IMG/VR virus record: IMGVR_UViG_2585427786_000006
DNA length: 43,020 nucleotides
Direction: 5' to 3' (one strand)
From: a virus
Lineage: Duplodnaviria; Heunggongvirae; Uroviricota; Caudoviricetes
Shown: one piece after another, positions 1 through 43,020 of the stretch
How the letters are laid out: every line of letters starts with the position of its first letter
How positions within the stretch are numbered: position 1 is the first letter of the stretch
Translations under genes and position numbers: made by a program
The notes under the pieces: model-generated
Seen by the model: the letters and a program-made list of their open reading frames with translations, nothing else
What the model was told of the DNA's origin: nothing
The model's database searches: none

Positions 1-135
1 TCAATAAGTTGGAGTCATTACCCTGTTTTTTGCTGTGTCAGGAACCCCCAGATTTTCCCTGACTCTTACGCCTTTATAAACAAACCAGATACGTAATTTC
101 CCTCCATGGTTTTCCACGCCTGTCGGATATTTCAT
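1..135 (-). pseudogene. integrase N-terminal remnant (44 codons)
   Basis: Minus-strand ATG at 133-135 gives MKYPTGVENHGGKLRIWFVYKGVRVRENLGVPDTAKNR..., resembling the N-terminus of Rac/Qin-type tyrosine integrases; in-frame stop at 1-3. Confidence 0.4.
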
Positions 136-169
136 TTCAACTTCTCTCATTAGTTAGTGTGGCTTTTAG

Positions 170-421
170 TCAAGTAAGATGACGTCTTGGTCTCGCTGAT
201 GCCTGGCGCTCAATCCAGCGATCAATTTCTTCCAGGTTGTAAAAGCATGGACTGTTATCCCATGGCATACCGTCATGAGCGACATGCTTATATTCCCTTC
301 CTTCCATAAACGATTTTTCCCGGGCCTTTTTTAACGTACCTTTTTTTATTCCTTTCAGCGCAATTAACTGCTCTTCGGATACCCATTTGCCGGGAGAGAC
401 AATCATGATTACTTCGCTCAT
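170..421 (-). CDS. putative excisionase-like small basic protein (83 aa)
   Basis: ORF track; K/R-rich small protein immediately upstream of the integrase remnant on the same strand. Confidence 0.4.
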   Translation of the reverse strand: MSEVIMIVSPGKWVSEEQLIALKGIKKGTLKKAREKSFMEGREYKHVAHDGMPWDNSPCFYNLEEIDRWIERQASARPRRHLT

Positions 422-493
422 CGATTTCTTTATCTCTTACATCAGACGAGCGCCGGTTGCAGAATACCAGTCACAACCGGCGACAGTTGAACA

Positions 494-2965
494 TTAAGAA
501 TCAGCCTGACTCGGGATCAGTTTTTGCCAGATAACTGAAACGTATTTTGCCTGGTAACGGGCGTCATCAAGTGCATTATGGCGCTCACCTTCGAATGGAA
601 TAGCCGTTCTGGCATCGAAGTCTATGGCTTTCCCCAGCTCAACGATTGTGCGTACATCGCGATCGTTGTAGTAACGCCACGGGCAGGGGATCCCCTGCCG
701 TTCGTATGAACGGCGCAAAATCGTGTTGTCGAAGTTGGCTCCATTTCCCCAAACCTGAACAAAAAATTCACCGGAGTTTTCGTCGATAAATTCCCGCAAT
801 TGTAACAGTGCATCATCTAACGGGATTTCATCGGTCATAATGGCAGATTGCGCTTCGCGTGATTGCTTAAGCCACCATTTAATGGTGTTCCGATCAATGA
901 CTCCGCCAGCAGTTTCCAGATCGATAGTCTTACTAAATTCCGGTCCCATATCTCCGGTTTGCGGATCGAAAAATATTGCACCTATTGAGATGATCGGGGC
1001 ATCAGGATTTTTTCCCATGGTTTCAAGGTCGATCATTAGATGGTCACACGTCCTGCTGGTGGATGTGATTTCGTGATGACCGTTCACCTTAATTGAGTGA
1101 TCTGCCGTCTCGCCAGTTTCATTATCGCTATTGTGATGCTGATTGCCGCCAGTGTTCTCCTTGTGTGGATGTTCAGCGCCTTCCATTTCCTCCGGATCAT
1201 CTTCCTGAACTTCAACCTGATATTCTTCATCGAATGTTTCTTGATATGTTGCGTCGCCCATCACCGCGCCACAATCAGGGCAGTTGCCGCCGCCGGTCTG
1301 ACCGCAGGCGGTGCAGACTTTTTCCACTTCCTGTTGCGCCACTGGTTCAGGCTGTTTCGTTTCTGGCTCGTTTTGTAACGCATTTGTGCTGTTTTGTTCC
1401 GCTTTTTGGTAGTTCCGTTCCGATTTATGCTGGTTCTGGTTCACAGAATCGCGGGTCTGGATCCCCTTAACCCATTTCGGATCATTCGGGTCACTAATCC
1501 CTTCAACAAATTCACCACGTGATGCAGCAAGCAACTTATCGGCGTCAGGCTGGCTGATATTGGCTGCCTGCATAATTTTGTTTACTTCGTCAGCGGTAAC
1601 TTTTATCGGCTCTGGTTGTTCTGAATCTTCAGCGGTATCTACATTTTGCGGTAAGCCCGTGTATGTGCCATTTTTTCGGGCAAAATATTCTTCTTTTGTG
1701 ATTTCAGTGGCGCCAGCAGCCAGTGCCTTATCCAGACCAGAAAGTTTGTTTGCGCGACCGTATTTTTCTCCGTCCTTATCTGCGAAGAGGAAATAGAACG
1801 GCCCCTCACGCTCTACAGATGGTTCAGCTTCCGGCGCGGTTTCATTTTTTGGGATATCAGATACCTCAGTTTCCACTGCATCAGTTTGTGTTTCTGATGA
1901 CTGGAGAACATCAACAGTGCCCAGGTCTGTTTCTTCATTCTCAAACACGCCCTTTGTCGTCAGGTATTCGCAGATATATTTGTTCAGTGCTATGGGATCT
2001 TTGTGAATGTCGATCGGACGCTCACGGACAAGGCCAAAAATAGTCTGGCGGTCGTAGCGAAGGGCATCAGGCTGTTTGCGCATTGATGCCGAGATACGCT
2101 TCCAGTCTTCGCGGTCGTTGTCGATAACTTCTTTTTTTGCCCAGCGATGGATGCTGCCGTCAATGTTTCCGGCATCCACATCACCAGGCCAGAGAGCGTA
2201 GGCCAGTTCGTCATCCAGTGTTTTCCATGTCTGCTTGTATTCGCGATGAATGGCAGCAATGACCGGGCTGATTTTTCCTGTTGAATTTTCAGTGTACTGT
2301 TGATTGGCTCTGGCGCGGGCGAGATCAACAACAGACGTGTATTTTCCGGTTTCCTTGCGTTCACCTTCGCGACGTTTTTTCCAGATGCGCATCTCTGCCT
2401 GAATTTCGGGCCATTTAGCACCAGGAATACATTTATGCTTAACCCACCCAATGGCGTGCAACTTAAGCTCCGGATACATGGCGTTAACTTCTGGCATTTT
2501 CATCAACGCTTCAACGATATGTCCGTCGAATGTTGCCATGTCTTCCTGCAACAATTCCTGTGCGCTAATAACCATATCAACGGTGATGTTTTCACATGTG
2601 TCGAACTTAACCATGACAGCGTTCTGTACTTCAGGGGCCAGCTTGTCAAAAGTGACGTTCATCGGATCGGATTCAGTCTCAACCGGGACAAAAGAAGCAG
2701 ACTCCTCATCCCAGCGGTTTTCCTGCATATATTCAGCATCCCATGAATCGAGGGCAGGGCGGGGTATGCCAGGTTTATCCTCGCAGACAATAAATTTATA
2801 AGCGCAGTCCTGAGCAGCCGGATAATGTTCCAGGAACTGCCAGTGAAATTTTGCTCGAGCACGGCGTTCGTCGCCAGCTTCAATGGCTGTGGCTACAGCC
2901 ACAGCGCCTTCTTCCCTTGTTGCCAGTTCGTCAGGAATAGCGGCGCAAATAAAGACTTTACTCAT
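494..2965 (-). CDS. early-left exonuclease (823 aa) with C-terminal DnaQ-like DEDDh 3'-5' exonuclease domain
   Basis: C-terminal motifs DLETMG (Exo I), WGNGANFD (Exo II), HNALDDARY (Exo III); central CxxC...CPDC zinc-ribbon-like motif; position after dicB-ydfD matches the Qin ydfE slot. Confidence 0.75.
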   Translation of the reverse strand: MSKVFICAAIPDELATREEGAVAVATAIEAGDERRARAKFHWQFLEHYPAAQDCAYKFIVCEDKPGIPRPALDSWDAEYMQENRWDEESASFVPVETESDPMNVTFDKLAPEVQNAVMVKFDTCENITVDMVISAQELLQEDMATFDGHIVEALMKMPEVNAMYPELKLHAIGWVKHKCIPGAKWPEIQAEMRIWKKRREGERKETGKYTSVVDLARARANQQYTENSTGKISPVIAAIHREYKQTWKTLDDELAYALWPGDVDAGNIDGSIHRWAKKEVIDNDREDWKRISASMRKQPDALRYDRQTIFGLVRERPIDIHKDPIALNKYICEYLTTKGVFENEETDLGTVDVLQSSETQTDAVETEVSDIPKNETAPEAEPSVEREGPFYFLFADKDGEKYGRANKLSGLDKALAAGATEITKEEYFARKNGTYTGLPQNVDTAEDSEQPEPIKVTADEVNKIMQAANISQPDADKLLAASRGEFVEGISDPNDPKWVKGIQTRDSVNQNQHKSERNYQKAEQNSTNALQNEPETKQPEPVAQQEVEKVCTACGQTGGGNCPDCGAVMGDATYQETFDEEYQVEVQEDDPEEMEGAEHPHKENTGGNQHHNSDNETGETADHSIKVNGHHEITSTSRTCDHLMIDLETMGKNPDAPIISIGAIFFDPQTGDMGPEFSKTIDLETAGGVIDRNTIKWWLKQSREAQSAIMTDEIPLDDALLQLREFIDENSGEFFVQVWGNGANFDNTILRRSYERQGIPCPWRYYNDRDVRTIVELGKAIDFDARTAIPFEGERHNALDDARYQAKYVSVIWQKLIPSQADS

Positions 2966-3058
2966 TTTGTTTTAACCTCATGACAGATTTAAGGATGAAC
3001 AAATCCCTGCCATTGCTGGCATATAAGAATGAAACCGGATATTTATTACGGAACTGTT

Positions 3059-3250
3059 TTAAAGACCTGCCGGGATTTCGATATTATCCTGGTGAATAAC
3101 TTTATCGACCGGGTAACAGTTACCGGGAATTTTCTGTTCGGTTGCTGCAGTCATACACTCCTGCATTGTCCTGTGAACACTGACTGCAATATCAACTGGC
3201 TCTCCGGAAACAAGAAAAACTGTCAGAACAAGCGCAAATGCTGAATTCAT
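3059..3250 (-). CDS. ydfD: YdfD-like small lysis protein (63 aa)
   Basis: MNSAFALVLTVFLVSGEPVDIAVSVHRT... with hydrophobic N-terminus; start overlaps the dicB stop (ATGA); position immediately after dicB. Confidence 0.55.
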   Translation of the reverse strand: MNSAFALVLTVFLVSGEPVDIAVSVHRTMQECMTAATEQKIPGNCYPVDKVIHQDNIEIPAGL

Positions 3251-3435
3251 TGTGCACATCCTTTTGGCATCAGACGTAAACGAGCCAGCATTGAAACAAT
3301 GCATATTTTATTTAATAGCTCCCGTTCTTGTTTTCTCTTGTTAATGGCATCTTCAGTAAATACAGGGTTACTGATAGTGACACCAATTTCAAAACAACCT
3401 TCAGACGTATTAACGTTTGGTAATAACGTTTTCAT
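3247..3435 (-). CDS. dicB: cell-division inhibitor DicB (62 aa)
   Basis: Translation from internal ATG gives MKTLLPNVNTSEGCFEIGVTISNPVFTEDAINKRKQERELLNKICIVSMLARLRLMPKGCAQ, recognised as DicB; DicF lies just upstream. Confidence 0.8.
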   Translation of the reverse strand: MKTLLPNVNTSEGCFEIGVTISNPVFTEDAINKRKQERELLNKICIVSMLARLRLMPKGCAQ

Positions 3436-3610
3436 TATCGCGTCCTCAACAATGAATTTTGTGATGCAGTGCCTGGTGCCTCCAGGTGACGTTAACCAGT
3501 TAACAATTAACGCCGGATACAGAGAATCCACCCATAACACTGTTTTTGGTTTTAACTGTTCCGCGTGCGCTTAGCCGCATTCACCGCATCACAAAATTCA
3601 CTTTAAAAAC

Positions 3611-3662
3611 GGCGGCAGAGCAGTCACGGAGTAAAACTGATACCGCCAAACGTCACCAGAAA
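3611..3662 (-). ncRNA. dicF: DicF small RNA
   Basis: Reverse complement reads TTTCTGGTGACGTTTGGCGGTATCAGTTTTACTCCGTGACTGCTCTGCCGCC followed by GTTTTT, recognised as DicF with its intrinsic terminator. Confidence 0.8.
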
Positions 3663-3937
3663 ATTGATAACAGAGGGCGTTGCAGCGGGGTTGTCACTTA
3701 AGCGTATGGTCAACCTGACAACTCGGTGTCCTCAACGGGGAAGGAATAACCCCGCCATACTTACCGCCGCGCCATTTCGCGGGTTGCCACAACCGGAAGC
3801 GCACGGTCGAATTAAATTTAACGACACCGTACAGTGAGACGAACTTCGCCGTGCGCTTTCGTGTTGTGTGCCTGCTTTTAACCACGTCAGGCGAGGTGGT
3901 ATCCTTCTTATTCCGAATAACCAAGAAGGAAATCTAT

Positions 3938-4138
3938 ATGACTAAAGAAGAATTTGTCTCTTATATTTTTGATAAAACGGTTGAAATGTATGCCGCTACT
4001 TACGGGTCCTGTAATCCTCTGAATAAACCAGAGGGGAAAGATGATTTCGACAAAATTTACCGCTTCTTGGAGGACCGCTATATCAAAAGGTTAGAGGACG
4101 CAGGGATCAAATCCCCAGTGAAGTCACCATTGTCCTGA
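3938..4138 (+). CDS. hypothetical protein (66 aa), antisense to the dicB operon
   Basis: ATG at 3938 preceded by AAGGA; balanced non-repetitive protein MTKEEFVSYIFDKTVEMYAATYG...; 3' end overlaps the convergent 121-aa gene. Confidence 0.3.
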   Translation: MTKEEFVSYIFDKTVEMYAATYGSCNPLNKPEGKDDFDKIYRFLEDRYIKRLEDAGIKSPVKSPLS

Positions 4139-4472
4139 GAACTTGCAGGACGTCATGATCGTAACTTCCATCCAAACCGCGACGGCAAATTGCTTCTCGT
4201 ATTACCGGAAGCAGTTCGCTGGAAATCTCGGTGCATATTTCACCTGCTAATACGCCTGGCTCAAGTGAGAATATTGGTGAACTTACGGTCTTGGTCTCGA
4301 CAGTTTCAGAGTCAGTGCCAACATTATAAAGCTCAACGAAAGCGGTCTTGATTTTCCGGGCCAGATCTTTTGCTGGCTCGCTTGCAATATCTTTCCCGAT
4401 TTCTCGCAGCACAGAATGCAATGTATGAGCTGCTGTTTTCTGTACATCAGACGGTAAATCTTTAAATTCCAT
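4107..4472 (-). CDS. hypothetical protein (121 aa, MEFKDLPSDVQK...)
   Basis: ORF track, internal ATG preceded by GAGG; lies between ydfA-like gene and DicF in the leftward early operon. Confidence 0.5.
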   Translation of the reverse strand: MEFKDLPSDVQKTAAHTLHSVLREIGKDIASEPAKDLARKIKTAFVELYNVGTDSETVETKTVSSPIFSLEPGVLAGEICTEISSELLPVIREAICRRGLDGSYDHDVLQVLRTMVTSLGI

Positions 4473-4483
4473 CGTCAGCCTCA

Positions 4484-4636
4484 TCAGTCAGTGTTTCTGG
4501 CTAACCAGCAACGCGCGCCAGATTCGGTTTTAAACGTTTTGCTTTTGGTATATGTCATCGCGGTGAACGTACCGTCCTGGTTGGGGAACACGCCACATAC
4601 CAGAGATTCGCTGTTGCCAAGATCGATAGTATCCAT
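4484..4636 (-). CDS. YdfA-like small protein (50 aa)
   Basis: MDTIDLGNSESLVCGVFPNQDGTFTAMTYTKSKTFKTESGARCWLARNTD; first gene downstream of the DicA-type operator. Confidence 0.45.
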   Translation of the reverse strand: MDTIDLGNSESLVCGVFPNQDGTFTAMTYTKSKTFKTESGARCWLARNTD

Positions 4637-4752
4637 GCTGACCTCATTTCCCCTTAACGCCGGGGTAGCGGAACTGTTTGCTGAGAACACCGTGCGGTGT
4701 GTTGATGGAGGTAATTTAGTTTTCTCATTATTTTTCGTCAAGGTTTTTTGAT

Positions 4753-4764
4753 GAGAAAACTCAA
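4753..4764. promoter_or_regulatory. putative DicA-type operator (TGAGAAAACTCA palindrome) upstream of the dicB operon
   Basis: Inverted repeat TGAG-AAAA-CTCA about 120 bp upstream of the ydfA-like start; shares a 13-bp core plus TATTGG with the dicA-dicC intergenic site. Confidence 0.45.
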
Positions 4765-4828
4765 GTATTGGCGCAAGATAAAGCCAATACATTGAAATGT
4801 AAGGCTTTAAAATTTTGTGAAGGGATGA

Positions 4829-5236
4829 TTATTGATGCTTGTTGCGTTTGCGAGCCTCTAATAGCTCGGTGAACAGGCGATTAAAATTCTCAACGCGGGC
4901 GCGGAGTTCGCTGAGTTGTGCTTGTTGCTCTGATTTAGGAAGTGCGCGATACAAACGCAGCATCTCTAACTCATCTTCCGATAAGTCTAAGGCACTATCG
5001 AGTGAAACAGGGGGAGCTGGTGTTTTGTCCTCGTCGCCAAACAGTATCCAGGTTGGTGAACATTGCAATACCTCGGCGAGGCGATGCAAATTTTGCCCAC
5101 GCGGGGCTGTATGGTCACTTTCCCATAATGAAATTGATGAGCCAGATACGCCAGCAGCTTTGCTTAAACCGTTTTGACTTAAGCCTACCTGCTTACGTCT
5201 TTCTCTAATGCGTTGACCTAAAGTTTTCTCGTTCAT
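4829..5236 (-). CDS. dicA: DicA-like HTH (XRE-family) repressor (135 aa)
   Basis: N-terminal HTH; C-terminal ...LQCSPTWILFGDEDK... and ...RARVENFNRLFTELLEARKRNK recognised as DicA-like; divergent from dicC. Confidence 0.8.
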   Translation of the reverse strand: MNEKTLGQRIRERRKQVGLSQNGLSKAAGVSGSSISLWESDHTAPRGQNLHRLAEVLQCSPTWILFGDEDKTPAPPVSLDSALDLSEDELEMLRLYRALPKSEQQAQLSELRARVENFNRLFTELLEARKRNKHQ

Positions 5237-5286
5237 ATTTAGATATCTTAATAACCCTTGACTTGAGATTCCTTGAGTGATTAGCA

Positions 5287-5300
5287 TTGAGAAAACTCAA
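5287..5300. promoter_or_regulatory. putative operator in dicA-dicC divergent promoter region (TTGAGAAAACTCAA)
   Basis: Perfect 14-bp palindrome between divergent dicA and dicC starts; additional TTGAG half-sites at about 5262-5279. Confidence 0.5.
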
Positions 5301-5313
5301 TATTGGAGGTGCG

Positions 5314-5541
5314 ATGTTTAAATCAGACGTAATTAATTTTTACGGTACGAAAGCCAAAGTAGCGAAAGCTGCTGGCGTTGACCCATCTGCTGTTTCTCAA
5401 TGGCAAGAGCTGGTTCCTGAAGGTCGCGCGATGCGTCTACAGGAGGCATCTGGCGGGGAGCTTCTGTATGATCCCAAGGTTTATGACGAATATCGTAAGA
5501 CGAAGCGGGCGGGGCGGTTGAACAATGAAAATCACTCCTGA
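5314..5541 (+). CDS. dicC: DicC-like Cro-type regulator (75 aa)
   Basis: GGAGG RBS then ATG; ...LVPEGRAMRLQEASGGELLYDPKVYDEYRKTKRAGRLNNENHS recognised as DicC-like. Confidence 0.75.
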   Translation: MFKSDVINFYGTKAKVAKAAGVDPSAVSQWQELVPEGRAMRLQEASGGELLYDPKVYDEYRKTKRAGRLNNENHS

Positions 5542-6046
5542 ACAGGCTCGTGAGGCTCTGGATGCCTGGATATGTCGACCAGGAATGACACAGGAGCAGG
5601 CGACGATATTAATCACTGAAGCATTCTGGGCTTTGAAAGAGCGCCCGAACATCGATGTTCAGCGTGTCACAGATGAAGGTGGCGCGGTTGATCAGCGAGC
5701 GCTTGGCGTTAATCGAGTGAAGATATTCGAACGCTGGAAGGCTATCGACACCAGGGATAAGCGTGAAAAGTTCACGGCGCTAGTGCCTGCAATTATGGAG
5801 GCTATCCGGATTAATGATTTCAGGTTGTATCGTGAAATTAGTGACGGAAAAAGCATCACGTACATGATCGCCGGGTTAAACAAAGAATATGGCGATGTGG
5901 TGGAGTCCGGACTGCTTTTTGCTGATCCTGCCGTAGTGGATCGTGAAACTGACGAACTTATAGAAAAAGCAATTGCTTTCAAACTTGCGTATCGACAGCA
6001 ATACCAACAAAAAGCTGGATGGAATTATGAGCCTTCTTTTTGCTGA
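5525..6046 (+). CDS. putative CII-like/YdaT-family early regulator (173 aa)
   Basis: Overlaps dicC stop; resemblance to YdaT-type proteins (MKI..., REKFTALVPAIMEAI); follows the Cro-like gene. Confidence 0.4.
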   Translation: MKITPEQAREALDAWICRPGMTQEQATILITEAFWALKERPNIDVQRVTDEGGAVDQRALGVNRVKIFERWKAIDTRDKREKFTALVPAIMEAIRINDFRLYREISDGKSITYMIAGLNKEYGDVVESGLLFADPAVVDRETDELIEKAIAFKLAYRQQYQQKAGWNYEPSFC

Positions 6047-6848
6047 ACGCCCACTGGTTATAAACACACAGCTTGCGATGAAGATTGGCTTAAATGAAGC
6101 CATTGTGTTGCAGCAGTTGCATTACTGGTTGAGAGATACCAATTCCGGCATGGAATGTGATGGTGTTCGCTGGATTTACAACACAACGGAACAATGGCTG
6201 GAACAGTTCCCATTCTGGTCAGAGTCAACGTTAAAGCGCGCGTTTGCAAGTCTGAAAACGCTGGGGCTTTTGCGTTGTGAAAAGCTCAATAAATCAAAGC
6301 GCGATATGACCAATTTCTACACGATCAACTATGGGAGCGAGCTTTTAGATGGTGGCAAATTGAACGAATCCATCGGTTCAAAATGCGCCGCTCCATCAGG
6401 TCAAAATGACACGATGGAAGAGGTCAAAATGAAACGCTCCATTGGTTCAAAACGACCCAATGTCATCGGGTCAAAATGGCCTGATGATCTTACAGAGAAT
6501 ACAACAGAGATTACTACAGAGAATAAAAACACTTTTCGTCCGGAAGCTTCGCAACCGGACCTGCAGACCGCTGAACAGGATTTTTTAATCCGGAACCCCG
6601 ACGCGGTTGTGTTTAGTGCGAAAAAACGCCAGTGGGGTAGCAGGGAGGATTTGGCGTGTGCGCAGTGGATTTGGGGGCGGATCGTGAACCTTTACGAACA
6701 GGCTGCCTTTAAGGAGGACTTGTGGCAAAAGTTTTTACACAGGAAGAGCGGGAAAAAATTAAAGAGCAGGTGGTCGAACTTGTGCGCCAGAGCGGTCGCG
6801 AGACATTACGACAGTTGGAAGCTAAAACAGGTGCGACAAGATATCTGA
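6027..6848 (+). CDS. replication initiator (replisome-organizer N-terminal domain), contains origin iterons
   Basis: MSLLFAERPLVINTQLAMKIGLNEAIVLQQLHYWL... typical of phage replisome organizers; iteron array lies inside the gene as in lambda O. Confidence 0.6.
   Translation: MSLLFAERPLVINTQLAMKIGLNEAIVLQQLHYWLRDTNSGMECDGVRWIYNTTEQWLEQFPFWSESTLKRAFASLKTLGLLRCEKLNKSKRDMTNFYTINYGSELLDGGKLNESIGSKCAAPSGQNDTMEEVKMKRSIGSKRPNVIGSKWPDDLTENTTEITTENKNTFRPEASQPDLQTAEQDFLIRNPDAVVFSAKKRQWGSREDLACAQWIWGRIVNLYEQAAFKEDLWQKFLHRKSGKKLKSRWSNLCARAVARHYDSWKLKQVRQDI
6370..6479. repeat. origin iterons: five copies of about 15 bp (consensus CATCGGGTCAAAATG), followed by an AT-rich ACAGAGA-repeat segment (6480-6530)
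   Basis: Direct repeats at about 6370, 6393, 6416, 6439, 6463 spaced 23-24 bp apart, encoding repeated IGSK peptide motifs. Confidence 0.55.
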
Positions 6849-7144
6849 TGAGCATTCTTGCCAGAGAGCTGGTTGCCAGTGGTTATGTATACAACTCCGG
6901 CTACGGGTTATTCCCGTCTGAACAGGCACGAAAGGACTGGCAAAATGCCCGCAAAAAACTCTCTAGGGCGAAGGTGAAGAAACCCGCTGTGGTTGATCCG
7001 GACCTTATCTGGTCACTACCTGATGGAGAAATACGTCGCTACGACAGTCGTCTAAACATAATCTGTCGCGAGTGCCGGAAGAGTGAAGCTATGCAGCGTG
7101 TACTGGCTTTCTATCAGGGTAATTTTCAGGAGGCGGTACTGTGA
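6722..7144 (+). CDS. hypothetical protein (140 aa) with HTH-like segment, replication-module partner
   Basis: GTG start 5 nt after AAGGAGG; overlaps the 3' end of the initiator gene; upstream frame closed by TAA at 6710-6712. Confidence 0.5.
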   Translation: MAKVFTQEEREKIKEQVVELVRQSGRETLRQLEAKTGATRYLMSILARELVASGYVYNSGYGLFPSEQARKDWQNARKKLSRAKVKKPAVVDPDLIWSLPDGEIRRYDSRLNIICRECRKSEAMQRVLAFYQGNFQEAVL

Positions 7145-7201
7145 GTGAAATTAGCTATCAGGCTTCAATTACCGCTGGCATTAGCATCAAAGGAGAGGAG
7201 C

Positions 7202-7558
7202 ATGGAAATAAAACCAGAGGATTAGTTAAGCAATATCGTTTTATTTCCGATAAAAGAGGATGACCCTCGTAATCAGGTTAATTTTCTTTATGAGCCATCG
7301 GAAAGACCATATTGCCATCACGCTTCTGTCCGGGTTGACGAAAAAGAGCGTCAGGTCCGCTGTAAAATCTGAGGTGCAGTTGTGGAGCCATTTGACTGGA
7401 TGCTCTCTGTGGCGAAAAGAGAAACCAGACTGGCAGATGATGTAAGGCTCTTGCGCCAGGAGGAACGGGAAAGACGAAAAAATATAGAAAAGCTAATTCA
7501 GATTGAGCGTAACGGGAAAGCGCGGATACGCAGGGTGACAAAATCCAGAACTGAATAA
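7202..7558 (+). pseudogene. 118-codon reading frame with strong SD, interrupted by in-frame TAG (7223-7225) and TGA (7370-7372)
   Basis: AAGGAGAGGAG then ATG at 7202; protein-like translation on both sides of each stop, with basic C-terminal coiled-coil-like tail. Confidence 0.35.
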
Positions 7559-7826
7559 TTAAATTTAGCACTGTTAAAAATTTAATCCTTAACCGGAGGG
7601 ATTTCTGCACCCTCAGAACATCAGGAGGCCGCCCGAAAGGGCGGTAGTTAAATGCGAAAGTTTAAAATAATTATTGAAACGGGAATAGCCGGTGGAGATT
7701 TCGAGGATGAATTCGAAGTGGATAATGATGCGACGCCTGATGAAATACATGACGAAGCAAAAGATATTTTCTTTAACTACTGCAATTAATCATATCACGA
7801 AATAAAAGACGAAGAGGAAGAACAAA

Positions 7827-8003
7827 ATGGCTGATTTTGGTTCAACTAAATACAACGTCGGTTTTGAAGAATGGCATGAACTGTTAATGGACTATGCAGA
7901 GTTACGTGGTGGCAGTGCTGCTGATGCTGAAGCATGGCGTGATGATTATGAAGCAGGAAAAACTCCGGTCGAAGCATATTGTGATGAGTGGGGCGATGAA
8001 TGA
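7827..8003 (+). CDS. hypothetical acidic small protein (58 aa)
   Basis: GAGGAAG RBS 7 nt before ATG; MADFGSTKYNVGFEEWHELL...; stop overlaps the next ATG (ATGA). Confidence 0.35.
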   Translation: MADFGSTKYNVGFEEWHELLMDYAELRGGSAADAEAWRDDYEAGKTPVEAYCDEWGDE

Positions 8004-8485
8004 GCGAGGTTAATTATCAGGAAGGGCATGAAACGGCGGGGCAAGCAAAAACAGTGGCATGGCGATATCGCTACGTGAAAAAAAGGCGTTACGGACTTTC
8101 AGGGGAAGTAGTGGTCTGGTGACTGGAAATATGTACCGAAAAAAGAGGATTGTAACGATAGGCCGAACTATGAAATTCAGGCCTTATTCACTGCCCCGCC
8201 AGTCCCGGTTACATCAGAAGAACTGGTTAAAGCTGTGCACTTTTATGAACAACTAAAACGCGAAAATCCACCAGCATCCGGAAACCTGATTACAGGTTCC
8301 CAGATAAGGCAATGAGCTACCTGGCGCAGAACGGGCTGATAAGTATGGGGAATGTTTTACGATGAATATTTAGACTAAAGAGTTTGTAACGCTATGTAAG
8401 TGATTTTTTCTGGTTTAGATATTTATATGTCCGGCTAAATTGAGGTGTGTTTAAATGTTATTGCACATTGATTGTAGGGGGAATA

Positions 8486-8665
8486 ATGAAAAACGCATTG
8501 CAGTTTTTGTTTGTTGCGTTCTGGTTGTTCGCATCATGTATGCCCATCATCTTCACAGCAAGGTATATGGAAAAAGTTGATGTTTTGATATTAATATTTG
8601 GATATATAAATGCCCTTTTTTTAGGGGTGTTCATGGCGGTCATGTGCATTGAATACTGGCGGTAA
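8486..8665 (+). CDS. small two-TM membrane protein (59 aa)
   Basis: MKNALQFLFVAFWLFASCMPIIFTARYMEKVDVLILIFGYINALFLGVFMAVMCIEYWR; GGGGGAATA then ATG; AT-rich local composition. Confidence 0.45.
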   Translation: MKNALQFLFVAFWLFASCMPIIFTARYMEKVDVLILIFGYINALFLGVFMAVMCIEYWR

Positions 8666-8922
8666 ATACAGCGAACTCCATTGGTTTAGTTGGATATTTA
8701 CTGTGCTGGACAAAACGGTTTGCGGGGAAATCTTAGTTAAGTAGAATGACTGCGGGTGCTTGAGGCTATCTGCCTCGGGCACGAACACCAACGGCAGGTA
8801 GAGAAAAGCCCCAGTTAACATTACGCGTCCTGCAAGACGCTTAACATTAATCTGAGGCCAATTTCATGCTAGACACATGTAGGTTAGCCTCTTACGTGCC
8901 GAAAGGCAAGGAGAAGCAGGCT

Positions 8923-9078
8923 ATGAAGCAGCAAAAGGCGATGTTAATCGCCCTGATCGTCATCTGTTTAACCGTCATAGTGACGGCACTGGTAACGAGG
9001 AAAGACCTCTGCGAGGTACGAATCCGAACCGGCCAGACGGAGGTCGCTGTCTTCACAGCTTACGAACCTGAGGAGTAA
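8923..9078 (+). CDS. hokD: Hok-family type I toxin (51 aa)
   Basis: MKQQKAMLIALIVICLTVIVTALVTRKDLCEVRIRTGQTEVAVFTAYEPEE recognised as HokD/RelF; AAGGAG RBS; in-frame upstream extension from ATG 8866. Confidence 0.8.
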   Translation: MKQQKAMLIALIVICLTVIVTALVTRKDLCEVRIRTGQTEVAVFTAYEPEE

Positions 9079-9146
9079 GAGACCCGGCGAGGGAGAAATC
9101 CCTCGCCACCTCTGATGTGGCAGGCATCCTCAACGCACCCGCACTT

Positions 9147-9173
9147 AACCCGCTTCGGCGGGTTTTTGTTTTT
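9147..9173 (+). terminator. intrinsic terminator at the 3' end of the hok mRNA
   Basis: CCCGC-TTCG-GCGGG hairpin followed by T-run; preceded by a second hairpin 9086-9107 (candidate fold-back element). Confidence 0.6.
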
Positions 9174-9294
9174 ATTTTCAACGCGTTTGAAGTTCTGGAC
9201 GGTGCCGGAATAGAATCAAAAATACTTAAGTAGCGCGCAGGGATAAGAGGGATGGTCCCTTAAAGGGGAGAGCTAATTATCCGGAAGGATTCTG

Positions 9295-9546
9295 ATGATG
9301 AACATCGAAGAACTGCGTAAAATTTTTTGTGAAGATGGCCTCTATGCTGTGTGCGTTGAAAATGGAAATCTTGTTAGTCATTACCGCATTATGTGTTTGC
9401 GAAAGAATGGGGCTGCGTTAATTAATTTTGTGGATGGTCGAGTGACAGACGGATTTATCTTGCGCGAAGGTGAGTTTGTCACTTCATTACAGGCACTGAA
9501 AGAGATCGGAATAAAAGCAGGCTTTTCAGCTTTTGCAGAAGAATAA
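9295..9546 (+). CDS. small nin-region protein (83 aa), possibly Rem-like
   Basis: ORF track, ATGATG start after GGAAGGA; position between hok and the DUF968 gene. Confidence 0.45.
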   Translation: MMNIEELRKIFCEDGLYAVCVENGNLVSHYRIMCLRKNGAALINFVDGRVTDGFILREGEFVTSLQALKEIGIKAGFSAFAEE

Positions 9547-9612
9547 ACTCATCTACAATCTTGCGCGGGGCTGAACTCCCGCTGAGTAACACCGTGCCAC
9601 CGGAGAAAACCG

Positions 9613-9891
9613 ATGGCACGCAACGTAAAATATTACAATTCTGATAATTCGCCCGTTCTTGCCTGCACGCACGAGCGGTATTCTCACGCATTCAAGTCTG
9701 AATGGTTCCAGCACCCTCCATGCACTGAAGAGCAGGCTGAATGGATAATTCAGTGTTACCGCAGGCGCGGATACGAGGTTAAGAAAGCTCTTAGTCTCGA
9801 CTACCGTCACTGGATAATCTCAGTCAGATTGCCTTACTCCGAACGCCCACCGCGTCCGTCCCGTACATTCCAGCAACGCATCTGGAGGTAA
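9613..9891 (+). CDS. hypothetical Cys/His-containing protein (92 aa)
   Basis: GGAG RBS; stop 1 nt before the DUF968 gene start (translational coupling). Confidence 0.45.
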   Translation: MARNVKYYNSDNSPVLACTHERYSHAFKSEWFQHPPCTEEQAEWIIQCYRRRGYEVKKALSLDYRHWIISVRLPYSERPPRPSRTFQQRIWR

Positions 9892-9892
9892 C

Positions 9893-10942
9893 GTGCGGGT
9901 ATTACTTCGACCTGTTCTGGTACCGGAACTCGGGCTGGTGGTCGTTAAGCCGGGCCGTGAATCCATGCCGGTATTCCACAATACCCGGGTACTGGTGGAG
10001 CCGGAACCGAAAAGCATGCGTAATCTGCCGTCCGGGGTCGTTCCTGCCGTTCGCCAGCCGCTGGTGGAAGACAAAACATTGCTGCCGTTTTTCAGTAACG
10101 CACGGGTAATTCGTGCTGCTGGTGGTGCTGGTGCATTGTCTGACTGGCTGTTGCGCCATATTAAATCCTGCCAGTGGCCACACGGCGATTATCATCACAG
10201 CGAAACCGTTATTCACCGTTATGGTACCGGCGCAATGGTGTTGTGCTGGCACTGCGACAACCAGCTGCGTGACCAGACATCCGAATCACTCGAGCAACTT
10301 GCTCATCAAAACCTGTCAGCATGGATGATTGACGTCATCGGTCACGCAATAAGCGGTACGCAGGAGCGTGAATTATCTCTGGCTGAATTATCCTGGTGGG
10401 CGGTCCGCAATCAGGTGGCGGACGCGCTACCGGAAGTGGTATTACGTCGCTCGCTGGGATTACCAGCGGAAAAAAACTGCTCGGTGTACCGCGAAAGCGA
10501 CATCGTACCGGGAGAGCAGACCGCCACCAGCATATTGAAACAGCGCACAAAAAATCTTGCACCGTTGCCTCACGCCCACCAGCAACAAAACCCATCACAG
10601 GAAAAGACGGTGGTAAGCATCACCGTTGATCCAGAGTCTCCGGAATCTTTCATGAAGCTGCCTAAACGTCACCGTTGGGTTAAGGAGAAATACACACGCT
10701 GGGTTAAGACACAGCCGTGTGCTTGCTGCGGTATGCCAGCCGACGATCCGCATCATCTAATTGGTCACGGGCAGGGCGGAATGGGAACCAAAGCACATGA
10801 TCTCTTTGTGTTGCCTTTGTGCAGAAAGCATCACGACGAGTTGCATACGGATACCGTGGCATTTGAAGAGAAGTATGGCTCCCAACTGGAGCTGATTTTT
10901 CGATTTATCGATCGCGCGCTGGCAATTGGTGTGCTGGCCTAA
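9893..10942 (+). CDS. DUF968-family protein (YdfU-like) with C-terminal HNH-like Cys/His motif
   Basis: 349 aa; C-terminus PCACCG...[10 protein letters not shown]...CRKHHDELH; GGAGG before GTG start. Confidence 0.6.
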
Positions 10943-10959
10943 TTTTGTGGAGTAAGTTG

Positions 10960-11337
10960 ATGCGTGATATTCAGATGGTTCTTGAGCGTTGGGGGGCATG
11001 GGCGGCTAATAATCATGAAGATGTGACCTGGTCGTCCATTGCCGCCGGTTTTAAGGGATTAATTCCTTCAAAAGTAAGATCTCGTCCGCAATGCTGTGAC
11101 GATGACGCGATGATCATTTGTGAATGTATGGCTCGCCTGAAAAAAAACAACAGCGATTTACATGATTTATTGGTGGACTATTATGTCGGCGGCATGACTT
11201 TTATGGCGCTTGCACGTAAGCATGGGCGATCTGATTGTTGGGTTGGCAGGATGCTCCAGAAAGCTGAGGGCGTAGTGGAGGGCATGCTGATGGTGTTGGA
11301 TCTCCGATTGGAGATGGATGCTGATTGTTCGAAATAA
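10960..11337 (+). CDS. late-gene antiterminator Q (125 aa)
   Basis: [26 protein letters not shown]... recognised as lambdoid Q (DLP12/21-type); followed by promoter-like element and short-RNA terminator. Confidence 0.75.
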
Positions 11338-11349
11338 TTAAAGGAAAAG

Positions 11350-11378
11350 TTGCTGTCTGATTTTCATTAGTCTAACAT
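11350..11378 (+). promoter_or_regulatory. candidate late promoter PR' (TTGCTG-N17-TAACAT) with presumed qut region
   Basis: Sigma70-like hexamers 12 bp downstream of Q stop and about 60 nt upstream of a strong terminator. Confidence 0.3.
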
Positions 11379-11435
11379 TTTAAATGTTGGAATCGCAACG
11401 TAGTTATTATCATATAACAGCTTGTTTCCTGATTT

Positions 11436-11464
11436 AGCCAGCCTCCCCAAAGGCTGGTTTTTTT
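11436..11464 (+). terminator. tR'-like intrinsic terminator
   Basis: AGCCAGCC-loop-GGCTGG hairpin followed by T7 run. Confidence 0.55.
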
Positions 11465-11492
11465 CTAATAAGTATCATTTCGGGTGGGGATT

Positions 11493-12017
11493 TTATTGTT
11501 TAACCCATAATAGTTCATTGACATTGAATCCCAACTTTTGAGCGGTACGCACATAGTCTGCTTTTACATTATCTGGAATAGTTTGGGTCCTTGCCAGAAT
11601 CCATAGGTATTCTCTGTTCGGACCACTGACAAGAGCATACTTATACTCATCATCCAGCTTGATTACATTATAGCCACCATAGAAGGGGCCAAAAAACGAA
11701 ACTTTCAACGCTGCAGTTTTAGTATCTCCAGTAAAGTATGCTTTACCTTCGCTCTCGCTCCATTTGTTTTTCGTTGGATCGTATCCACGGTTAAGTACGC
11801 GAATCCCTCCGTCGTTCCGTTTTTCATAAGTAGCGCTGACCTGTTCCAGACCACGTTCGAACCAGTTCTCGAGGCGAGCTATTTCATACCATTTTCCGAG
11901 GTAGCGGTTGGCGTCAAAATTTGTAATCGGCTGCACACCTTTAGGTGGTGTCGGGGCCTTACATGCTATAAGAGTGAAAGAGAGTGCAATGCCAGTCAAC
12001 ACAGGCCATAACTTCAT
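11493..12017 (-). CDS. blc: outer-membrane lipoprotein lipocalin (Blc family), 174 aa
   Basis: Lipobox LIAC; NFDANRYLGKWYEIARLENWFERGLEQVSATY...GKAYFTGDTKTAALKVSFFGPFYGGYNVIKLD recognised as Blc-like; antisense to late transcription. Confidence 0.8.
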   Translation of the reverse strand: MKLWPVLTGIALSFTLIACKAPTPPKGVQPITNFDANRYLGKWYEIARLENWFERGLEQVSATYEKRNDGGIRVLNRGYDPTKNKWSESEGKAYFTGDTKTAALKVSFFGPFYGGYNVIKLDDEYKYALVSGPNREYLWILARTQTIPDNVKADYVRTAQKLGFNVNELLWVKQ

Positions 12018-12209
12018 AATAAATCCTGTACTTTTGATAGTTGAGAGTAAGTATGAAAGATAGATGAGTACGACCGATCACTTAAAGAACTTTCCTACTA
12101 TATTAGGAATAGTCAATAACAGAAAAATTGTCAGTGATGAAGCCAGAAAGGCAATTTAGTCCGTGCACTACAAAGTTTATGTGTTAATGAATTAGTCAAG
12201 GGGGAGGAA

Positions 12210-13169
12210 ATGATAAAAAAACCTGTGATTGGGATCAGCGGTTGTTTGGGCGGTTCTGCTGTTCGTTTTGATGGTGGTCACAAAAGAGATGACTTTTTAA
12301 TGGACAAATTAGTGGAATGGGTAACATTCAGACCAGTATGTCCGGAAATGGCTATAGGGCTGCCAGTTCCGCGTCCTGCTCTACGACTTGTGCGCTCGAA
12401 GCAAGGAAATATACGGATGTGTTTCAGCCACGACCAGAATGAGGATGTGACAGAGAGAATGACAGAGTTTAGTCGTTCTTATATGGACAAATTAAAGGAT
12501 GTATCGGGGTTTGTGGTTTGTGCTAAATCTCCCAGCTGTGGCATGGAGCGCGTGCGTGTCTATGATGAAAATGGTAATCGAGGTCGTAAAGATGGAGTGG
12601 GACTATTTACGAGCACTTTGATGGAAAAGTTTTCCTGGCTACCGGTTGAAGAGGATGGGCGATTACATGATCCAGTGCTTCGTGAGAATTTTATTGAAAG
12701 AGTTTTTGCTTTGCATGAGCTCAATCACCTTTACAAGGAGAAATTATCAAGAAGAGAGTTATTAGCTTTTCATAGTCGTTATAAGCTTCAGTTGTTGGCG
12801 CATAGCCAGGCAGGCTATAAAGATATGGGACCATTTGTGGCTGCAATACACGAGTGGGCGGACCTTGAATCATACTTTGAGGTGTATCGTGATAATCTGA
12901 TGGCGATTCTCAGAAAACCAGCATCACGTAAAAATCACACGAATGTGCTGATGCATATACAGGGGTATTTTAGTAATTACTTAAGTACACGCCAGCGTAA
13001 AGAGTTGAGCGAGGTTATACTTAACTATCGCTTTGGCACATTGCCTCTTCTTGCGCCGTTGACTCTGCTGAAGCATTATCTGGGTGAGTATCCTAATGAT
13101 TACTTGCTTACACAGAATTACTTCGATCCCTATCCGGAAGAACTGGCTCTAAGACTGATGGTGAATTAA
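12210..13169 (+). CDS. DUF523 (TudS-like, Cys-rich)-DUF1722 (YbgA-like) fusion protein, 319 aa
   Basis: N-terminal GISGCLGG...CPEMAIG...CAKSPSCG motifs; C-terminal YbgA-like region; GGGGGAGG RBS. Confidence 0.55.
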   Translation: MIKKPVIGISGCLGGSAVRFDGGHKRDDFLMDKLVEWVTFRPVCPEMAIGLPVPRPALRLVRSKQGNIRMCFSHDQNEDVTERMTEFSRSYMDKLKDVSGFVVCAKSPSCGMERVRVYDENGNRGRKDGVGLFTSTLMEKFSWLPVEEDGRLHDPVLRENFIERVFALHELNHLYKEKLSRRELLAFHSRYKLQLLAHSQAGYKDMGPFVAAIHEWADLESYFEVYRDNLMAILRKPASRKNHTNVLMHIQGYFSNYLSTRQRKELSEVILNYRFGTLPLLAPLTLLKHYLGEYPNDYLLTQNYFDPYPEELALRLMVN

Positions 13170-13575
13170 CTGTATGCGATATCATCTGAAAGTGATGAGT
13201 TCCTGTATGCAGGATATTTACAATCGTAAAAACTACGCTATGATGCTCATAGTGTCAGTTTTTATAAAAATCCTGTTCACGCTAAAGAAAACATTGAGAT
13301 GCAATTTAATGTTGGTAAACATACCAGCCCCAAACGATTTTATTCAATCTGTTTTTATATGAAGATATTTCAAGTGAATATTAAGAGTATATAATATTAT
13401 TATTGCACGCAGCTATTATAATATAACAGATTAGTTTAATGATTTGTTTTTTGTGAGTTAAACACATGGTTTTATAGTTGTGATGCAATGAGATTTTCCT
13501 TATTGTTGAACTGGCGAATATTGATTTTCCACCTATACTTACCTGGTGTAACCCCAATGATATCAGGTGGATAAT

Positions 13576-14289
13576 ATGCCATACATATGTTCTATCATTT
13601 TGGTGTTGAACTCGTTTGGTGTCCGAATTGGTAAAGAAGATATTTTGTTTAAAAAAGGAAATGCTGTCCTCATTGAATACAATTTAAAAGATCTTTTTTC
13701 GTCAAATACAGATCATCTAATGATCGTAGATGTTGAGGAGAAAACAGTTAATGATTTCTTTAAAAACTACACACTCTCACCTTTTTCTGTAAGAAGGTTT
13801 TATCCGTCATACTTGATAGTAGAATGTGAAGATTTTTCATTGTTAAAGAACTTGGTTGCATGCTTGAATTGTGATAGCAAAACCGTGGATGTAGTTAGAA
13901 ATCAAATATCACTTGCATGTCTTGCTGTCTTATCTTCAGAGAAAATAGTGCAAAGTTTTTTGTTCGGAAGTCTTAATAGCTTAGGTTGTAAAGTTAAGGC
14001 TATTATTCACTCGGATATCTCAGCGTCATGGAGACTTTGTGATATATCTTCAAGATTATATATGAGCGAGAGTTTGTTAAAAAGAAAATTAAAAGACGAA
14101 GGATTATCGTTTAGTAAATTAATTCTTGAAGAACGAATGATGATGGCGCAAAGATTATTGATCTACAGTAACCATACTGTCGGCAAGGTGGCGGGAATAT
14201 GCGGGTATGACAATGCATCATATTTTGTAAGTGTTTTTAGAAGATATTTTGGTGTGCCTCCGCACCAATATTTATCAAGATTTTCTTAG
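13576..14289 (+). CDS. AraC-family transcriptional regulator, AppY/GadX-like (237 aa)
   Basis: C-terminal AraC HTH (LCDISSRLYMSESLLKRKLKDEGLSFSKL...ICGYDNASYFVSVFRRYFGVPPHQY); N-terminus resembles AppY; AT-rich gene and flanks. Confidence 0.75.
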   Translation: MPYICSIILVLNSFGVRIGKEDILFKKGNAVLIEYNLKDLFSSNTDHLMIVDVEEKTVNDFFKNYTLSPFSVRRFYPSYLIVECEDFSLLKNLVACLNCDSKTVDVVRNQISLACLAVLSSEKIVQSFLFGSLNSLGCKVKAIIHSDISASWRLCDISSRLYMSESLLKRKLKDEGLSFSKLILEERMMMAQRLLIYSNHTVGKVAGICGYDNASYFVSVFRRYFGVPPHQYLSRFS

Positions 14290-14356
14290 AAGATATGATG
14301 TGATGGCATTTTATAAAGTTATTTTTTGAAGTGTAAGATTATACGATATTTTTAGC

Positions 14357-14389
14357 TACGCCAGAATAATTGCTGGCGTTTTTCTTTTT
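14357..14389 (+). terminator. intrinsic terminator after the AraC-family gene
   Basis: CGCCAG-AATAATT-GCTGGCG hairpin then TTTTTCTTTTT. Confidence 0.5.
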
Positions 14390-14479
14390 GAATAGATGTT
14401 CGGGCCTTACGCTAATGTAACTTCTTTCCTTCTTCGAACCAAACCGTGTACACCATCCGTTATCTGCGGAGGTGAGGCT

Positions 14480-14695
14480 ATGAAATCCATGGATAAGTTA
14501 ACAACGGGCATCGCCTACAGCACCTCTGCAGGCAGTGCTGGCTACTGGTTTTTACAGTTGCTCGATAAAGTCACACCCTCACAGTGGGCGGCAATAGGTG
14601 TATTGGGTAGTCTGGTATTTGGCATGCTGACGTATCTGACAAACCTTTATTTCAAGATTAAAGAAGACAGGCGTAAGGCTGCGAGAGGAGAGTAA
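14480..14695 (+). CDS. pinholin, phage-21 S-type with dual start (71/68 aa)
   Basis: [71 protein letters not shown]; GGAGGTGAGG RBS; Met1 and Met4 starts. Confidence 0.8.
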
Positions 14696-14699
14696 GACA

Positions 14700-14918
14700 A
14701 TGACTAAAAACTATGAACTGATTGTGAAAGGGACCCGCAATTTTGAGAATAAAGTTACGGTAATCTTAACGTTACAGGACAAAGAACGTTTTGCCGGTGA
14801 AATTTTTGATCTGAACATCAACCTTGAGCGACTTGAAGGAGCTGGTTTGGATTATTATGAAGTTACTGCGGTAAAACATGCCAAACAGTTCTTGAGAGAT
14901 TTGGCTGAAAAAATATAA
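14700..14918 (+). CDS. hypothetical protein (72 aa) inserted between holin and endolysin
   Basis: ATG 5 nt after holin stop, SD GGAGAG inside holin 3' end; no family recognised. Confidence 0.5.
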   Translation: MTKNYELIVKGTRNFENKVTVILTLQDKERFAGEIFDLNINLERLEGAGLDYYEVTAVKHAKQFLRDLAEKI

Positions 14919-14936
14919 AGCGGCATTACTGCCGCT
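14905..14936 (-). terminator. hairpin terminator oriented for the antisense 98-aa gene
   Basis: AGCGGCA-TTAC-TGCCGCT stem-loop between convergent stops, U-rich tract on the minus-strand side only. Confidence 0.4.
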
Positions 14937-14942
14937 TAGAAA

Positions 14943-15239
14943 TTATTCAATGTCTGGTAGCTTATCAAAGATTTCGGATACTCTTATATTTGTCATATAA
15001 GCAAATTGAGATTCTGCCAGCTCTTTGGGTGATTTTCCCGCTTTTTCTGAGCCAAAAATTGTTTCTAAAGCCAGCATGTTATATTTGAGAACCTCTTCTC
15101 GAGTTTTACCTGATAATTTTGCGGTAACAGCAATATAAAAAGGCAACACTTTATCCAGAAGGTCGTTGTGTTTTGTCAGTTGTGGTAATACCACATCAAG
15201 TTGCTTACTGATTGGTTTGAATGGATCTATACCGTTCAT
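14943..15239 (-). CDS. hypothetical protein (98 aa), antisense gene inside the lysis cassette
   Basis: ATG preceded by AAGGGA; non-repetitive protein MNGIDPFKPISKQLDVVLPQLTKHNDLLDK...; candidate TTAAGC-N17-GATACT promoter in 15270-15330. Confidence 0.5.
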   Translation of the reverse strand: MNGIDPFKPISKQLDVVLPQLTKHNDLLDKVLPFYIAVTAKLSGKTREEVLKYNMLALETIFGSEKAGKSPKELAESQFAYMTNIRVSEIFDKLPDIE

Positions 15240-15366
15240 AGTTACATTCCCTTATCAGAGGTAATCAGCCATCCCCCCTTTATTACACACGCCAGTATCC
15301 ACCACTGACGGGCTGAGTGCTTAACATATCTAGAGATTAGAAACTGATAAATCCTGATAAATATCC

Positions 15367-16394
<1,028 letters not shown>

Positions 16395-16757
16395 ATTAAT
16401 ATTAAATCGGATTATTTTTAGCGCTGAATGTGAAATTTAAATAAAAAGGACTCTTCCATGAGTCAAAATCCTTGAAATCTTAAGGGTAAGATAAAAGGTC
16501 ATTAGACAGAATGACACGTTTTATTAATAAATAAAGCTATTGTTTCATTCGTGTGTTTTTCTTTACAAAAGTAATCCTTGCTATGGTTGGTTAATCATGC
16601 GTTAATGGTGTTCTGGTTTGTTACAAAATTATCTGAAGCAGTCATTGTTATAATTTTATTATTTGTACCTCTTGAGATTTCCTTGTTGGTTTTTCTCTCT
16701 GATATTTTTTTTCGGACCATTCTGCCCAAGGGCTAACTTCTTCAAAAGGTAATAATG

Positions 16758-16970
16758 ATGTCTAACAAAATGACTGGTTTAGTGAAATGGTTTAACCCTG
16801 AAAAAGGTTTTGGTTTCATCACGCCGAAAGATGGTAGCAAAGATGTGTTTGTCCATTTCTCAGCTATTCAGAGCAACGATTTCAAAACGTTAACTGAGAA
16901 TCAGGAAGTCGAATTTGGTATTGAGAACGGACCTAAAGGCCCCGCGGCTGTTCATGTTGTGGCACTTTGA
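16758..16970 (+). CDS. cspI: cold-shock protein CspI-like (70 aa)
   Basis: [39 protein letters not shown]... with RNP motifs; long AT-rich 5' leader upstream. Confidence 0.85.
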
Positions 16971-17169
16971 GGTAGAAAATATTACAAACCATATTCACTT
17001 TAGATGCCCGTGTTGCCATGGTTCTCAGTATAGAACATCATCTTTTGATGTTTCTGACAGGAATCCTTTCGGGGCAAAATGTATCTTTTGTAAATCAATG
17101 ATGATTACATTTGATAATATTTCACAATACTTAAATGTTAGCCGTCTGTCGTTAGATTTAAGAAAGTGA
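16954..17169 (+). CDS. YnfN-like Cys-rich small protein
   Basis: ...[54 protein letters not shown]; ATG overlapping the cspI 3' end; start uncertain. Confidence 0.4.
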
Positions 17170-17175
17170 AAATGA

Positions 17176-17197
17176 AGGCTCCTTCGGGAGCTTTTTT
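17176..17197 (+). terminator. intrinsic terminator after the cspI/ynfN unit
   Basis: GGCTCC-TTCG-GGAGC hairpin plus T6. Confidence 0.55.
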
Positions 17198-17241
17198 GCT
17201 TAGTGTCTAGTCGATGGATACTCACATATTACGGTAACATT

Positions 17242-17472
17242 ATGAAAAAAATAATAGTTTTTTTTAACTCTGAACCAGCAATGGTAGTGCCAGTGATGAC
17301 CGGAGTTAACACCATCATGCGTGAATATCCAAATGGCGAAACAACACACCTCACTGTAATGGCTGCAGGGTTTCCATCTCTGACCGGAGATCATAAAGTC
17401 ATTTATGTAGCAGCGGATCGGCATGTAACTTCAGAAGAAATTCTGGAAGCAGCAATGAGACTCTTGAATTGA
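17242..17472 (+). CDS. hypothetical protein (76 aa)
   Basis: ORF track internal ATG (MKKIIVFFNSEPAMVVPVMTG...); AT-rich accessory region. Confidence 0.4.
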   Translation: MKKIIVFFNSEPAMVVPVMTGVNTIMREYPNGETTHLTVMAAGFPSLTGDHKVIYVAADRHVTSEEILEAAMRLLN

Positions 17473-17641
17473 TTTGATTCTAATGCATTGATAATAAATG
17501 ATAATCATCTTTATCTGTTTGTGTGAAATTTAGACCGTCGTATGTTGATTATTGCGATGTTTCATCTTATCTTTTATACGCTTGCTCCATATAATTGACA
17601 CTACTGTGTACCAGGAAAGTCATAACAGACTAAAAGAGGAA

Positions 17642-17818
17642 ATGATGAACATTGAAGAGTTAAAAACAAAAACAGAAGCAGATATTTCTGAATATATAAC
17701 AAAAAAAATCATTGAGCTTAAGAAAAAGACCGGGAAAGAAGTTACCAGTATCCAGTTTACTGCACGGGAAAAAATGACTGGTCTTGAAAGCTATGATATC
17801 AAGATTGATTTAATCTAG
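17642..17818 (+). CDS. gnsB: GnsB-like protein (57 aa)
   Basis: MNIEELKTKTEADISEYITKKIIELKKKTGKEVTSIQFTAREKMTGLESYDIKIDLI recognised as GnsA/GnsB family; AGAGGA RBS. Confidence 0.75.
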   Translation: MMNIEELKTKTEADISEYITKKIIELKKKTGKEVTSIQFTAREKMTGLESYDIKIDLI

Positions 17819-18113
17819 TCTGTTTATAGCATTAGCATCAATTTCTCATCAGATGCTATTCAACAATACAAATTACCCATAAACCTCGTTTTTACGGGGT
17901 TTTGTTATATTTAAACATTACCGAATAGGTATAAATCTCGATTGTCGATGGTATTGGTTGTGTGACAATACCTAGTCTTTTCGGTATGCCTGAAGAGAAT
18001 ACAAACGACAGATTATGTAAGGGAAACGCGCTGAATCTTTCACTCTTTCATGCTGAGTGATTTGACGTTATATTTTTAGCCGTAAGTGAAGAGCAAACGC
18101 ATGGAGCGACAAA

Positions 18114-18320
18114 ATGCATAAAGATCAATACACTGATGCCCCCTCCCAGGAGCAGGTTCGTGTAAAAACTATGCTTATTAGCACCATTTCGATGGGTTAC
18201 CCGGATGTTGTAATTGCATGTATAGAACATCAAGTGTCTCTGGAAGCATTCAGGGCAATTGAGGCCGCGTTAGTAAAGCACGATAAGAATACGAAGGATT
18301 ATTCCCTGGTGGTTGACTGA
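18114..18320 (+). CDS. hypothetical protein (68 aa)
   Basis: ORF track only; weak RBS. Confidence 0.3.
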
Positions 18321-18686
18321 TCACCATAACTGCTAACCATTCTGACCATTTCACAAGTGACAGAGTCAATATCGTATTCTGTCACTGTCAGGCTAATACA
18401 GCAATGCAATTCAACTACAGCAATGCCTCGTATTTAGGTGAATTTACAATATCGTCCAGTTCGGATGCCGGCTGCATTTCTGAAGATAAGGCATTTCGGT
18501 TCTCGTATTTTCCCCTCATGCTCGTCAGTCCTGCGCGTAGTAAGAGACAGGACACTCACACTAATTTGTGTGGGCATGCTGTGATGTCCTTCTGAATTAT
18601 CCCCATGCCATTATGTAAAGCTCTGTTACAGATGCTCGTCACGGTTGTCAGGCTGTCGGGTCCTCCCAGTGGGGGGCCCTGCCACG

Positions 18687-18698
18687 GGGCGGGAGCGT
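18687..18698. other. cosN-like cohesive-end site (cos region about 18640-18870)
   Basis: GGGCGGGAGCGTCGCGG matches lambda cosN GGGCGGCGACCTCGCGG at 13 of 17 positions; lies 184 nt upstream of the terminase small-subunit start, as in lambda. Confidence 0.45.
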
Positions 18699-18882
18699 CG
18701 CGGAAAAAGGCTAGTTTTTGCATTTCCATGGTGGCGGCAGCATGTTTGGTAATTTATTGATAATTAAAAGTTATTTCTCTTTTCAGCTGTACAATATTTT
18801 TTTCTCCCTGTCATTAGACTAGTTTGCAATTAATTGAAATATATAAATAAACCTGATTTTCACCTGCCAGATGGAGTTGCTT

Positions 18883-19410
18883 ATGTCAAATGTGAGCGGG
18901 ATCGGTGATGCTTATTACTGGAGTGTTTTTAAAATCGCCGAGGCCTTTGGGCTTCACCGGGACACAGTAAAAAAACGGCTCCTCGCGGCCAACACTCCTG
19001 TGGCTGCGACTGTCAGGGGGAACCCCGTTTACGCCCTGCAGCATGTCGGGCCTGCCCTGTTTAGTGTGAAGCATGAGGCAGCAGACTCTGTTCATGATCC
19101 ATCCCGTATGGAGCCGAAAGAGAGAAAGGACTGGTACCAGTCGGAAAATGAAAGGATCAAGTTGGAAAAGGAGCAGCGAAAACTCATCCCCGTTGATGAA
19201 GTAGTCATCGTCTATTCGTCCATGAGAAAGGCTGTCGTCCAGGTTCTGGAGACAATTCCGGATGTTCTTGAACGCGATTGCGCCCTGACTCCTCAGGCCG
19301 TTGGCGTTGTACAGCAGGCCATTGATGACCTGCGATACACTCTTCAGGAAAAATCCTACGAGGCTTGTGCTGCTGAATTAATTCCTGATGAGGAAGGAGA
19401 GAGTCTCTAG
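18883..19410 (+). CDS. terminase small subunit (Nu1-like)
   Basis: N-terminal HTH-like region, central coiled-coil, acidic C-terminus; immediately upstream of terminase large subunit. Confidence 0.7.
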   Translation: MSNVSGIGDAYYWSVFKIAEAFGLHRDTVKKRLLAANTPVAATVRGNPVYALQHVGPALFSVKHEAADSVHDPSRMEPKERKDWYQSENERIKLEKEQRKLIPVDEVVIVYSSMRKAVVQVLETIPDVLERDCALTPQAVGVVQQAIDDLRYTLQEKSYEACAAELIPDEEGESL

Positions 19411-19418
19411 GAGGAATA

Positions 19419-21518
19419 ATGGGTTTTTCATCAGCCCGAAATTTGGGAAGGGACATATCGGCAGGATTTTCCCCACCACGTCGCATGCCGATTTCGGAGG
19501 CTGTTAAAAAATTCATGCGTGTTCCCAAGGGGGCTGGTAACTCGGTGCCATGGGATCCTGAACTGACACCCTACATCATTGAGCCCATGAACTGCCTGGC
19601 ATCGCGTGAATACGATGCGGTGATTTTTGTTGGTCCTGCGCGAACAGGGAAGACCATTGGTCTGATCGATGGATGGATTGTCTATACCATCGTTTGCGAT
19701 CCTTCGGACATGCTCGTTGTGCAGATGACCGAAGATAAGGCCCGCGAGCATTCAAAAAAGCGCCTCGACAGAACGTTCAGAAGCAGTGCGGCGGTAAAGA
19801 AAAGAATGAGTCCACGTCGTAATGACAATAATGTCCATGATAAGACGTTCAGGGATGGCTCGTTCCTTAAAATTGGTTGGCCCTCGGTCAACATTATGTC
19901 GTCGTCGGATTACCGGTTTGTCGCCTTAACCGATTACGACCGTTTTCCGGAGAATATCGACAGCGAGGGTGATGGTTTCTCCCTGGCCTCAAAACGTACC
20001 ACCACATTTATGTCCGCCGGGATGACTCTGGTGGAGAGCTCGCCGGGACGTGACATCTGCGACAGCAAATGGCGACGTAAGTCGCCTCATGAAGCGCCAC
20101 CGACGACTGGTATTCTTTCCCTTTACAATCGTGGTGACCGCCGCCGCTGGTACTGGCCATGTCCGCACTGCGGTGAATATTTTCAGCCAGCCATGGATGC
20201 CATGACCGGCTACCGTAATGAACCGGATCCCTTTAAAGCCAGTGAGGCGGCGTATCTACTTTGCCCGCACTGCAGCGGCATTATCACTGCGGAGAAAAAG
20301 CGTGAGCTCAATAGTGCAGGAGTCTGGTTGCGTGAAGGTCAGGTCATTGATTGTAACGGCAACGTTTCCGGTGAACCGCGCCGCTCCCGTATCGCCAGTT
20401 TCTGGATGGAAGGGCCAGCTGCTGCGTATCAGACCTGGGCGCAACTGGTTTACAAATTACTGACTGCAGAACAGGAGTATGAAGCGACAGGAAGTGAAGA
20501 AACACTCAGGGCGGTTATCAACACCGACTGGGGATTACCTTATCTTCCCCGCGCCAGCATGGAGCAACGAAAAAGTGAACTGCTTGAGCAGCGGGCAGAG
20601 CCAGTTCCTTCCCGCAGTGTGCCAGATGGCGTTAATTTTCTTGTGGCGACAGTGGATGTGCAGGCGGGACGTCATCGCCGTTTTGTGGTTCAGGTAACGG
20701 GCTATGGCAGCCGTGGCGAACGCTGGATTATTGATCGTTACAACATCACGCAGTCATTGCGCGGTGACAGCGACGGGGAGAGCCAGCGAATTGATCCGGC
20801 CAGCTATCCGGAAGACTGGGATGTCCTGCTGACGGATGTTTTTCATAAAAGCTGGCCGCTGGCCTCCGATCCTTCTCAACAAATGCGACTGATGGCAATG
20901 GCGGTGGACTCCGGCGGTGAAGACGGGGTCACTGATAATGCCTATAAATTCTGGCGTCGTTGCCGTCGTGATGGCCTTGGTAAACGTATTTACCTGTTTA
21001 AGGGCGACAGCATCCGGCGCGCAAAACTGATCACCCGTACATTCCCTGATAACACCGGACGAACGGGCCGACGGGCGCAGGCCGCAGGTGATGTGCCGCT
21101 CTGGCTTCTTCAGACGGATGCACTGAAAGACCGGGTGAATAACGCGTTATGGCGTGACTCGCCAGGTCCCGGCTATGTGCATTTCCCTGACTGGCTGGGG
21201 AGCTGGTTTTACGACGAACTGACGTATGAAGAGCGGAGCAGTGACGGGAAATGGAGTAAGCCGGGTCGCGGTGCCAACGAAGCTTTTGACCTGATGGTGT
21301 ATGCCGAGGCTCTGGTCATTCTGCATGGATACGAAAAGATCCGCTGGCCGGATGCACCGGAGTGGGCGAGCCGGGAAACCTGGCTGGAGTGTGTCCCGGA
21401 CAGTACCGAACCGTCATCCTCACCGGAACCGGTATCCACGCCTGTTAAAAAACAAAAACGGAAGAAAACAGTAACTGACGATGTTAACCCCTGGCTGACT
21501 TCCGGAGGATGGTTATGA
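19419..21518 (+). CDS. terminase large subunit (gpA-like), 699 aa
   Basis: Walker A GPARTGKT; lambda A-like N-terminus; TAGGAGG RBS. Confidence 0.9.
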   Translation: MGFSSARNLGRDISAGFSPPRRMPISEAVKKFMRVPKGAGNSVPWDPELTPYIIEPMNCLASREYDAVIFVGPARTGKTIGLIDGWIVYTIVCDPSDMLVVQMTEDKAREHSKKRLDRTFRSSAAVKKRMSPRRNDNNVHDKTFRDGSFLKIGWPSVNIMSSSDYRFVALTDYDRFPENIDSEGDGFSLASKRTTTFMSAGMTLVESSPGRDICDSKWRRKSPHEAPPTTGILSLYNRGDRRRWYWPCPHCGEYFQPAMDAMTGYRNEPDPFKASEAAYLLCPHCSGIITAEKKRELNSAGVWLREGQVIDCNGNVSGEPRRSRIASFWMEGPAAAYQTWAQLVYKLLTAEQEYEATGSEETLRAVINTDWGLPYLPRASMEQRKSELLEQRAEPVPSRSVPDGVNFLVATVDVQAGRHRRFVVQVTGYGSRGERWIIDRYNITQSLRGDSDGESQRIDPASYPEDWDVLLTDVFHKSWPLASDPSQQMRLMAMAVDSGGEDGVTDNAYKFWRRCRRDGLGKRIYLFKGDSIRRAKLITRTFPDNTGRTGRRAQAAGDVPLWLLQTDALKDRVNNALWRDSPGPGYVHFPDWLGSWFYDELTYEERSSDGKWSKPGRGANEAFDLMVYAEALVILHGYEKIRWPDAPEWASRETWLECVPDSTEPSSSPEPVSTPVKKQKRKKTVTDDVNPWLTSGGWL

Positions 21519-21727
21519 ACCAGAATGATATCGAAGCCATGATTCAGCGTTATACGGAAGCTGAAATGGCGGTGCTGGACGGAAAATCCGTCACCTTTAA
21601 TGGTCAGCAGATGACCATGGAAAACTTATCTGAGATCAGGCAGGGACGGCAGGAGTGGGAGCGCCGCCTTGCGGCTCTGATTACACGACGACGGGGGCAT
21701 CCCGGGTATCGGCTGGCGAGGTTCTGA
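21515..21727 (+). CDS. head-tail joining protein gpW-like
   Basis: About 70 aa ending ...RRRGHPGYRLARF as in lambda W; ATGA overlap with terminase stop. Confidence 0.7.
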   Translation: MNQNDIEAMIQRYTEAEMAVLDGKSVTFNGQQMTMENLSEIRQGRQEWERRLAALITRRRGHPGYRLARF

Positions 21728-23202
21728 TGGCAATTCTTGATGATGTGATTGGCGTTTTTTCACCAGGATGGAAAGCGGCAAGGCTGCGTTCCCGTGCGGT
21801 GATCCAGGCTTATGAGGCCGTAAAAACGACGCGGACACACAAAGCCCGACGGGAGAACCGAACTGCCGACCAGTTAAGCCAGTACGGGGCCGTGTCGTTA
21901 CGTGAGCAGGCCCGTTACCTTGATAACAACCACGATCTGGTTATTGGTGTATTTGACAAGCTGGAAGAACGGGTGGTGGGGAAAAACGGGATTATTGTCG
22001 AGCCACATCCGGTATTACGCAATGGGGCCATTGCCCGTGACCTGGCTGCGGAGATTCGCACCCGATGGAGTGAATGGTCTGTCAGCCCGGAAGTCACCGG
22101 GCAGTTTACCCGTCCGATGCTGGAACGTCTGATGCTTCGTACCTGGCTGCGCGATGGTGAGGTGTTTGCCCAGATGGTTTCCGGGCGCATAAACAGCCTG
22201 ACGCCTTCTGCCGGTGTTCATTTCTGGCTGGAGGCGCTCGAGCCGGACTTTATTCCCATGACCAGTGATGAGAGCAACAGGCTGAATCAGGGCGTGTTTG
22301 TTGATGACTGGGGGCGTCCCGAAAAATATCTGGTGTATAAAAGTCGTCCTGTATCCGGACGGCAGATGGAAACCAAAGAAGTGGATGCAGAGCGAATGCT
22401 GCATCTTAAATTTGTTCGCCGTCTGCACCAGATGCGCGGGACGTCTTTATTGTCCGGTGTGCTGATCCGCCTCAGCGCCCTGAAAGAGTATGAAGATTCT
22501 GAGCTGACTGCAGCAAGGGTCGCCGCTGCTCTGGGGATGTACATCCGCAAAGGCGACGGACAGAGCTATGAAACGGATGGTAATGACAGCAAGGAGAATG
22601 AACGCGAGCTTACCATTCAGCCAGGCATTATTTACGACGATCTGAAACCCGGCGAAGAAATCGGAATGGTGAAGTCGGATCGCCCAAATCCTAACCTTGA
22701 AACTTTTCGTAATGCTCAGTTGCGTGCCGTGGCGGCGGGCAGTCGTCTGAGTTTTTCCAGTACAGCGCGCAACTATAACGGCACTTACAGCGCCCAGCGT
22801 CAGGAGCTGGTTGAATCCACTGATGGCTACCTGATCCTGCAGGACTGGTTTATTGGTGCCGTCACCCGCCCGATGTATCGTGCCTGGCTGAAACAGGCTG
22901 TGGCATCCGGTGTTATCAGGCTACCCCGCGATCTTGACCGTTCTTCACTGTATACCGCGGTGTATTCCGGACCGGTGATGCCGTGGATTGACCCTGTTAA
23001 GGAGGCTGAGGCCTGGAAAATCCAGATTCGTGGTGGAGCGGCGACAGAATCAGACTGGGTACGTGCAGGTGGTCGTAATCCGGATGATGTCAAACGTCGG
23101 CGCAAGGCCGAAATTGATGAAAACCGCAAGCTGGACCTGGTATTTGATACCGATCCGGCCAGTGATAAAGGAGGCAGCAGTGCCGCAACGAAACGACAGT
23201 AG
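21727..23202 (+). CDS. portal protein (gpB-like)
   Basis: ATG overlaps gpW stop; about 490 aa with lambda-B-like features. Confidence 0.85.
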   Translation: MAILDDVIGVFSPGWKAARLRSRAVIQAYEAVKTTRTHKARRENRTADQLSQYGAVSLREQARYLDNNHDLVIGVFDKLEERVVGKNGIIVEPHPVLRNGAIARDLAAEIRTRWSEWSVSPEVTGQFTRPMLERLMLRTWLRDGEVFAQMVSGRINSLTPSAGVHFWLEALEPDFIPMTSDESNRLNQGVFVDDWGRPEKYLVYKSRPVSGRQMETKEVDAERMLHLKFVRRLHQMRGTSLLSGVLIRLSALKEYEDSELTAARVAAALGMYIRKGDGQSYETDGNDSKENERELTIQPGIIYDDLKPGEEIGMVKSDRPNPNLETFRNAQLRAVAAGSRLSFSSTARNYNGTYSAQRQELVESTDGYLILQDWFIGAVTRPMYRAWLKQAVASGVIRLPRDLDRSSLYTAVYSGPVMPWIDPVKEAEAWKIQIRGGAATESDWVRAGGRNPDDVKRRRKAEIDENRKLDLVFDTDPASDKGGSSAATKRQ

Positions 23203-25207
23203 CCGCAGTACACCGACGACCAGTCCGAAGAATAATTCCTGGTTCAGGATGCAGGCTGGTCACCAGAGTGACGCGGATATTTATATTTATGACGAGATTG
23301 GTTTCTGGGGTGTTACAGCGAAGCAGTTTATCAGTGATCTGAATGCACTGGGCGATATCACCCACATTAATCTCCATATCAATTCACCGGGTGGCGATGT
23401 CTTTGAAGGCATCGCCATTTTTAATGCGCTGAAAACACATGGTGCGTCCATTACCGTTTATGTCGACGGTGTGGCGGCATCAATGGCGTCGGTCATTGCG
23501 ATGGTGGGAAACCCGGTCATTATGCCGGAAAACACCTTCATGATGATTCATAAACCATTTGGCTTTACGGGCGGTGATGCGGAGGACATGCGCACCTATG
23601 CCGACCTGCTCGATAAAGTTGAGGCGGTTCTGTTACCCGCTTATGCACAGAAAACCGGGAAAACCACCGATGAAATTGCTGCCATGCTGGCGGATGAGAC
23701 CTGGATGTCCGGTGCCGAATGTCTGGCACATGGATTTGCTGATCAGGTAACGCCAGCCGTTAAGGCAATGGCATGTATTCAGTCAAAACGTACAGAGGAA
23801 TTTAAAAAGATGCCGGAATCCATTCGAAACATGATTACTCCGCCACGCAACAGTGCTCCACGCGTACAGGATAATGAACCTGAAGCCTCCCGGACGCCAG
23901 TGCAGGCAGCAGCACCCGTGGTGGATGAAAACAGCATCCGTGCGCAGGTACTGGCAGAGCAAAAAGCGCGTGTAAACGGTATTAATGATCTGTTTGCCAT
24001 GTTTGGCGGGCGTTATCAGACGCTGCAGGCTCAGTGTCTTGCCGATCCTGAATGTTCGCTGGAGCAGGCCCGCGAAAAGCTGTTGAACGAGATGGGGCGC
24101 GAGTCCACGCCATCCAATAAAAATACCCCGGCTCATATTTATGCCGGTAACGGTAATTTTGTGGGGGACGGGATCCGCCAGGCGCTGATGGCGCGTGCCG
24201 GATTTGAAAAAACCGAACGTGATAATGTCTACAACGGGATGACCCTGCGTGAATATGCCCGTATGTCACTGACTGAACGGGGTATTGGGGTTTCCAGTTA
24301 TAACCCGATGCAGATGGTCGGTGCGGCGTTCACACACAGTACGTCTGACTTCGGTAATATTCTGCTGGATGTTGCGAACAAAGCCATTCTGCAGGGCTGG
24401 GAAGATGCCCCTGAAACCTATGAACAGTGGACGCGGACAGGTCAGTTGTCTGATTTTAAAATTGCCCATCGTGTGGGTATGGGGGGCTTCAGTGCTCTGC
24501 GTCAGGTGCGTGAAGGGGCGGAATATAAATACGTCACCACCGGAGATAAACAGGCCACTATTGCACTGGCGACCTATGGCGAGCTGTTCAGTATCACCCG
24601 TCAGGCCATTATCAATGATTATCTGAATATGCTGACCGATGTCCCGATGAAGTTGGGCCGTGCGGCGAAATCCACTATTGCCGATCTGGTTTATGCCATT
24701 CTGACGTCTAACCCGAAAATCTCCACAGATAATGTAAGTCTGTTCGATAAAGCGAAACATGCAAACGTACTGGAGAGCGCTGCAATGGACGTGGCATCGC
24801 TGGATAAAGCCCGCCAGTTGATGCGCGTTCAGAAAGAGGGGGAGCGTCATCTGAATATTCGTCCTGCGTTCGTACTGGTACCGACGGCGATGGAGTCTGT
24901 TGCTAACCAGGTCATTCGCTCCTCAAGTGTCAAGGGGGCTGACATTAACGCCGGTATTATTAACCCGGTGAAAGATTTTGCGACCGTTATTGCAGAGCCT
25001 CGTCTTGATGATAACAGCCAGACCACCTTCTACCTGGCTGCGTCAAAAGGCTCCGATACGATTGAAGTGGCTTATCTCAACGGTGTGGATACGCCATATA
25101 TTGATCAGATGGAGGGCTTCAGTGTGGATGGCGTGACAACGAAAGTGCGTATTGACGCCGGTGTCGCGCCAGTTGATCACCGCGGTCTGGTGAAATGTAC
25201 GGCGTAA
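23180..25207 (+). CDS. prohead protease (ClpP/S49-like)-major capsid protein fusion
   Basis: N-terminal protease motifs (IYIYDEIGFWG, INSPGGDVFEG, YVDGVAASMASVI), C-terminal HK97-fold capsid-like domain; AAAGGAGG then GTG start (alternative ATG at 23249). Confidence 0.8.
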   Translation: MPQRNDSSRSTPTTSPKNNSWFRMQAGHQSDADIYIYDEIGFWGVTAKQFISDLNALGDITHINLHINSPGGDVFEGIAIFNALKTHGASITVYVDGVAASMASVIAMVGNPVIMPENTFMMIHKPFGFTGGDAEDMRTYADLLDKVEAVLLPAYAQKTGKTTDEIAAMLADETWMSGAECLAHGFADQVTPAVKAMACIQSKRTEEFKKMPESIRNMITPPRNSAPRVQDNEPEASRTPVQAAAPVVDENSIRAQVLAEQKARVNGINDLFAMFGGRYQTLQAQCLADPECSLEQAREKLLNEMGRESTPSNKNTPAHIYAGNGNFVGDGIRQALMARAGFEKTERDNVYNGMTLREYARMSLTERGIGVSSYNPMQMVGAAFTHSTSDFGNILLDVANKAILQGWEDAPETYEQWTRTGQLSDFKIAHRVGMGGFSALRQVREGAEYKYVTTGDKQATIALATYGELFSITRQAIINDYLNMLTDVPMKLGRAAKSTIADLVYAILTSNPKISTDNVSLFDKAKHANVLESAAMDVASLDKARQLMRVQKEGERHLNIRPAFVLVPTAMESVANQVIRSSSVKGADINAGIINPVKDFATVIAEPRLDDNSQTTFYLAASKGSDTIEVAYLNGVDTPYIDQMEGFSVDGVTTKVRIDAGVAPVDHRGLVKCTA

Positions 25208-25230
25208 ACGTCGCAGACAACAACTCTGAT

Positions 25231-25250
25231 GGCCCGTAAGGGCTTTTTTT
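25231..25250 (+). terminator. weak intrinsic terminator after the capsid gene
   Basis: GCCC-GTAA-GGGC short hairpin plus T7; second hairpin AGCCCC-TGAA-CGGGGCT at 25263-25279. Confidence 0.35.
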
Positions 25251-25293
25251 GTACCTGAAATCAGCCCCTGAACGGGGCTGTGCGGAGACAGTT

Positions 25294-25617
25294 ATGGCAA
25301 AGAATTTTGTAGAAGAAGGAAAAACGGTGGCGATTGTTGCCAGTGCAGCCATCAGCAGCGGAGATCTGGTGCAGGTGGGTGATGTTTTTGCGGTAGCGCT
25401 GACCGATATTCCACAGGGTGAAACAGGCGACGGCCTGACCGAAGGTGTGTTTATGCTGCCTAAGCTGAAAACGGATGACATGAAAACGGGTAAGAAGGTT
25501 TATCTGAAGTCCGGAAAAGTTCAGTTGACTAACAGCGGCTCTGATCCGCTGGTCGGGGTTGTCTGGGCAGATGCCGGAACCAGTGCAGAAGAAGTGCCGG
25601 TAAAACTCAATGTCTGA
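25294..25617 (+). CDS. head-associated protein (107 aa), possible decoration/DUF2190-like
   Basis: Position between capsid and FII-like genes; GGAGACAGTT then ATG. Confidence 0.45.
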   Translation: MAKNFVEEGKTVAIVASAAISSGDLVQVGDVFAVALTDIPQGETGDGLTEGVFMLPKLKTDDMKTGKKVYLKSGKVQLTNSGSDPLVGVVWADAGTSAEEVPVKLNV

Positions 25618-25885
25618 TCCCTTTTCCCGGCTGGCAGCGCGTATGGATGCGATCACGGTCAGAAAGATGGGAAAGACAGCCTCGATTAATGATGTCGATA
25701 TGACTGTGATCCCGGGAGAAACACTGGCAGAGCTGAATGCTCTGTCCGGACCTGCGGTCTCTCTGGTGGTGTTTTCTTCGGGATACCGCCCACGGCGCGG
25801 GGATCGCGTTGTTTATGACGGACAACAATGGACGGTCACACGGCATGAACGTTTTAACGGTAAGCCAATGATCTTTATTGAGTAA
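25610..25885 (+). CDS. head-tail joining protein, gpFII-like (91 aa)
   Basis: Resembles lambda FII (RRGD, W.V.R motifs); gene order. Confidence 0.5.
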   Translation: MSDPFSRLAARMDAITVRKMGKTASINDVDMTVIPGETLAELNALSGPAVSLVVFSSGYRPRRGDRVVYDGQQWTVTRHERFNGKPMIFIE

Positions 25886-25896
25886 AGAGGTGTGGG

Positions 25897-26475
25897 ATGA
25901 AGGGGCTTGAGAATGCCATCCGTAATCTGAACAGCCTTGATACCCGTATGGTGCCACAGGCCAGCGCATGGGCGATAAACCGTGTGGCACAGAAAGCGGT
26001 CTCGGTCGCCACCCGGCAGGTTGCCGGGAATACCGTTGCGGGAGATAACCAGGTGAAAGGGATCCCCCTGAAACTGGTACGTCAGCGTGTCCGGGTGTTT
26101 AAAGCCAGTCCGTCAGGAAAAATGACGGCCAGGATCCGCGTTAACCGGGGCAATCTGCCCGCTATTAAGCTGGGGACAGCCCGGGTCAGACTGGCCCGGC
26201 GTGGTGGAAAACTGCAGTACCGTGGCAGTGTGCTGAAGGTGGGTAAATATCTTTTCCGGGATGCGTTTATTCAGCAACTGGCGAATGGTCGCTGGCATGT
26301 GATGCGGCGTATTGATGGCAAAAATCGTTACCCCATTGATGTGGTGAAAGTCCCGCTGTCCGGACCGCTGACACAGGCATTTGAAGATGCCCGCGACCGC
26401 ATTATTGCTGCGGAAATGCCGAAACAGCTGGGGTATGCACTGAAACAACAACTGAGGTTATGGCTGACCCGATGA
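25897..26475 (+). CDS. tail completion protein gpZ-like (192 aa)
   Basis: Same length and clear similarity to lambda Z (...NGRWHVMRRIDGKNRYPIDVVKVP...). Confidence 0.7.
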   Translation: MKGLENAIRNLNSLDTRMVPQASAWAINRVAQKAVSVATRQVAGNTVAGDNQVKGIPLKLVRQRVRVFKASPSGKMTARIRVNRGNLPAIKLGTARVRLARRGGKLQYRGSVLKVGKYLFRDAFIQQLANGRWHVMRRIDGKNRYPIDVVKVPLSGPLTQAFEDARDRIIAAEMPKQLGYALKQQLRLWLTR

Positions 26476-26873
26476 ACCGACATACACAAATCCGCCAGGC
26501 CGTACTGGCACGCCTTCGGGAACAGTGTGGAGACAGCGCCACGTTTTTTGACGGGCTTCCGGCATTTATTGATGCGCAGGAACTGCCTGCCGTGGCGGTG
26601 TGGCTGAGTGATGCTCAGTACACCGGAAAAATGACGGATGAAGATGACTGGCAGGCTGTTCTGCATATTGCTGTCTTCATCCGGGCACAGGCACCGGATT
26701 CAGAGCTGGATATGTGGATGGAGAGCACCATTTTCCCGGCTCTGAATGATATACCGGCACTTTCCGGACTCATCGACACCCTGATCCCTCTCGGTTTTAA
26801 CTATCAACGTGATAATGAGATGGCCACCTGGGCGATGGCGGAAATCACGTACCAGATCACGTACACGAATTAA
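26460..26873 (+). CDS. tail terminator gpU-like
   Basis: ...ATFFDGLPAFIDAQELPAVAVWLSDAQYTG...SELDMWMES...DIPALSGLI as in lambda U. Confidence 0.8.
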   Translation: MADPMNRHTQIRQAVLARLREQCGDSATFFDGLPAFIDAQELPAVAVWLSDAQYTGKMTDEDDWQAVLHIAVFIRAQAPDSELDMWMESTIFPALNDIPALSGLIDTLIPLGFNYQRDNEMATWAMAEITYQITYTN

Positions 26874-26884
26874 AGGAGGTGGCA

Positions 26885-27628
26885 ATGACCACACCAAATC
26901 CACTGGCAAAAACGAAAGGTGCGGGAACGACGTTCTGGATGTACACCGGCAAGGGCGATGCGTTTGCGAACCCTTTATCGGACACTGACTGGCTGCGTCT
27001 TGCGATGGTGAAGGATCTGCAACCTGGCGAAATGACCGCTGATGCAGAAGATGACACTTATCTCGATGATGAAGATGCAGACTGGAAAACGACAACCCAG
27101 GGGCAGAAATCCGTCGGTGATACTTCGGCGACGCTGGCCTGGCGTCCGGGTGACAGCGGGCAGAAAAAACTGGTTCAGTTGTTCGACTCCGGTGAAGTCT
27201 GCGCGTTTCGTATCAAATATCCCAACGGCACTGTTGATGTTTTCCGTGGCTGGCTGAGCTCACTGGGTAAAACCATTGCCTCAAAAGACGTGATGACCCG
27301 CACAGTGAAAATCAGCGGTGTGGGGCGTCCGCATCTGGCAGAGGAAGGCACTGAAACAGTGAGCGTTACCGGGCTGACGGTGGCACCAGCATCTGCCAGT
27401 GTAAAAGTGGGAGCAACCACCACGCTGACCTTTACAGTAAAACCTGACGGAGCCAGTGACAAAGCGATCAGTGTACATTCGACAGATCCACAGACTGCCA
27501 CGGTGACCCTGAACGGGCTTGTGGCCACGGTGAAAGGCGTGAAGCAGGGCAGTGTCAGCATTGTGGGCATGACTTCTGACGGCGATTTTGTGGCCGTGGC
27601 TGCGGTGGCTGTCAGCGCCGCAGGTTAA
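26885..27628 (+). CDS. major tail protein gpV-like with C-terminal Ig-like domain
   Basis: ...KGAGTTFWMYTGKGDAFANPLSDTDW...YLDDEDADWKTT... as in lambda V; AAGGAGG RBS. Confidence 0.9.
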   Translation: MTTPNPLAKTKGAGTTFWMYTGKGDAFANPLSDTDWLRLAMVKDLQPGEMTADAEDDTYLDDEDADWKTTTQGQKSVGDTSATLAWRPGDSGQKKLVQLFDSGEVCAFRIKYPNGTVDVFRGWLSSLGKTIASKDVMTRTVKISGVGRPHLAEEGTETVSVTGLTVAPASASVKVGATTTLTFTVKPDGASDKAISVHSTDPQTATVTLNGLVATVKGVKQGSVSIVGMTSDGDFVAVAAVAVSAAG

Positions 27629-27648
27629 CAGGACGATACTCATCATTT

Positions 27649-27672
27649 GCCCCGGTTATCCGGGGCTTTTTT
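27649..27672 (+). terminator. intrinsic terminator after the major tail gene
   Basis: GCCCCGG-TTAT-CCGGGGC hairpin plus T6. Confidence 0.5.
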
Positions 27673-27685
27673 GCAGGTGGAGAAC

Positions 27686-28075
27686 ATGATGTTTCTGAAA
27701 CAGGGCACGTTTAATTATGAAAAACAGTCCGTGGTGCTCAGTGAGCTGTCCGGGCTGCAGAGAATTGAATATCTGGCGTTTGTTCAGCAGCGAACGGCAA
27801 AGTTTGATGCCGGGGAGGGAGAACTGCCGGAGGCTGAACGACAGATTGCTTTTCTGCGGATGGGGATGGATATCAATGCCTGGCTGGTTTCCCGCTCACT
27901 GTGGAATGCGGATCAGTCTAAGGATGTAGAGACGCTTTGCGCATCCGTTATTACAACATGGTCGTATGATGCCCTGGGTGCGGGGGCGGAGATGGTTCTG
28001 TCGCTGAGCGGTATGGGGGCCATTGATAATGCCGGGGATGATGAGCATGAGGCGCTGACGCCGGAAAAGTCCTGA
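27686..28075 (+). CDS. tail assembly chaperone gpG-like
   Basis: MMFLKQGTFNYEKQSVVLSELSGLQRIEYLAF... as lambda G; GGTGGAG RBS. Confidence 0.8.
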   Translation: MMFLKQGTFNYEKQSVVLSELSGLQRIEYLAFVQQRTAKFDAGEGELPEAERQIAFLRMGMDINAWLVSRSLWNADQSKDVETLCASVITTWSYDALGAGAEMVLSLSGMGAIDNAGDDEHEALTPEKS

Positions 28076-28413
28076 CGCGGGAAATGCAGTTTGTCATGCG
28101 GCTTGCCCGGGAGTTCCGGCGGGCAGACTGGCGGCGGATGCTGTCGGAAATGTCGGCCACTGAGCTTGGTGAGTGGGGCGATTATTTCCGGATGCAGAGC
28201 TTCAGTGATGTGTGGATGGATGCGCAGTTTGCCTCGCTGAAGGCATTGATCGTGAGAATGGTGTCCGGCAGCAGTGATGCTGCGGTGGCTGATTTCAGCC
28301 TTTTACCGGAAGAGAACGGGATACCGGAGCGAACGGACGAAGAACTGATGCATCTTGGAGAAGGTATTTCCGGAGGTGTGCGTTATGGACCAGATAGCCA
28401 ACCTGGTCATTGA
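28051..28413 (+). CDS. gpT-frame segment, expressed as G-T fusion by programmed -1 frameshift
   Basis: -1 frame open from 28051 through 28413, overlapping the G 3' end; candidate slippery site G GAA AAG at 28063-28069. Confidence 0.55.
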   Translation, partial: GADAGKVLTREMQFVMRLAREFRRADWRRMLSEMSATELGEWGDYFRMQSFSDVWMDAQFASLKALIVRMVSGSSDAAVADFSLLPEENGIPERTDEELMHLGEGISGGVRYGPDSQPGH

Positions 28414-31400
28414 TTTGGGGATTGATGCGGCAGAGTTTAAAAATGAAATTCCCCGTATCAAAAACCTTCTGAATGGTGCCGCCAGCGATGCAGAACGGTC
28501 TTCTGCCCGTATGCAGCGTTTTATGGAGCGTCAGACTCAGGCCGCCCGGCAGACAACGCAGGCGGCTTCTTCGGCTGCAACAGCCGCCTCCGTCCATGCG
28601 CAGACGGTGGAGAAGAACGCACAGGCTCATGAACGCATGGCCCGCGAGGTGGAGAAACCCCGCCAGCGCATGGAGGCGCTGAGCCAGAAAATGCGCGATG
28701 AACAGGCGCAGGCCATGGCTCTGGCGGAGGCTCAGGATAAAGCGGCTGCTGCGTTTTATCGTTAGATTGACAGTGTGAAACAGGCCAGTGCGGGGCTGCA
28801 GGAATTACAGCGTATTCAGCAGCAGATCCGACAGGCCAGAAACAGTGGCGGGATTGGTCAGCAGGATTATCTGGCGCTGATTTCTGAGGTTACGGCGAAA
28901 ACCCGTGTTCTTACACAGGCTGAGGAAGAGGCTACCCGACAGAAAGTGGCGTTTATCCGTCAGCTTAAAGAGCAGGCAACCCGCCAGAATCTTTCATCTT
29001 CTGAGTTGCTTCGTGCTAAGGCAGCCCAGCTGGGGGTAAGCAGTGCTGCAGAAGTGTATATCCGCAAAATGGAGCAGGCAGGAAAAGCCACGCATTCGCT
29101 GGGTCTGAAAAGTGCAGCAGCCCGCCAGGAGATAGGCGTTCTGATAGGTGAACTGGCCCGCGGCAATTTAGGGGCGCTGAGGGGATCCGGGATAACGCTG
29201 GCTAACCGTGCCGGATGGATAGACACACTGATGTCACCGAAAGGCATGATGCTTGGCGGGGTTATTGGCGGTATTGCCGCGGCCGTCTATGGTCTGGGTA
29301 AAGCCTGGTATGACGGTCAGAAGGAGGGGGAAGAATTTAACCGCCAGTTGTCGCTGACGGGGCATTATGCCGGAGTTACTGCCGGGCAGCTGTGGACGCT
29401 CAGTCGTGCTATTTCCGGGAATGGTATCACGCAACATGCTGCAGCCGGTGCGCTGGCTCAGGTGGTGGGGAGTGGTGCATTTCGTGGAAACGATATCGGT
29501 ATGGTGGCGAGAGCTGCCGCACAGATGGAGCGATCGGTTGGCCAGTCGGTCAGCGATACCATAAATCAGTTTAAGCGGCTGAAGGATGATCCTGTAAATG
29601 CCGCGAAGGCTCTGGACAATGAGCTGCATTTTCTTACTGCCACTCAGCTTGAGCAGATACGCGTCCTTGGGGAGCAGGGGCGGTCCAGTGATGCTGCACG
29701 GATAGCCATGTCTGCACTGGCAGAGGAAACCGGTCGGCGTACTGCGGATATTGATAATAACCTCAATGCGCTTGGCAGTACGCTGAAGTATCTGTCTGAT
29801 TTGTGGAGTCGTTTCTGGGATGCGGCCATGAATATTGGTCGTGAAGACTCGCTGGATGAACAGATTGCCGCTTTACAGGAGAAAGTGTCGCGGGCGAAAA
29901 GACTCCCCTGGACGGCATCATCTTCTCAGGTTGAATACGATCAGCAGCGTCTTAACGATCTTCAGGAGAAAAAACGCCAGAAGGATTTGCAGGATGCAAA
30001 AGAGCAGGCAGAGCGGAATTATCAGGAGCAACAGAAACGCCGTAATGCTGAAAATGCTGCACTGAACCGGATGAATGAAACGGAAGCAGCACGACATCAG
30101 CGTGAAATTGCGCGTATTAATGCCATGCAGTACGCCGATCAGGCTGTCAGGGATGCGGCGATACAACGTGAAAATGAACGTTACGAGAAAGCCCTGGCAT
30201 CCGGTAAGAAAAAAACACGCGAAACCCGTAATGATGAGGCCACCCGGTTATTGCTGCAGTACAGCCAGCAACAGGCACAGGTGGAAGGACAGATTGCTGC
30301 TGCAAGACAGTCAGCAGGCATTGCCACTGAAAAGATGACAGAAGCGCATAAACAGCTTCTGGCTCTGCAGCAGCGCATCAGCGATCTGGACGGGAAAAAA
30401 CTGACGGCAGATGAAAAGAGTGTGCTGGCCCGTAAAGATGAACTGATTCAGGCACTGACGCTGCTGGATGTAAAACAGCAGGAGCTTCAGAAACAGACGG
30501 CACTCAACGATCTGAAGAAAAAAACAATTCAGCTGACCAGTCAACTGGCTGAAGAAGAGCGCGCTCAGCGTCAGCAACATGACCTGGATATCGCCACGGT
30601 GGGTATGGGTGATCAGCAGCGGCAGCGATATCAGGTACAACTGAGCCTTCGCCAGAAATACCAGCAACAGCTGGAGCAGTTGAGGCGGGATAGTGAGCAG
30701 AAAGGGACATATAACACGGATGACTACAGAAAGGCCGAGCAGGCGCTGACGGAGAGCCTGAACAGGCAACTGAATGAGAATCGCCGTTACTGGCAACAGC
30801 TTGAAATTGCTCAGGGTAACTGGAAAAACGGTGCCATGCGGGCGTTTCAGAATTTCACGGCAGATGCGGATAATGCGGCAGGCACTGCGGAGCAGATGCT
30901 TACAGCGGCATTTAATAGTGCAGGTAATGCACTGGCTACATTCTGTACCACCGGAAAACTGAACTTCAAATCTTTTACCGCCTCGCTCCTTTCTGATCTG
31001 GCAAAAATCATGGCTCAGATGTCCATGATGCAGACAGTTAAGGGGATTGGTTCGGCGTTTGGCTGGGGGAGTGCAGCAACTGCCAGTGTGACGCCCAATG
31101 CTGATGGTGGTGTTTATCAGTCTGCTGATTTGAGTCGCTACAGTGGCACGGTGGTTAACCGTCCGACGTTTTTTGCTTTTGCAAAAGGTGCAGGTGTGAT
31201 GGGGGAAGCTGGGCCTGAAGCCATTCTGCCTCTGCGTCGTGGTGCTGACGGTAAGCTGGGGGTTGTGGCGGATATTGGTGGTTCAGGTATGGCGATGTTT
31301 GCCCCGCAGTACAACATCGAGATCAATAACGATGGCACGAACGGGCAGATAGGTCCGGCTGCCCTGAAGGTGGTTTATGACCTCGGGAAAAAAGCAGCAG

Positions 31401-31459
31401 CGGACTTTATGCAACAGCAGGCCCGTGATGGTGGTCGGTTAAGTGGAGCATATCGGTAA
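28385..31459 (+). CDS. tail tape measure protein gpH-like, interrupted by in-frame TAG at 28763-28765
   Basis: N-terminus MDQIANLVIDLGIDAAEFKNE... and C-terminus ...INNDGTNGQIGPAALKVVYDLGKKAAADFMQQQARDGGRLSGAYR as lambda H; single frame throughout with one amber codon. Confidence 0.8.
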
Positions 31460-31788
31460 TGGAGACGTTTCACTGGAAAGTGCGCCCGGATATGAATGTG
31501 GTATCAGAGCCGAAAGTGGTGACAGTGAAGCTGGGCGATGGTTATGAACAGCGTCGTGCGGCGGGACTGAATAACCAGTTGTCGACTTACAGCGTGACGA
31601 TACGTGTTCGTAAATGTGAACACCCATCTTTAAAAGCCTTTCTGGAACGGCACGGTGGCGTCCGCGCATTTCAGTGGACGCCACCTTATGACTGGAAACC
31701 GATTAGGGTGGTTTGTCGTAAATGGTCGGCAAGCGTGGGGGCGCTGTGGGTAACCATAACGGCAGATTTTGAACAGGTCGTGGCATAG
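31459..31788 (+). CDS. minor tail protein gpM-like
   Basis: METFHWKVRPDMNVV...GDGYEQRRAAGLNNQLSTYSVT... as lambda M. Confidence 0.85.
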   Translation: METFHWKVRPDMNVVSEPKVVTVKLGDGYEQRRAAGLNNQLSTYSVTIRVRKCEHPSLKAFLERHGGVRAFQWTPPYDWKPIRVVCRKWSASVGALWVTITADFEQVVA

Positions 31789-31797
31789 GAGGCTCTG

Positions 31798-32496
31798 ATG
31801 CAGGATATTCCACAGGAAACACATCATGAGACGACACGCCTCACTCAGTCAGCCCAGGTGGTGCTCTGGGAAATCGATCTGACAGAGGTCGGTGGTGAAC
31901 GTTATTTTTTCTGTAATGAGCAGAACGAAAAAGGTGAGCCGGTCACCTGGCAGAGACGACAGTATCAGCCGTATCCCATTCAGGGGACGGGATTTGAACT
32001 GAACGGCAAGGGCAGTGCTGCCCGTCCGACACTGACGGTTTCTAACCTGCACGGTATGGTCACCGGGATGGCGGAAGAGCTGCAGAGTCTGGTCGGCGGA
32101 ACGGTGGTCCGGCGTAAGGTTTACGCCCGTTTTCTGGATGCGGTGAACTTCGTCAACGGAAACAGTGACGCCGACCCGGAGCAGGAGGTGATCAGCCGCT
32201 GGCGCATCGAGCAGTGCAGCGAACTGAGCGCGGTCAGTGCCTCTTTTGTACTGGCCACGCCGACGGAAACGGACGGCGCTGTTTTTCCGGGACGTATCAT
32301 GCTGGCCAACACCTGCACCTGGACCTATCGCGGCGATGAGTGCGGTTATCACGGTCCGGCGGTCGCGGATGAATATGACCAGCCAACGTCCGATATCACG
32401 AAGGATAAATGCAGCAAATGCCTGAGCGGTTGTAAGTTCCGCAATAACGTCGGCAACTTTGGCGGCTTCCTTTCCATTAACAAACTTTCGCAGTAA
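31798..32496 (+). CDS. minor tail protein gpL-like
   Basis: Lambda L-like sequence with C-terminal Cys cluster. Confidence 0.85.
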   Translation: MQDIPQETHHETTRLTQSAQVVLWEIDLTEVGGERYFFCNEQNEKGEPVTWQRRQYQPYPIQGTGFELNGKGSAARPTLTVSNLHGMVTGMAEELQSLVGGTVVRRKVYARFLDAVNFVNGNSDADPEQEVISRWRIEQCSELSAVSASFVLATPTETDGAVFPGRIMLANTCTWTYRGDECGYHGPAVADEYDQPTSDITKDKCSKCLSGCKFRNNVGNFGGFLSINKLSQ

Positions 32497-32501
32497 ATCC
32501 C

Positions 32502-33245
32502 ATGACAGAGACAGAATCAGCGATTCTGGCGCACGCCCGGCGATGTGCGCCAGCGGAGTCGTGCGGCTTCGTGGTGAGAACGCCGGAGGGAGAAAGATAT
32601 TTTCCCTGCGTGAATATCTCCGGTGAGCCGGAGGAGTATTTCCGGATGTCGCCGGAGGACTGGCTGCGGGCAGAAATGCAGGGTGAGATTGTGGCGCTGG
32701 TCCACAGCCACCCCGGTGGTCTGCCCTGGCTGAGTGAGGCCGACCGGCGGCTGCAGGTACAGAGTGATTTGCCGTGGTGGCTGGTCTGCCGGGGTGAGAT
32801 TCATAAATTCCGCTGTGTGCCGCATCTCACCGGGCGGCGCTTTGAGCACGGGGTGACGGACTGTTACACGCTGTTCCGGGATGCTTACCATCTGGCGGGG
32901 ATTGAGATGCCGGATTTTCATCGCGGGGATGACTGGTGGCGTAACGGTCAGAATCTCTATCTGGATAATCTGGAGGCTACAGGGCTGTATCAGGTGCCGT
33001 TGTCAGCGGCGCAGCCGGGCGATGTGCTGCTGTGCTGTTTTGGTTCATCGGTGCCGAATCATGCCGCTATTTACTGCGGCGACGGCGAGCTGCTGCACCA
33101 TATTCCTGAACAACTGAGCAAACGAGAGAGGTATACCGACAAATGGCAGCGACGCACACACTCCCTCTGGCGTCACCGGGCATGGCACGCATCTGCCTTT
33201 ACGGGGATTTGCAACGATTTGGCCGCCGCATCGACCTTCGTGTGA
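32502..33245 (+). CDS. tail assembly protein gpK-like (MPN/JAB plus NlpC/P60)
   Basis: HSHPGG (JAB) motif and C-terminal Cys/His peptidase-like motif. Confidence 0.85.
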   Translation: MTETESAILAHARRCAPAESCGFVVRTPEGERYFPCVNISGEPEEYFRMSPEDWLRAEMQGEIVALVHSHPGGLPWLSEADRRLQVQSDLPWWLVCRGEIHKFRCVPHLTGRRFEHGVTDCYTLFRDAYHLAGIEMPDFHRGDDWWRNGQNLYLDNLEATGLYQVPLSAAQPGDVLLCCFGSSVPNHAAIYCGDGELLHHIPEQLSKRERYTDKWQRRTHSLWRHRAWHASAFTGICNDLAAASTFV

Positions 33246-33790
33246 AAACGGGGGCCGAAGCCATCCGGGCGCTGGCCACTCAGCTCCCGGCGTTTCGTCA
33301 GAAACTGAATAAGGGCTGGTATCAGGTGCGCATTGCCGGGCGTGATGCAGGCGAAAATGAATTATCTGCCCGTCTTAATGAGCCGCTGGCAAATGGTGCC
33401 GTGATCCACATCGTGCCGCGTCTGGCGGGAGCTAAAAGTGGCGGTGTGTTTCAGGTGGTGCTTGGGGCGGCGCTGATTGCGGTGGCATGGTGGAACCCTG
33501 TGGGCTGGCTGGGTGCCGCGGCTGTATCGGGCATGTATGCGGCAGGGGCCAGTATGATCCTGGGCGGAGTGGCGCAGATGCTGGCACCGAAAGCCAGGAC
33601 GCCCACGGCAGCCAGTACAGATAACGGCAAACAGAACACCTATTTCTCCTCACTGGATAACATGGTTGCCCAGGGCAATGTTTTGCCTGTTCTGTACGGT
33701 GAAATGCGCGTGGGGTCGCGGGTGGTTTCTCAGGAGATCAGCACGGCAGACGAAGGGGATGGTGGTCAGGTTGTGGTGATTGGTCGCTGA
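33143..33790 (+). CDS. tail assembly protein gpI-like
   Basis: MAATHTLPLASPGMARICLYGDLQRFGRRIDLRVKTG... as lambda I; overlaps K 3' end. Confidence 0.8.
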   Translation: MAATHTLPLASPGMARICLYGDLQRFGRRIDLRVKTGAEAIRALATQLPAFRQKLNKGWYQVRIAGRDAGENELSARLNEPLANGAVIHIVPRLAGAKSGGVFQVVLGAALIAVAWWNPVGWLGAAAVSGMYAAGASMILGGVAQMLAPKARTPTAASTDNGKQNTYFSSLDNMVAQGNVLPVLYGEMRVGSRVVSQEISTADEGDGGQVVVIGR

Positions 33791-33847
33791 TGCAAAATGT
33801 TTTATGTGAAACCGCCTCCGGGCGGTTTTGTCGTTTATGGAGCGTGA

Positions 33848-37249
<3,402 letters not shown>

Positions 37250-37266
37250 ATTTTATAACCCAGAAC

Positions 37267-37291
37267 GGGCGTCAGAAATGACGCCTTTTTT
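37267..37291 (+). terminator. intrinsic terminator after J
   Basis: GGGCGTCA-GAAA-TGACGCC hairpin plus T6. Confidence 0.6.
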
Positions 37292-37315
37292 ATTGCAGAA
37301 AAGCGAGAGGTAATT

Positions 37316-37915
37316 ATGCGTAAACTTTATGCCGCCATTTTGTCCGCAGCCATTTGTCTGGCCGTATCCGGTGCGCCTGCATGGGCGTCTGAACATCAGT
37401 CCACGCTGAGCGCGGGGTATCTTCATGCCCGGACGAACGTTCCCGGCAGTGATGATCTGAACGGGATTAACGTGAAATACCGTTATGAGTTTACGGACAC
37501 ACTGGGGATGGTGACGTCGTTCAGCTATGCAGGAGACAAGAATCGCCAGATTACCCGTTACAGCGATACCCGCTGGCATGAAGATTCCGTTCGTAACCGC
37601 TGGTTCAGCGTAATGGCGGGGCCGTCTGTGCGCGTGAATGAATGGTTCAGCGCGTATGCGATGGCGGGTGTGGCTTACAGCCGTGTGTCGACTTTCTCCG
37701 GGGATTATCTCCACGTAACTGACAACAAGGGGAAAAAGCACGATGTGCTGACCGGAAGTGATGACGGTCGCCACAGCAACACGTCTCTGGCGTGGGGAGC
37801 TGGCGTGCAGTTTAACCCGACCGAATCCGTGGCCATTGATGTCGCTTATGAAGGCTCCGGCAGTGGTGACTGGCGCACTGACGGGTTCATCGTGGGTGTT
37901 GGTTATAAATTCTGA
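37316..37915 (+). CDS. lom: Ail/Lom-family outer membrane protein
   Basis: Signal peptide plus beta-barrel pattern ending ...[10 protein letters not shown]; position between J and stf as lambda lom. Confidence 0.85.
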
Positions 37916-37941
37916 TTAGCCAGGTAACACAGTGTTATGAC

Positions 37942-37968
37942 AGCCCGCCGGTTCAGGCGGGCTTTTTT
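37942..37968 (+). terminator. intrinsic terminator after lom
   Basis: AGCCCGCC-GGTTCAG-GCGGGCT hairpin plus T6. Confidence 0.6.
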
Positions 37969-37979
37969 GTGGGGTGAAT

Positions 37980-40900
37980 ATGGCAGTAAAAATTTCAGGT
38001 GTACTGAAAGACGGCACAGGAAAACCGGTACAGAACTGCACAATCCAGCTGAAAGCAAAACGTAACAGTACCACGGTGGTGGTGAACACGCTGGCATCTG
38101 AAAATCCGGATGAAGCCGGGCGTTACAGTATGGACGTTGAGTACGGTCAGTACAGCGTCAGTCTGTTGGTGGAAGGATTCCCGCCGTCACATGCCGGGAC
38201 CATCACAGTGTATGAAGATTCCCGACCCGGTACGCTGAATGATTTTCTCGGTGCCATGACGGAGGATGATGCCCGTCCGGAGGCACTGCGCCGTTTTGAG
38301 CTGATGGTGGAAGAGGTGGCGCGTAACGCGTCCGTGGTGGCACAGAACACGGCAGCCGCGAAGAAGTCAGCCAGTGATGCCAGCACATCAGCCCGTGAGG
38401 CGGCAACCCATGCGACTGATGCTGCAGGCTCAGCACGCGCAGCCAGCACGTCAGCCGGACAGGCCGCGTCGTCGGCTCAGTCAGCGACTTCCAGCGCAGG
38501 AACGGCATCAACAAAGGCTACTGAAGCATCAAAAAGTGCTGCCGCTGCAGAGTCCTCAAAAAGCGCGGCAGCTACCAGTGCCAGTGCCGCGAAAACGTCA
38601 GAAACGAATGCTGCAGCGTCACAACAATCAGCAGCCACTTCTGCATCCACCGCAACTACGAAAGCGTCAGAAGCTGCCACCTCAGCCCGGGATGCGGCGG
38701 CTTCAAAAGAGGCGGCAAAATCATCAGAAACGAACGCATCCTCGAGCGCCAGTAGCGCAGCTTCCTCGGCAACAGCGGCAGGAAATTCCGCGAAGGCGGC
38801 AAAAACGTCAGAGACGAACGCCAGGTCTTCTGAAACGGCAGCGGGACAGAGCGCCTCGGCTGCGGCAGGCTCAAAAACAGCGGCTGCGTCGTCTGCCAGT
38901 GCAGCGTCAACAAGTGCCGGGCAGGCCTCAGCCAGTGCCACCGCCGCCGGAAAATCGGCAGAAAGCGCCGCATCGTCTGCTTCAACAGCCACAACGAAGG
39001 CTGGCGAAGCCACTGAACAGGCCAGCGCAGCAGCGAGGTCTGCTTCCGCAGCGAAGACATCCGAAACGAACGCGAAAGCGTCGGAAACCAGCGCAGAATC
39101 CTCAAAAACGGCTGCCGCATCGTCAGCCAGTTCGGCGTCGTCATCGGCATCATCTGCGTCTGCTTCAAAAGATGAGGCGACCAGACAGGCGTCAGCAGCG
39201 AAGAGCAGCGCCACGACGGCATCCACGAAGGCAACAGAGGCGGCAGGCAGTGCGACGGCAGCATCTCAGAGCAAAACTGCTGCTGAATCCGCTGCGACCC
39301 GTGCGGAAGCTGCTGCTGATCGTGCTGAAGAGATTGCCGGTGCAGTTGCGATGGAAGACGCAAGCCTTACAACTAAAGGTGTTGTGAAACTTAGCAGTGC
39401 TGTTGATAGCACCAGTGAATCGCTGGCCGCAACGCCAAAAGCAGTTAAAGCAGCCAATGACAATGCGAATAGCAGGGTGCCATCTAACCGAAAAGTTAAC
39501 GGAAAAGCACTGACTGCGGATATAACATTAACGCCGAAAGATATTGGTACTTTAAATTCAGTAACGATGTCTTTCTCTGGCGGGGCTGGGTGGTTCAAAC
39601 TGGCTACGGTTACCATGCCACAAGCGAGTTCCATCGTTTACATCGCATTGATTGGTGGCGCTGGTTACAACGTCGGTTCCCCACATCAGGCAGGCATTTC
39701 AGAACTGGTTCTACGAGCAGGCAATGGAAACCCCAAAGGAATTACCGGGGCTTTGTGGAAGCGTACAGCCGTCGGATTAACGAATTTCGCCTGGATCAAC
39801 ACATCCGGCGATACATATGATATTTACGTTGAGATTGGCAATTATGCGACTCGTGTAAATATCCATTGGGATTGTACTGCAAATGCGACAGTTTCTATTT
39901 ATACATCGCCAACATATTCAGCGAGTAAGCCTTCCAGCGTTACCGATGGTGTTGTTTATACGATGTATAGCACACATCAGAAACCGACGCCGTTAGATAT
40001 TGGAGCACTGCCAACAACCGGAGGAACAGTTTCAGGTCCGTTGTCTGTTACAGGTGGATTAACTGGTTCATTGAATGGTAATGCAAGTACAGCCACGAAA
40101 TTGCAGACGGCAAGATCTATCGGTGGAGTTGTTTTCGACGGTTCTGCAAATATTAACCTTCCAGGTGTAAACACTACGGGTAATCAGAACACCACTGGTA
40201 ATGCTGCAACTGCTACAAAACTTCAGACTGCAAGAAAAATATCCGGTGTTCCATTTGATGGTTCTACTGATATCACTTTAACCGCCGCGCATGTGGCTGC
40301 TTTTGCCAGAAGAGCAACGGATGCGTATGCCGATGCGGATGGGGGCGTTCCATGGAATGCCGAATCAGGCGCTTACAATGTCACCCGCTCTGGCGACAGC
40401 TATATTCTGGTTAACTTCTATACCGGAGTCGGAAGTTGCCGGACCTTGCAGATGAAGGCGCATTACAGAAATGGTGGTCTGTTCTACCGTTCTTCAAGAG
40501 ACGGTTATGGTTTTGAAAGTGGTTGGGCGCAGCTTTACACCTCGGCTCATCCTCCTGCAGAGTTTTATCCAGTCGGTGCACCAATCCCGTGGCCATCAGA
40601 TACCGTTCCGTCTGGTTATGCCCTGATGCAGGGGCAGACTTTTGACAAATCTGCCTACCCAAAACTTGCAGCCGCTTATCCGTCAGGCGTGATCCCTGAT
40701 ATGCGTGGCTGGACGATTAAGGGCAAACCTGCCAGTGGTCGAGCCGTATTATCTCAGGAACAGGACGGCATTAAATCGCACACCCACAGCGCCAGCGCAT
40801 CCAGTACGGATTTGGGGACGAAAAACACATCGTCGTTTGATTACGGCACTAAATCCACGAATAACACCGGGGCGCATACCCATAGTGTTAGCGGTACGGC

Positions 40901-41207
40901 TGCTTCAGCCGGTGCACATACCCATTCGATGACATTTGTTTCAGGTGGTTCCAGTGGTGCTCCGGGAAGTGGAGCATCTGATTATTCTAAATACAGTGTT
41001 AACACTTCTTCTGCAGGCGCTCATACGCACTCTGTATCGGGTACTGCTGCAAGCGCAGGTGCACACGCACATACTGTGGGTATTGGTGCTCATACGCACT
41101 CGGTTGCGATTGGCTCACATGGACACACCATCACCGTTAACGCTGCTGGTAACGCGGAAAACACCGTCAAAAACATCGCATTTAACTATATTGTGAGGCT
41201 TGCATAA
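37980..41207 (+). CDS. side tail fiber protein (Stf)
   Basis: [37 protein letters not shown]... N-terminus, long Ala/Ser-rich repeat shaft, His-rich GAHTHS C-terminal repeats. Confidence 0.9.
38340..39340 (+). repeat. degenerate in-frame repeats encoding the Ala/Ser-rich Stf shaft (SAxxAAxSxxxA units)
   Basis: About 330 codons of low-complexity A/S/T/K/E periodic sequence; causes spurious ORFs on other frames and strands. Confidence 0.6.
40869..41130 (+). repeat. His-rich GAHTHS-type peptide repeats at the Stf C-terminus
   Basis: Repeated (S/T)GAHTHS(V) units. Confidence 0.6.
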
Positions 41208-41782
41208 TGGTATTCAGAATGAGTGAACAACCACGGACCATAACAATTTATAATCTGCTGGCCGGAACTAATGAATTTATTGGTGAAGGTGATGCATATA
41301 TTCCGCCTCATACAGGTCTGCCAGCAAACAGTACCGATATTGCACCGCCAGATATTCCGGCAGGCTTCGTGGCTGTTTTCAACAGTGATGAGGCATCGTG
41401 GCATCTCGTTGAAGATCATCGGGGTAAAACGGTTTATGACGTGGCTTCCGGCGACGCGTTATTTATTTCTGAACTCGGTCCGTTACCGGAAAATGTTACC
41501 TGGTTATCGCCGGAAGGGGAGTTTCAGAAGTGGAACGGCACAGCCTGGGTGAAGGATACGGAAGCAGAAAAACTGTTCCGGATCCGGGAGGCGGAAGAAA
41601 CAAAAAACAACCTGATGCAGGTAGCCAGTGAGCATATTGCGCCGCTTCAGGATGCTGCAGATCTGGAAATTGCAACGGAGGAAGAAATCTCGTTGCTGGA
41701 AGCATGGAAAAAGTATCGGGTATTGCTGAACCGTGTTGATACGTCAACTTCACAGGATATTGAATGGCCAGCACTGCCGTAG
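41207..41782 (+). CDS. tail fiber assembly protein (Tfa)
   Basis: M(V/A)[42 protein letters not shown]...; TAATG overlap with stf stop. Confidence 0.85.
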
Positions 41783-41879
41783 GGTAAAACATATAAATTC
41801 TATAATTAGATGTATCTTTCCATTTACGGCAAGGAAGGGGGCTTGGAAGACGTAAAGCATCTCACACCGAGATTATTTT

Positions 41880-42470
41880 TTATATGTCAGGTGTCTGAAG
41901 TTTTGCTTTGGCTCTTAAAATGGTTTGCCGCGAGGTTTTGAATTCCCGGGCAATGGCACTTATACTTACACCTGACTTAATTCGTTCGAATACCACCTGT
42001 TTCTGTTCTTCATTTAACACAGGTGGTCGACCAAAACGTTTCCCTGCGCCGCGGGCTCTTACTATCCCGGAATGAGTGCGTTCAAGTAAAAGGTCTCGTT
42101 CAAATTCAGCGACTGCTGAAATTACTTGCATCATCATTTTTCCTGTTGGACTGGTCAGGTCAATGCCCCCCAATGCTAAGCAATGCACTCTGATACCTGT
42201 TTCGGTCAGTTGTTCCACTGTTTTCCTGATATCCATTGCATTACAACCAAGGCGATCCAGTTTTGTCACAATCAATTGATCACCACATTTCAGGCGAGCA
42301 AGCAACCGGTTAAAACCAGGACGCTCACTGGTTGCTGCTGAGCCACTAATGTGTTCTTCGATTATTTGCTGAGGTTTGATTTTAAAACCTGCACTTTCGA
42401 TTTCCCGGCGTTGATTTTCGGTGGTCTGATCCAGCGTTGATATCCGACAGTAAGCAAAAATTTGAGACAT
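41880..42470 (-). CDS. pin: serine recombinase, Pin/Gin/Hin-family DNA invertase (196 aa)
   Basis: [20 protein letters not shown]... with catalytic Ser in YCRIS context and C-terminal HTH; adjacent to stf-tfa. Confidence 0.85.
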
Positions 42471-42786
42471 AGTGAGACTCTATACGAAATTGGTGTTCAT
42501 ATCATAATGCATCTCAGAAAATAATTATGATTATTTTTGTGCATATTTGTATGTACACGTTCGAAAATAAACGAATGCGTATGCAACCCCGTAATTTTGG
42601 TGAGACCCAAAATCGATTTTGTGAAAAATGGCTTTAACTCGGTTTGTTTTTCGAGTTCCGGGCGGACTCAAGGAAGAAGAATAGTGTTGCGTGTTATTTT
42701 AACCAGATTTCAAGTTGTTTGGTCGTGGAAAAGTGGAGCAAAATGTTGTTAAAGTGGAAAAATGATAAAAAAGTAAGTTTATTATA

Positions 42787-43020
42787 TTACATTTTACCAT
42801 TTAAATTTTGGTTGTCTTTAAGAACTGATATCGCTGTTTGTAATAATTCTTTGTTATCCAGCCATGATTTTTTCTTTATGTTTCCTTCAATGTAATCAAG
42901 CAATGTTCTGGTATTGATAGGTCTTCCCTGTTTTGCTACTTCCACTACAGCATCCCCTAGGATAATTCTTACTTCAGGAAGCTGCGCAGGGAACCACTTT
43001 AGGGTGTCTTTTGATTTCAT
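42787..43020 (-). CDS. ydfK: YdfK/YnaE-family cold-shock-inducible prophage protein (77 aa)
   Basis: MKSKDTLKWFPAQLPEVRIILGDAVVEVAKQGRPINTRTLLDY... recognised as YdfK/YnaE; start codon is the last three bases of the window. Confidence 0.7.
   Translation of the reverse strand: MKSKDTLKWFPAQLPEVRIILGDAVVEVAKQGRPINTRTLLDYIEGNIKKKSWLDNKELLQTAISVLKDNQNLNGKM

Follow-up and report, generated by a model that had tools for sequence, protein, structure and literature searches.

Genes and Features of the Locus

The window analyzed here is the whole stretch of DNA of 43,020 nucleotides, which carries a Qin-like prophage of Escherichia coli. In the immunity region a CI-type repressor is encoded on the minus strand at 4829–5287. 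It is followed on the plus strand by a Cro-like gene (5287–5541) and by a YdaT/cII-like gene (5525–6046) that stands directly before the gene for a replication initiator. Since the repressor, Cro-like, and YdaT/cII-like genes precede it, the initiator is placed in a lambdoid early-right operon. A pR-like promoter, found by a consensus match only, is located on the plus strand at 5258–5287, ahead of the cro-like gene. Transcripts started at this site would cross the cro-like, YdaT/cII-like, and initiator genes, and so would pass across the candidate origin described below. A scan of the region for promoters and terminators gave counts at or below those obtained with shuffled sequences.

At the position where lambda has gene P, the window has a DUF977 gene ("Ren-like", LygF) on the plus strand at 6722–7144. 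No gene for P, a DnaC-like protein, or a helicase is found right after the initiator in the window or in phages HannyBb and mEp460_ev081, and in all three the next gene is DUF977. The cargo of the prophage, as annotated with PGAP and Rfam, includes dicB, DicF, hokD/sok, rem, ydfU, essD, rrrQ, cspI, and tfaQ, and PGAP reports that the terminase and gpJ genes are interrupted by internal stops. No tRNA genes were found in the window, and no RNA family from the Rfam scan overlaps the origin region. Matches to the DnaA box TTATNCACA with at most one mismatch number 37 in the window, against 36.4 expected, and none of them falls within 6300–6600.

The Initiator Gene and Its Truncation

The truncated initiator gene occupies 6027–6707 of the plus strand and retains 227 native codons. 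The open reading frame runs on to a stop codon at 6848 (6027–6848, plus strand), adding 47 out-of-frame residues. The product matches the PHROG 391 profile ("replication initiation O-like") at 4.4e-45 over profile positions 11–213, and the intact homologue matches the same profile over its full length (8.5e-92, positions 11–298 of 298). Searches of Pfam and NCBIfam gave no informative family for the N-terminal domain (N-domain) of the initiator. This domain, encoded at about 6027–6340, is predicted to be a winged helix. It is followed by a linker that is encoded by the repeat region itself (6348–6532, plus strand), and of the lambda-O-like C-terminal domain only the start is left.

The truncation is the result of a 311-bp deletion whose junction lies at 6707/6708 when the window is compared with HannyBb and mEp460_ev081. 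The latter are 98.7–99.5% identical to the window up to position 6707. In the alignment to an intact locus (L001), window positions 6707 and 6708 correspond to positions 3808 and 4120. The deletion takes out residues 228–321 of the 321-residue initiator together with its stop codon and the intergenic DNA ahead of the DUF977 gene. No microhomology was seen at the junction. In E. coli 2018-06-4CC, where this allele is also found, PGAP annotates the gene as a pseudogene that is "missing C-terminus." The earlier note on this DNA had placed the repeats inside the coding sequence of the initiator, and this position is correct; the gene in question, however, is a pseudogene that has lost 94 C-terminal residues.

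The deletion was found in none of the 172 loci that were fetched (0/172). Among the best 30 E. coli records, six match the region as one contiguous piece, which is the deletion allele, and in the other top-ranked records the match is split into two pieces 311 bp apart, which is the intact gene. With an 80-nt query across the junction the search joins the two 40-nt halves, and the alleles are then inseparable and yield no allele frequencies.

Residues 142–294 of the intact protein are 34% identical to residues 130–270 of lambda O (E 1e-26). The C-terminal end of the intact protein, ...VNHISEPDTEIPPGFRG, resembles the tail of E. coli DnaT, ...VNTVSEPDSQIPPGFRG. The window has lost this end of the protein through the deletion. 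A search of the PDB with the initiator sequence returned no match except for the DnaT-like tail. The resemblance suggests that the tail of the intact initiator helps to recruit the host helicase-loading machinery.

Repeat Elements within the Initiator Gene

An array of iterons occupies 6348–6486 on the plus strand, at codons ~108–154 of the initiator gene, and contains six units with a spacing of 23–24 bp. Five of these are good copies: unit 1 (6371–6393, CATCGGTTCAAAATGCGCCGCTC), unit 2 (6394–6416, CATCAGGTCAAAATGACACGATG), unit 3 (6417–6439, GAAGAGGTCAAAATGAAACGCTC), unit 4 (6440–6462, CATTGGTTCAAAACGACCCAATG), and unit 5 (6464–6486, CATCGGGTCAAAATGGCCTGATG). The remaining unit lies in phase upstream of unit 1 (6348–6370, GGCAAATTGAAC) and is degenerate here; relatives have it as a good copy. 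A repeat finder and Tandem Repeats Finder agree on a family of five copies with start-to-start distances of 23, 23, 23, and 24 bp. The core shared by the five in-register units is GGTYCAAAAYG, with the central sequence GGTCAAAATGACC. The units have dyad symmetry around a central A-tract, and the pattern CATCnGGTCA-AAA-TGACCnGATG describes units 2, 4, and 5, which are imperfect palindromes 23 bp long. Perfect matches to the degenerate 15-mer CATYNGKTCAAAAYG occur four times in the 43-kb window, always within one stretch of 108 bp in the array. When up to two mismatches are allowed there are 10 matches, compared with 3.3 ± 1.9 in shuffled sequences, and a count of 10 was reached in none of 100 shuffles.

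The array is followed by an AT-rich, purine-skewed tract (6487–6532, plus strand) with a GC content of 0.30 and 65% purine in the top strand. It contains three 12-bp repeats of the form ACAGAGAnTAC between 6491 and 6526: 12-mer 1 (6491–6502, TACAGAGAATAC), 12-mer 2 (6503–6514, AACAGAGATTAC), and 12-mer 3 (6515–6526, TACAGAGAATAA). No other 40-bp stretch of the gene is as unstable as the one in this tract, which has –44.3 kcal/mol compared with an average of –54.4 ± 3.5 kcal/mol (~2.9 standard deviations) and is within the top 2.2% of instability across the whole window. It is presumed to be the DNA-unwinding element.

These results bear out most of what the earlier note had described from the letters. 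Its five direct repeats of about 15 bp at intervals of 23–24 bp were recovered by the repeat finder and Tandem Repeats Finder and stand above shuffled sequence. The periodicity is present, with Tandem Repeats Finder independently giving periods of 23 and 12, and the AT-rich tract with ACAGAGA repeats does follow the iterons. The count of five holds for the good copies and has to be amended for the degenerate sixth unit.

The AT-rich tract is followed by a 23-bp palindrome (6538–6560), GTCCGGAAGC-TTC-GCAACCGGAC, which is not assigned to either strand. It is imperfect in the window, where 8 of 10 pairs are formed, and pairing is better in relatives. In other Enterobacterales it is kept as GTCmGGTTGC-nnn-GCAACCmGAC. 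In an alignment of sequences that had been pre-selected for the palindrome, 88.6% of the cells are paired, and one pair is seen as GC, CG, and UA; given this selection, we regard the pairing as supportive only. Two loci carry lambda's own right-arm sequence, GAATTCTGGCGAATCC, in place of this type of palindrome. By position, the palindrome would be the counterpart of the inverted repeat that lies on the right of lambda's AT-rich tract. Over 206 positions, the origin of the window differs from those of HannyBb and mEp460_ev081 at 2–3.

The N-Domain Family and Proposed Recognition of the Iterons

The N-domain belongs to a family with 10,316 cluster representatives at E ≤ 1e-3 and 4,545 at E ≤ 1e-10. 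The DNA just after the N-domain was examined in 88 loci from phages and prophages of Enterobacterales, Pseudomonas, Comamonas, Acinetobacter, Gilliamella, Hydrogenimonas, Staphylococcus, Bacillus, Geobacillus, and Limosilactobacillus. The strongest autocorrelation is found at a lag of 22–24 in 73 of the 88 loci, compared with ~15% by chance, and the best lag is 23 in 44 of them. The proteins that share the N-domain and the array have differing C-terminal domains.

The two arms of the iteron that flank CAnnnTG are complementary with frequencies of 0.54, 0.47, and 0.56, against 0.31, 0.34, and 0.43 (±0.02) after shuffling. The arms switch jointly by lineage, and the pairs GGTCA/TGACC, GGGCA/TGCCC, GGACA/TGTCC, GTGCA/TGCAC, and GGATCA/TGATCC were all seen. 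Residue 67 of the N-domain tracks the base at position –1 of the iteron core, with Ser accompanying T in 35 of 38 loci, Asp accompanying G in 22 of 22, and Lys accompanying A in 5 of 5; these counts are phylogenetically non-independent, and the Ser and Asp classes may each represent one or a few clades. N-domains of the Lys type are up to 88% identical to those of the Asp type, which indicates that at least the switch between Lys and Asp is recent. The predicted recognition helix has an invariant Thr68-x-Lys-Arg, and residue 67 directly precedes this motif.

AF2 models the N-domain as a winged helix (wHTH) with a pLDDT of 84. The nearest solved folds are the N-terminal domains of RepA_N proteins (4pql, 5kbj, and 4pt7), and these similarities are weak (TM ~0.5, E 4e-3 to 4e-2). 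Among these structural neighbors is a complex of a Rep protein with iteron DNA. From the symmetry of the arms, the covariation, and the modeled fold, we infer that the iterons are probably bound by dimers of the initiator N-domain. If the relation between residue 67 and base –1 is true, it would amount to a simple recognition code by which origin specificity could be predicted and re-engineered.

Conservation of the 12-Mers

The consensus of the 12-mers across loci is (C/T)(T/A)ACAGAGAnTA, and in most loci the first CAGAGA lies 18–21 bp past the last iteron core. The 12-mers are found from Proteobacteria to Bacillota and are better conserved across phyla than the iterons. They are also present in the "O" gene of an Stx2a phage that has different iterons and a downstream helicase gene. 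A search with the tandem 12-mer pattern alone returned 80 viral contigs, nearly all of which have the pattern ~140–200 codons into an open reading frame of 250–460 codons. Upstream of the pattern, the protein parts form a large cluster with 64 members (the window type), a second with 8, and two singletons, and the downstream parts fall into 16 clusters. The minor N-terminal cluster aligns with the N-domain of the window type in hhalign at 87.6% (E 3.5e-6), and it is probably a remote homologue. The 12-mers are retained even where the iteron sequence, the subtype of the N-domain, and the C-terminal domain all differ.

The place and low stability of the 12-mer tract are those of a putative DNA-unwinding element, and by analogy with the 13-mers of oriC and RK2 it may possibly be captured as a single strand in a sequence-specific manner. 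That the 12-mers constitute a specific and previously undescribed origin element, a sequence-defined site of unwinding or loading, is a tentative proposal to which we give somewhat less than an even chance. It is made because of their fixed distance of 18–21 bp, their spread from Proteobacteria to Bacillota, and the apparent selection at the DNA level described below. If it is true, the 12-mers would be read by something very conserved, either the single-strand-binding surface of the initiator superfamily or a universal component of the host replisome. No earlier description of the 12-mer tract was found in the searchable literature.

Selection on the Repeats as DNA

A period of 23 bp is not divisible by 3, and the iteron units therefore fall in different reading frames. 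In units 1–5 of the window all three frames occur, giving SIGSK, PSGQN, EEVKM, SIGSK, and VIGSK, respectively. The proposal that the repeats encode a recurring IGSK motif is therefore right for units 1, 4, and 5 (three of five) and wrong for units 2 and 3. The IGSK peptide arises incidentally from the DNA repeat, as one of its three frame readings. Among relatives, the iterons are read in at least two frames in 49 of 55 loci.

Mean pairwise identities at codon positions 1, 2, and 3 were determined with ten enterobacterial relatives. The N-domain gave 0.84, 0.92, and 0.55, which is the usual coding pattern. The corresponding values are 0.78, 0.84, and 0.78 for the iterons and 0.91, 0.73, and 0.91 for the 12-mers. 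Just downstream of the 12-mers the identity among the same relatives drops to 0.42, which indicates a mosaic breakpoint at this point. The Glu codon in the 12-mers is GAG in a ratio of 150:18 (89%), compared with 816:1026 (44%) elsewhere in the same open reading frames, and the Fisher p values for this bias are ~1e-19 in Proteobacteria and 7e-10 in Bacillota. The third codon of the 12-mer has the form A-n-T and specifies Asn, Ile, Thr, or Ser.

Since the iterons are read in three frames and the third codon positions are conserved like the first and second, the origin repeats are, as judged from these comparisons, under selection as DNA and not as peptide. It is extremely improbable that the repeats are only coding sequence for a flexible, repetitive linker between two domains (IGSK..., TENTTEITTEN) with no role as DNA. 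Such a linker would be consistent with the location of the repeat region between two folded domains, with the reading of the 12-mers in one frame (Thr-Glu-x-Thr) in nearly all loci, and with the xIGSK that three of the five iterons encode. It is difficult to reconcile with iterons that give three different peptides, with the conservation of third codon positions, and with the synonymous preference for GAG, which is fixed even in Bacillota. In addition, the variable position of the 12-mer is codon position 2, where substitutions change the amino acid, and the two arms of each iteron are complementary and covary.

Comparison with Known Origins

The earlier note had identified the arrangement as that of lambda O and ori. 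The plan agrees, in that iterons and then an AT-rich tract lie within the initiator gene, but the N-domain is not that of lambda O and there is no P gene. The iterons of the lambda origin are annotated at 39034, 39054, 39078, and 39101, for a spacing of 20, 24, and 23 bp, versus 23–24 bp in the window. They are found at codons ~117–145 of O, and the arrays of both lambda and the window are at the junction of the N- and C-terminal domains. Both origins have dyad-symmetric iterons with a central A-tract and then a purine-skewed AT-rich tract, which in lambda is followed by an inverted repeat and in the window by a candidate for one; unit 4 of the window has the 9-mer TCAAAACGA in common with the lambda iterons. 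In both, the initiator gene comes after cro- and cII-like genes at the same point of the early-right operon. The differences are in the iteron arms, which are CCCTC/GAGGG in lambda and GGTCA/TGACC in the window, and in the AT-rich tract, which in the window type is made of sequence-conserved 12-mers. Moreover, the initiator gene of the window is truncated and followed by DUF977 in place of P, and the intact protein has a DnaT-like tail. Neither the window protein nor the intact protein matches PF04492, which lambda O itself matches at 5.7e-36, and hhalign gave a probability of 0.05% for the N-domain against that of lambda O. No homology to the N-domain of lambda O was found. The origins of Stx phages have 6 iterons (PMC7466680).

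The RepA_N replicons of Gram-positive bacteria, such as that of pSK41 RepA, are similar in having an N-terminal winged helix of ~115–120 residues, an exchangeable and host-specific C-terminal domain, and a poorly conserved central protein segment that is encoded by origin DNA. In RepA_N plasmids the Rep boxes are central within the rep gene (PMC5703833). These are plasmid replicons, however, whose C-terminal domain binds DnaG and for which no 12-mer CAGAGA tract has been described, and the initiator gave no Pfam match to RepA_N (PF06970) at E values up to 1.

Relatives are also found among "O-like" or "DnaD-like" phage proteins of PHROG 391 and related groups, for example those of Staphylococcus Triavirus phages and Bacillus phage TP21-L, with N-domains that are 46–76% identical to that of the window. 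These phages have a 22–23 bp array, again with GGTCAAAATGACC in the S. aureus phages, and CAGAGA 12-mers 20 bp past the last iteron. The C-terminal domains vary, the staphylococcal protein having a DnaB_2/DnaD-like domain (PF07261) and others having further types. These families are known at the level of annotation, and no described origin for them was found in the searchable literature. The 12-mers also resemble the 13-mers of oriC and of RK2 oriV in being short, tandem, AT-rich, and sequence-conserved repeats that abut the binding sites of an initiator, and in oriC and RK2 one particular strand of the unwinding element, once opened, is captured by the initiator (PMC5043065). The window differs in its 12-bp period, in the ACAGAGAnTAC motif, in its location within a coding sequence, and in that its role as unwinding element is presumed.

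Probable Function and Status of the Origin

Judged wholly from its architecture and from comparisons among relatives, the segment 6348–6560 is very probably the vegetative replication origin of this Qin-like lambdoid prophage. It follows the plan of lambda and lies within the initiator gene where the two domains of the protein meet. We propose that dimers of the initiator N-domain would bind the five or six 23-bp iterons, as the covariation of protein and DNA suggests. With a spacing of 23 bp, ~2.2 helical turns, and a central A-tract in each iteron, the resulting complex, similar to an "O-some," would bend and stress the DNA by analogy with lambda O and RepA_N. The abutting ACAGAGAnTAC tract would then melt, and the lambda-O-like C-terminal domain of the intact protein, together with its DnaT-like tail, would bring in the host helicase.

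Iterons in plasmids have dual roles, in initiation and in regulation. The repeats of the window might accordingly be initiator sites that are mainly regulatory, acting in autoregulation, in control of copy number by titration or handcuffing, or as a decoy against superinfecting relatives. This is quite improbable, in our judgment. A regulatory role would fit the intact state of the cis-element next to a broken initiator gene, although a recent deletion explains the intact iterons equally well. It would also fit the inhibition of homologous phages by ectopic lambda iterons, which has been reported (PMC3349717, PMC4488673). A single chromosomal copy, on the other hand, is a weak titrator. The invariant adjacency of an unstable 12-mer tract, 18–21 bp from the last iteron, is a trait of an origin, and the putative lambda-like palindrome on the right would be a feature of origins and not of operators.

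The vegetative origin that we favor could still be active in the window if the truncated initiator of 227 residues (with its 47 out-of-frame residues) or a host factor were sufficient, which we consider unlikely. In lambda, recruitment of P-DnaB is a function of the C-terminal part of O. The deletion in the window takes away the part of the C-terminal domain that is best conserved with lambda O, plus the DnaT-like tail. The pseudogene call by PGAP and the further disabling mutations in the terminase and gpJ genes also speak against activity. What favors it is that the N-terminal part is by itself able to bind and bend the origin in the RepA_N (PMC5703833) and lambda (PMC7466680) systems.

Since initiator residues 228–321 are deleted, the origin of the window most likely cannot fire alone. 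It is probably orphaned with its cis-element intact, and only an initiator of matching specificity, provided in trans, could act on it. The claim that the repeats identify the likely origin thus stands for the cis-element; a working replicon it probably is not, the initiator having been cut by the 311-bp deletion. No experimental account of any member of this initiator family was found in the searchable literature, and searches of the literature on iterons, mEp460, HannyBb, ydaU, and oriJ returned nothing relevant.

Implications

The lambda-style plan, with the origin inside the initiator gene, is known. What appears to be different here, from sequence and the structural model, is the use of a family of winged-helix origin-binding domains that has no Pfam model. 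No description of the cross-phylum origin cassette, of the covariation of residue and base, or of the conservation of the 12-mers was found in the searchable literature. Two hypotheses can now be tested, namely that one residue specifies one base and that a 12-mer tract conserved at the DNA level serves in unwinding.

For the Qin-like prophage, the analysis locates a probable origin whose replication module is most likely dead in its trans-acting function and is intact in cis. This status bears on the amplification and rescue of the prophage and on interference with related phages. For the family, with ~10,000 cluster representatives, the position of the origin was predictable in nearly all of the ~88 loci examined, and the rule that the origin follows the N-domain may help to annotate origins in other members.

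Predicted Decay and RNA Elements of the Prophage

Gene damage was assessed from the PGAP annotation of a closely related E. coli chromosome, mapped to window coordinates; in an ungapped comparison this chromosome differs from the window at about 1,000 mismatched positions over 43,020 bases. In the related chromosome, internal stops are marked in the genes for the terminase large subunit (19419-21518) and the tail-tip protein J (33851-37249), and two small early genes (7235-7558 and 8000-8365) are labelled as frameshifted or interrupted. Judged from these calls, the decay of the prophage is predicted to span several modules, of which replication is only one. Four Rfam matches, all above the gathering score, were found in the window: the DicF sRNA (3610-3661, minus strand) and, on the plus strand, the sok antitoxin RNA adjoining hokD (8754-8928), a cspA-type thermoregulator upstream of cspI (16600-17016), and the IS009 RNA (41550-41748). 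These elements are cargo typical for a Qin prophage.

Replication Origins and Initiators of Related Elements

The initiator genes of Edwardsiella and Scandinavium prophages (L104, about 2060-2095, and L130) contain an N-terminal domain and iterons that are both of the window type, with the right-arm sequence of the lambda origin, GAATTCTGGCGAATCC, to the right of the 12-mers. As read from the sequences, this combination shows that origin modules have recombined exactly at the AT-rich tract.

In the gene annotated as replication protein O of the Stx2a-converting phage Stx2_14040 (L174, 1080-1260), the N-terminal domain differs from that of the window initiator and the iterons are GGGAAA-type repeats unlike those of the window, whereas the ACAGAGAnTAC 12-mer is present in four copies, 97.5% identical over 40 bp to window 6486-6525. 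A DnaB-like helicase gene lies downstream.

In two Geobacillus prophages (L155 and L158, about 1850-2050), at least eight extra GTTCAAGATG-type units of about 21 bp each are located upstream of the usual iterons, and the expanded arrays therefore encode far longer linkers in initiator ORFs of 347-439 codons. Many relatives of the N-terminal domain (among P0125-P0216) are proteins of 400-880 residues with two copies in tandem, an architecture quite unlike the roughly 300-residue phage initiators.

The intact initiator of phage HannyBb (L001) ends in VNHISEPDTEIPPGFRG (4031-4090), which is nearly the same as the C-terminal tail of the E. coli primosomal protein DnaT (E about 7e-4; PDB 2ru8, 6aep, and 9zbt_D). 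The segment is absent from the window, having been deleted at 6707|6708. The DnaT-like tail is probably the reason why RAST calls the protein "Primosomal protein I", and the resemblance hints that such lambdoid phages, which lack a P gene, may recruit the host helicase via this tail.

Follow-up and report, generated by a model that had tools for sequence, protein, structure and literature searches.

Lambda Ea22 is reported to favour lysogeny (PMC7093339, PMC10834534). The locus described here shares with genes for Ead/Ea22-like proteins (PF13935) the last 16 codons of such a gene, which form the end of an ORF starting at 7141, but the window has no Ea22-like domain and the tail remnant is joined to a DUF977 gene. 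Its closest relatives are the proteins of family phrog_1621, which it matches over their full length and with which it shares its neighbours (DUF977 upstream, DUF7167 and hok downstream). The copy in the window differs from these proteins in carrying stops at the codons for the invariant Glu8 and Cys57, so the family protein cannot be encoded. The TFIIB-type zinc ribbon (PF08271) is alike in its Cys/His...CxxC spacing, in a predicted β-hairpin and in a weak resemblance of sequence and fold. The family of the window differs from it in the first knuckle, which is C-H-H where TFIIB has CxxC, and outside the ribbon the protein is a long helix without relation to TFIIB. Bacterial selenoprotein genes, for example fdhF of E. 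coli, contain an in-frame UGA and a downstream SECIS. The TGA of the window likewise stands at a position that is Cys in homologues, but it is not accompanied by a SECIS-like hairpin, and it is rare, derived and located downstream of an amber codon.

The DNA analysed here (the window) is a stretch of 43,020 nucleotides, IMG/VR record IMGVR_UViG_2585427786_000006, numbered from its first letter. It is a Qin/Rac-type lambdoid prophage of E. coli and contains DUF977 and YdaT-like genes, DicF, hok/sok, a cspA-type leader and lambda-like late genes. In its early region, the frame at 7202-7558 is very probably an ordinary pseudogene of an accessory lambdoid-prophage gene, inactivated by two sequential nonsense mutations. 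The pseudogene status is already known from the existing RefSeq/PGAP annotation, where a 99.8%-identical copy is tagged pseudo with the remark 'internal stop'. The present analysis addresses the ancestry of the two stops, the order in which they arose and the other readings of the locus.

The frame at 7202-7558

The frame that opens with ATG at 7202 is terminated by TAA at 7556-7558 and contains 118 sense-or-stop codons before the terminator; the purine-rich Shine-Dalgarno sequence AAGGAGAGGAG occupies 7190-7200. The preliminary description had reported the ORF, its Shine-Dalgarno sequence, a TAG at codon 8, a TGA at codon 57 and a length of 118 codons, and every coordinate was borne out when the sequence was read again. 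With a stop probability of 3/64 per codon, about 5.5 stops would be expected by chance in 118 codons, and the probability of two or fewer is ~0.09 by our own calculation; the two stops that are seen are not by themselves beyond chance. The frame is regarded as a real gene because of homology. With the two stops replaced, the translation matches phrog_1621 at E=9.3e-55 (residues 1-117 on profile positions 1-120 of 134), and the phages ArgO145, 689R5 and 640R1 carry an intact gene of 118 codons without interruption.

The homology across phage contexts starts 29 nt upstream of the ATG and includes the Shine-Dalgarno sequence. In the DNA search, the matches of ArgO145 and 689R5 begin at query position 74-75, which is 7173-7174 of the window, and a metagenome contig (L014) is unrelated upstream of 7173 and matches from there onward. 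A promoter and terminator scan of 6700-8100 gave nothing relevant to the gene above shuffle expectation. The features of the locus and of its surroundings are collected in Table 1.

Table 1. Positions of the pseudogene, its lesions and other features in the window.
Feature	Position	Strand	Basis or remark
Pseudogene of a zinc-ribbon/long-helix prophage gene (phrog_1621 family), 118 codons, 2 internal stops	7202..7558	+	phrog_1621 match and intact homologues
Conserved module leader with the Shine-Dalgarno sequence AAGGAGAGGAG (7190-7200)	7173..7201	+	homology to copies in other contexts starts at 7173
Lesion 1: G to T at 7223 turns GAG (Glu8) into the amber TAG, codon 8	7223..7225	+	alignment to intact homologues
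Lesion 2: C to A at 7372 turns TGC (Cys57, second Cys of CxxC) into the opal TGA, codon 57	7370..7372	+	alignment
Synonymous G to A at codon 91, AGG to AGA	7474	+	third and last within-gene difference from the closest intact allele
Predicted Cys/His zinc-ribbon core, codons 37-60 (YCHH...RCKIC)	7310..7381	+	sub-threshold Pfam match, predicted hairpin, conserved C38/H40/C54/C57
Residual 58-codon GTG ORF, the long C-terminal helix alone	7382..7558	+	ORF list; putative product
40-codon GTG ORF, probable junction remnant: 11 novel codons and an Ead/Ea22-like C-terminal tail	7141..7263	+	27 codons in intact relatives
TTA (Leu) as read by the GTG ORF, where intact relatives stop at TGA	7222..7224	+	stop removed by G to T at 7223
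Intact DUF977 (YdaW/Ren-like) gene, 140 aa, stop overlapping the GTG of the remnant ORF	6722..7144	+	Pfam DUF977 E=3.4e-29; phrog_142
Second pseudogene, three genes downstream, frameshift near 8083 and internal stop	8000..8365	+	tblastn against the intact 119-aa protein of 689R5
DicF antisense RNA	3610-3661	-	Rfam, above gathering score
sok antitoxin RNA, next to the hok-like ORF 8866-9078	8754-8928	+	Rfam, above gathering score
cspA-type thermoregulator leader	16600-17016	+	Rfam, above gathering score
IS009 RNA	41550-41748	+	Rfam, above gathering score

Gene family and predicted protein

DNA of the locus was matched by DNA search in 21 phage records and in 2,097 of the 5,426 complete E. coli genomes. 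In the protein search, homologues of 114-128 aa were found solely in Enterobacterales (Escherichia, Shigella, Salmonella, Klebsiella, Kluyvera, Erwinia, Pluralibacter, Yersinia and Morganella), none of them with a functional name, and the protein-level matches are labelled 'hypothetical protein' in all 19 of the 19 phage records. Examples of the family are ArgO145 gp17 (YP_009907882.1) and the E. coli protein HBB9189513.1.

The intact protein of 118 aa is predicted to start with an acidic, disordered segment, which is followed by a small Cys/His zinc ribbon and, at the C-terminus, by a long basic helix that is highly conserved. In an AlphaFold2 model built with 24 homologues, whose mean pLDDT of 70 is moderate, a disordered N-terminus is followed by a β-hairpin at residues 43-54 and a helix at residues 63-117, in which the pLDDT reaches 93. 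Residues 36-73 match the Pfam family Zn_Ribbon_TF (PF08271) at 21.6 bits, below the cut-off of 29. A Foldseek search of the PDB returned nothing significant; the top hit was the N-terminal zinc ribbon of TFIIB (1pft), over 27 residues with E=0.27. Since Cys57 is the second cysteine of the RCKIC knuckle, it probably binds zinc in the intact protein.

An assignment of function from structure was considered and dropped in view of the pLDDT of 70, the Foldseek E value of 0.27, the sub-threshold Pfam score and the uniform naming of database entries as 'hypothetical protein'.

Sense codons at the two stop positions

The preliminary description had proposed an alignment to homologues in intact lambdoid phages as a check on the two stops. 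In this alignment both stops are sense codons elsewhere: ArgO145, 689R5 and 640R1 carry GAG at the first position and TGC at the second. In the family alignment of 24 sequences, which includes identities as low as 47%, no variation is seen at E8, C57, C54 or R108, and almost none at C38 and H40. The window copy is a disabled member of phrog_1621, in which the invariant set (M1, E6, E8, F15, P16, C54, C57, R108 and others) is broken at codons 8 and 57.

The repaired protein of the window is identical to an intact E. coli protein, HBB9189513.1 (P0122), as found by exact-sequence look-up. Within the gene, the closest intact allele differs from the window at 7223, at 7372 and, synonymously, at 7474 only; the window copy is thus two nonsense substitutions away from a living allele. 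This near-identical intact allele is present in two E. coli assemblies (L012 and L013). On both of these long contigs, as in the window, the order of genes is YdaT-like, O-like, DUF977, the gene of the phrog_1621 family, DUF7167 and hok.

Allele frequencies and order of the mutations

Alleles were counted in the 5,426 complete E. coli genomes with 41-mers centred on each variable base, using megablast with a word of 28 bases, so that the matching allele alone can seed. Copies with other nearby variants are overlooked by the 41-mers, and the frequencies are lower bounds. Codon 8 is TAG in at least 91 genomes and GAG in at least 1,192; codon 57 is TGA in at least 32 and TGC in at least 1,553. 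TAG is present in all 32 of the TGA genomes (27 by cross-listing and 5 by fetched sequence). The amber is therefore the older of the two stops, and the opal was added to a gene that was already dead. The intermediate predicted by this order is found in strain 64, whose copy differs from the intact allele by the TAG alone. The background shared by the amber copies, rather than a phylogeny, suggests that the amber arose once.

The following sequence of events is proposed. In a first step, a G to T transversion at 7223 converted the GAG of Glu8 into the amber TAG. With the same change the TGA of the upstream remnant became TTA, so that this ORF grew from 27 to 40 codons. One substitution can close one frame and lengthen the other because the genes overlap. 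In a second step, on the dead background, a C to A transversion at 7372 converted the TGC of Cys57 into the opal TGA.

Strains 61 (NZ_CP048326.1) and 64 (NZ_CP048322.1) are both environmental; each has two copies of the TAG 41-mer, at near-identical coordinates around 1.9956 Mb. The second site is TGA in both copies of strain 61 and TGC in strain 64. This difference could possibly reflect a mutation of very recent date, or gene conversion between prophage segments that are present in duplicate.

Later lesions on amber copies

Several amber copies have acquired further changes. On the TAG background, WP8-S18-ESBL-07 and XJ6.1 carry R116K; MLI023K1 carries R116K together with R108W, which alters an invariant residue; and F5505-C1 carries R116K, R108W and I95T. 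A 1-nt insertion near codon 91 is present in the TAG copies of Res13-PEB20-37-A and 22F46. The TAG copy of TW14425 combines C54Y, at an invariant Cys, with a frameshift near codons 91-92 and I95T. In 2017.01.04CC (L006, NZ_AP021891.1), the copy has the TGA and an ISApl1 element (IS30-family) between the two stops, at 2557-3531 of L006.

Point changes that followed the amber are 5 replacement or nonsense to 1 synonymous, compared with ~6:15 in intact alleles (Fisher p ~0.03); the counts are small, and the ratio is suggestive of relaxed constraint after the amber. V17I, A105G and A112V are found in an intact allele and are therefore older than the stops. A count of 8 replacement to 1-3 synonymous changes for the stop lineage, which had included them, was dropped for this reason.

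In 22F46 (L019) the neighbouring DUF977 gene is truncated by IS1A. The database protein P0033 presumably ends in a translated IS1 terminus after codon ~107.

The overlapping GTG ORF and the link to Ea22

The preliminary description had stated that an overlapping GTG ORF of 40 codons with its own Shine-Dalgarno sequence complicates the picture. The ORF exists and does have such a sequence: its GTG shares bases with the stop codon of the preceding DUF977 gene (GTGA, 7141-7144), and AGGAGG lies at 7128-7133, 7 nt upstream. The complication itself is explained by reading the ORF as a remnant of 27 codons, derived from an Ea22 tail, that was lengthened by the amber mutation. In 640R1 this frame ends in AGIRIKGEEHGNKTRG followed by the TGA at 7222-7224, after 27 codons. 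In the window and in F5505-C1 it reads Leu at 7222-7224 and runs on to the TGA at 7261-7263. The ORF has 40 and not 27 codons because the G to T at 7223 that makes the amber also turns this TGA into TTA.

The last 16 residues of the Ea22-like protein of ArgO145, again AGIRIKGEEHGNKTRG before the stop, are the same as the tail of the GTG ORF, and they are read from the leader of the gene in the other frame. The body of Ea22 is absent in the window and in 640R1, and a junction of 11 codons is left after the DUF977 stop. The GTG ORF would thus be a recombination remnant, as judged from these sequence comparisons, with its present length due to the mutation at 7223. A Pfam search with the 40-aa product gave no match, to the Ead_Ea22 domain (PF13935) or to any other family; the products match phrog_37408 in the 40-aa form and phrog_19884 in the short form.

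The window has A at 7183, where every fetched relative has C (AGC versus CGC, Ser versus Arg in the remnant frame). The exact 40-aa product with Ser is recorded on 7 contigs only, for example in E. coli 4-203-08_S3_C2.

In ArgO145 and 689R5, the gene of the phrog_1621 family is located directly downstream of the Ea22-like gene and overlaps it. In two homologues from E. marmotae and E. coli (P0004 and P0043), an Ea22-like N-terminus (PF13935) is fused in frame to the zinc-ribbon/helix module (PF08271), and precomputed PF08271 matches are recorded for both of these fused proteins. The zinc-ribbon module is accordingly found in two forms, encoded by an overlapping gene of its own or forming the C-terminal domain of an Ea22-like protein.

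Decay elsewhere in the prophage

Decay of the prophage extends beyond 7202-7558; it is seen at 8000-8365, in an amber within the H-like gene and in the truncation of the integrase. The match of the 689R5 protein to 8000-8365 splits into two frames, the second of which contains a stop (tblastn), and the copy in a near-identical strain is annotated by PGAP as 'frameshifted; internal stop'. The tape-measure H-like gene at 28355-31459 (+) is interrupted by an amber TAG at 28763-28765 (cgt TAG att), which separates ORFs 28355-28765 and 28775-31459. The window begins with tcaataagttggagtcattacc (1-22), which we take to be the IS1 terminal inverted repeat. On the minus strand, ~23-180 encodes the N-terminal part of an integrase-like ORF (MKYPTGVENHGGKLRIWFVYKG...), abutting the IS1 end; the truncation of the integrase appears to have been caused by an IS1 insertion.

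The region of 640R1 equivalent to 8000-8365 is likewise out of frame.

Alternative explanations for the interrupted frame

Sequencing or assembly error as the source of one or both stops is so improbable as to be negligible. The same alleles recur across assemblies: TAG is shared by 91 complete genomes and TGA by 32, all sequenced independently and coming from various hosts and countries, and thus the stops are not sequencing errors. A true stop could still be compatible with a full-length product if the locus were recoded, with the TGA at Cys57 read as selenocysteine or read through and the TAG suppressed. The frame is otherwise open and protein-like, and replacement of a Cys of the CxxC by TGA is the positional pattern of Sec/Cys homologue pairs. 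The predicted signals for recoding were not seen, however. A permissive Rfam scan of 6900-7900 gave no SECIS and no credible family (best E=3.4). The 61 nt at 7370-7430 following the TGA fold with -11.8 kcal/mol, no more stably than shuffled sequences (z=+0.68), and TGC alleles do not differ in the sequence that follows this codon. In selenocysteine genes the UGA is conserved or alternates with Cys in functional homologues, but here it occurs exclusively on the background with amber at codon 8, in 32 genomes as against 1,553 with TGC. A suppressor tRNA encoded by the phage was considered, since the H-like gene has an amber as well, and was set aside because ARAGORN found the window free of tRNA genes. 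Sister amber alleles also carry frameshifts and IS insertions that are beyond rescue by read-through. Programmed recoding is hence very unlikely. The earlier suggestion of read-through at conserved stops as a fallback is not supported, the stops being minority, nested alleles without a recoding signal and with further lesions on amber copies. Restart after the amber is not expected, as no in-frame ATG, GTG or TTG is present between codons 9 and 60. PGAP places a start at ATC 7235, which yields a 107-aa protein in amber-only strains and an 'internal stop' pseudogene in double-stop strains; with no in-frame start between codons 9 and 60, this ATC is most likely a convention of the annotation and not a real start. 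Low-level natural read-through of UAG and UGA, or reinitiation, may take place at the double-stop allele.

The remaining alternatives concern the pieces into which the frame is divided. The 40-aa and 58-aa products are annotated on many contigs (the 58-aa product by gene callers on 234), PGAP retains the 40-aa ORF as a CDS, and both ORFs are preceded by Shine-Dalgarno-like sequences; these observations would fit a set of separate small genes, namely a 7-codon leader, the 40-codon GTG ORF and the 58-codon GTG ORF at 7382-7558. Against this, the intact homologues from E. coli and from other genera are without exception one ORF of 114-128 aa that runs across both stops. The 40-codon form occurs solely where the mutation at 7223 has removed the TGA, and the 58-codon ORF is the in-frame C-terminal part of the ancestral gene. 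The three separate genes that the preliminary description had named as a possible refutation of its reading are not what the homologues display. The alignments refute such an arrangement for the ancestral gene, and there is very little chance that the locus is organised in this way. Partial salvage of the C-terminal part deserves somewhat more weight but is still improbable. The C to A of the opal mutation at 7372 turns GCGG into GAGG (7371-7374), 7 nt upstream of the GTG at 7382, so that a canonically spaced ribosome-binding site could allow a 58-aa helix fragment to be made, with its activity kept or altered, for example dominant-negative. No other part of the protein is as conserved, or modelled with as much confidence, as this fragment. 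However, GAGG-N7-GTG sites are frequent by chance and the allele is rare (32 genomes). Moreover, no conservation of the 58-codon segment is seen after the stops: sister amber lineages have frameshifts and R108W within it, and salvage is for this reason given low weight.

Discussion

The frame at 7202-7558 is thus interpreted as a pseudogene of the phrog_1621 family. Its orthologues are intact single ORFs, the stops are derived and not conserved, and further lesions have accumulated after the first stop, as in nonsense pseudogenes. The preliminary description had favoured prophage decay on the basis of the two stops, the H amber and the integrase truncation. That reading is upheld by the replacement of conserved sense codons at both sites, by the nesting of the alleles and by the additional lesions. 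Judged from its codons, the double-stop allele would not give rise to the full-length protein. If salvage of the C-terminal part did occur, the opal mutation would both destroy Cys57 and free the C-terminal helix as an altered early-region protein. For annotation, a single pseudogene is advisable at this locus in place of the three CDSs that are emitted at present (40-aa, 107-aa with the non-canonical ATC start, and 58-aa).

The intact zinc-ribbon/helix protein is found widely in lambdoid phages, Stx phages among them, in association and sometimes in fusion with Ea22-like proteins; it may serve the Ea22-associated early region as a small regulatory or binding protein. The existence of natural knock-out alleles indicates that the gene is dispensable for carriage of the prophage. 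Intact, amber-only and amber-plus-second-hit alleles coexist in sequenced E. coli, and the locus thus provides an example of the stepwise decay of a prophage gene.

Follow-up and report, generated by a model that had tools for sequence, protein, structure and literature searches.

Positions 8720-9173 of the 43,020-nucleotide stretch of phage DNA analysed here (hereafter the window) very probably form a complete and apparently intact hok/mok/sok type I module, in which an allele of hokD is accompanied by its native regulatory region. The hok/mok/sok locus itself is already known, being annotated in phage 933W and experimentally characterised in Sp5. The initial annotation of the window, made from the sequence, had described a toxin frame identical to HokD/RelF with an in-frame upstream extension and a structured 3' end, and had suggested that a Sok-like antisense RNA might be encoded in 8700-8925. 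The three descriptions hold, and an antisense gene is now predicted within that interval. The elements of the module are the following.

8720-8747, plus strand: putative hok promoter, read from the sequence (-35 TTGCGG at 8720-8725, 16-nt spacer, -10 TAGAAT at 8742-8747)
8754-9173, plus strand: predicted full-length hok mRNA of ~420 nt (5' end from the start of the Rfam model, 3' end from the terminator)
8754-8765, plus strand: tac element GGGUGCUUGAGG at the 5' end of the mRNA, pairing with fbi and present in the tac/ucb stem of the Rfam alignment
8808-8812, plus strand: ucb or anti-SD box GCCCC, pairing with the mok Shine-Dalgarno (SD) sequence in the predicted full-length fold and present in the Rfam consensus
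8854-8857, plus strand: mok SD GAGG, 8 nt upstream of the mok ATG (from the sequence and from the SD/dcb stem of the Rfam alignment)
8866-9078, plus strand: mok frame of 70 codons, mokW/mokC type (list of open reading frames, mokW annotation, PHROG 251)
8923-9078, plus strand: hok toxin gene, 51 aa (Pfam PF01848, identity to HokD/RelF, RefSeq hokD)
9128-9140, plus strand: fbi (fold-back inhibition) element CCUCAACGCACCC, pairing with tac in the MFE structure and in the ensemble
9147-9173, plus strand: intrinsic terminator of the hok transcript, from a terminator scan
8874 to 8804, minus strand: predicted Sok-like antisense RNA of ~71 nt, placed by mapping the sokW misc_RNA of 933W onto the window
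8909 to 8881, minus strand: predicted Sok promoter, from the sequence and its identity with 933W (-35 TTGCCT at 8909-8904, 17-nt spacer, -10 TAACCT at 8886-8881)

Reading frames and prophage context

The product of the hok gene is 100% identical to HokD/RelF of K-12 in a tblastn comparison; it matches the Pfam family HOK_GEF PF01848 with E=3e-23 (81.6 bits for a cut-off of 22), and the coding sequence carries the RefSeq name hokD (WP_000813254.1). The toxicity of HokD/RelF is known from older literature. The upstream extension starts at the ATG at position 8866, in frame with hok, and the two frames end at a common stop codon; the resulting 70-aa product is of the Mok type and matches PHROG 251, 'MokW-like host killing', with E=7.7e-33. 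The mokW gene of 933W is annotated in the same manner, in frame with hok and with the same stop codon.

The surrounding 43 kb are a Qin-type lambdoid prophage. The copy in E. coli strain CP53 (NZ_CP033096), identical in sequence, carries int/xis, an exonuclease gene, dicB, a dicA/dicC-type immunity region and tail genes, and is inserted at ydfJ, like Qin in K-12; Rfam also identified DicF in the window. A ren-like gene is found upstream of hok, and homology with K-12 Qin and with phage vB_EcoS-640R1 places rem, ydfU and a gene for a Q-type antiterminator after hok; the module is thereby located between the replication genes and Q. Many complete E. coli chromosomes contain the segment 8380-9173 with 100% identity, and its RefSeq annotation there consists of the hokD coding sequence only. 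The module points the same way as early rightward transcription, and the Sok promoter is convergent to it. Judging from this context, read-through driven by induction could interfere with the convergent Sok promoter.

The hok mRNA and its predicted folding

Transcription of hok is predicted to start at ~8754, at a suitable distance from the putative promoter, and both hexamers of this promoter are conserved in 933W and in E. coli variants. The promoters of hok and Sok are weak matches to the consensus and were positioned manually and from homology; a stringent promoter scanner detected neither of them. The Rfam covariance model RF01794 matches positions 8754-8928 over its full length with 107.8 bits (gathering score 59, E=1e-23). 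The model is named 'sok' but has the orientation of the hok mRNA and stops at the hok AUG; when applied to an R1-type IncFII plasmid locus, it matches the hok sense strand in the same orientation with 87.2 bits. We therefore conclude, from this orientation and from the match on the R1-type plasmid, that RF01794 really models the leader of the hok mRNA.

Structure prediction of the leader was a check that the initial annotation had proposed. In the window, both the tac/ucb and the mok-SD/dcb helices are kept in the RF01794 alignment, the latter through pairing of the mok SD with GCCUC at 8887-8891, and the ucb box belongs to the conserved 'AAAAGCCCC' of the consensus. The full-length mRNA has an MFE of -172.7 kcal/mol (z = -7.5 with respect to shuffles). 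In its predicted fold the two distant elements tac (8754-8765) and fbi (9128-9140) are paired, with a P(unpaired) of 0.01 for tac, and the P(unpaired) of the mok AUG, which is 0.08 in the full-length molecule, is predicted to rise to 0.55 once 48 nt are cut from the 3' end; in the 3'-trimmed mRNA, tac and the 5' end are predicted to refold locally. The tac/fbi helix shows a compensatory change, GGUGC/GCACC in the window versus GGCGC/GCGCC in the R1-type locus. Combined, these predicted changes of fold reproduce the fold-back-inhibition logic of R1, for which a model of tac, fbi, ucb and dcb is available (PMC9841398).

The 3' region is structured beyond fbi, with a perfect hairpin at ~9086-9107 and a terminator made of a 7-bp stem (9147-9164) containing 5 GC pairs and closed by a 4-nt loop, followed by a T-run. 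An identity of the hok 3' UTR with IsrK was considered and rejected, the match reaching 25.7 bits for a gathering score of 50 and reflecting a generic two-hairpin resemblance.

A predicted cis-encoded Sok RNA

The sokW coordinates of 933W map to 8874 to 8804 on the minus strand. The RNA delimited in this way is predicted to begin with a single-stranded 5' tail of 15 nt, followed by a long hairpin and a terminal UUUU, with a folding energy between -28.7 and -30.6 kcal/mol (z = -5.3), and its 5' tail is complementary to the mok start region. The segment 8875-8925, which includes the Sok promoter, is base-for-base identical to 933W, and the primers YO-421/422 used to build the promoter-less sokW construct alter exactly this -10 hexamer (PMC8621323). 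The 5' recognition region differs from that of sokW at ~7 positions; because the RNA is encoded in cis, it is still perfectly complementary to its own target. These features, together with the leader match described above, indicate that the window carries a predicted cis-encoded antisense Sok gene with its own promoter.

Comparison with known hok/mok/sok loci

The closest characterised relative is the hokW/mokW/sokW locus of 933W/Sp5 (AF125520), 92.7% identical at the DNA level over positions 8712-9150 of the window. It is also borne by a lambdoid prophage and shares with the window the promoter, tac, ucb, an in-frame mok, a 71-nt Sok and fbi. The two loci differ in several respects. The C-terminus of Hok reads …FTAYEPEE in the window and …FVDYESEK in HokW of 933W, ~7 substitutions affect the mok-start / Sok 5' region, and homology stops at ~9150, the terminator sequence being different. 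The locus lies near the right end in 933W, whereas in the window it has the replication genes on one side and Q on the other, and 933W is devoid of the 59-aa open reading frame (ORF) found upstream of hok in the window (see below).

The architecture and the RNA logic are also those of hok/mok/sok (parB) of R1, the paradigm of type I toxin-antitoxin (TA) systems. The R1-type sequence and the window share as blocks tac, ucb, the mok SD, dcb with the Sok promoter, and the hok SD, whereas sequence similarity is otherwise patchy and R1 is a plasmid while the window is a prophage. As read from the R1-type sequence, mok and hok occupy different frames in R1 but share one in the window. A further locus with an in-frame arrangement is hokC/mokC/sokC (gef), in which MokC is an N-terminally extended HokC of ~69 aa; this locus is chromosomal in E. 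coli, does not belong to a prophage and has a different sequence.

HokW, a near-identical relative of the Hok encoded in the window, is 44% identical to Hok of R1 (PMC8621323). It is toxic, and sokW RNA, seen by Northern blot, neutralises it in a manner partly dependent on RNase III and Hfq, whereas mutation of the sokW -10 hexamer releases toxicity (PMC8621323). Upon induction of the Sp5 prophage sokW vanishes, HokW is then made and is located in the inner membrane, and phage release is halved when the hokW-sokW locus is absent (PMC8621323). Shorter hokW RNAs were also seen, and their authors leave undecided whether these correspond to the 3'-processed form (PMC8621323).

The relBE-hokD arrangement of K-12

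In K-12 Qin, 71 nt separate the end of relE from hokD downstream. The initial annotation had described the hok gene of the window as standing alone, without relBE, and a match of the upstream region to the 3' end of relE would contradict this. Searches by tblastn for RelB, RelE, FlxA and YdfV gave no match anywhere in the 43-kb window, and when a relE end was looked for by alignment, none was found upstream of ~8909; a relE remnant upstream of hok is thus ruled out. From ~8909, which corresponds to the hok SD, Qin DNA of K-12 and the window are nearly identical across hok, rem and ydfU, and they are identical as far as the end of the hok coding sequence. Upstream of this point, hokD of K-12 has no hok promoter, no tac or ucb and no mok start, and both the gene for the Sok RNA and the Sok -10 are missing. 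A cryptic leader retained in front of K-12 hokD was also considered and ruled out, as RF01794 has no match there even at E<=1.

The distribution of the two junctions was then compared among 5426 complete E. coli genomes. The junction between the leader and hok (8740-8960, at least 80% covered) is present in 4300 of them, versus 1174 for the relE-hokD junction of K-12, and from these counts the stand-alone hokD would be the norm and the ancestral state. A stand-alone hok is therefore the common form, and the window does not depart from the usual arrangement. Since homology with K-12 begins only at ~8909, the relBE-hokD arrangement is, as judged by comparison of these loci, a derived and truncated minority form whose sequence has been replaced in full up to the hok SD.

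The phage PhiR42_1, from ECOR13, shows what appears to be an intermediate state toward the K-12 arrangement. It carries the AT-rich ORF and a leader that is intact as far as the hok ATG (window position 8924), followed by an IS; after the IS come flxA-ydfV-relB-relE and then hokD from ~8909. The sequence GGAGAAGCAGGCTA, of ~14-15 bp, is repeated at both junctions. In E. coli EC590, a transposase gene of the ISNCY family cuts the leader at the same point as in PhiR42_1; the EC590 stretch that was examined ends before any flxA-ydfV-relBE-hokD could appear. More generally, prophages show an enrichment in hok genes (bioRxiv 10.1101/2025.08.07.668861).

A candidate small membrane-protein gene upstream of hok

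The region upstream of the module is AT-rich, with a GC content of 0.34-0.36 over 8325-8700 compared to 0.45-0.50 on its flanks. No credible known RNA family was detected in it, and the only hits were chance-level matches to snoRNAs. It contains the 59-aa protein with two transmembrane segments that the initial annotation had placed here, the frame beginning at 8486 and not at 8380.

8486-8665, plus strand: candidate gene for a 59-aa hydrophobic protein (list of open reading frames, hydropathy, comparison with a paralogue)

The two predicted transmembrane segments span residues ~4-25 and 31-55, and the GRAVY value is 1.27. A G-rich, Shine-Dalgarno-like run (GGGGG, 8477-8481) precedes the start codon; an upstream GTG at 8447 would lengthen the frame to 72 codons. 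The protein has no match in Pfam or PHROG (E<=0.01) nor in NCBIfam or PADLOC (E<=1), and its only relatives are hypothetical proteins of E. coli and Shigella. Scanning of the GTDB species representatives returned two Shigella loci only, tblastn against phages returned three Qin-lineage phages only, and PGAP/RefSeq never annotates the frame in the records that were examined.

These features leave room for the view that the frame is not a gene but a chance opening in an AT-rich, T-rich intergenic spacer. The longest stop-free run of the segment, 75 codons, is reached by 11% of mononucleotide shuffles (p = 0.11), so that the case for a gene rests on comparative evidence and not on length. A similarly long frame on the opposite strand (8458-8649, minus strand) is the one chosen by phage annotators, as 'hornerin' or hypothetical protein. 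Within the Qin lineage the four substitutions observed in the 59-aa frame are all nonsynonymous (A16V, V31I, I37M, Y40H), and frameshift variants are frequent at the C3-T7-A-G4 homopolymer runs (8613-8627). These observations, together with the missing PGAP call and family match, speak for a fortuitous frame.

The comparison with a paralogue argues against this view. An exhaustive HMMER search identified a second lineage (P0037/P0042) in which a frame of 59 aa, 41% identical at the protein level, aligns with that of the window free of gaps, from the same start to the same ...IE(Y/C)WR end, despite flanks full of indels. Between the two frames, identity by codon position is 0.58/0.69/0.47, the second position being the most conserved and the third the least, and the NG86 estimates of dN and dS are 0.47 and 1.98, that is a dN/dS of ~0.24. 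In tblastx of the paralogue region the plus frame gives the best identity of all frames (44%, versus 34% and 29%); the minus-strand frame was rejected on this basis, the plus frame being better conserved with respect to the paralogue. The paralogue occurs once per genome in 1045 of the 5426 E. coli genomes; in the probiotic strain Nissle 1917 it lies between ttcA and uspF, at the Rac attachment site, and is intact within an otherwise decayed prophage remnant. From these patterns we consider it likely that the 59-aa ORF is a real small gene, predicted to encode a two-helix membrane protein, and rather unlikely that it is a chance frame.

Synteny of the small ORF with hok

The initial annotation had also presented hok as paired with this small membrane-protein gene. 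As a recurring synteny the observation stands. About 55 nt downstream of the paralogue lies a hok fragment, 81% identical to window positions 8991-9052 and interrupted by an in-frame stop, and the remnant carrying the paralogue is also collinear with the ren-like gene of the window. The synteny between the ORF and hok is thus real and old; because collinearity reaches the ren-like gene, it is explained by the shared ancestry of the prophage backbone.

A functional reading of this synteny would make the 59-aa protein and hok a two-gene cassette, in which the small protein acts as a modulator or protector of Hok or as a second membrane effector. The ORF is indeed found directly upstream of hok in two lineages whose proteins are only 41% identical, on the same strand and with no terminator found in between. 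This conservation is however accounted for by the backbone itself, and frameshifted variants of the ORF adjoin intact hok genes. Moreover, hok/mok/sok occurs without the ORF in 933W, mEp460, HannyBb, Stx phages and plasmids, where homology to the window begins at 8712-8735; since the module exists elsewhere without the ORF, a functional pairing is unsupported. To our knowledge, hok systems have no known protein partner, which also counts against a cassette. We therefore regard such a cassette as very improbable, and give equally little credence to its broader version, in which the 59-aa protein and the paralogue at the Rac site form a conserved family of prophage small proteins working with hok/sok. 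If this were true, the small protein might be a modulator of Hok, an immunity factor against it or a second membrane effector released on induction, and the small ORF with hok/mok/sok would be a two-protein cassette and not a classical one-protein TA system. The ORF is probably a lineage-restricted gene for an inner-membrane protein that belongs to the same ancestral prophage segment but that the TA module does not require.

Discussion

By homology to R1 and to hokW-sokW of Sp5, the module of the window would operate as follows. A weak constitutive promoter would drive synthesis of the ~420-nt mRNA, in which pairing of tac at the 5' end with fbi at the 3' end would bury the mok start, allowing neither translation nor binding of Sok. 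Slow trimming from the 3' end would strip fbi, upon which the 5' end would refold and expose both the mok ribosome-binding site and the target of Sok. The unstable Sok RNA of ~71 nt (8874 to 8804) would then bind the mok start region and block translation of mok; the coupled translation of hok would be switched off, and the duplex formed with Sok would be marked for RNase III. When the supply of Sok ends, through loss of the element or induction of the prophage, Mok and Hok would be translated, and the 51-aa Hok would enter the inner membrane and collapse the membrane potential. By analogy with hokW-sokW, we expect the role of the locus to be killing after loss of the element, help in lysis upon induction, or both.

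Activity in vivo is not guaranteed, because the chromosomal loci hokA, hokB and hokC that were tested reportedly gave neither post-segregational killing nor activation by rifampicin. Together with promoters that are weak matches to the consensus, this behaviour would fit a locus that looks intact but is a silent relic, weakly or not transcribed, releasing no Hok and carried passively. Several observations make such a relic unlikely. All regulatory elements are intact and conserved, and no IS or rearrangement interrupts them, in contrast to EC590 and PhiR42_1. In addition, hokW-sokW, at 92.7% identity, is active and influences phage release, and the module has been kept in the 4300 genomes counted above. 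We thus favour an intact module over a relic.

The only mildly new item in this stretch is the unannotated candidate gene or family of small membrane proteins upstream of hok. For the hokD loci themselves, the RefSeq annotation, limited to the hokD coding sequence, conceals a complete hok/mok/sok module, and the textbook relBE-hokD arrangement of K-12 appears as a truncated exception. Automatic annotation could assign Sok and mok to hokD-type loci by using sokW and mokW as templates, and a candidate family of small membrane proteins, absent from RefSeq annotation, is carried by ~1570 + 1045 of 5426 complete E. coli genomes.

Coupling of mok and hok

In the window, as in the Stx2 phage 933W, mok extends hok in frame at its N-terminus. 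The arrangement differs in the hokD-type alleles compared, from E. coli strains TW10828, FDAARGOS_1260, C1, 2017C-4173W12 and STN0717-11 (loci L007-L011), where two indels (2 nt deleted, 1 nt inserted) in the region corresponding to window 8866-8925 place mok out of frame with hok. In these five loci mok is a 19-codon ORF, and its TGA stop and the hok ATG overlap as ATGA, a termination-reinitiation layout. Two different mok-hok coupling geometries are thus found among closely related alleles.

The hok leader is also covered by an Rfam model, RF01794. Although named "sok antitoxin", it matches the sense strand of hok and the model ends at the hok AUG (window 8754-8928); the same orientation and the same end at the hok AUG were found in the R1-type plasmid locus (L013, 332-503). 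As the model is sense to hok, strand calls derived from RF01794 should not be taken as the Sok strand.

Within the hok coding region, the Tyr47 codon TAC and the G after it form a UACG motif (window 9061-9064, within CUUACGAA); only the presence of the motif is recorded here. In the literature, A-to-I editing of UACG by TadA, with recoding of Tyr to Cys, is described for hokB and likewise for hokC, hokD and hokE. Further downstream, the hok 3' UTR (window 9087-9168) gave a sub-threshold match to IsrK (RF01394), a Salmonella prophage sRNA family, scoring 25.7 bits where the gathering threshold is 50 (local search, E=0.003); K-12 shows this match too, at 5030-5111 of locus L005. This likeness is probably a generic resemblance, the two sharing two hairpins and a terminator.

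The small ORF and its surroundings

The 59-aa ORF upstream of hok (window 8486-8665) contains a frameshift hot spot formed by the homopolymer runs CCC-TTTTTTT-A-GGGG (8613-8627). In many variants from the databases these runs have gained a T or a G, or have lost one C, and such indels alter or truncate the C-terminus. Immediately upstream of the AT-rich segment, a frameshifted pseudogene occupies window 8000-8365 and is in the same state in CP53; other strains carry an intact counterpart, e.g. the hypothetical protein WP_001289994.1 of about 171 aa.

A paralogue of the small ORF, also of 59 aa and with 41% identity, is present at 829-1008 of locus L014 and at about 6130-6430 of the Nissle 1917 locus (L017). 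It sits between ttcA and uspF, inside the remnant of a decayed prophage, and is followed by a hok pseudogene fragment. Although 1045 of the 5426 E. coli genomes carry it, RefSeq leaves it unannotated.

Other Rfam matches in the window

3610-3661, minus strand: DicF antisense sRNA (RF00039, 72.5 bits)
16600-17016, plus strand: cspA-type thermoregulator 5' UTR (RF01766, 109.8 bits), together with a cold-shock gene
41550-41748, plus strand: IS009, full-length match within the tail-fibre region (RF02111, 220.9 bits)

DicF is expected in a Qin-type prophage, and the cold-shock element has its counterpart in the cspB/cspF-type genes of Qin.

IS insertion at the hok start codon

The hok start codon is the exact point of IS insertion in phage PhiR42_1 (L006, 985-1000 and 4255-4285) and in E. 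coli EC590 (L012), where the insertion is annotated as an ISNCY-family transposase. In PhiR42_1 flxA-ydfV-relBE comes next after the IS, with hokD behind it, and a repeat of about 14-15 bp (GGAGAAGCAGGCTA) is present at both junctions. This layout appears to capture the relBE-hokD arrangement of K-12 in the making.

Follow-up and report, generated by a model that had tools for sequence, protein, structure and literature searches.

An additional Blc-family lipocalin gene in the Q-to-holin cargo slot of a Qin-like lambdoid prophage of Escherichia coli

A 43,020-nt stretch of viral DNA (IMG/VR record IMGVR_UViG_2585427786_000006; the whole stretch is called the window below) is an E. coli prophage of the lambdoid, Qin-like type, and carries just after its late antiterminator gene Q a gene identified by homology as encoding a full-length lipocalin lipoprotein of the Blc family. 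The gene, here called blc2, is classed on alignment and gene context as a diverged paralogue of the host blc, from a distinct Blc clade. The explanation that we favour, and regard as reasonably probable when taken as a whole, is that blc2 is a moron: cargo dispensable for phage growth that would supply a second, horizontally acquired Blc and benefit the lysogen. The gene is real and well conserved, yet it is common, annotated and literature-listed cargo, and thus largely ordinary. The features of the locus are collected in Table 1.

Table 1. Features of the blc2 locus (window coordinates)
Feature	Coordinates	Strand	Description	Basis
Late antiterminator Q	10960..11337	+	125 aa from ATG; longest ORF from TTG 10945	Pfam Phage_antitermQ, E 8e-51
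tR'-like intrinsic terminator	11436..11466	+	~100 nt past Q stop	Terminator scan, RNA fold
blc2	11493..12017	-	Prophage-borne Blc-family lipocalin lipoprotein (outer membrane, predicted), 174 aa	Pfam, NCBIfam, K-12 Blc alignment, PDB 3mbt
Signal peptide and lipobox	11961..12017	-	Codons 1-19; lipobox LIAC at 11972-11961	Read from sequence
blc-rudS intergenic region	12018..12209	.	Divergent, 192 bp	Spacer counts, allele comparison
Spacer motif	12092..12104	-	AATATAGTAGGAA inside near-palindrome TTCCTAATATAGTAGGAA	~75-85 nt upstream of blc ATG
rudS ('YbgA family' annotation)	12210..13169	+	TudS desulfidase + DUF1722 fusion, 319 aa	Pfam 2-thiour_desulf 5.8e-40, DUF1722 9.4e-40
AraC-family regulator	13576..14289	+	YdeO/GadX-like, 31-33% GC, third cassette gene	Pfam HTH_18 1.8e-17
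Terminator-like hairpin	14358..14379	+	Cargo end, ahead of lysis genes	-11.3 kcal/mol, z -2.65
Phage-21-type holin (essD-like)	14480..14695	+	First lysis gene; cargo slot ends	Pfam Phage_holin_2_1 6.1e-34; essD in L001

The blc2 reading frame runs from ATG to TAA with no internal stops. Its product was matched by Pfam Lipocalin_2 (PF08212; E 7.5e-43, 146.4 bits against a cutoff of 24) and by NCBIfam PRK10477 (NF007786, 'outer membrane lipoprotein Blc'; 312.6 bits against a curated cutoff of 267), the latter match spanning residues 1-174 of the protein with a model of 176 positions, in agreement with the preliminary description, which had reported an intact Blc-like lipocalin lipoprotein on the minus strand. 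The alignment with K-12 Blc is gapless at 59% identity, and residues 20-174 also align without gaps to the Blc structure PDB 3mbt (E 8e-67); 1qwd and 2aco were matched as well. An AlphaFold model made with a 24-sequence alignment as input was poor (mean pLDDT 58). It contained seven strands and a C-terminal helix, and the top Foldseek matches of this low-confidence model were Blc, plant TIL and ApoD, with TM-scores of just 0.43-0.46. Because the model is poor, the case for the fold rests on homology to solved structures, by which the product is predicted to form the eight-stranded antiparallel beta-barrel and C-terminal helix of a lipocalin. The preliminary description had allowed that a protein alignment might reveal no lipocalin fold; the alignment to 3mbt points the opposite way.

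At the N-terminus of the product (MKLWPVLTGIALSFTLIAC), an N-terminal Lys and a hydrophobic stretch precede the lipobox L16-I17-A18-C19, the LIAC motif reported earlier. Cys19 aligns with Cys19 of K-12 Blc, is invariant among 24 homologues and is the predicted lipidation site. By lipoprotein rules the pre-protein would be exported, processed and lipidated at this Cys and, since residue +2 is Lys20 and not Asp, sorted by the Lol pathway to the outer membrane. The ligand pocket was compared over the 19 heme and fatty-acid contacts found within 4 A of ligand in wtBlc-split (list from PMC8177097). Eighteen of these residues are the same in the blc2 product and K-12 Blc, the exception being K77R, and a hydrophobic pocket of the K-12 Blc type is conserved, with ligand binding predicted. 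In K-12 Blc, a G84E change was reported to lower lysophosphatidylethanolamine binding (PMC7026729). The loops around the pocket entrance, where the barrel is open, are the parts of the blc2 product most altered relative to K-12 Blc (F49L, D50E, H51N and G84N, with R52W in the window allele), and the ligand preference of the two proteins may therefore differ.

The changed loops also bear on the idea that blc2 encodes a lipoprotein that masks receptors or excludes superinfecting phages in the manner of Cor (phi80/N15) or Llp (T5), and so would shield the lysogen from phage attack instead of serving lipid homeostasis. Outer-membrane lipoproteins encoded by prophages are often exclusion factors, which would suit such a role. 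Membrane proteins predominate among lambda morons (Mathieu 2020, PMC6969025). We nonetheless consider this role very improbable: the ligand pocket is retained as described, homologues of 78-80% identity are ordinary chromosomal genes in non-phage contexts, and dN/dS values of 0.07-0.20 between alleles lack the diversifying selection expected of an arms race. In addition, PADLOC defence models gave no matches at E 0.01 or better, and the family to which blc2 belongs, PHROG 2809, carries no function assignment.

The position of the gene is that of lambdoid cargo. Q of the window is 86% identical to QuuD of K-12 prophage DLP12, and its counterpart in a near-identical prophage (L001) is annotated 'antiterminator Q family protein'. 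The tR'-like terminator contains a hairpin at 11436-11459 with a 9-bp GC-rich stem, a 6-nt loop and a U7 tail (-14.9 kcal/mol, z -3.9; equally stable shuffles 0/200); read on the minus strand it has no U tail and is no better than shuffles (z -0.5). The terminator is also kept in phages 1H12 and IdasGreatGrand, and read-through at it would be expected to depend on Q. Its U-run ends 27 nt from the stop codon of blc2, which is antisense to late transcription, and the earlier placement of the gene directly after Q and the terminator thus holds. A search for a late promoter between Q and the terminator (11338-11435) yielded a weak candidate alone, TTGCTG-17-TAACAT at 11350-11378; when this interval was compared with that of DLP12, the sole common block was ATATAACAG. 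Elsewhere, the Q-to-holin slot is held by nmpC in antisense orientation (quuD-nmpC(-)-essD in K-12 DLP12), by csp genes (Q-csp genes-essQ in K-12 Qin) or by stx in sense orientation (Q-stx-S in 933W), in keeping with the earlier statement that stx or nmpC takes this place in other prophages; in DLP12 and Qin the genes on either side of the slot are homologous. The GC content of the cargo is 30-46%, against 50-56% in ydfU upstream. The blc2 gene thus has the marks of a lambdoid moron, namely a place bounded by Q plus terminator on one side and the holin gene on the other, replaceable cargo and deviating base composition.

Of 5426 complete E. coli genomes, 5425 had the chromosomal blc, and prophage blc2 was found as an additional gene in 1135 (~21%), including BL21. 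The non-coli homologues closest to the blc2 product are 72-80% identical to it. Eighty genome loci, examined by tblastn, were split into two Blc clades, one in a frd-(ampC)-blc-gdx context with 56-61% identity to the query and one in a MerR-(transthyretin-like)-rudS context with 73-80% identity; Buttiauxella izardii carries both. At 10 clade-discriminating positions, the blc2 product has the residue of the MerR/RudS-linked clade at nine and that of the chromosomal (frd-ampC) clade at none. Neighbouring frd, ampC or gdx genes were absent at the blc2 locus. Orthology with the E. coli chromosomal blc was considered and rejected, as the gene lacks the frd-(ampC)-blc-gdx context and is closer to the other clade; the alignment with chromosomal Blc called for earlier instead marks it as a diverged paralogue. 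The preliminary description had also raised the possibility of a recent host-chromosome fragment or a mis-assembly, to which we attach negligible probability. The protein is too far from the host gene, at 59% identity, the flanking ampC and gdx sequences are missing, and the arrangement recurs across over 1100 complete genomes, in 80 IMG/VR contigs and in 12 phage genome records, induced infant-gut lambdas among them, the gene being a supplement to the chromosomal copy in the bacteria and present in sequenced phages. This divergence, the missing flanks and the recurrence refute an artefact, in favour of which no evidence was found.

The closest relatives of blc2 (78-80%) and of its neighbour rudS (70-72%) lie side by side in Enterobacter-like chromosomes. 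Thirteen chromosomal loci encode a Blc with 73% or more identity to the query, and 11 of them have a MerR-like-(transthyretin-like)-rudS neighbourhood, with rudS in all 11 and the regulator in 10 (it is absent in L014). The phage is without the MerR/MlrA-like regulator. Because the phage RudS is 70-72% identical to RudS of the same loci and an upstream motif is common to both, a joint capture of blc and rudS is probable, the source being a MerR-regulated locus on the chromosome of some other enterobacterial genus.

In the phages, blc2 forms part of a fixed three-gene cassette of blc(-), rudS(+) and an AraC-like regulator(+). The order Q(+) blc(-) rudS(+) araC(+) holin(+) was seen in 69/80 viral loci, the remainder being mostly cut by contig ends, and blc2 was always accompanied by the same Q type. 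The rudS product is predicted to be a desulfidase that removes the 4-thiouridine modification of tRNA; it has 92% amino acid identity to gp66 (RudS_vir) of phage 1H12, overexpression of which lowered tRNA s4U (PMC11417400). For the AraC-like regulator the top NCBIfam match was YdeO at 113.8 bits, under the cutoff of 348, and counterparts at the equivalent position in phages 1H12 and IdasGreatGrand are 77-87% identical.

The spacer between blc and rudS is exactly 192 bp long in 76 of 77 viral loci. Three phage alleles differ by 6 substitutions over the ~115 nt next to blc and by 16 over the ~70 nt next to rudS, the blc-side half being the better conserved. Eight chromosomal loci carry the same motif, AATATAnTAnGAA, in the corresponding stretch ahead of blc, where it separates blc from the divergent MerR-like gene. 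The motif is found a single time in the window, where 0.05 occurrences would be expected, and is nearly invariant in the three phage alleles, with a single G to T change within it in IdasGreatGrand. It may be a core-promoter element or regulator site retained from the ancestral locus. A consensus scan of 12018-12209 flagged no sigma-70 promoter. Weak candidates read by hand were a NATACT -10-like hexamer without a -35 and a TATAGT in the conserved motif without a properly spaced -35, and a terminator and RNA fold check found no U-tailed intrinsic terminator on the blc strand. The cassette, the probable joint capture of blc and rudS, the sense orientation of stx and the prior annotation and publication of blc2 as a moron are additions to the preliminary description.

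Purifying selection acts on blc2, which is better preserved than the other two cassette genes. It was intact in 80/80 viral loci, compared with 74/77 for rudS (decayed in the other three) and about 60/73 for the AraC-like gene (broken in about 10/73). Between phage alleles, blc2 showed dS up to 0.19-0.20 with dN of 0.015-0.017, and its dN/dS is comparable to that of Q. In E. coli, 1042 of 1135 matches (~92%) were full length. The prophage of BL21 retains an identical blc2 protein (WP_000780584.1) beside a truncated rudS, and in the stretch of that prophage examined the usual downstream lysis and virion genes are absent. As blc is retained where rudS has decayed, blc does not need rudS. All of this weighs against blc2 as a passive hitch-hiker that serves neither phage nor lysogen and is kept through its place beside Q and the late promoter: genuine passengers would not be expected to stay intact in every viral copy next to a breaking araC-like gene, to show this excess of dS over dN, or to survive unchanged in a decayed prophage. 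The constant company of one Q type, the lack of a clear promoter in the consensus scan and the lack of phenotype reports would fit such a passenger, which we judge improbable. The gene itself is already known, being annotated in RefSeq and published as a frequent lambda moron; a survey of 19 infant-gut lambdas counted blc among the morons of more than 50% of them (Mathieu 2020, PMC6969025). A literature search, protein-accession look-ups included, returned no expression or phenotype report for prophage blc2; the phiv142-3 paper touches on lipocalin just briefly and has no bearing on the gene.

For the preferred reading, that of a moron of use to the lysogen, the following course is proposed. 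Lying beyond the Q terminator and opposite to the late operon, blc2 could not be expressed from the Q-antiterminated late transcript, so it would have its own promoter in the 192-bp region common with rudS and hence be active in the lysogen, in the manner of nmpC, bor and lom. During the lytic phase, late transcripts reading through the terminator would cross blc2 in antisense and tend to switch it off. At the outer membrane, the calyx of the protein would bind hydrophobic ligands of the kind bound by K-12 Blc, such as lysophospholipids, fatty acids and possibly heme, and would supplement the upkeep of envelope lipids during stress, to the benefit of the lysogen. The proposal in the preliminary description that blc is a lysogen-expressed envelope factor is consistent with the orientation of the gene, the purifying selection, the intact state of all viral copies and the retention in BL21. 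Counting against this reading are the negative sigma-70 scan of the spacer, the lack of an intrinsic terminator for blc2 on its own strand, the absence of the ancestral MerR-like regulator from the phage, the altered entrance loops and the unsettled role of Blc itself.

A further possibility, which would extend the moron reading rather than exclude it, is that blc and rudS form a mobile module against near-UV or photo-oxidative stress; we rate it as doubtful. RudS would strip photosensitive 4-thiouridine from tRNA while Blc handled photo-oxidised or lyso-lipids at the outer membrane, the pair having been taken from a light- or stress-regulated MerR/LitR-type Enterobacter-like locus and spread, without the sensor, to a fifth of E. 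coli, a species otherwise devoid of RudS. The eukaryotic Blc relatives ApoD and plant TIL protect against lipid peroxidation, and the fixed spacer and the rudS neighbourhood of the 11 chromosomal loci fit a functional pair. The regulator of the chromosomal loci has CarH as its second-best NCBIfam match. In Cedecea, the same regulator gene is divergent from blc and heads a cluster of SDR, amine oxidase, DUF1365, cyclopropane-fatty-acid-synthase-like and DUF2878 genes, and a photolyase gene is found directly upstream of blc in three Bacteroidota loci. RudS genes typically occur in light-responsive operons under MerR/LitR regulators, and RudS_vir lowers tRNA s4U (PMC11417400); both points speak for such a module. 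The argument is nevertheless one of guilt by association. When 80 Blc loci were searched by relaxed tblastn, the MerR/RudS linkage was seen just in the closest enterobacterial clade and was absent from Blc relatives in Kosakonia, Pantoea and Symbiopectobacterium. A universal link of Blc to light stress was accordingly dropped as unsupported, the same search (Cedecea cluster and photolyase included) having given one clade and the three distant Bacteroidota cases. Moreover, blc outlasts the decay of rudS (in BL21 and in 3/77 loci), the gut is dark, the light-sensing regulator is missing from the phage, and a link between Blc and light was not found in the literature.

With respect to the well-known lambdoid hot spot, blc2 is one more outer-membrane cargo gene. 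It does mean that about one in five complete E. coli genomes, BL21 among them, make or could make two different Blc lipocalins, and studies of blc alleles or gut lysophospholipid homeostasis (e.g. PMC7026729) consider the chromosomal copy alone. With a predicted RudS (a tRNA 4-thiouridine desulfidase) encoded beside blc2, the claim in print that RudS is missing from E. coli would be true for K-12 and not for the species. The pairing of one Blc clade with rudS and a MerR-like regulator offers a concrete starting point for tests of what Blc does in the cell, a matter unsettled in the literature. If the photo-oxidative proposal were true, Blc would gain a defined role in handling photo-oxidised or lyso-lipids, and a prophage would help to determine how well cells tolerate light or oxidative stress outside the gut.

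Among known systems, K-12 Blc (b4149; PDB 1QWD, 2ACO, 3MBT) resembles the blc2 product in family, length class, position of the lipobox Cys19 and pocket. It differs in the entrance loops, as listed above, and in having Ser in place of Lys at residue +2, and its gene lies at frd-ampC-blc-gdx in essentially every E. coli, whereas blc2 is prophage cargo in about 21% of genomes. Expression of K-12 blc is reported to be RpoS-dependent. The MerR/RudS-linked Blc proteins of Enterobacter, Leclercia, Buttiauxella, Raoultella and Huaxiibacter (L004, L006-L015) have 174 aa like that of blc2, a rudS neighbour and the upstream motif. Their loci are chromosomal, with blc divergent from the MerR/MlrA-like gene, after which come, in most cases, a transthyretin-like gene and next rudS. 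The phage cassette has neither the regulator nor the transthyretin-like gene, and its rudS faces blc directly over 192 bp. The nmpC gene of DLP12 occupies the same slot in the same antisense orientation, behind the 86%-identical Q and ahead of an essD-type holin gene, and bor is likewise antisense beside lysis genes. NmpC is a porin and Bor and Lom have unrelated folds, so that none is a lipocalin, unlike the blc2 product; lysogenic expression of bor and lom is documented. The stx genes of 933W-type phages are cargo in the same Q-to-S interval, but they lie in sense orientation and are driven by Q-dependent late transcription, as the antisense blc2 cannot be. A further counterpart is gp65 of phage 1H12, the blc moron of an infant-gut lambda (PMC6969025), which is the same gene with 96% protein identity and the same Q-blc-rudS-araC-holin order. 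The R52W change is carried by the window allele, unlike gp65, and upstream of Q the 1H12 backbone has a nin region with rusA-ylcG where the window has ydfU.

The window was 99.95% identical to a prophage of Escherichia coli S1-INA-02-B that lies next to rspB/ynfA, at the Qin locus, and with its gene order of int-xis-exo ... dicB ... hokD-rem-ydfU-Q-blc-'YbgA'-HTH-essD-lysozyme-Rz-cspI-terminase-head-tail it is a Qin-like lambdoid prophage. An IS2 insertion in the S1-INA-02-B prophage (L001, 26003-27328) is absent from the window (about 17300).

Features of the window
Feature	Coordinates	Strand	Remarks
DicF sRNA	3610-3661	-	Rfam, above gathering score
sok antitoxin RNA	8754-8928	+	Rfam, above gathering score; adjoins hokD
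Q (Phage_antitermQ)	10960-11337	+	directly upstream of blc region
blc	11493-12017	-	intact ORF, ATG to TAA, 174 aa
Motif AATATAGTAGGAA	12092-12104	-	inside near-palindrome TTCCTAATATAGTAGGAA, upstream of blc
rudS	12210-13169	+	annotated 'YbgA family protein'; full TudS-DUF1722 fusion, tRNA 4-thiouridine desulfidase
AraC-family regulator gene	13576-14289	+	third cassette gene, after rudS; YdeO/GadX-like, 31-33% GC
cspA-type thermoregulator leader	16600-17016	+	Rfam, above gathering score; before cspI
IS009	41550-41748	+	Rfam, above gathering score

The blc product gave a Pfam Lipocalin_2 match (E 7.5e-43) and an end-to-end match to the NCBIfam outer-membrane lipoprotein Blc model (312.6 bits, curated cutoff 267), and its N-terminal sequence, MKLWPVLTGIALSFTLIAC, includes a LIAC lipobox whose Cys is residue 19, the position it also has in K-12 Blc; the preliminary description had thus read the lipocalin gene, its coordinates and strand, and its lipobox correctly. 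Solved Blc structures (3mbt, 1qwd and 2aco) were matched at E about 1e-66, and the fold is assigned from this match rather than from an AlphaFold model, which was of low confidence (pLDDT 58), its top Foldseek matches nonetheless being Blc, plant TIL and ApoD. The ligand pocket is conserved: among the 19 residues within 4 Å of ligand in the Blc-heme structure (PMC8177097), 18 are identical in prophage and K-12 Blc, the exception being K77R. Relative to K-12 Blc, the pocket-entrance loops are changed (F49L, D50E, H51N, G84N), and R52W is confined to the allele of the window. Codon 52 (11862-11864, minus strand) specifies Trp here and Arg in phage 1H12 and in all MerR/RudS-linked chromosomal Blc; Arg52 has been placed at the pocket entrance of K-12 Blc (PMC7026729). 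The pre-protein would be lipidated at Cys19 and, with Lys at +2, sorted by Lol to the outer membrane, and by analogy with reports for K-12 Blc it may bind lysophospholipid-like ligands.

Prophage and K-12 Blc align without gaps at 59% identity. All but one (5425) of the 5426 complete E. coli genomes had chromosomal blc, and the prophage gene was an extra copy in 1135 of the 5426, full length in 1042. Twelve phage genome records also contain it, of which 11 are lambda-like and match the infant-gut set of Mathieu et al. (2020), and 130 IMG/VR stretches encode a relative, the best 80 of which are 97-100% identical. This divergence and recurrence exclude an artefact, whether a captured chromosomal fragment or a mis-assembly; the alignment to chromosomal Blc that had been proposed as a check identifies prophage blc as a diverged paralogue. 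The gene and its moron status were already known, since RefSeq annotates it as 'lipocalin family protein' or 'blc', PHROGs holds a family for it, and Mathieu et al. (2020, PMC6969025) count blc as one of the most frequent morons in lambda phages of the infant gut.

Outside E. coli, the nearest homologues of prophage Blc are in other Enterobacterales (72-80% identical). Eighty genome loci with Blc were fetched and their flanks searched, yielding two cleanly separate Blc clades. The first, in the K-12 context frd-(ampC)-blc-gdx, shares 56-61% identity with the prophage protein, and the second shares 73-80%. At ten clade-discriminating positions prophage Blc agrees with the second clade at nine and with the first at none; Buttiauxella izardii carries one blc from each. 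Of the 13 chromosomal loci closest to the prophage gene, all in the second clade, 11 have rudS beside blc; in ten of these 11 (L014 being without the regulator gene) blc diverges from a gene for a MerR/MlrA-like regulator, which usually precedes a transthyretin-like gene, after which comes a 319-aa TudS-DUF1722 gene. Phage RudS is 70-72% identical to the TudS-DUF1722 proteins of the same loci. The simplest reading of these sequences is that blc and rudS were captured together from such a locus, the regulator and transthyretin-like genes then being lost. The motif AATATAnTAnGAA lies upstream of blc at an equivalent place in phage and chromosomal loci and occurs once in the window (0.05 expected). 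Motif AATATAGTAGGAA also occurs between the MerR-like gene and blc in Enterobacter, Leclercia, Buttiauxella, Raoultella and Cedecea, and could represent either a divergent, overlapping -10 region or a regulator site that outlived the regulator gene. In the Cedecea lapagei contig L003 (1-5883), blc is transcribed away from a MerR/MlrA-like gene that stands at the head of a lipid-modifying cluster (SnoaL-like, SDR, amine oxidase, DUF1365, cyclopropane-fatty-acid-synthase-like and DUF2878 genes), and this cluster occupies the place of rudS in other loci.

TudS-DUF1722 proteins are RudS enzymes, which strip the 4-thiouridine modification from tRNA, and the RudS of phage 1H12 (RudS_vir) was among those tested experimentally (PMC11417400); RudS of the window is 92% identical to it. 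The same paper describes E. coli as being without RudS (PMC11417400), which is true of K-12, but about 21% of the complete genomes of the species carry the cassette. The AraC-like product scored below every cutoff of the NCBIfam models. Its gene stands at the equivalent position in two other phages (77-87% amino acid identity), diverges faster than the other cassette genes and is disrupted in about 10/73 viral loci; the product could act on the promoters of blc/rudS or on acid-stress genes of the host. In 69 of 80 IMG/VR loci (the best 80 of 130) the genes are arranged Q(+) blc(-) rudS(+) araC(+) holin(+), most of the others being cut by contig ends, and in 76/77 exactly 192 bp separate blc from rudS. 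Cassette and accompanying Q type occur on different backbones (ydfU-Q in the window, rusA-ylcG-Q in 1H12). In other strains (H1-H3) the cassette is interrupted by IS903B, IS5, IS3 or IS2. What may be modestly new is that enterobacterial Blc falls into two clades, that blc and rudS probably came together from a MerR-linked locus, that the three-gene cassette is fixed, and that one in five E. coli genomes, BL21 among them, has a second Blc and many also have RudS.

Between phage alleles, blc is under purifying selection (dS up to 0.20, dN about 0.015, dN/dS 0.07-0.20), similar to Q (0.04-0.11) and rudS (0.11-0.24). Intact copies were found in 80/80 viral loci for blc (best 80 of 130), 74/77 for rudS and about 60/73 for the AraC-like gene. 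E. coli BL21(RP) (L170, NZ_CP084683.1 235119-235982) keeps an identical Blc protein (WP_000780584.1) despite a rudS cut off after 147 nt, directly followed by host genes fadH and higBA in place of lysis and virion genes. Low dN/dS, intactness and retention in BL21 argue against a passive hitch-hiker and are more in keeping with a role in the lysogen than with one in phage growth. A role in exclusion or defence is likewise argued against by the low dN/dS and the chromosomal relatives, and has no support from homology. A consensus promoter scan of the 192-bp spacer found none; its blc-side half is more conserved than its rudS-side half. Being antisense, blc cannot be made from the late transcript; it would be transcribed from its own promoter within the spacer and expressed in the lysogen, and antisense late transcription would probably dampen it on induction.

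Gene neighbourhood suggests that Blc and RudS might function as a pair in near-UV or photo-oxidative stress: RudS genes sit in light-responsive operons (PMC11417400), the Cedecea fatty-acid-modifying cluster is under the same regulator, and three Bacteroidota loci have a photolyase gene adjoining blc. On these Crocinitomicaceae, Chryseobacterium and Bacteroidales contigs (L052, L075 and L078), the Blc homologue is directly preceded on the same strand, at about 8580-10000, by a photolyase homologue that shares 35-37% identity with E. coli Phr, an independent link of Blc to light-damage genes. Against such a pairing, the linkage is clade-limited, and blc persists without rudS.

A hairpin about 100 nt past Q has a 9-bp stem, a U7 tail and a folding energy of -14.9 kcal/mol, and 0/200 shuffles folded as well. 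The blc stop codon lies 27 nt beyond its U-run, placing the gene after Q and the terminator on the opposite strand, as had been described. Past the AraC-like gene and ahead of the holin, a second terminator-like hairpin (14358-14379, plus strand; -11.3 kcal/mol, z -2.65) with a U-rich tail is a further element that late transcription would need to read through. In K-12 DLP12, the gene after Q (QuuD, 86% identical) is nmpC, encoded on the opposite strand, and essD comes next; in K-12 Qin the Q-to-holin slot is occupied by cspF, cspB and small genes, and in 933W by tRNAs and stxA2B2. The analogy drawn earlier to stx and nmpC holds, except that stx is sense and Q-dependent, whereas blc, like nmpC, is antisense.

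What the first reader, a model, noticed from the sequence alone, without database searches (positions are those of the whole stretch)
12210..13169. DUF523(TudS-like)-DUF1722 fusion protein encoded in the late-region accessory island
A 319-aa protein with an N-terminal Cys-rich DUF523-type domain (the family that includes thiouracil desulfidases) fused to a YbgA-like DUF1722 domain. Such a nucleobase-modification-related enzyme is not expected in a phage late region and could act on thiolated nucleobases or tRNA.
Basis: inference. Interest (0 to 1): 0.5.

Follow-up and report, generated by a model that had tools for sequence, protein, structure and literature searches.

The report
Prophage copy of tRNA thiouridine eraser RudS
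The gene is real and is a prophage-borne copy of RudS, a known iron-sulfur enzyme that strips the light-sensitive sulfur from 4-thiouridine in tRNA; a 92% identical phage version has already been tested in the laboratory, so the finding is correct but not new.

Summary
The 319-aa ORF at 12210-13169 (+) exists. It matches Pfam PF04463 (2-thiouracil desulfurase/DUF523, E 5.8e-40) and PF08349 (DUF1722, E 9.4e-40). This fusion is the published RudS family, tRNA 4-thiouridine desulfidases (Jamontas 2024, PMC11417400). The window protein is 92% identical to RudS_vir (Escherichia phage 1H12 gp66). That paper showed RudS_vir lowers s4U in E. coli tRNA. The three Fe-S cysteines (C12/C44/C110), the catalytic E46/R55/S107/S109 and the tRNA-contact residues R19/S239/R240 are invariant in 77 distinct homologues. 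dN/dS against 1H12 is 0.14.

The gene lies in the moron slot of a Qin-like lambdoid E. coli prophage: Q, terminator, blc (reverse strand), rudS, hairpin, AraC-like gene, terminator, holin. It is very common, occurring in 1136 of 5426 complete E. coli genomes and in isolated phages.

Three points are incremental:
- Two papers state that E. coli lacks RudS. About a fifth of sequenced strains in fact carry it on a prophage.
- blc-rudS appears to have been captured from an enterobacterial chromosomal locus, without that locus's MerR-like regulator.
- RefSeq and PHROGs still label the gene "YbgA family" or "unknown function".

Verdict: already known, low interest. What the gene does for the phage or the lysogen remains open.

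The parts
12210..13169 (+). rudS coding sequence (319 aa plus stop): TudS-DUF1722 fusion, a tRNA 4-thiouridine desulfidase
   Evidence: ORF. Pfam domains. 92% identical to the tested RudS_vir of phage 1H12 (paper). RefSeq CDS WP_000592549.1 named 'YbgA family protein'. phrog_3275 matches full length, 'unknown function'.
12228..12656 (+). Catalytic TudS/DUF523 domain (residues 7-149) with [4Fe-4S] ligands C12, C44, C110 and catalytic E46, R55, S107, S109
   Evidence: PF04463, E 5.8e-40. Aligns to the TudS structure 6Z92 at E 8.4e-4 as a single sequence and 5.5e-6 as a profile. All listed residues are invariant in 77 distinct sequences and shared with TudS. Their roles come from mutagenesis of RudS_KT.
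12783..13136 (+). DUF1722 domain (residues 192-309), the tRNA anticodon-arm binding module; S239/R240 correspond to RudS_KT S243/R244
   Evidence: PF08349, E 9.4e-40. NCBIfam YbgA model NF007549 scores 189 bits, below its 237 cutoff. S239 and R240 are invariant. Role taken.
12200..12207 (+). Shine-Dalgarno sequence GGGGGAGG, ending 2 nt before the ATG
   Evidence: Read directly from the sequence.
12092..12109 (.). 18-bp palindrome TTCCTACTATATTAGGAA centred on a TATATT hexamer; candidate promoter (-10) or operator retained from the chromosomal blc / MerR-operon intergenic region
   Evidence: Inverted repeat found and conserved in phage 1H12. A related element, ATTCGTAGTATATTGAGA, lies at the same offset (81-82 nt from the blc ATG) in 33 of 40 chromosomal blc-linked loci. 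Function is inferred, not shown.
13226..13265 (+). Strong hairpin 57 nt after the rudS stop, followed by a U-run; candidate terminator closing the rudS unit
   Evidence: Terminator scan. RNA fold gives dG -17.6 kcal/mol, z -6.4, and 0 of 200 shuffles fold as well.
11493..12017 (-). blc-like outer-membrane lipocalin gene, divergent from rudS; part of the same captured module
   Evidence: PF08212, E 7.5e-43. NCBIfam Blc scores 312.6 bits against a 267 cutoff. A Blc homologue of 68-80% identity lies divergently upstream of rudS in 43 of 64 chromosomal loci and in 79 of 80 viral contigs.
13576..14289 (+). AraC-family (YdeO/GadX-like) regulator gene, GC 33%; third gene of the island
   Evidence: PF12833 and PF00165. 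Best NCBIfam match is YdeO at 113.8 bits, far below the 348 cutoff. phrog_1450. 77% identical to 1H12 gp67. Present in 74 of 80 viral contigs.
10960..11337 (+). Q antiterminator (distant Q21-family member) that defines the start of the late operon
   Evidence: PF06530, E 8e-51. PDB Q21 (6P18/6JNX), E 5.2e-9. RefSeq coordinates.
11436..11466 (+). Intrinsic-terminator hairpin plus U7, 99 nt after Q; candidate tR' on which Q acts
   Evidence: Fold gives dG -14.9, z -3.8. The assignment as tR' is inferred from lambdoid architecture.
14358..14389 (+). Terminator-like hairpin plus U-run between the AraC-like gene and the holin; it closes the island in lysogens
   Evidence: Fold gives dG -11.3, z -2.65.
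14480..14695 (+). Holin (essD-like), first gene of the lysis cassette downstream of the island
   Evidence: PF04971, E 6.1e-34. RefSeq essD.

Best explanation
The gene encodes a RudS-type tRNA de-modifying enzyme. The N-terminal TudS domain holds a [4Fe-4S] cluster on C12, C44 and C110. The free fourth iron binds the sulfur of 4-thiouridine at tRNA position 8. E46, held in place by R55, S107 and S109, activates water and converts s4U to uridine. The C-terminal DUF1722 domain clamps the anticodon arm (S239/R240) so that whole tRNA is the substrate rather than free thiouracil. Erasing s4U8 removes the near-UV photosensor that crosslinks to C13, blocks aminoacylation and triggers ppGpp-mediated growth delay. 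In this genome the gene is cargo (a moron) of a Qin-like lambdoid prophage of E. coli. It lies with blc and an AraC-like regulator gene between Q and the lysis genes. It was probably captured, together with blc, from an enterobacterial chromosomal blc / MerR-like / transthyretin-like / rudS locus, and it lost the MerR-like regulator in the process. It is therefore most likely transcribed in two ways: sense, by Q-modified late transcription after induction, and possibly from its own retained promoter element in the lysogen, ending at the hairpin at 13226-13265. Shown: domain identity, residue conservation, near-identity to an assayed phage enzyme, context and prevalence. Inferred: activity of this exact allele, its promoters, and which partner (phage or lysogen) benefits.
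For: Both Pfam domains score far above their cutoffs. The protein is 293/319 identical to RudS_vir (phage 1H12 gp66) and 311/319 identical to the copy in the isolated phage IdasGreatGrand. The RudS paper lists 1H12 gp66 with Cys12/44/110. It reports that all six tested RudS variants reduced s4U in E. coli tRNA. It also reports that RudS_vir gave the shortest lag on 4-thiouracil but lower tRNA activity than RudS_ST at a similar protein level. The catalytic and tRNA-binding residues defined by mutagenesis are invariant in 77 distinct sequences. F20 corresponds to Y25, and the Y25F mutant keeps wild-type activity. TudS 6Z92 is the only match at E <= 0.001 in the PDB, with the ligand residues aligned. 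Selection is purifying: dN/dS is 0.14 against 1H12 and a median of 0.17 among 35 phage-borne alleles, none with an internal stop. Context: Q, blc, rudS, AraC-like gene, holin and lysozyme, with the same linkage in 74-79 of 80 viral contigs. Chromosomal relatives of 66-76% identity sit behind a MerR/MlrA-like gene in Enterobacter, as the paper describes for E. cloacae and Salmonella. The blc-proximal intergenic DNA is homologous between phage and chromosome. Hairpin terminators bracket the units.
Against: No assay exists for this exact allele, which differs from RudS_vir at 26 residues. RudS_vir was the weaker tRNA desulfidase per unit of protein and the best of the RudS set on free 4-thiouracil, so the phage clade may have a somewhat shifted substrate preference. 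No consensus sigma-70 promoter was found in the blc-rudS intergenic region at the scan threshold. Expression in the lysogen is therefore unproven. pR' was not located. The light-responsive MerR-type regulator that supports the UV-response model in chromosomal loci is absent from the island. The single-sequence structure model was unusable.
Confidence: 0.9

Rival explanations
1. It is mainly a salvage enzyme for free thiolated bases or nucleotides (4-thiouracil, s4UMP), like stand-alone TudS, and not a tRNA eraser. The phage would use it to recycle thiolated nucleotides released by RNA turnover.
For: The catalytic domain is a TudS domain. Among the RudS proteins tested, RudS_vir gave the shortest lag on 4-thiouracil and lower tRNA desulfidation than RudS_ST at a similar protein level.
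Against: No RudS variant supported uracil-auxotroph growth as TudS did, and none grew on 2-thiouracil. All of them, including RudS_vir, lowered tRNA s4U. The DUF1722 tRNA-binding residues S239/R240 are invariant, which argues for selection on tRNA binding.
Confidence: 0.07
2. It is a decaying passenger gene with no current function, carried along with blc in a frequently defective prophage.
For: Some closely matching prophages have pseudogenised terminase and gpJ genes. A few copies are interrupted by IS elements. The GC content (43%) differs from both the prophage (49%) and the chromosomal homologues (54-59%).
Against: dN/dS is 0.14-0.17. None of 35 distinct nucleotide alleles has an internal stop. 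All catalytic residues are invariant. 1064 of 1136 carrier genomes have at least 80% of the gene in one piece. The gene is present in phages isolated as virions, and a sister allele is enzymatically active.
Confidence: 0.03

Closest known systems
RudS_vir (Escherichia phage 1H12 gp66, YP_009909557.1; Jamontas et al. 2024, PMC11417400)
   Same: 319 aa, 92% identical with no gaps. Same Cys12/44/110. Same genomic slot (Q, blc reverse, rudS, AraC-like gene, holin) in a lambdoid temperate coliphage.
   Different: 26 substitutions, 11 in the TudS half and 15 in the linker/DUF1722 half. The neighbouring AraC-like protein is only 77% identical. The host prophage is Qin-like with a P21-type holin, not the 1H12 backbone.
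RudS_ST / ORF319 (Salmonella enterica LT2 STM1389) and the chromosomal RudS of Citrobacter, Enterobacter, Klebsiella and Pectobacterium
   Same: Same length and cysteine positions. 66-76% identity across the full length for the Citrobacter, Enterobacter, Klebsiella and Pectobacterium copies; the Salmonella sequence itself was not retrieved or compared here. blc lies divergently upstream in 43 of 64 loci.
   Different: In Enterobacter the chromosomal copies sit in an operon behind a MerR/MlrA-like regulator and a transthyretin-like gene (the paper notes the MerR neighbour). The phage copy has neither, is 10-15 points lower in GC, and lies inside a Q-controlled late operon.
RudS_KT (Pseudomonas putida PP_0741), the biochemically and mutationally characterised archetype
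   Same: Same two-domain architecture. All residues found essential (C17/C49/C114, E51, R60, S111, S113) or important (R24, S243, R244) have identical counterparts here.
   Different: Distant sequence, not retrieved here. It lies in a LitR/photolyase light-responsive operon. Y25 and N26 are F20 and D21 here; Y25F is neutral.
TudS (stand-alone DUF523 thiouracil / s4UMP desulfidase, PDB 6Z92)
   Same: Homologous catalytic domain with the same three Cys, Glu, Arg and two Ser, and the same non-redox [4Fe-4S] desulfuration chemistry.
   Different: TudS is 166 aa with no DUF1722 domain. It acts on free thiouracils and s4UMP and rescues uracil auxotrophs, which RudS proteins do poorly or not at all.
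YbgA (E. coli b0707, stand-alone DUF1722), the name RefSeq gives this gene's family
   Same: The C-terminal 155 residues match the YbgA model (NF007549, E 4.7e-56).
   Different: The score of 189 is below the 237 cutoff. YbgA lacks the catalytic domain and had no effect on tRNA s4U. 'YbgA family protein' is therefore an under-annotation.

Membership tests
RudS (TudS-DUF1722 tRNA 4-thiouridine desulfidase) | N-terminal TudS/DUF523 domain (PF04463) | tested here: met
   Residues 7-149, full-length profile match 1-141/141, E 5.8e-40. A profile of 18 homologues hits TudS 6Z92 at E 5.5e-6.
RudS (TudS-DUF1722 tRNA 4-thiouridine desulfidase) | C-terminal DUF1722 domain (PF08349) fused in the same polypeptide | tested here: met
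   Residues 192-309, profile 1-117/117, E 9.4e-40. A single uninterrupted ORF.
RudS (TudS-DUF1722 tRNA 4-thiouridine desulfidase) | Three conserved cysteines that ligate the [4Fe-4S] cluster | tested here: met
   C12, C44 and C110 are the same positions the paper lists for RudS_vir and RudS_ST. They align to TudS C10/C43/C104 and are invariant in 77 of 77 sequences.
RudS (TudS-DUF1722 tRNA 4-thiouridine desulfidase) | Catalytic Glu, its two stabilising Ser, and the conserved Arg (RudS_KT E51, S111, S113, R60) | tested here: met
   E46, S107, S109 and R55 are present and invariant, and shared with TudS. Roles from mutagenesis.
RudS (TudS-DUF1722 tRNA 4-thiouridine desulfidase) | tRNA-contact residues (RudS_KT R24; S243/R244 in DUF1722) | tested here: met
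   R19, S239 and R240 are invariant. The correspondence is inferred from the constant -5/-4 numbering offset, not from a direct alignment with RudS_KT, which I could not retrieve.
RudS (TudS-DUF1722 tRNA 4-thiouridine desulfidase) | Conversion of tRNA s4U to U in vivo or in vitro | not testable with these tools
   Shown experimentally for the 92% identical RudS_vir, not for this allele.
RudS (TudS-DUF1722 tRNA 4-thiouridine desulfidase) | Typical (not defining) association with a MerR/LitR-type regulator or light-responsive genes | tested here: not met
   There is no MerR-family gene in the island; the neighbours are blc and an AraC-like gene. The Enterobacter chromosomal relative inspected does have a MerR/MlrA-like neighbour.
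Predicted fold of a TudS domain plus a helical DUF1722 domain | Confident 3D model superposable on TudS 6Z92 | tested here: inconclusive
   Single-sequence AlphaFold2 gave a mean pLDDT of 42.8, which is unusable. An alignment-based run was not made.
TudS (stand-alone thiouracil desulfidase) | Single-domain protein of about 150-170 aa that acts on free 2-/4-thiouracil | tested here: not met
   This is a 319-aa two-domain fusion. The RudS proteins, including the phage one, did not phenocopy TudS.
YbgA (NCBIfam NF007549 equivalog) | Whole-protein score above the curated cutoff | tested here: not met
   189.1 bits against a cutoff of 237, and only residues 161-315 match.
Lambdoid phage moron | Non-essential cargo inserted between Q and the lysis cassette, with its own terminator (and usually a promoter), and present or absent among related phages | tested here: met
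   Position. Hairpin terminators at 13226-13265 and 14358-14379. From established knowledge (not retrieved here), E. coli K-12 Qin carries cspB/cspF in this slot instead. blc is listed as a moron. The gene's own promoter is only a candidate.

The most novel reading that the evidence does not exclude
The phage uses RudS for its own benefit. Lambdoid prophages are induced by UV, and the same irradiation crosslinks s4U8-C13 in host tRNA and provokes a ppGpp-mediated translation arrest. A Q-driven s4U eraser that has lost its MerR-type light regulator would strip the photosensor from the tRNA pool and keep late-protein synthesis running. As a lysogenic-conversion variant, it would give the roughly one-fifth of E. 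coli strains that carry it a sunlight-tolerance trait that the literature says the species lacks. Either case would be the first example of a phage manipulating a host tRNA body modification by erasure.
Probability: 0.3. Interest if true: 0.5.

Novelty: already known. Interest (0 to 1): 0.2.

Why it matters
The identification itself adds nothing new, because the family was named and a near-identical phage copy was assayed in 2024. Three smaller points have practical value.

First, both the primary paper and a 2026 review state that E. coli lacks RudS, and they use this to explain differences between E. coli and Enterobacter in near-UV responses. In fact 1136 of 5426 complete E. coli genomes carry a prophage copy. 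s4U levels and UVA growth delay may therefore vary between strains.

Second, RefSeq ('YbgA family protein') and PHROGs ('unknown function') have not caught up with the literature, so the gene is invisible to annotation-based screens.

Third, the biological reason for a temperate phage to carry a tRNA modification eraser, cut off from its normal light-responsive regulator, has not been addressed. It can be tested with simple genetics.

Tried and rejected
1. Single-sequence AlphaFold2 gave a mean pLDDT of 42.8 and pTM of 0.31, which is unusable. No fold search was run on it.

2. Anti-phage defence role: no PADLOC hits for RudS, Blc, the AraC-like protein or orf98.

3. Regulatory RNA in the leader or island: nothing in Rfam. 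The only match was sub-threshold, on the terminator hairpin at 11423-11466 (28.6 bits against a gathering score of 50), and was treated as chance.

4. tRNA genes near the island, as in Stx phages: none in the whole window.

5. A MlrA-like operator, AAATTG-N21-CAATTT, at about 12127-12160, which I saw by eye. The right arm is mutated in phage 1H12 and the repeat is too short to exceed chance. Dropped.

6. Direct homology of the whole blc-rudS intergenic region with the two Citrobacter loci where the genes are adjacent. It is not alignable beyond the coding ends. Only the blc-proximal ~115 bp is homologous, to the Enterobacter-type loci.

7. APEC prophage phiv142-3 orf10 (serum resistance) as a possible identity for an island gene. 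Its knockout primers do not match the window.

8. A consensus sigma-70 promoter for rudS: none in 12018-12209 at the scan threshold.

Full report
OBSERVATION. The ORF is exactly as described: ATG 12210 to the stop at 13169, + strand, 319 aa. A strong ribosome-binding site, GGGGGAGG, ends 2 nt before the ATG. Pfam assigns PF04463 (2-thiouracil desulfurase, the former DUF523) to residues 7-149 (E 5.8e-40). It assigns PF08349 (DUF1722) to residues 192-309 (E 9.4e-40). Both are full-length profile matches far above their curated cutoffs.

WHAT IT IS. This fusion is the published RudS family (Jamontas et al., Nucleic Acids Res 2024, PMC11417400). RudS proteins are [4Fe-4S] desulfidases that convert 4-thiouridine in tRNA to uridine. 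One of the six orthologues that paper cloned was 'RudS_vir', gp66 of Escherichia phage 1H12 (NC_049947), with Cys12, Cys44 and Cys110 listed as cluster ligands. Phage 1H12 came up independently in my DNA search (H26). Its gp66 (L001:4912-5868) is 293/319 (92%) identical to the window protein, with no gaps. A second isolated phage, IdasGreatGrand, carries a 97% identical copy.

The paper reports that all tested RudS variants lowered s4U in E. coli tRNA. RudS_vir was well expressed but less active on tRNA than RudS_ST, and it gave the shortest lag of the RudS set on 4-thiouracil. No RudS variant phenocopied TudS on free thiouracils.

RESIDUE AND SELECTION CHECKS. I translated every full-length homologue fetched, giving 77 distinct sequences including the window protein. 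C12, C44, C110, E46, R55, S107, S109, R19, S239 and R240 are invariant. All of these except S239/R240, which lie in the DUF1722 domain, are shared with the TudS crystal-structure sequence. These are the counterparts of the RudS_KT residues whose mutation abolished activity (E51, S111, S113, R60 and the cysteines) or reduced it (R24, S243, R244). F20 replaces Y25, and the Y25F mutant is fully active.

TudS (6Z92) is the only PDB match at E <= 0.001, at E 8.4e-4 with the single sequence and 5.5e-6 with an 18-sequence profile. The ligand motifs are aligned. No solved structure matches the DUF1722 half.

The gene is under purifying selection. dN/dS is 0.14 against the 1H12 allele (dS 0.29). The median is 0.17 among 35 distinct phage-borne alleles, none of which has an internal stop. 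A single-sequence AlphaFold model was too poor to use (pLDDT 42.8).

CONTEXT. The window is a Qin-like lambdoid prophage of E. coli integrated next to rspAB. Several complete genomes are 100% identical over the first 25 kb of the window. DicF, sok and a cspA thermoregulator are also present.

The order around the gene is:
- DUF968/ydfU.
- Q antiterminator (10960-11337), a distant Q21-family member.
- A hairpin plus U7 at 11436-11466.
- blc-like lipocalin on the reverse strand (11493-12017).
- rudS.
- A strong hairpin at 13226-13265.
- An AraC/YdeO-like regulator gene (13576-14289, GC 33%).
- A terminator at 14358-14389.
- Holin, DUF1327, a reverse-strand orf98, lysozyme and Rz.

This is the classical moron slot, where Stx phages carry stx (established knowledge). 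There are no tRNA genes in the window, no defence-system matches and no Rfam element in the island. The linkage is tight. Of 80 viral contigs carrying the gene, 77 have this Q, 79 have blc, 74 have the AraC-like gene and 76 have the holin. Mathieu et al. 2020, who isolated 1H12, already list blc as a moron in more than half of their temperate lambdas.

ORIGIN AND REGULATION (partly inferred). Chromosomal relatives in Citrobacter, Enterobacter, Klebsiella, Kluyvera, Leclercia, Pectobacterium and Dickeya are 66-76% identical. In 43 of the 64 loci, a Blc homologue of 68-80% identity lies divergently upstream, as it does in the phage. In Enterobacter a MerR/MlrA-like regulator gene and a transthyretin-like gene sit between blc and rudS. 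This matches the MerR-type control that the RudS paper notes for E. cloacae and Salmonella.

The first ~115 bp next to blc are homologous between phage and chromosome. This stretch includes a TATATT-centred element at the same 81-82-nt offset from the blc start in 33 of 40 chromosomal loci. In the phage that element is an 18-bp palindrome (12092-12109). After it the sequences diverge. The simplest reading is that blc-rudS was captured as one module and lost its regulator.

rudS is therefore most likely transcribed sense by Q-modified late transcription, which would be antisense to blc. It may also be transcribed from the retained element in the lysogen. No consensus sigma-70 promoter was detected in the intergenic region, so this remains a hypothesis. 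The phage copy has 43% GC against 54-59% in the chromosomal copies, so the transfer is not recent from any sampled genus.

PREVALENCE AND ANNOTATION. The gene is found in 1136 of 5426 complete E. coli genomes, and 1064 of those have at least 80% of it in one piece. It is almost always chromosomal, with 1187 of 1189 places on chromosomes. RefSeq names it 'YbgA family protein'. However, the NCBIfam YbgA model matches only the C-terminal half and scores below its cutoff. PHROGs has a full-length family, phrog_3275, labelled 'unknown function'. The RudS paper and a 2026 MMBR review both state that E. coli lacks RudS. That holds for the laboratory strains but not for about a fifth of sequenced isolates.

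MECHANISM. This is taken from the family's experimental record. Three cysteines hold a [4Fe-4S] cluster. The unligated iron binds the thiocarbonyl sulfur of s4U8. Glu46 activates water, oriented by Arg55, Ser107 and Ser109. Sulfide leaves and uridine remains. DUF1722 binds the anticodon arm. Loss of s4U8 prevents the near-UV s4U8-C13 crosslink, which otherwise stalls aminoacylation and triggers the stringent response. Expression of RudS_KT in E. coli shortened the UVA growth delay. I give 0.9 confidence that this allele has that activity.

RIVALS. A mainly free-thiouracil or s4UMP salvage role gets 0.07. It is supported only by RudS_vir's relatively good growth on 4-thiouracil. A decaying passenger gene gets 0.03, and is contradicted by the selection and conservation data.

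What the gene does for the phage or the lysogen is unaddressed in the literature I could search. The most novel reading still open is that it protects late translation after UV induction, or that it confers sunlight tolerance on lysogens. I give this about 0.3.

VERDICT. However, the element is already known, down to a near-identical phage allele with published activity. Novelty: already known. Interest: 0.2.

Noticed in passing
window 12092-12109; L015 about 4620-4645: An 18-bp palindrome, TTCCTACTATATTAGGAA, lies in the blc-rudS intergenic region and is conserved in phage 1H12. A related TATATT-centred element sits at the same offset from blc in 33 of 40 chromosomal loci, just upstream of their MerR/MlrA-like gene. 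It could be a shared promoter or operator that survived capture by the phage.
   Followed up: partly
window 13576-14289 (+): A very AT-rich (33% GC) AraC-family regulator gene that is YdeO/GadX-like but far below every NCBIfam cutoff (phrog_1450, unknown function). It travels with rudS in 74 of 80 viral contigs but is only 77% identical between this prophage and 1H12. Prophage AraC-like regulators such as AppY and PatE are known to rewire host stress regulons. Its targets here are unknown.
   Followed up: partly
E. coli genome collection: Two papers (PMC11417400, PMC13602947) state that E. coli lacks RudS, yet 1136 of 5426 complete E. coli genomes carry this prophage copy. RefSeq calls it 'YbgA family protein' and PHROGs 'unknown function', so the discrepancy is hidden by annotation.
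   Followed up: yes
L056 and L061 (JARKOR010000151.1, JARKOR010000135.1): Two short contigs binned into a 'Candidatus Nanosynbacter' MAG carry the Q-blc-rudS-AraC-holin island at 85-98% protein identity to this E. coli prophage. This is almost certainly binning contamination rather than a Saccharibacteria gene.
   Followed up: no
window 14943-15239 (-): A 98-aa reverse-strand ORF sits inside the lysis cassette, between DUF1327 and the lysozyme gene. It has no Pfam hit, matches phrog_25324 (unknown function), and is present in only 3 of the 80 rudS-bearing viral contigs.
   Followed up: no
window 19419-21518 and 33851-37249; L148: In the best-matching RefSeq genomes the large terminase and gpJ are annotated as pseudogenes with internal stops. 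In the window both ORFs are intact (699 and 1132 aa). The longest tape-measure ORF in the window (28775-31459, 894 aa) is shorter than the 1024-aa RefSeq CDS. Whether this prophage can still form virions was not resolved.
   Followed up: no
window 3610-3661 (-), 8754-8928 (+), 16600-17016 (+), 41550-41748 (+): Rfam gathering-level hits to DicF sRNA, sok antitoxin RNA (with hokD), a cspA-type thermoregulator leader ahead of cspI, and IS009. These are the usual Qin-type prophage RNA cargo.
   Followed up: no
window 11436-11466 (+): A hairpin plus U7 lies 99 nt after Q and is a probable tR'. It sits 27 nt from the 3' end of the convergent blc gene, so Q-antiterminated late transcription would run antisense through blc. 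pR' itself was not located.
   Followed up: partly

Follow-up and report, generated by a model that had tools for sequence, protein, structure and literature searches.

A PatE-like AraC-family regulator gene carried between antiterminator Q and the holin of a Qin-like Escherichia coli prophage

The window, that is, the whole 43,020-nucleotide stretch of DNA analyzed here, is a Qin-like, lambdoid E. coli prophage. The slot of interest is bordered on the left by the gene for antiterminator Q (positions 10945 to 11337, plus strand; PF06530; PGAP start at 10960) and on the right by an essD-like gene for a P21-type class II holin (14480 to 14695, plus strand; PF04971), which carries an M-K-S-M dual start and is followed by lysozyme (15367 to 15900) and Rz-like (15897 to 16394) genes. 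The slot contains, as cargo, genes for a Blc-like outer-membrane lipocalin (11493 to 12017, minus strand; Pfam Lipocalin_2; NCBIfam Blc score of 312.6 bits against a cut-off of 267) and a YbgA-family protein with a 2-thiouracil desulfurase domain and DUF1722 (12210 to 13169, plus strand), followed by the gene for an AraC/XylS-family regulator of 237 amino acids (13576 to 14289, plus strand). An earlier note on this DNA had placed the regulator between Q and the lysis genes. This position was confirmed, with the refinement that the regulator is not adjacent to Q because the lipocalin and YbgA genes come first. The segment from 13363 to 14389 therefore comprises 213 nt of upstream spacer, the regulator gene, and a terminator. 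A PADLOC search with the regulator, Blc, YbgA, the DUF1327 protein, and the ORF at 14943 to 15239 gave no match to a defence system.

The regulator reading frame extends from 13567 to 14289 on the plus strand with GTG as its first codon. The ATG at 13576, which yields 237 amino acids, was taken as the start since it is backed by PGAP and by all homologues; the PGAP call in an identical genome (WP_024168019.1) has the same coordinates. A chance ORF was excluded on the basis of 237 codons in DNA of 32% GC, profile E-values of 1e-17, and a dN/dS ratio of 0.18 against another allele. The gene is under purifying selection. Together with the Pfam matches and the AF2 model, these data identify 13576 to 14289 as an intact AraC/XylS transcription factor gene. 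The protein consists of a beta-rich N-terminal domain (approximately residues 1 to 135) and a C-terminal DNA-binding domain with two helix-turn-helix (HTH) motifs (approximately residues 136 to 237). The latter was matched by Pfam HTH_18 at residues 161 to 237 (63.8 bits; cut-off, 33.6) and by HTH_AraC at residues 204 to 236 (47.8 bits; cut-off, 26.6), and phmmer aligned residues 138 to 235 with the GadX DNA-binding domain 3mkl (E = 4e-21). The two-HTH signature was thus found on profile search, and the assignment to the AraC family in the earlier note holds. The AF2 model had a pLDDT of 83 overall and of 88 to 95 across residues 131 to 230, and its C-terminal domain, predicted to adopt the seven-helix AraC DNA-binding fold, superimposed on 3mkl with an rmsd of 1.4 to 1.7 Å and a TM score of 0.87 to 0.90 at 40% identity; MarA, SoxS, and AdpA were further matches. 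The N-terminal domain was predicted to have six strands and to be shorter than in Rns and ToxT. The best full-length Foldseek matches were Rns, CsvR, and ToxT (E = 4e-11 to 2e-7, approximately 250 aligned columns), which bind fatty acids and control pilus and toxin genes. These proteins also matched by sequence (E = 5e-19 to 6e-11) at an identity of 17 to 20%, while the TM score was only about 0.44, which was attributed to a different domain orientation and to the shorter N-terminal domain.

Full-length alignment was obtained only with a small subgroup made up of GadX, GadW, YdeO, AppY, PatE, and the Psr proteins. The NCBIfam YdeO model covered residues 1 to 231 of 237 (E = 9.7e-33) with a score of 113.8 against a cut-off of 348, and the GadX and HilD models scored 90.1 and 95.4 against cut-offs of 500 and 354, respectively. 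No NCBIfam equivalog cut-off was reached, the protein is left without a functional name, and its PHROG is one of unknown function. BLASTP identities over the full length were 48% for PatE, 39% for PsrA, 33% for GadW, 30% for AppY, and 29% for YdeO. For the DNA-binding domain they were 66% for PatE, 55% for PsrA, 45% for GadW, 40% for GadX, and 38% for AppY, and for the N-terminal domain 35% for PatE and 24% for PsrA. The term "AppY-like" used in the earlier note is therefore correct for the subfamily, but PatE rather than AppY is the close relative. The regulator is not an orthologue of YdeO, GadX, HilD, AppY, or PatE, and sequence comparison places it in the PatE-like clade of the acid-resistance AraC subgroup. 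Its first recognition helix, SESLLKRKLK, is the same as that of PatE. In the second recognition helix, the predicted base-contacting positions, which we take to correspond to those of the MarA-DNA structure, read A-S-Y-V-S in the regulator, V-S-Y-T-Y in PatE, and W-S-Y-I-S in PsrA. Target specificity may thus differ from that of PatE at 48% overall identity. Close relatives are few: only 10 clusters among 1.84 billion representatives fell at E <= 1e-30, and a homologous-protein search returned 28 proteins, a set that was unchanged at a looser E-value. Literature searches yielded nothing specific to the regulator gene or to the blc-ybgA-araC cassette, nor was any experiment or dataset on the regulator protein found.

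Signals for the expression of the gene were sought in the flanking DNA. A Shine-Dalgarno-like AGGTGG (13562 to 13567, plus strand) lies 8 nt before the ATG, and CAGGTGG is kept in alleles B and C and at the loci of two related regulators, P0013 and P0015. The candidate proximal promoter is a -10-like element, CTATACTTA (13533 to 13541, plus strand), that was assigned from conservation: alleles A, B, and C as well as P0013, P0015, and PatE all have TATACTT equally far from the ATG. A good -35 element is absent beside it, and the element resembles what we take to be a sigma-S-type -10 with C at -13. An alternative, weak distal promoter of the sigma-70 type, TTGTGA-16-TATAGT (13451 to 13478, plus strand), scored 9/12 in a consensus scan; promoter-like consensus matches near the regulator were no more numerous than in shuffled sequences. 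In the gap between the regulator and the holin leader, an intrinsic terminator (14358 to 14389, plus strand) was identified with a 7-bp G+C-rich stem, an 8-nt loop, and a T-run. The hairpin, ACGCCAG-N8-CTGGCGT (14358 to 14379), is followed by TTTTTCTTTTT, has a folding energy of -11.6 kcal/mol (z = -2.4 against shuffles), and is kept in alleles B and C and at the P0015 locus, a distant relative. The earlier note had likewise given the regulator a terminator, and this one is clear. At the gathering threshold, Rfam had no match within the regulator gene or next to it. Elsewhere in the window, its matches were DicF, sok, the cspA thermoregulator, and IS009.

The AT-richness reported in the earlier note was also reproduced. 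The GC content of 13363 to 14389 is 0.319, compared to 0.493 for the whole window, and just 2 of 840 sliding segments of 1,027 nt were lower, both overlapping this one. Over the 1.0 to 1.2 kb around the regulator, AT reaches 68%, which is the lowest GC of the window, and the regulator gene itself has a GC of 0.333 and a GC3 of 0.307. The AT-rich spacer between ybgA and the regulator (13170 to 13575, plus strand; GC 0.31) is divided into a hypervariable part (13264 to 13412) and a conserved promoter-proximal part (13413 to 13575), with 91 to 100% identity to allele B across 13413 to 13612. In other genomes, IS1, IS3, and IS903B are inserted in this spacer. Two small ORFs (13174 to 13362, plus strand, and 13381 to 13557, minus strand) were dismissed, as they lie in the hypervariable and promoter region and have no PGAP call in the identical genome. 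Very low GC is typical of foreign DNA subject to xenogeneic silencing. For the regulator segment, silencing by H-NS is suggested by the AT content and by the likeness to appY and psrA. The high-affinity H-NS motif TCGATAAATT, with up to 1 mismatch, had 8 matches in the window and none within 13170 to 14400, and so adds nothing to the AT content as a sign of silencing, and the GAD box TTAGGATTTTGTTATTTAAA, with up to 3 mismatches, had none in the window.

The regulator is carried by 974 of 5,426 complete E. coli genomes (approximately 18%). Carriers include commensals, livestock strains, ETEC, and clinical isolates. At least three alleles exist, and the copy number reaches three in some strains. 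Among GTDB species representatives, the one close locus was a 3.2-kb contig binned as 'Candidatus Nanosynbacter', which was taken as contamination rather than as a wider host range. Losses of the gene were also seen. Frameshifts were present in two of the three copies of non-window alleles examined (L008 and L010; the third, L007, is intact), IS1 stands in place of the gene in another genome (L009), and 623 cluster members belong to a truncated 195-residue form, all of which marks the gene as dispensable. These recurring frameshifts, truncations, and IS insertions, together with the very low GC of 0.32, could be taken to indicate a passenger that stayed intact through recent descent while being permanently silent and of no consequence to the host. 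We consider this unlikely. The low dN/dS holds across alleles, and in the DNA-binding half dS is as high as 0.77. Conservation extends to the promoter-proximal stretch of 160 nt, to the ribosome-binding site, and to the terminator. Exactly this protein was found on 896 contigs, and an isolated phage, IdasGreatGrand, has kept the gene as an intact allele B. Furthermore, the relatives appY, patE, and psrA, although silenced, are functional and are expressed under some conditions.

The arrangement of the slot was examined in the best 80 of 155 matching viral contigs from IMG/VR, all with allele A or B. The order Q (plus), Blc (minus), YbgA (plus), AraC (plus), holin (plus) was found in every one of these loci that is uncut by a contig end; all three cargo genes are present in 72 of the 80, and the remainder end upstream at the contig end. 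The regulators P0013 (60% identical to the window protein) and P0015 (84% identical to PatE) likewise lie directly between the holin and Q proteins of other families. The PatE-like clade is thus cargo of the lambdoid Q-holin slot. In otherwise similar prophages the regulator is missing or replaced, and by its location, its dispensability, and its deviant GC (0.33 against 0.49), it fits the description of a moron of the lambdoid late region.

Separate acquisition of the regulator, as the earlier note had proposed, is supported by several lines of data. Its GC is approximately 10 points below the 0.43 to 0.44 of blc and ybgA. The synonymous divergence of the regulator (dS of 0.33) is 5 to 7 times that of the flanking cargo (0.045 for ybgA and 0.063 for blc), which argues for a separate history. 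Identity to other phages is 97 to 100% for blc-ybgA, 80 to 95% for the AraC gene, and less than 60% for part of the spacer. The relatives behind unrelated Q families are, in addition, without blc-ybgA. These data also bear on whether the regulator serves its own neighbors. AraC-family proteins often regulate neighboring genes, and the regulator could act on the divergent blc/ybgA promoter region (12018 to 12209) as part of a three-gene cassette, perhaps in response to a lipid or thio-nucleobase signal. Consistent with such a role, blc-ybgA is right upstream of the regulator in each of the 80 IMG/VR loci (alleles A or B) that extends far enough to include the flank, at least 80% of the 3-kb block is held by 883 of the 5,426 genomes, and no genome among the 5,426 has a Q-AraC junction lacking blc-ybgA. 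The resemblance of the predicted fold to the fatty-acid-binding Rns and ToxT also fits with Blc being a lipid-binding lipocalin. However, P0013, P0015, PatE, and PsrA have neither blc nor ybgA as a neighbor, blc-ybgA persists without the regulator at the IS1-bearing locus and in E. coli B strains, the histories of the regulator and of blc-ybgA differ as described above, and all characterized relatives target distant host genes. A local role was hence judged improbable.

A 38- to 39-nt direct repeat, D1, was detected by local alignment. Copy 2 lies upstream of the regulator (13407 to 13445, plus strand), and copy 1 (11398 to 11435, plus strand) begins 60 nt beyond the stop codon of Q and directly adjoins a hairpin terminator (11436 to 11459). 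The alignment score was 41, compared to 19.0 ± 2.4 for shuffled sequences, and 0 of 500 shuffles reached 41. A degenerate version follows quuD in DLP12 of K-12. The sharing of this significant 38-nt repeat between the Q-proximal leader and the region upstream of the regulator, and the placement of the regulator downstream of Q and directly upstream of the holin in all relatives examined, could point to a regulator of the phage life cycle that targets induction or the prophage's late or lysis transcription and might bind D1. We regard this as highly unlikely. Lambdoid phages without the regulator gene, such as DLP12 and Qin of K-12, have the same Q and lysis modules, and the regulator is often frameshifted or lost with the lysis genes still intact. 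An AraC-type regulator is not known to be required for lambdoid late transcription, and homology at a module junction accounts for D1 just as well. A Q-D1-AraC arrangement without blc-ybgA, as recombination between the two D1 copies would be expected to give, was sought as well. The two candidates (H56 and H57) still have blc-ybgA, and a synthetic Q-AraC junction query was not covered to at least 80% at any place among the 5,426 genomes.

The closest characterized relative is PatE (Z0321/ECs_0287; CP-933I/Sp1 of E. coli O157:H7). Like the regulator, PatE is prophage-borne, AT-rich, and of similar length (247 against 237 residues), and upstream of its gene the -10-like TATACTT and the ribosome site GGTGG are likewise present. 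The PatE-like P0015 occupies the Q-holin slot as the regulator does, while patE of Sakai is found where a degraded prophage ends. PsrA and PsrB of O157:H7 (ecs1087, z1789, and z2104) are also AraC-type proteins of 237 residues, and PsrA lies just downstream of Q in a lambdoid prophage, Sakai Sp4; the Psr genes are tied to effector and pch loci and to tRNA genes and not to blc-ybgA. AppY, from DLP12 of K-12, belongs to the same subfamily, is prophage-borne, and is controlled by H-NS and RpoS, but appY is found at the far right end of DLP12 beside ompT rather than in the Q-S slot. GadX, GadW, and YdeO show full-length homology but are chromosomal, and the regulator, being prophage-borne, is not in the acid fitness island. 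The earlier statement that prophage AraC regulators rewire the host agrees with the published accounts, in which PatE, PsrA/B, and AppY act on gadE, hdeA, and the LEE. PatE and PsrB activate hdeA and gadE (experimentally for PatE), and PsrA/B work via GadE and YhiF, with repression of type III secretion as the result. AppY directly binds and activates gadE, gadY, and nhaR, and appY is itself under H-NS regulation. Expression of psrA rises upon expression of the small RNA HnrS, a repressor of hha.

We hypothesized that the regulator is PatE-like cargo of the Q-holin slot with its own weak promoter, host acid-resistance targets, and read-through from Q, and this reading as a whole was judged more likely than not. 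In the lysogen, the gene would be transcribed from its own weak promoter, for which the CTATACTTA element is the candidate -10, and the form of this element suggests stationary-phase (sigma-S) control. H-NS and Hha probably damp this promoter, given the likeness to appY and psrA. As in the characterized relatives, the protein would bind AT-rich sites in promoters of the acid fitness island (gadE and hdeAB) and would activate glutamate-dependent acid resistance, and motility or type III secretion might be repressed as a knock-on effect. The effect on acid-resistance and virulence regulons, including activation of gadE and hdeA, is suggested by analogy with these relatives. Upon induction, Q-modified RNA polymerase would read from the late promoter through the cargo and so transcribe the regulator along with the other genes of the slot.

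A stronger version of this hypothesis would have PatE-like regulators dedicated to the slot, their dose being coupled to late transcription such that induction reprograms the acid-resistance and motility regulons. Expression in the lysogen would be basal and under H-NS and sigma-S control, followed by strong read-through by Q-modified polymerase on induction, and D1 would be not a scar of recombination but a functional site, serving as a second late promoter, in Q loading, or in autoregulation. Little weight is given to this version, which, if true, would give the regulator a mechanistic link to the late operon.

As an unstudied new relative of PatE, PsrA/B, and AppY, the regulator is a plausible find and one unlikely to surprise a specialist. 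AppY, PatE, and PsrA/B offer some of the clearest examples of phage genes that have become part of the host circuits for acid resistance and virulence, and the finding that a whole PatE-like clade occupies the Q-holin slot helps, in a small way, to organize them. Carriage is approximately 1 in 5 complete E. coli genomes. If gadE and hdeAB are driven by the regulator, it would be a widespread modifier of survival in gastric acid, variable from strain to strain, and would help explain why strains differ in acid resistance.

The regulator gene was read as an open reading frame from a GTG at 13567 to 14289 on the plus strand, its start being placed at the ATG at 13576, which is the start both in PGAP and in all homologues and is preceded by AGGTGG (13562-13567, +). 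The 237-aa product matched the Pfam families HTH_18 (63.8 bits, residues 161-237) and HTH_AraC (47.8 bits), both above their gathering cut-offs, and the AraC signature is therefore present, as the earlier note had proposed. An AlphaFold2 prediction made with 16 homologues (mean pLDDT 83) pointed the same way: its predicted C-terminal domain superposed on the GadX DNA-binding domain (crystal structure 3mkl) with an rmsd of 1.4-1.7 Å, a TM of 0.87-0.90 and 40% identity, while the predicted whole chain matched Rns, CsvR and ToxT (E = 4e-11 to 2e-7 by Foldseek). These matches were also found by sequence.

Within NCBIfam, the best full-length match was YdeO (residues 1-231), which scored 113.8 bits where the cut-off is 348; HilD, GadX and other models aligned to the C-terminal part only, and no NCBIfam equivalog cut-off was reached. 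The closest of the characterised relatives extracted from the K-12 and Sakai genomes was PatE (ECs_0287), with 48% identity over the whole protein, 66% in the DNA-binding domain and 35% in the N-terminal domain, followed in the same order by PsrA (ecs1087, full 237-aa ORF; 39, 55 and 24%), GadW (33, 45 and 24%), AppY (30, 38 and 22%) and YdeO (29, 40 and 20%). GadX aligned at 41% over the C-terminal 101 aa only (DNA-binding domain 40%, N-terminal domain 14%) and YbcM at 23% over 125 aligned aa (24 and 13%). The label "AppY-like" is thus better replaced by "PatE-like". The first recognition helix of PatE, SESLLKRKLK, is the same in the window regulator, whereas the second helix differs at the positions predicted to contact bases. 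These contacts were mapped from the MarA-DNA structure, and the mapping agrees with the alignment offsets. The protein falls in phrog_1450, which PHROGs lists under unknown function; no source checked gave it a functional name, and literature searches turned up no study of it. When 1.84 billion cluster representatives were searched exhaustively, only 10 clusters reached E <= 1e-30, and the full-length family is therefore small.

The window has 100%-identity matches in many E. coli chromosomes and represents a Qin-like lambdoid prophage integrated beside rspB, with dicB/DicF, hokD/sok, rem, ydfU, Q, lysis genes, cspI, and head and tail genes. Rfam matches at the gathering threshold comprised the DicF sRNA (3610-3661, -), sok, the antitoxin RNA at hokD (8754-8928, +), and an IS009 RNA near the tail-fibre end (41550-41748, +). 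The regulator lies, as claimed earlier, between Q (10945-11337, PF06530) and the lysis genes, which begin with a P21-type holin (14480-14695) followed by lysozyme and an Rz-like gene. A 98-aa ORF at 14943-15239 (-), between a DUF1327 gene and lysozyme, is labelled hypothetical by PGAP and matched nothing in Pfam, NCBIfam or PADLOC. Two cargo genes separate Q from the regulator, namely a Blc-like lipocalin (11493-12017), on the strand opposite to the regulator, and YbgA (12210-13169), a 2-thiouracil-desulfurase domain fused to DUF1722. The lipocalin is a paralogue of Blc and scores above the NCBIfam Blc cut-off; neither cargo protein (11493-13169) matched a PADLOC model.

The order Q (+), Blc (-), YbgA (+), AraC (+), holin (+) was kept in 80/80 IMG/VR loci wherever flanks were present (the best 80 of 155 viral-contig hits), and DLP12-like prophages carry the same cassette where nmpC otherwise sits. 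Such tight linkage would favor local control of blc and ybgA by the regulator. This reading was disfavored because the regulator's history is unlike that of blc-ybgA and because relatives lack these neighbors. Compared with phages carrying allele B, blc-ybgA of the window (allele A) was 97-100% identical, 13264-13412 below 60%, the promoter-proximal 13413-13612 91-100% and the gene 79-95%. The dS was 0.33 for the regulator versus 0.045 for ybgA and 0.063 for blc, and between alleles A and B it was 0.12 in the N-terminal half (13576-13960) and 0.77 in the DNA-binding half (13961-14289), which suggests recombination inside the gene. From these comparisons, the regulator gene is a mosaic block of its own despite the constant gene order. 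The more distant relatives P0013 (60% identical) and P0015 (51%; 84% to PatE) lie directly between Q and holin, without blc or ybgA and beside a Q of another family (PF03589 or PF06323), and PsrA in Sakai Sp4 is likewise just downstream of Q; the PatE-like clade is thus recurrent in this slot. Together, the mosaic block and these relatives support the separate acquisition suggested before.

A 38-39-nt direct repeat flanks the 2.0-kb blc-ybgA segment, the first copy (11398-11435) coming just after Q, where it abuts a hairpin at 11436-11459, and the second (13407-13445) lying in the region upstream of the regulator. Its alignment score of 41 compares with 19.0 ± 2.4 in dinucleotide shuffles, none of 500 reaching 41. 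The two copies are most simply read as homology at a module junction, with the regulator having formerly stood directly after Q as it does in two other loci (L094 and L095); a deletion form matching recombination between the copies was found in none of 5426 genomes. Alternatively, the repeat may act as a promoter, in Q loading or in binding of the regulator.

The segment at 13363-14389 was confirmed to be markedly AT-rich, its GC of 0.319 versus 0.493 window-wide being the window minimum. The GC is 0.333 in the gene itself (GC3 0.307), 0.31 in the spacer of 406 nt upstream of it and 0.43-0.44 in the neighboring cargo genes. GC also drops, to about 0.35, at 16250-17200, a second AT-rich island in which a cspI-like cold-shock gene (16755-16970) is preceded by a cspA-type 5'-UTR thermoregulator (Rfam RF01766, 16600-17016). 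The regulator's own terminator was also borne out: the hairpin ACGCCAG-N8-CTGGCGT (14358-14379), followed by TTTTTCTTTTT, has a folding energy of -11.6 kcal/mol (z = -2.4) and is kept in other alleles and at the locus of a distant relative. As the gene follows Q and runs in the direction of the late operon, lambdoid architecture would lead one to expect read-through of this terminator by Q-modified polymerase during induction. Upstream, a TATACTT box positioned 35 nt ahead of the ATG is conserved in alleles A-C, P0013, P0015 and PatE; in the window the -10-like box (13533-13541) reads CTATACTTA and, with C at -13, resembles a sigma-S-selective -10. Expression of patE was reported to be higher in stationary phase.

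Of 5426 complete E. coli genomes, 974 have the segment; it is invariably chromosomal, in up to three places per genome, with >=99% identity in 328 genomes and 80-90% in 576. There are at least three alleles, B (243 aa) having about 86% and C about 77% protein identity to A; the isolated phage IdasGreatGrand carries an intact allele B. One cluster member came from E. albertii, and outside Escherichia the GTDB species representatives yielded only one probable contaminant contig. This 3.2-kb contig, binned as 'Candidatus Nanosynbacter' (L011, JARKOR010000151.1), encodes an allele-B regulator (86% protein identity) and almost certainly represents DNA of an E. coli phage that was mis-binned into the MAG. 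Copies elsewhere show that the gene is dispensable: at two loci (L008 and L010) it carries frameshifts and at another (L009) IS1 has taken its place, the spacer (window-equivalent 13170-13575) has repeatedly been hit by IS903B, IS3 and IS1 (H62-H65, L097), and a version truncated to 195 aa counts 623 cluster members. This frequent loss, and equivalent phages that manage without the gene, disfavor action on the phage's own late genes. The gene is nevertheless not readily taken for a silent passenger, as its promoter-proximal, ribosome-site and terminator sequences are conserved and its dN/dS of 0.18 indicates purifying selection.

AppY binds and activates gadE, gadY and nhaR, PatE and PsrB activate hdeA (-132 to -45) and gadE, and PsrA/B repress type III secretion via GadE and YhiF. 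Because every characterised subgroup member acts on the acid fitness island, the regulator would be expected, with a probability of about 0.5-0.6, to activate glutamate-dependent acid resistance. H-NS silencing is plausible, given 68% AT and the analogy with appY and psrA; no high-affinity H-NS motif was found within the AT-rich segment. The earlier observation stands and its interpretation is essentially right, H-NS control and the regulon being what we infer; the regulator belongs to a known kind of prophage regulator, of which it is a new, widespread and uncharacterised representative.

Follow-up and report, generated by a model that had tools for sequence, protein, structure and literature searches.

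The prophage examined here raises the question of what occupies the 671 bp between the stop codon of its pinholin gene S and the start codon of its endolysin gene R, and whether this DNA takes part in lysis. The locus lies in an Escherichia coli prophage, and the positions given refer to the analysed window, a stretch of 43,020 nucleotides. An interpretation made earlier from the letters of this DNA and its open reading frames, without database searches (the sequence-only reading), had described a convergent gene pair between pinholin and SAR endolysin. This description was confirmed, with all features at or near the positions then proposed.

Composition of the S–R spacer

The flanking genes form a lysis cassette of the phage 21 type, consisting of an S21 pinholin, an endolysin with a hydrophobic N-terminus and a spanin. 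The pinholin S (14480–14695, plus strand, 71 aa; stop codon TAA at 14693–14695) has a dual start (M1/M4) and affiliates with Phage_holin_2_1 (PF04971, E 2.3e-34) and with the PHROG holins. The SAR endolysin R (15367–15900, plus strand, 177 aa) matches PF00959 (E 2e-23) and the PHROG endolysins, and is followed by an Rz-type spanin of the DUF2514 family (15897–16394, plus strand; PF10721, E 4e-38) that is named rzpQ in an identical genome copy. Late transcription reading through the locus presumably originates from the action of the Q antiterminator (10945–11337, plus strand; PF06530 Phage_antitermQ, E 8e-51), and the terminator scan detected no plus-strand terminator between S and R. A gene for a Hok-type toxin is present elsewhere in the same prophage.

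With a GC content of 35–40%, the spacer differs from S and R (49–54%). It contains ORF1 (14700–14918, plus strand, 72 aa), a short form of ydfR (DUF1327), and a cassette on the minus strand composed of a promoter-like block (15317–15366), a structured 5' leader (15240–15316), the cargo gene ORF2 (14943–15239, 98 aa) and an intrinsic terminator (14908–14937). The cargo is hence antisense to S, ydfR, R and Rz. Both reading frames are real genes under purifying selection, with dN/dS values of 0.162 for ORF1 and 0.079 for ORF2 in comparison with the copies in Cronobacter.

The sequence-only reading had started from the premise that 21-type cassettes carry S, R and Rz directly next to one another. 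The relatives examined contradict this: the order S-ydfR-R is present in Qin of E. coli K-12 (essQ-ydfR-rrrQ), mEp460, Perceval, vB_EcoM-606R7 and 2H10. Matches to the spacer covered its DUF1327 portion in 2,079 of 5,426 E. coli genomes; the entire spacer including the antisense gene was present in 57 of the 5,426 and in phage Evi, and about 2,000 E. coli genomes have ydfR and no antisense gene. Lambdoid late operons commonly carry ydfR as a passenger, and only the antisense half of the spacer is a rarer addition. Comparison with related phages and prophages, a check proposed at the outset, showed homology to mEp460, K-12 Qin and Perceval ending at about 14860 and returning at 15290–15351. The alignment with mEp460 breaks off near 14860 and is re-established 17 nt before R; in Perceval and 2H10 homology is back at 15290, and other antisense ORFs occupy the same slot in both. 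We consider it probable that the spacer comprises two separable parts, namely the common ydfR gene and an antisense moron cassette. Most of the locus as first described is ordinary: ydfR belongs to a known family and stands where it normally does, and the rest is a moron.

ORF1, a short YdfR

The start codon of ORF1 (ATG at 14700) lies 4 nt past the S stop codon, and its Shine-Dalgarno sequence GAGGAGAG sits within the 3' end of S. The coupling to the holin gene with a Shine-Dalgarno sequence inside S had been noted before and was borne out; translation of ORF1 is coupled to that of the pinholin, so that its product would accompany the lysis proteins. The statement that neither protein of the pair matches a family was wrong for ORF1, which scored 92.3 bits against DUF1327 (PF07041; gathering threshold 25), its residues 1–72 aligning with positions 1–72 of the 93 in the profile. 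Identity with residues 1–72 of K-12 YdfR is 58% and similarity 81%. The AlphaFold2 model is a beta3-alpha fold (pLDDT 84), and a profile search of the PDB yielded no match.

ORF1 and the YdfR of K-12 Qin share the DUF1327 family and the same slot, with an S21-type holin on one side and an endolysin of the R21 type on the other. The K-12 protein, however, has 103 residues and a helical tail, whereas ORF1 ends at residue 72. In Qin the antisense gene is absent and ydfR overlaps rrrQ; at our locus the stop of ydfR comes from the terminator of the antisense gene, whose U-tract, read as its complement, provides the last codons and the stop codon (EKI*).

Low scores for a 72-residue domain were obtained with phiKZ Dip and with dsRNA-binding domains, RNase-H-like fragments scored equally, and dsRNA-binding domains differ from ORF1 by an additional N-terminal helix; this resemblance is taken as a lead only. 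Dip, an inhibitor of the RNA degradosome, binds the scaffold region of RNase E and not its catalytic domain. [quoted passage not shown] By homology with these residues, ORF1 may likewise bind the RNase E catalytic domain or RNA.

The position of ydfR invites the explanation that YdfR, and possibly ORF2, tunes holin triggering or endolysin supply, so that the location between S and R is itself functional. The gene holds the same S-coupled position in very many prophages, a genetic screen, as cited by Göpel et al., tied ydfR to envelope integrity, and read-through of the cassette could set the ratio of R to S, comparable to the proposal for the ant moron of P22 and its tailspike (PMC2629481). 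We nevertheless judge a lysis-timing module unlikely. Short DUF1327 genes scoring above the Pfam threshold occur in tail clusters far from lysis genes (ES18 gp24, L047), another DUF1327 gene follows a complete and different lysis cassette in Cronobacter, most homologues of ORF2 are located in tail clusters, and the activity of YdfR established by experiment is binding to RNase E and RNA rather than to a membrane or holin (PMC13232886). YdfR is accordingly recast as a component of an accessory cassette of late operons, not as a lysis gene.

The antisense cassette

ORF2 encodes a soluble, cytoplasmic protein of 98 aa with four predicted helices (AlphaFold2, pLDDT 85). Its ribosome binding site AAGGGA (15253–15248) is located 8 nt upstream of the ATG. 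The gene ends in the hairpin AAGCGGCA-GTAA-TGCCGCTT (14918–14937) with a stem of 8 bp, followed by the U-tract TATATTTTTT on the minus strand only. The terminator scan recovered this hairpin (4 sites versus 0.8 expected), and RNA folding gave a z-score of -4.5 for the minus strand versus -2.6 for the plus strand. An antisense gene with its own ribosome binding site and a one-directional terminator, as the sequence-only reading had proposed, was thereby confirmed; the interval then given for the hairpin, 14905–14936, takes in the U-tract. This architecture is the one expected of expression from a repressed prophage.

Homologues of ORF2 number 15 to 16, with 15 of full length at 59–85% identity, and the family is confined to enterobacterial prophages. 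ORF2 matches PHROG 25324 (phrog_25324, E 7e-61), a family of unknown function. Fold and sequence searches identified no informative relatives, and against the PDB the sole match by sequence was a marginal one to Reg576 (E 0.11). Neither ORF1 nor ORF2 matched the known and candidate defence models of PADLOC-DB 2.0 at E <= 1 or any entry of NCBIfam, and no toxin or antitoxin was matched by either in PADLOC, Pfam or NCBIfam. An accessory role of ORF2 expressed in the lysogen fits the architecture. By analogy with characterised morons, the cargo would most likely confer a benefit on the lysogen, such as phage exclusion or host modulation.

A candidate promoter for the antisense gene, also claimed before, fared less clearly. 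No sigma-70-like promoter passed a simple consensus scan of the minus strand from 15240 to 15366, but the block conserved within the cassette family contains weak hexamers, TTTATC-17-TATGTT, with the -35-like element at 15351–15346 and the -10-like element at 15328–15323. It also holds ATCAGGAT and adjoins the R start codon. In the consensus and alignment upstream of 72 cassettes, a hexamer T-A-x-G-x-T stands 7–8 nt upstream of the leader. The block may act as a promoter, and its conservation could be partly due to a function on the other strand; the late-strand terminator of the tail-cluster copies is absent from this S/R copy. A LexA box (CTG-N9-CAG versus N10) and sigma-32 and sigma-54 promoters were rejected on inspection by eye because the spacings do not fit.

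As extra DNA at a conserved junction, with deviant GC content and its own terminator (14937–14908, minus strand), the antisense cassette is a classical moron. The moron concept reportedly goes back to Juhala and co-workers in 2000. HK022 gp22/gp23 and ES18 gp24/gp25 represent the closest parallels: both are AT-rich junction inserts with a small antisense gene, its terminator and a convergent late-strand gene, both carry the same conserved leader upstream of the antisense gene, and ES18 gp24 is, like ORF1, a DUF1327 member. They differ in the cargo family, in their sites (I/J or M/L instead of S/R) and in the late-strand terminator, which the tail-cluster copies of this type possess and the S/R copy lacks.

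A conserved leader and exchangeable cargo

The leader of about 75 nt folds into two nested stems. In P1, UCAGCC (15316–15311) pairs with GGCUGA (15270–15265); P2 is an 8-bp hairpin at 15310–15290. A Shine-Dalgarno-like G-run and the mini-ORF ATGGCTGATTACCTCTGA follow at 15272–15255, with CCUCU at 15261–15257. The arrangement that defines the family, UCAGCC...GGCUGA around an 8-bp hairpin, then UUACCUCUG, a Shine-Dalgarno sequence and an ATG 20–25 nt downstream, is present at this locus, and the segment 15316–15237 aligns in register with 76 other leaders. Pair counts on the alignment showed P2 to be 98% paired, whereas slid controls dropped to 29–49%. Four of its pairs changed on both sides, in 12–16 sequences each, with double substitutions of the types AU/CG/GC/UA, GC/AU and UA/CG. 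RNAalifold recovered P1 and P2 from the alignment. P1 is nearly invariant, as an unbiased rescan confirmed, and hence receives no support from covariation. A pseudoknot P3 is modestly supported (92% paired, with 16 unpaired cells at one pair). Taken alone, the leader of this locus folds no better than shuffled sequences (z +0.28); its predicted fold is still P1 plus P2. The leader is itself a candidate regulatory RNA. That the mini-ORF (MADYL*) encodes a peptide with a function is unlikely, given that it differs in length from copy to copy and that nucleotides, those at wobble positions among them, are what is conserved.

Rfam 15 contained nothing similar to this leader at E <= 10, and the canonical leaders of HK022, ES18, SPN3UB and mEp043 matched no Rfam family. 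A weak resemblance to isrK, the Hfq-binding sRNA of Gifsy-1, appears on the late strand when the complement of the promoter block is taken together with the tail-cluster late-strand terminator; the score of 22 bits versus a gathering score of 50 means that the leader region is not a member of isrK, and the matching terminator part is missing from this S/R copy. The anti-sRNAs AsxR and AgvB of EHEC were also considered and rejected, since they map to the PR' site, which precedes S, and not to the S–R spacer.

This leader is also found ahead of the annotated morons HK022 gp23, ES18 gp25, SPN3UB gp33 and mEp043 gp70. Within the literature consulted, no earlier description of a leader common to these morons was found. 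With a relaxed motif and later scans, the family reached 122 unique cassettes, distributed over 22 Enterobacterales species. The first 80 fell into 18 cargo families, so at least 18 unrelated families of small cargo proteins, nearly all uncharacterised, share the leader. Large flanking ORFs across the family lie on the strand opposite to the cargo in 298 cases and on the same strand in 28. A convergent partner ORF accompanies 88% of the cassettes versus 58% of random positions in the same loci, a control rate high enough to make a constant partner a weaker claim than it first appeared; DUF1327 proteins are frequent among the late-strand partners. Homologues of ORF2 lie antisense in tail clusters at the H/M, M/L and I/J junctions and upstream of a holin gene, all with the same leader. 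Promoter-like block and leader are the conserved part and the cargo the exchangeable part of a portable modular family inserted at many late-operon junctions. What is new is that the morons of HK022 and ES18, the one described here and more than 100 others share a portable promoter/leader module with a covarying hairpin outside Rfam. The leader is a searchable tag for small prophage genes that are probably expressed in lysogeny, a class usually containing exclusion, defence and host-modulating functions.

It is tempting to assign the leader to a new class of cis-regulatory RNAs that gates prophage accessory genes, with the YdfR/DUF1327 partner delivering leader-mRNAs to RNase E at the lytic switch and the pseudoknot possibly sequestering a decoy Shine-Dalgarno sequence and the mini-ORF. 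Such gating would account for the way in which a conserved leader and a small gene on the late strand stay associated on either side of freely exchangeable cargo. Any connection of YdfR with the leader RNA is conjectural, and we regard the proposal as unlikely. Still less probable is a role of the promoter/leader block and the 5' part of the partner as mere DNA homology arms, with a hairpin devoid of RNA function. The ends are conserved around a variable middle, inter-phage homology breaks at the edges of the block, and neither P1 nor the GGGATGGCTGATTACCTC block shows covariation, their conservation being that of the sequence. The pairing of P2, however, survives many double substitutions, which homology arms alone do not predict, and the block always precedes the Shine-Dalgarno sequence and start codon at the same distance and in the same orientation. 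A linker role and an RNA role are not mutually exclusive.

Partners and cargo mix freely. The ORF2 family has either DUF1327 or an unrelated 93-aa family as its partner, short DUF1327 is also paired with the unrelated ES18 gp25 family, and one partner type combines with at least 10 cargo families. The 93-aa tail-cluster partner was tried as a relative of DUF1327 with negative results in BLASTP and hhalign (three partner sequences in the profile). In Cronobacter, a segment of 611 bp (corresponding to 14708–15316) with 79% identity shows that the ORF1–ORF2 pair moves as one block. This joint transfer between E. coli and Cronobacter, the switch that two convergent and differentially expressed genes could form, and the Hok-type gene as evidence that such modules occur in this prophage are compatible with the earlier suggestion of a toxin-antidote pair, in which one small protein is harmful to the cell or to a phage entering it, its convergent partner neutralises it, and the antidote is made in the lysogen and the toxin with the lysis genes, or the other way round; we consider this very improbable because partners change freely and overexpression of ydfR leaves growth unimpaired (PMC13232886), and, in addition, ydfR stands without an antisense gene in the roughly 2,000 genomes mentioned above, the databases searched yielded no toxin or antitoxin, and the two convergent genes do not constitute the co-transcribed, co-evolving cognate pair of a type II system.

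For the favoured combination of a common ydfR gene with an antisense moron, the following operation can be proposed. In the lysogen, the cargo alone would be transcribed, insulated by its terminator. After induction, Q-modified polymerase arriving from upstream of S would ignore the terminator and express ydfR, and late transcription would then continue through cargo and leader on the antisense strand as far as R and Rz. The cargo would thereby be silenced by transcriptional interference or antisense pairing. Read-through of the cassette may also modulate the R/Rz message relative to S. The ant moron in immI of P22 has no sequence relationship with our cassette and employs the repressors Mnt and Arc and the antisense RNA sar, none of which is present here. 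It is likewise an independently regulated late-operon insert with antisense transcription, and has been proposed to influence transcription running on into the late gene that follows it, and with it expression of the tailspike (PMC2629481).

The lysis locus and its ydfR gene

The window is a lambdoid prophage of E. coli, situated at the Qin position; an identical prophage copy in strain HUE1 adjoins rspAB, followed by cspI, ynfN and gnsB. The S21-type pinholin gene S (14480-14695, plus strand; PF04971, E 2e-34) is followed by ORF1 (14700-14918, plus strand, 72 aa), which starts 4 nt past the S stop with GAGGAGAG within S. ORF2 (15239-14943, minus strand, 98 aa) is preceded by AAGGGA 8 nt ahead of its start. 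The SAR endolysin gene R (15367-15900, plus strand; PF00959) comes next, with the Rz spanin gene (DUF2514) downstream of it. The convergent two-gene layout between S and R proposed in the sequence-only reading was confirmed, since both ORFs, their RBS sites and the hairpin were all found as described. The GC-rich 8-bp hairpin (14918-14937) matched the terminator scan and is followed by TATATTTTTT on the minus strand only. Its fold z-score is -4.5 on the minus strand and -2.6 on the plus strand. The final three codons and the stop of ORF1 are the complement of the U-tract of this ORF2 terminator, and the scan found no plus-strand terminator in the S-R interval. The candidate promoter for ORF2 was not recovered, as no sigma-70-like site upstream of ORF2 passed the promoter scan.

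Both ORFs are genuine genes; their dN/dS values against a Cronobacter copy (79% nucleotide identity) were 0.162 for ORF1 and 0.079 for ORF2. The GC content of the spacer between S and R, 35-40% vs about 50% in S and R, is expected of a moron.

The same reading had assigned neither protein to a recognised family, which does not hold for ORF1. With 92 bits against Pfam DUF1327 (cut-off 25; profile positions 1-72 of 93) and 58% identity and 81% similarity to residues 1-72 of K-12 YdfR, ORF1 affiliates by sequence with the DUF1327/YdfR family and is ydfR. Proteins of this family share an N-terminal domain of about 70 residues and have variable tails (69-118 aa in total). The K-12 Qin gene order is essQ-ydfR-rrrQ-rzpQ, annotations of mEp460, Perceval, vB_EcoM-606R7, 2H10 and many more show S-YdfR-R, and 2,079 of the 5,426 complete E. 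coli genomes contain a match to the DUF1327 portion of the spacer. Judged from these gene orders, related cassettes normally have the layout S-ydfR-R. Contiguity of S, R and Rz, taken as the premise for 21-type cassettes, therefore does not hold for these relatives, ydfR lying between S and R in K-12 Qin, mEp460 and Perceval. The sole functional data found on YdfR are those of Göpel et al. 2026 (PMC13232886). Their two-hybrid clone, exactly YdfR residues 1-72, binds the N-terminal half of RNase E and RNase G; Rne(1-598) and DNase-resistant nucleic acid co-purify with Strep-YdfR, and overexpression altered few transcripts and caused no growth defect (PMC13232886).

ORF2 and a cassette family defined by its leader

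For ORF2 no relative was found in Pfam, NCBIfam, PADLOC or the PDB; it does match PHROG 25324, a family of unknown function. Its predicted structure has four helices (pLDDT 85), and a search for structural neighbours returned none that was informative. Sixteen homologues (92-133 aa) were identified in enterobacteria including E. coli, Cronobacter and Serratia; 15 are full-length, with identities of 59-85%. They lie outside lysis cassettes, in tail clusters at the tape-measure gene/gpM, gpM/gpL and gpI/gpJ junctions and, in one case, ahead of a different holin; every one runs antisense to its neighbours and converges on a small late-strand gene. The whole 667-bp spacer is present at ≥99% identity in 57 of the 5,426 E. 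coli genomes, and phage Evi carries it in full at 96% identity. In Cronobacter, a homologue with 85% identity converges with a DUF1327 gene of 71-72 aa ending in LAEKI*, and the pair is placed behind a complete, unrelated lysis cassette. The DNA common to Cronobacter and the window is a single 611-bp block (window 14708-15316), hence ORF1 and ORF2 travel together, and short ydfR is a conserved form, not a chance product of the window locus. On these comparisons, ORF2 is classed as a mobile antisense gene; our best guess, held with low confidence, is an accessory protein expressed in the lysogen.

The locus thus combines a DUF1327/YdfR family member with a moron, both of known kinds. A known defence system was rejected, neither ORF1 nor ORF2 having a PADLOC hit. 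Nor is the locus a toxin-antitoxin system by the available tests, which goes against the toxin/antidote function first suggested.

BLAST similarity to the tail-cluster copies reaches about 120 nt upstream of ORF2, and aligning these upstream regions revealed a conserved element. Neither the window copy nor the canonical copies matched Rfam. Between ydfR and R, phages Perceval and 2H10 carry unrelated antisense ORFs that are fronted by the same element. These ORFs, which start MQKEVFINITADC in Perceval (L003, about 2560-2900, minus strand) and MDYTNLPKQ in 2H10 (L008, about 2300-2620, minus strand), are unannotated in the public records. By BLAST the element was present in 108 phage records, and wherever annotation was fetched it precedes a gene annotated as moron or hypothetical. 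Such genes include HK022 gp23 (convergent with gp22, gpI/gpJ junction), ES18 gp25 (with gp24, gpM/gpL junction), SPN3UB gp33 (with gp32) and mEp043 gp70 (with gp69, behind Rz). In IMG/VR, pattern scans yielded more than 120 loci, giving 80 unique cassettes after filtering and 122 once a relaxed motif and later scans were added. When each species was represented by a single genome, the leader was detected in 22 species, belonging to Enterobacter, Klebsiella, Citrobacter, Pantoea, Serratia, Erwinia, Kluyvera, Leclercia, Buttiauxella, Atlantibacter, Phytobacter and Dryocola. The canonical leader is uncommon in E. coli, where blastn located it in 59 of the 5,426 genomes and every time in unannotated DNA.

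Tail-cluster copies open with a hairpin that is a late-strand terminator (AGCCACC-loop-GGTGGCTTTTT in cargo sense), absent from the window copy because the R start codon abuts the next block. In cargo sense there follow the partly palindromic ACTGnTnGAATATCAGG, TGTTGCT, and AACCCTGGTTAAnGT or TATGTT, a T-A-x-G-x-T hexamer ending 7-8 nt ahead of the leader. The leader consists of UCAGCC, an 8-bp hairpin, about 18 nt that end in the SD-like GGAGGG, then AUGGCUGAUUACCUCUG, the actual SD (AAGGA) and the ATG of the cargo, located 20-25 nt past GGCUGAU. Pairing in the inner hairpin P2 reaches 98.4% across 77 leaders, vs 29-49% in control registers slid by 1-3 columns. Both sides change at three pairs in 12-16 sequences each and at a fourth in one (pair counts AU 59/CG 13/GC 1/UA 1; GC 63/AU 12; UA 54/CG 16); a further pair (UG/UA/CG) shows single-side changes only. 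Unguided RNAalifold predicted P2 and the outer stem P1 (UCAGCC with GGCUGA). P1 was fixed by the initial search pattern; in a rescan anchored outside it, P1 was nearly invariant with wobble or end-pair variants only, so that the sequences are compatible with its pairing and do not prove it. The SD-like run may also form a pseudoknot with CCUCU, 92% paired, in which one pair varies as AU/GU/GC but 16 cells are unpaired. A mini-ORF begins at the AUG of GGGAUGGCUGAU (15272-15255 in the window, encoding MADYL*); its length is not conserved, and conservation is therefore at the RNA or DNA level. The window leader is intact (15316-15240); folded alone it forms P1 and P2, yet no better than shuffled sequence. 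The alignments argue that the conserved module of promoter-like block and leader defines a cassette family. In the literature searched, it is apparently new that many classical and new morons share one such module with a covarying hairpin.

On the late strand of SPN3UB (L021, 1424-1505), the complement of the promoter block and the late-strand terminator together resemble the Gifsy-1 sRNA isrK (22 bits with E 0.0055 on 221 nt, the gathering score being 50). An equivalent stretch occurs in most tail-cluster cassettes, and the conserved promoter block might also serve as an sRNA-like unit on the opposite strand; the terminator part of the match is missing from the window copy.

Cargoes, partners and proposed operation

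BLASTP clustering sorted the cargoes of the first 80 cassettes into 18 families, of which almost all lack a Pfam family and one is DUF1883. Cargo families behind the common leader in the IMG/VR loci L033, L089 and L060 include a DUF1883 member (E 4e-27), a Cys-rich protein of 177 aa (CxxCxxCC type) and 210-aa proteins without known family, and are candidates for lysogeny-expressed functions. Of 326 large flanking ORFs, 298 are encoded opposite to the cargo strand. The end of a convergent late-strand ORF (≥45 aa) lies close to the cargo stop in 107 of the 122 cassettes, a modest enrichment given the rate of 58% at random positions of the same loci.

The recurring partners nonetheless form real families by sequence. 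One of them, the short DUF1327 proteins, is represented in the window, Evi and Cronobacter and also in tail clusters (ES18 gp24 and locus L047, 31 and 36 bits, cut-off 25); the recurrence of DUF1327 proteins as late-strand partners is apparently new in the literature searched. The second type is a 93-aa FxVxFP...RAExxA protein and the third comprises proteins starting MTLEQRVEALE. This N-terminus is identical in many partner ORFs (IMG/VR loci L021, L061, L142 and others), with NRYHDKAERRE in frame before it, and some partner ORFs are weakly similar to the tail-tip domain PF09327 (E about 1e-3), which suggests a conserved left cassette boundary, perhaps derived from late-gene fragments. The ORF2 family pairs with DUF1327 or the 93-aa type, DUF1327 with ORF2 or the ES18 gp25 family, and the largest partner cluster with at least 10 cargo families. 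Such promiscuous pairing suggests conserved ends around an exchangeable middle rather than co-evolving cognate pairs.

In the lysogen, ORF2 would be transcribed from its own promoter and stop at 14908. Upon induction, Q-modified polymerase would transcribe S and ydfR and then, running antisense through the cargo gene with its leader, reach R and Rz. Late read-through should hence produce YdfR and shut off the cargo. By analogy with the P22 ant moron (PMC2629481), the cassette could also alter the amount of transcription reaching R. An attractive idea is that the RNase E and RNA binding of YdfR may be aimed at leader-bearing transcripts.

Neighbouring prophage DNA

A +1-frame ORF embedded in Rz (16048-16344, plus strand) carries a lipoprotein-box-like LTSC motif and is probably the Rz1 (o-spanin) gene, the counterpart of K-12 rzoQ. 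Immediately past Rz lies a cspI-like cold-shock protein gene (PF00313; 16755-16970, plus strand), as in K-12 Qin. The early region holds a Hok/Gef-family toxin gene (PF01848, E 3e-23; 8866-9078, plus strand).

Between the Q antiterminator gene (10945-11337; PF06530, E 8e-51) and S, a cargo island (11493-14289) encodes a Blc-like lipocalin (minus strand), a YbgA-like protein (2-thiouracil desulfurase/DUF1722) and a 240-aa AraC-family regulator, the gene of the latter with a very low GC content of about 32-35%. Stx phages carry their stx genes in the slot occupied here by these accessory genes. Just 5' of S, the segment 14321-14387 contains a strong plus-strand terminator, ACGCCAG-loop-CTGGCGTTTTTCTTTTT (14358-14379), and weakly matches Hfq-binding sRNAs in Rfam, below threshold (Hrs12 20.5 bits, Esr41 15.4 bits). 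This segment corresponds to the PR'-proximal 'moron site' of EHEC prophages to which the convergent anti-sRNAs AsxR and AgvB were mapped (Tree et al. 2014), and an sRNA could end at the terminator.

Follow-up and report, generated by a model that had tools for sequence, protein, structure and literature searches.

The closest described counterparts of the locus analyzed here are the amber (sus) mutants of phage lambda gene H, the defective lambdoid prophages of E. coli, and the intact phages mEp460, cdtI, phi458, HannyBb, Tritos and Ayreon. In lambda H amber mutants, a sense codon of the tape-measure gene has become TAG, and the phenotype to be expected would be a lack of tails, with non-infectious heads, unless the stop is suppressed. 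Lambdoid prophages with multiple lesions are common in E. coli (PMC2669165). Those of the Sakai strain (Sp; PMC2669165) and Qin of K-12 combine several independent lesions with many intact genes. The intact phages have one uninterrupted tape-measure gene, with CAG at codon 127.

The stretch studied here (the window, 43,020 nt at its full length) is a lambdoid prophage of the mEp460/cdtI type, with the order xis-exo...Q-lysis-terminase-head-tail-fibre. It shares an identical gene order with the intact phages and is 96–99% identical to them in nucleotide sequence across the structural region; unlike them, it has TAG at codon 127. HannyBb differs further in having an intact integrase gene and a full-length O gene. 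As in the lambda H amber mutants, a sense codon of a gene of the same family has been changed to TAG. In this case, however, the change was not induced by mutagenizing a phage stock but occurred naturally, in a prophage resident in strain isolates, and it is accompanied by an IS1 insertion in the integrase gene (int::IS1) and a frameshift in O, so suppression alone would give no viable phage. The kinds of lesion (IS insertion, deletion or frameshift, and point mutation) are those seen in the defective prophages. Yet the window is much less decayed than Qin, its late operon being intact except for H, indicative of an early stage of decay.

The interrupted tape-measure gene

The affected gene lies after the tail assembly chaperone genes G and T and before M-L-K-I-J (Table 1). 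G and T match PF06894 (Phage_TAC_2) and PF06223 (Phage_tail_T), respectively, and T overlaps the start of H. Three tape-measure domains, all located downstream of the TAG, scored above their Pfam gathering cut-offs: TMP_2 (168.4 bits, cut-off 30.2), TMP_4 (63.6 bits, cut-off 27) and Tape_meas_lam_C (84.8 bits, cut-off 23). The downstream open reading frame (ORF) also aligned with the solved lambda tape-measure protein (8iyk_H; E 7e-43, query residues 157–892 to gpH 116–851), and homology in this part of the gene reaches the last residue of gpH. Upstream of the TAG, the 126-aa fragment alone matched gpH 5–57 (E 1e-9). The H protein of the intact relative aligned with gpH in two segments (2–56 to 3–57, and 289–1024 to 122–853); at 1024 aa it is 171 residues longer than gpH (853 aa), to which it is ∼25% identical. 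Judged by these domains, alignments and gene order, we assign the gene to the gpH family as a lambda-H-like tape-measure gene.

Nucleotides 28751–28786 of the window read GCG TTT TAT CGT TAG ATT GAC AGT GTG AAA CAG GCC. Translation around the stop gives AFYR-stop-IDSVKQ, with the TAG in frame with ATG 28385. The ORF list divides the H frame into 28355–28765 (136 aa from a TTG, or 126 aa from ATG 28385) and 28775–31459 (894 aa from a GTG, in the same frame), with no other interruption. Alignment of the window H with its closest intact relative over positions 1–3075 showed no gaps, three mismatches, and a single internal stop at codon 127 of 1024. The first-pass annotation had described the frame from 28385 to 31459 as open but for one TAG, and the letters, the ORF list and this alignment all agree. 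A run of 894 sense codons would occur by chance with P ∼2e-19. Together with the three tape-measure domains downstream, this indicates that both halves of H are real coding sequence. There is no single uninterrupted frame for a full-length ruler, and the window H is a pseudogene of the gpH family. Its N-terminal fragment additionally carries a derived Thr92-to-Pro change (28658).

Table 1. Positions of the features discussed, numbered from the first letter of the window
Feature	Position	Strand	Details
Outer end of IS1 copy interrupting the integrase gene	1–22		Window 1–41 identical to locus L016 260–300
Integrase gene remnant, first 114 nt only	22–135	–	1281-nt integrase gene of the relative: nt 1–114 match window 135–22
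Replication gene O with 311-bp deletion	6027–6848	+	Junction 6707/6708, frameshift
Tail assembly chaperone genes G, T	G 27689–28075, T 28084–28413	+	Intact, 100% identical to intact relative
H N-terminal fragment, 126 codons	28385–28762	+	SD at start, dG –10.8; module conserved with lambda gpH 3–57
Premature amber stop TAG, codon 127 of H	28763–28765	+	CAG (Gln) to TAG, C-to-T transition at 28763
Rest of H, 897 sense codons and TAA	28766–31459	+	TMP_2, TMP_4, Tape_meas_lam_C; gpH-homologous C-terminal region
Tail genes M, L, K, I, J	31459–37249	+	Full length, no internal stops, 99.6–100% identical to intact relative

Origin and distribution of the stop codon

For comparison, we inspected codon 127 directly in ten distinct relatives, namely phi458, mEp460, mEp460_ev081, cdtI, Tritos, Ayreon, PhiR55_1, HannyBb, vB_EcoS-606R10 and the WP8-S17 prophage. 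All ten have CAG. In all except vB_EcoS-606R10, the tape-measure gene is annotated as uninterrupted, with a length of 3057–3075 nt. The CAG-bearing relatives include phages that are viable, that is, plaque-forming or induced (mEp460, cdtI, phi458, HannyBb, Tritos and Ayreon). Over 131 nt, the sole difference that sets the window apart from all three of phi458, mEp460 and the prophage of E. coli WP8-S17-ESBL-05 is the C-to-T change at 28763. The TAG is a genuine nonsense mutation, derived from CAG (Gln127) by this single substitution. Comparison with the H genes of related phages had been proposed along with the first-pass annotation, and its outcome upholds the nonsense mutation that the annotation claimed. 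No Dcm (CCWGG) or Dam (GATC) motif was found at the TAG site. With neither motif there, a 5-methylcytosine deamination hot spot at 28763 was rejected, as was a nanopore methylation-motif error.

By exact-sequence look-up, at least 18 contigs proved to carry the 126-aa fragment and the 894-aa ORF; this is a lower bound on the number of carriers, which are draft short-read assemblies. We fetched ten carrier loci, and the TAG was present in every one. They come from nine other assemblies or runs: GCA_000713985.1, 000713175.1, 000714415.1, 000714055.1, 000714385.1, 958328675.1 and 002991975.1, and the Logan assemblies of SRA runs SRR25035157 and SRR1186628. Independence of these assemblies was judged by accession prefixes and by SNP differences between them. 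The loci differ from the window by 0–7 SNPs over 12–23 kb, and the one in GCA_000714415.1, on a 91-kb contig, is 100% identical to the window over 22.7 kb. Source records name some of the carriers, E. coli 4-203-08_S3_C2 and C3, and these are strain isolates; names of this pattern probably belong to a series of human stool isolates with several colonies per sample.

Beyond these carriers, the allele is rare. A 35-mer centered on the TAG had no match in 5,426 complete E. coli genomes (by megablast, where only TAG-bearing records can seed). The H stretch is carried by ∼1,806 of the same 5,426 genomes, and ∼1,800 complete genomes have the same flanks as the TAG site, yet none has the TAG. A 40-mer containing it was likewise absent from GTDB species representatives, IMG/VR and JGI metagenome contigs. 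The closest CAG-bearing prophage, that of WP8-S17, is three substitutions away from the window in the 7 kb around H. This small distance, together with the rarity of the allele, suggests that the mutation is recent and limited to one small clade. The contigs of the carriers end at IS1 and within the tail-fibre gene, short of the host flanks, and it is the near-identity of the carriers that points to vertical inheritance of the TAG allele in one small E. coli lineage. In principle, recombination could repair the allele, as similar prophages are present in many E. coli, with up to six copies of this H stretch per genome.

The first-pass annotation had also raised the possibility of a sequencing error. 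A sequencing or assembly artefact, with C as the true base, could be entertained in that the carriers are short-read drafts. In addition, the variants at 28658 and at 32739/32741/32759 occur in all four combinations among the carriers, which could reflect mixed paralogous prophage copies. But the TAG recurs in ten loci from nine other assemblies or runs, among them raw SRA data re-assembled by Logan, which is hard to reconcile with an error, and none of the ten fetched loci of this lineage has a sense codon at 28763–28765. A motif-specific systematic error is excluded, since the ∼1,800 complete genomes share the flanks and lack the TAG; the site also has neither a Dcm nor a Dam motif. We therefore regard an artefact as extremely unlikely.

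GenBank lists the two parts of H as separate proteins, KEK96039.1 (126 aa) and KEK96038.1 (894 aa), as might be the case for a genuine two-gene arrangement, or for programmed recoding in which the TAG is read as an amino acid. The chance that either applies here seems negligible. The stop is absent from all relatives (CAG in ten of ten, and the 35-mer in 0 of 5,426 complete E. coli genomes), and no related intact phage with a two-gene H was found. Among the 52 window genes tabulated, there is one in-frame TAG, whereas TAG acts as the normal terminator seven times (TGA does so 25 times and TAA 20 times). Moreover, the flanks are otherwise identical to those of the relatives, so no dedicated signal has evolved, and the window has no suppressor tRNA and no ribosome binding site for the second part.

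Translation beyond the stop

As the first-pass annotation had noted, no plausible ribosome binding site precedes the downstream part of H. The best duplex with the anti-SD at GTG 28775 is +0.4 kcal/mol. Of 12 real gene starts in the window, 11 have values of –5.6 to –12.9 kcal/mol. We also considered GTG 28946 as an internal start and rejected it; this codon lies 181 nt beyond the stop and has AAGAGG 14 nt upstream. Other in-frame starts downstream show weak or no SD pairing and were rejected too. In bacteria, reinitiation has been reported at the first start codon with an SD-like sequence, with a strong dependence on the SD (PMC5972666). The 126-codon N-terminal fragment is the sole part of H expected to be efficiently translated, and the gene downstream of the TAG is predicted to be untranslated, or nearly so.

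Two routes might nonetheless allow the gene to yield a working tape measure. In the first, a near-cognate tRNA-Gln or a host amber suppressor would decode the UAG, inserting exactly the wild-type Gln. In the second, termination followed by reinitiation at GTG 28775 would produce an 894-aa ruler, and tails roughly 13% shorter. Read-through gains some plausibility from the origin of the stop in CAG, since insertion of Gln restores the wild-type protein. Near-cognate tRNA-Gln can misread UAG, as observed in yeast, and a U at position +4 most reduces stop-codon read-through (PMC5289835). In the window, this position is occupied by A, making some leak possible. Few copies would be needed per tail, gpH of lambda being a trimer (PMC10721106). 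As for reinitiation, GTG 28775 is 9 nt past the stop, a distance that post-termination scanning can cover (PMC5972666). In the same operon, the start of K lies 6 nt past the L stop and likewise has no SD, so coupled restarts of this kind are conceivable. Even the 894-aa product would exceed the whole 853-aa gpH in length.

Against both routes stand several observations. GTG 28775 has no SD, and a protein started there would be missing the N-terminal module that is conserved in lambda gpH. The tape measure of TP901-1 is the best dissected among siphophages; when its N-terminal 30 aa are removed, only heads are made, and its N-terminal 154 aa are indispensable (PMC5099701). No suppressor tRNA is present in the window. 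Furthermore, the prophage cannot excise or replicate normally, so even a working H would give no viable phage. On balance, we think it improbable that the gene still yields a working tape measure, and very improbable that Gln read-through at UAG-A, or restart at GTG 28775, supplies enough of it for tails. If the gene were leaky in this way, the pristine tail module would be usable, for example in complementing co-resident lambdoid prophages or by being recovered through recombination. The locus would then allow a natural test of whether lambda-type tape measures can do without their conserved N-terminal module.

Further lesions and the state of the prophage

The window is co-linear with its closest intact relative, the WP8-S17 prophage between rspB and ydfJ, which mark the Qin site of K-12. 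Qin-type genes of the WP8-S17 prophage are dicB, ydfD, hokD, rem, ydfU, cspI, ynfN, gnsB and tfaQ. At its left end the window begins in IS1, and phage-like DNA continues to 43020, with the host junctions outside; the window matches the 91-kb bacterial contig. Gene-by-gene comparison with the intact relative showed that every late gene except H is full length and free of internal stops. Between the small terminase subunit and I, most of them match the relative at 100% identity; for the capsid-protease fusion, K, J and lom, the identity is 99.6–99.95%.

Two other lesions lie outside the late genes. IS1 has interrupted the integrase gene, of which a remnant is left. In locus L016, the 281 bases up to the IS1/prophage junction equal the last 281 of the 320 IS1 bases that open locus L011, and the IS1 stretch of each locus carries a gene matching PF03400 (DDE_Tnp_IS1). 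The O gene matches over 681 of 966 nt, beyond which the frameshift puts 46 unrelated residues in place of the final 94, giving a protein of 273 aa versus 321 aa. In both WP8-S17 and the viable phage HannyBb, O has 321 aa. The altered O protein and the IS1 adjoining xis recur in a sister assembly, and the sister strain represented by L011 has an extra IS1 in its large terminase gene. Functions essential for the lytic cycle or for excision have been inactivated by the H amber, int::IS1 and the O frameshift.

The first-pass annotation had left two settings for the nonsense mutation, a defective prophage and an amber-mutant phage maintained in a suppressor host. Natural coliforms with amber suppressors have been reported, and a single-base change of CAG to TAG in an essential late gene is the typical form of a sus mutation, as in a classical conditional-lethal amber phage propagated, deliberately or naturally, in a supE/supF-type host. 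However, the carriers named in source records are strain isolates and not phage stocks, and the remaining carriers come from assemblies or runs with unrelated accession prefixes. The gene order is that of a prophage with int::IS1 and a frameshifted O, an element not otherwise viable as a phage. In addition, seven window genes end in TAG and would be extended by a strong suppressor, and a search for tRNA genes in the window found none. These data make the suppressor-host setting highly improbable, and host suppression of the TAG is probably absent. A defective prophage is favored instead, since int::IS1 and the frameshifting 311-bp deletion in O occur in the same element.

Very probably, then, the TAG is a true nonsense mutation in a lambdoid prophage of the Qin-site type that has taken three or more independent hits, is decaying in place and is inherited vertically. 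Translation from the strong H start would end after 126 residues, leaving a fragment with only the conserved N-terminal module. Such a fragment would lack the ∼900 ruler residues, with TMP_2, TMP_4 and Tape_meas_lam_C, as well as the C-terminal helix, which in lambda lies in the tail tip. With no full tape measure, there would be no tail initiator, and the induced prophage would make at most tail-less heads. Such a loss of tail assembly is suggested by the biology of lambda and TP901-1. The interrupted integrase gene would preclude excision and lock the prophage in, and with the O replication gene frameshifted as well, the element would be left to decay in place. Late transcription in lambdoid phages is Q-antiterminated, so strong polarity on M–J is not predicted. 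That the other late genes (∼24 kb) are intact counts against this reading, in that no accumulated decay downstream confirms the inactivation. Their near-identity to those of the intact relative suggests that inactivation is recent.

The locus involves no departure from known biology; it is an early-stage case of the well-known decay of lambdoid prophages. For annotation, it means that two GenBank 'genes', of 126 and 894 aa, together make up a single tape-measure pseudogene, and that the 43-kb prophage, complete though it looks, has three lesions and should be classed as defective rather than as an inducible phage. The importance beyond annotation is small. Still, the TAG allele is a handy marker of a small E. 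coli lineage, and the locus offers a snapshot of early prophage decay.

Integrase and replication lesions

IS1 stands against the integrase gene, leaving 114 nt of it, so the prophage has no functional integrase. The product of the altered replication gene O is 273 aa long and has a foreign C-terminus, versus 321 aa for the full-length protein. This altered O is common to sister assemblies L016–L019. The main features of these and other regions are listed below.

Features of the prophage, by position in the window
Feature	Position	Strand	Remark
IS1 outer end	window start		last 22 bases of the copy; adjoins integrase gene
Integrase gene remnant	135..22	minus	first 114 nt only
Gene O	6027–6848		311-bp out-of-frame deletion, junction 6707/6708
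Cargo genes	11493–14289		Q-to-holin interval; lipocalin (minus), YbgA/DUF1722-family protein, AraC-type regulator
98-aa ORF	14943–15239	minus	in lysis-cassette patch
cspI, ymcF, ynfN, gnsB	16758–17818		cold-shock-like; downstream of cargo genes
ClpP-like prohead protease–major capsid protein fusion	23180–25207		one 675-aa gene
Pin-type DNA invertase gene	41880–42470	minus	

Variation in H and K among amber carriers

Besides the amber, the tape-measure gene H differs from that of its closest intact relative at two residues, Thr92>Pro (window 28658) and Ala884>Thr (window 31034), the former falling within the N-terminal H fragment. Thr92 is retained in six of the ten other loci that carry the amber TAG. 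Judged from this distribution, Pro92 arose later than the amber or was brought in by recombination. Gene K shows three SNPs inside 21 nt (at 32739, 32741 and 32759). When this patch is considered together with site 28658, all four possible haplotype combinations are found among the TAG carriers, a pattern suggestive of gene conversion involving a paralogous prophage, of recurrent change, or of paralogous copies mixed in draft assemblies.

The start codon of K is the ATG at 32502, 6 nt past the L stop (region 32496–32504). No Shine–Dalgarno pairing is seen at this ATG; this, together with the proximity of the L stop, suggests that K may be translated through coupling or reinitiation.

Mosaic patches, capsid genes and the right end

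The lysis cassette contains a mosaic patch (14860–15357), in which unrelated sequence takes the place of the closest relative's ydfR-like gene. The adjoining lysozyme gene is only 95.5% identical, versus 99–100% for neighbouring genes. The Qin prophage has the same cold-shock-like genes as the window. The protease–capsid fusion gene is intact, and relatives are annotated with the same fusion.

At the right end, window 41671–43020 is 98.8% identical to positions 21949–23298 of the viable related phage HannyBb, and WP8-S17, which is the window's nearest relative across the structural region, does not have this stretch. The tail-fibre assembly gene ends about 100 nt from the invertase gene, and the short interval shows no alternative fibre segment.

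Further lesions in relatives

The homologous tape-measure gene of phage vB_EcoS-606R10 (partial genome; ON470578.1, 10773–11799; locus L025) is truncated independently. Codon 127 is CAG; the frame stays open for 327 codons and then meets a stop that goes with an 11-base difference in length. The gene is annotated at 984 nt. A sister strain with the same amber (GCA_000714385.1; locus L011, 1–1944) has an extra IS1 within the large terminase gene, which is called at 540 aa versus 699. This insertion is the same prophage decaying further.
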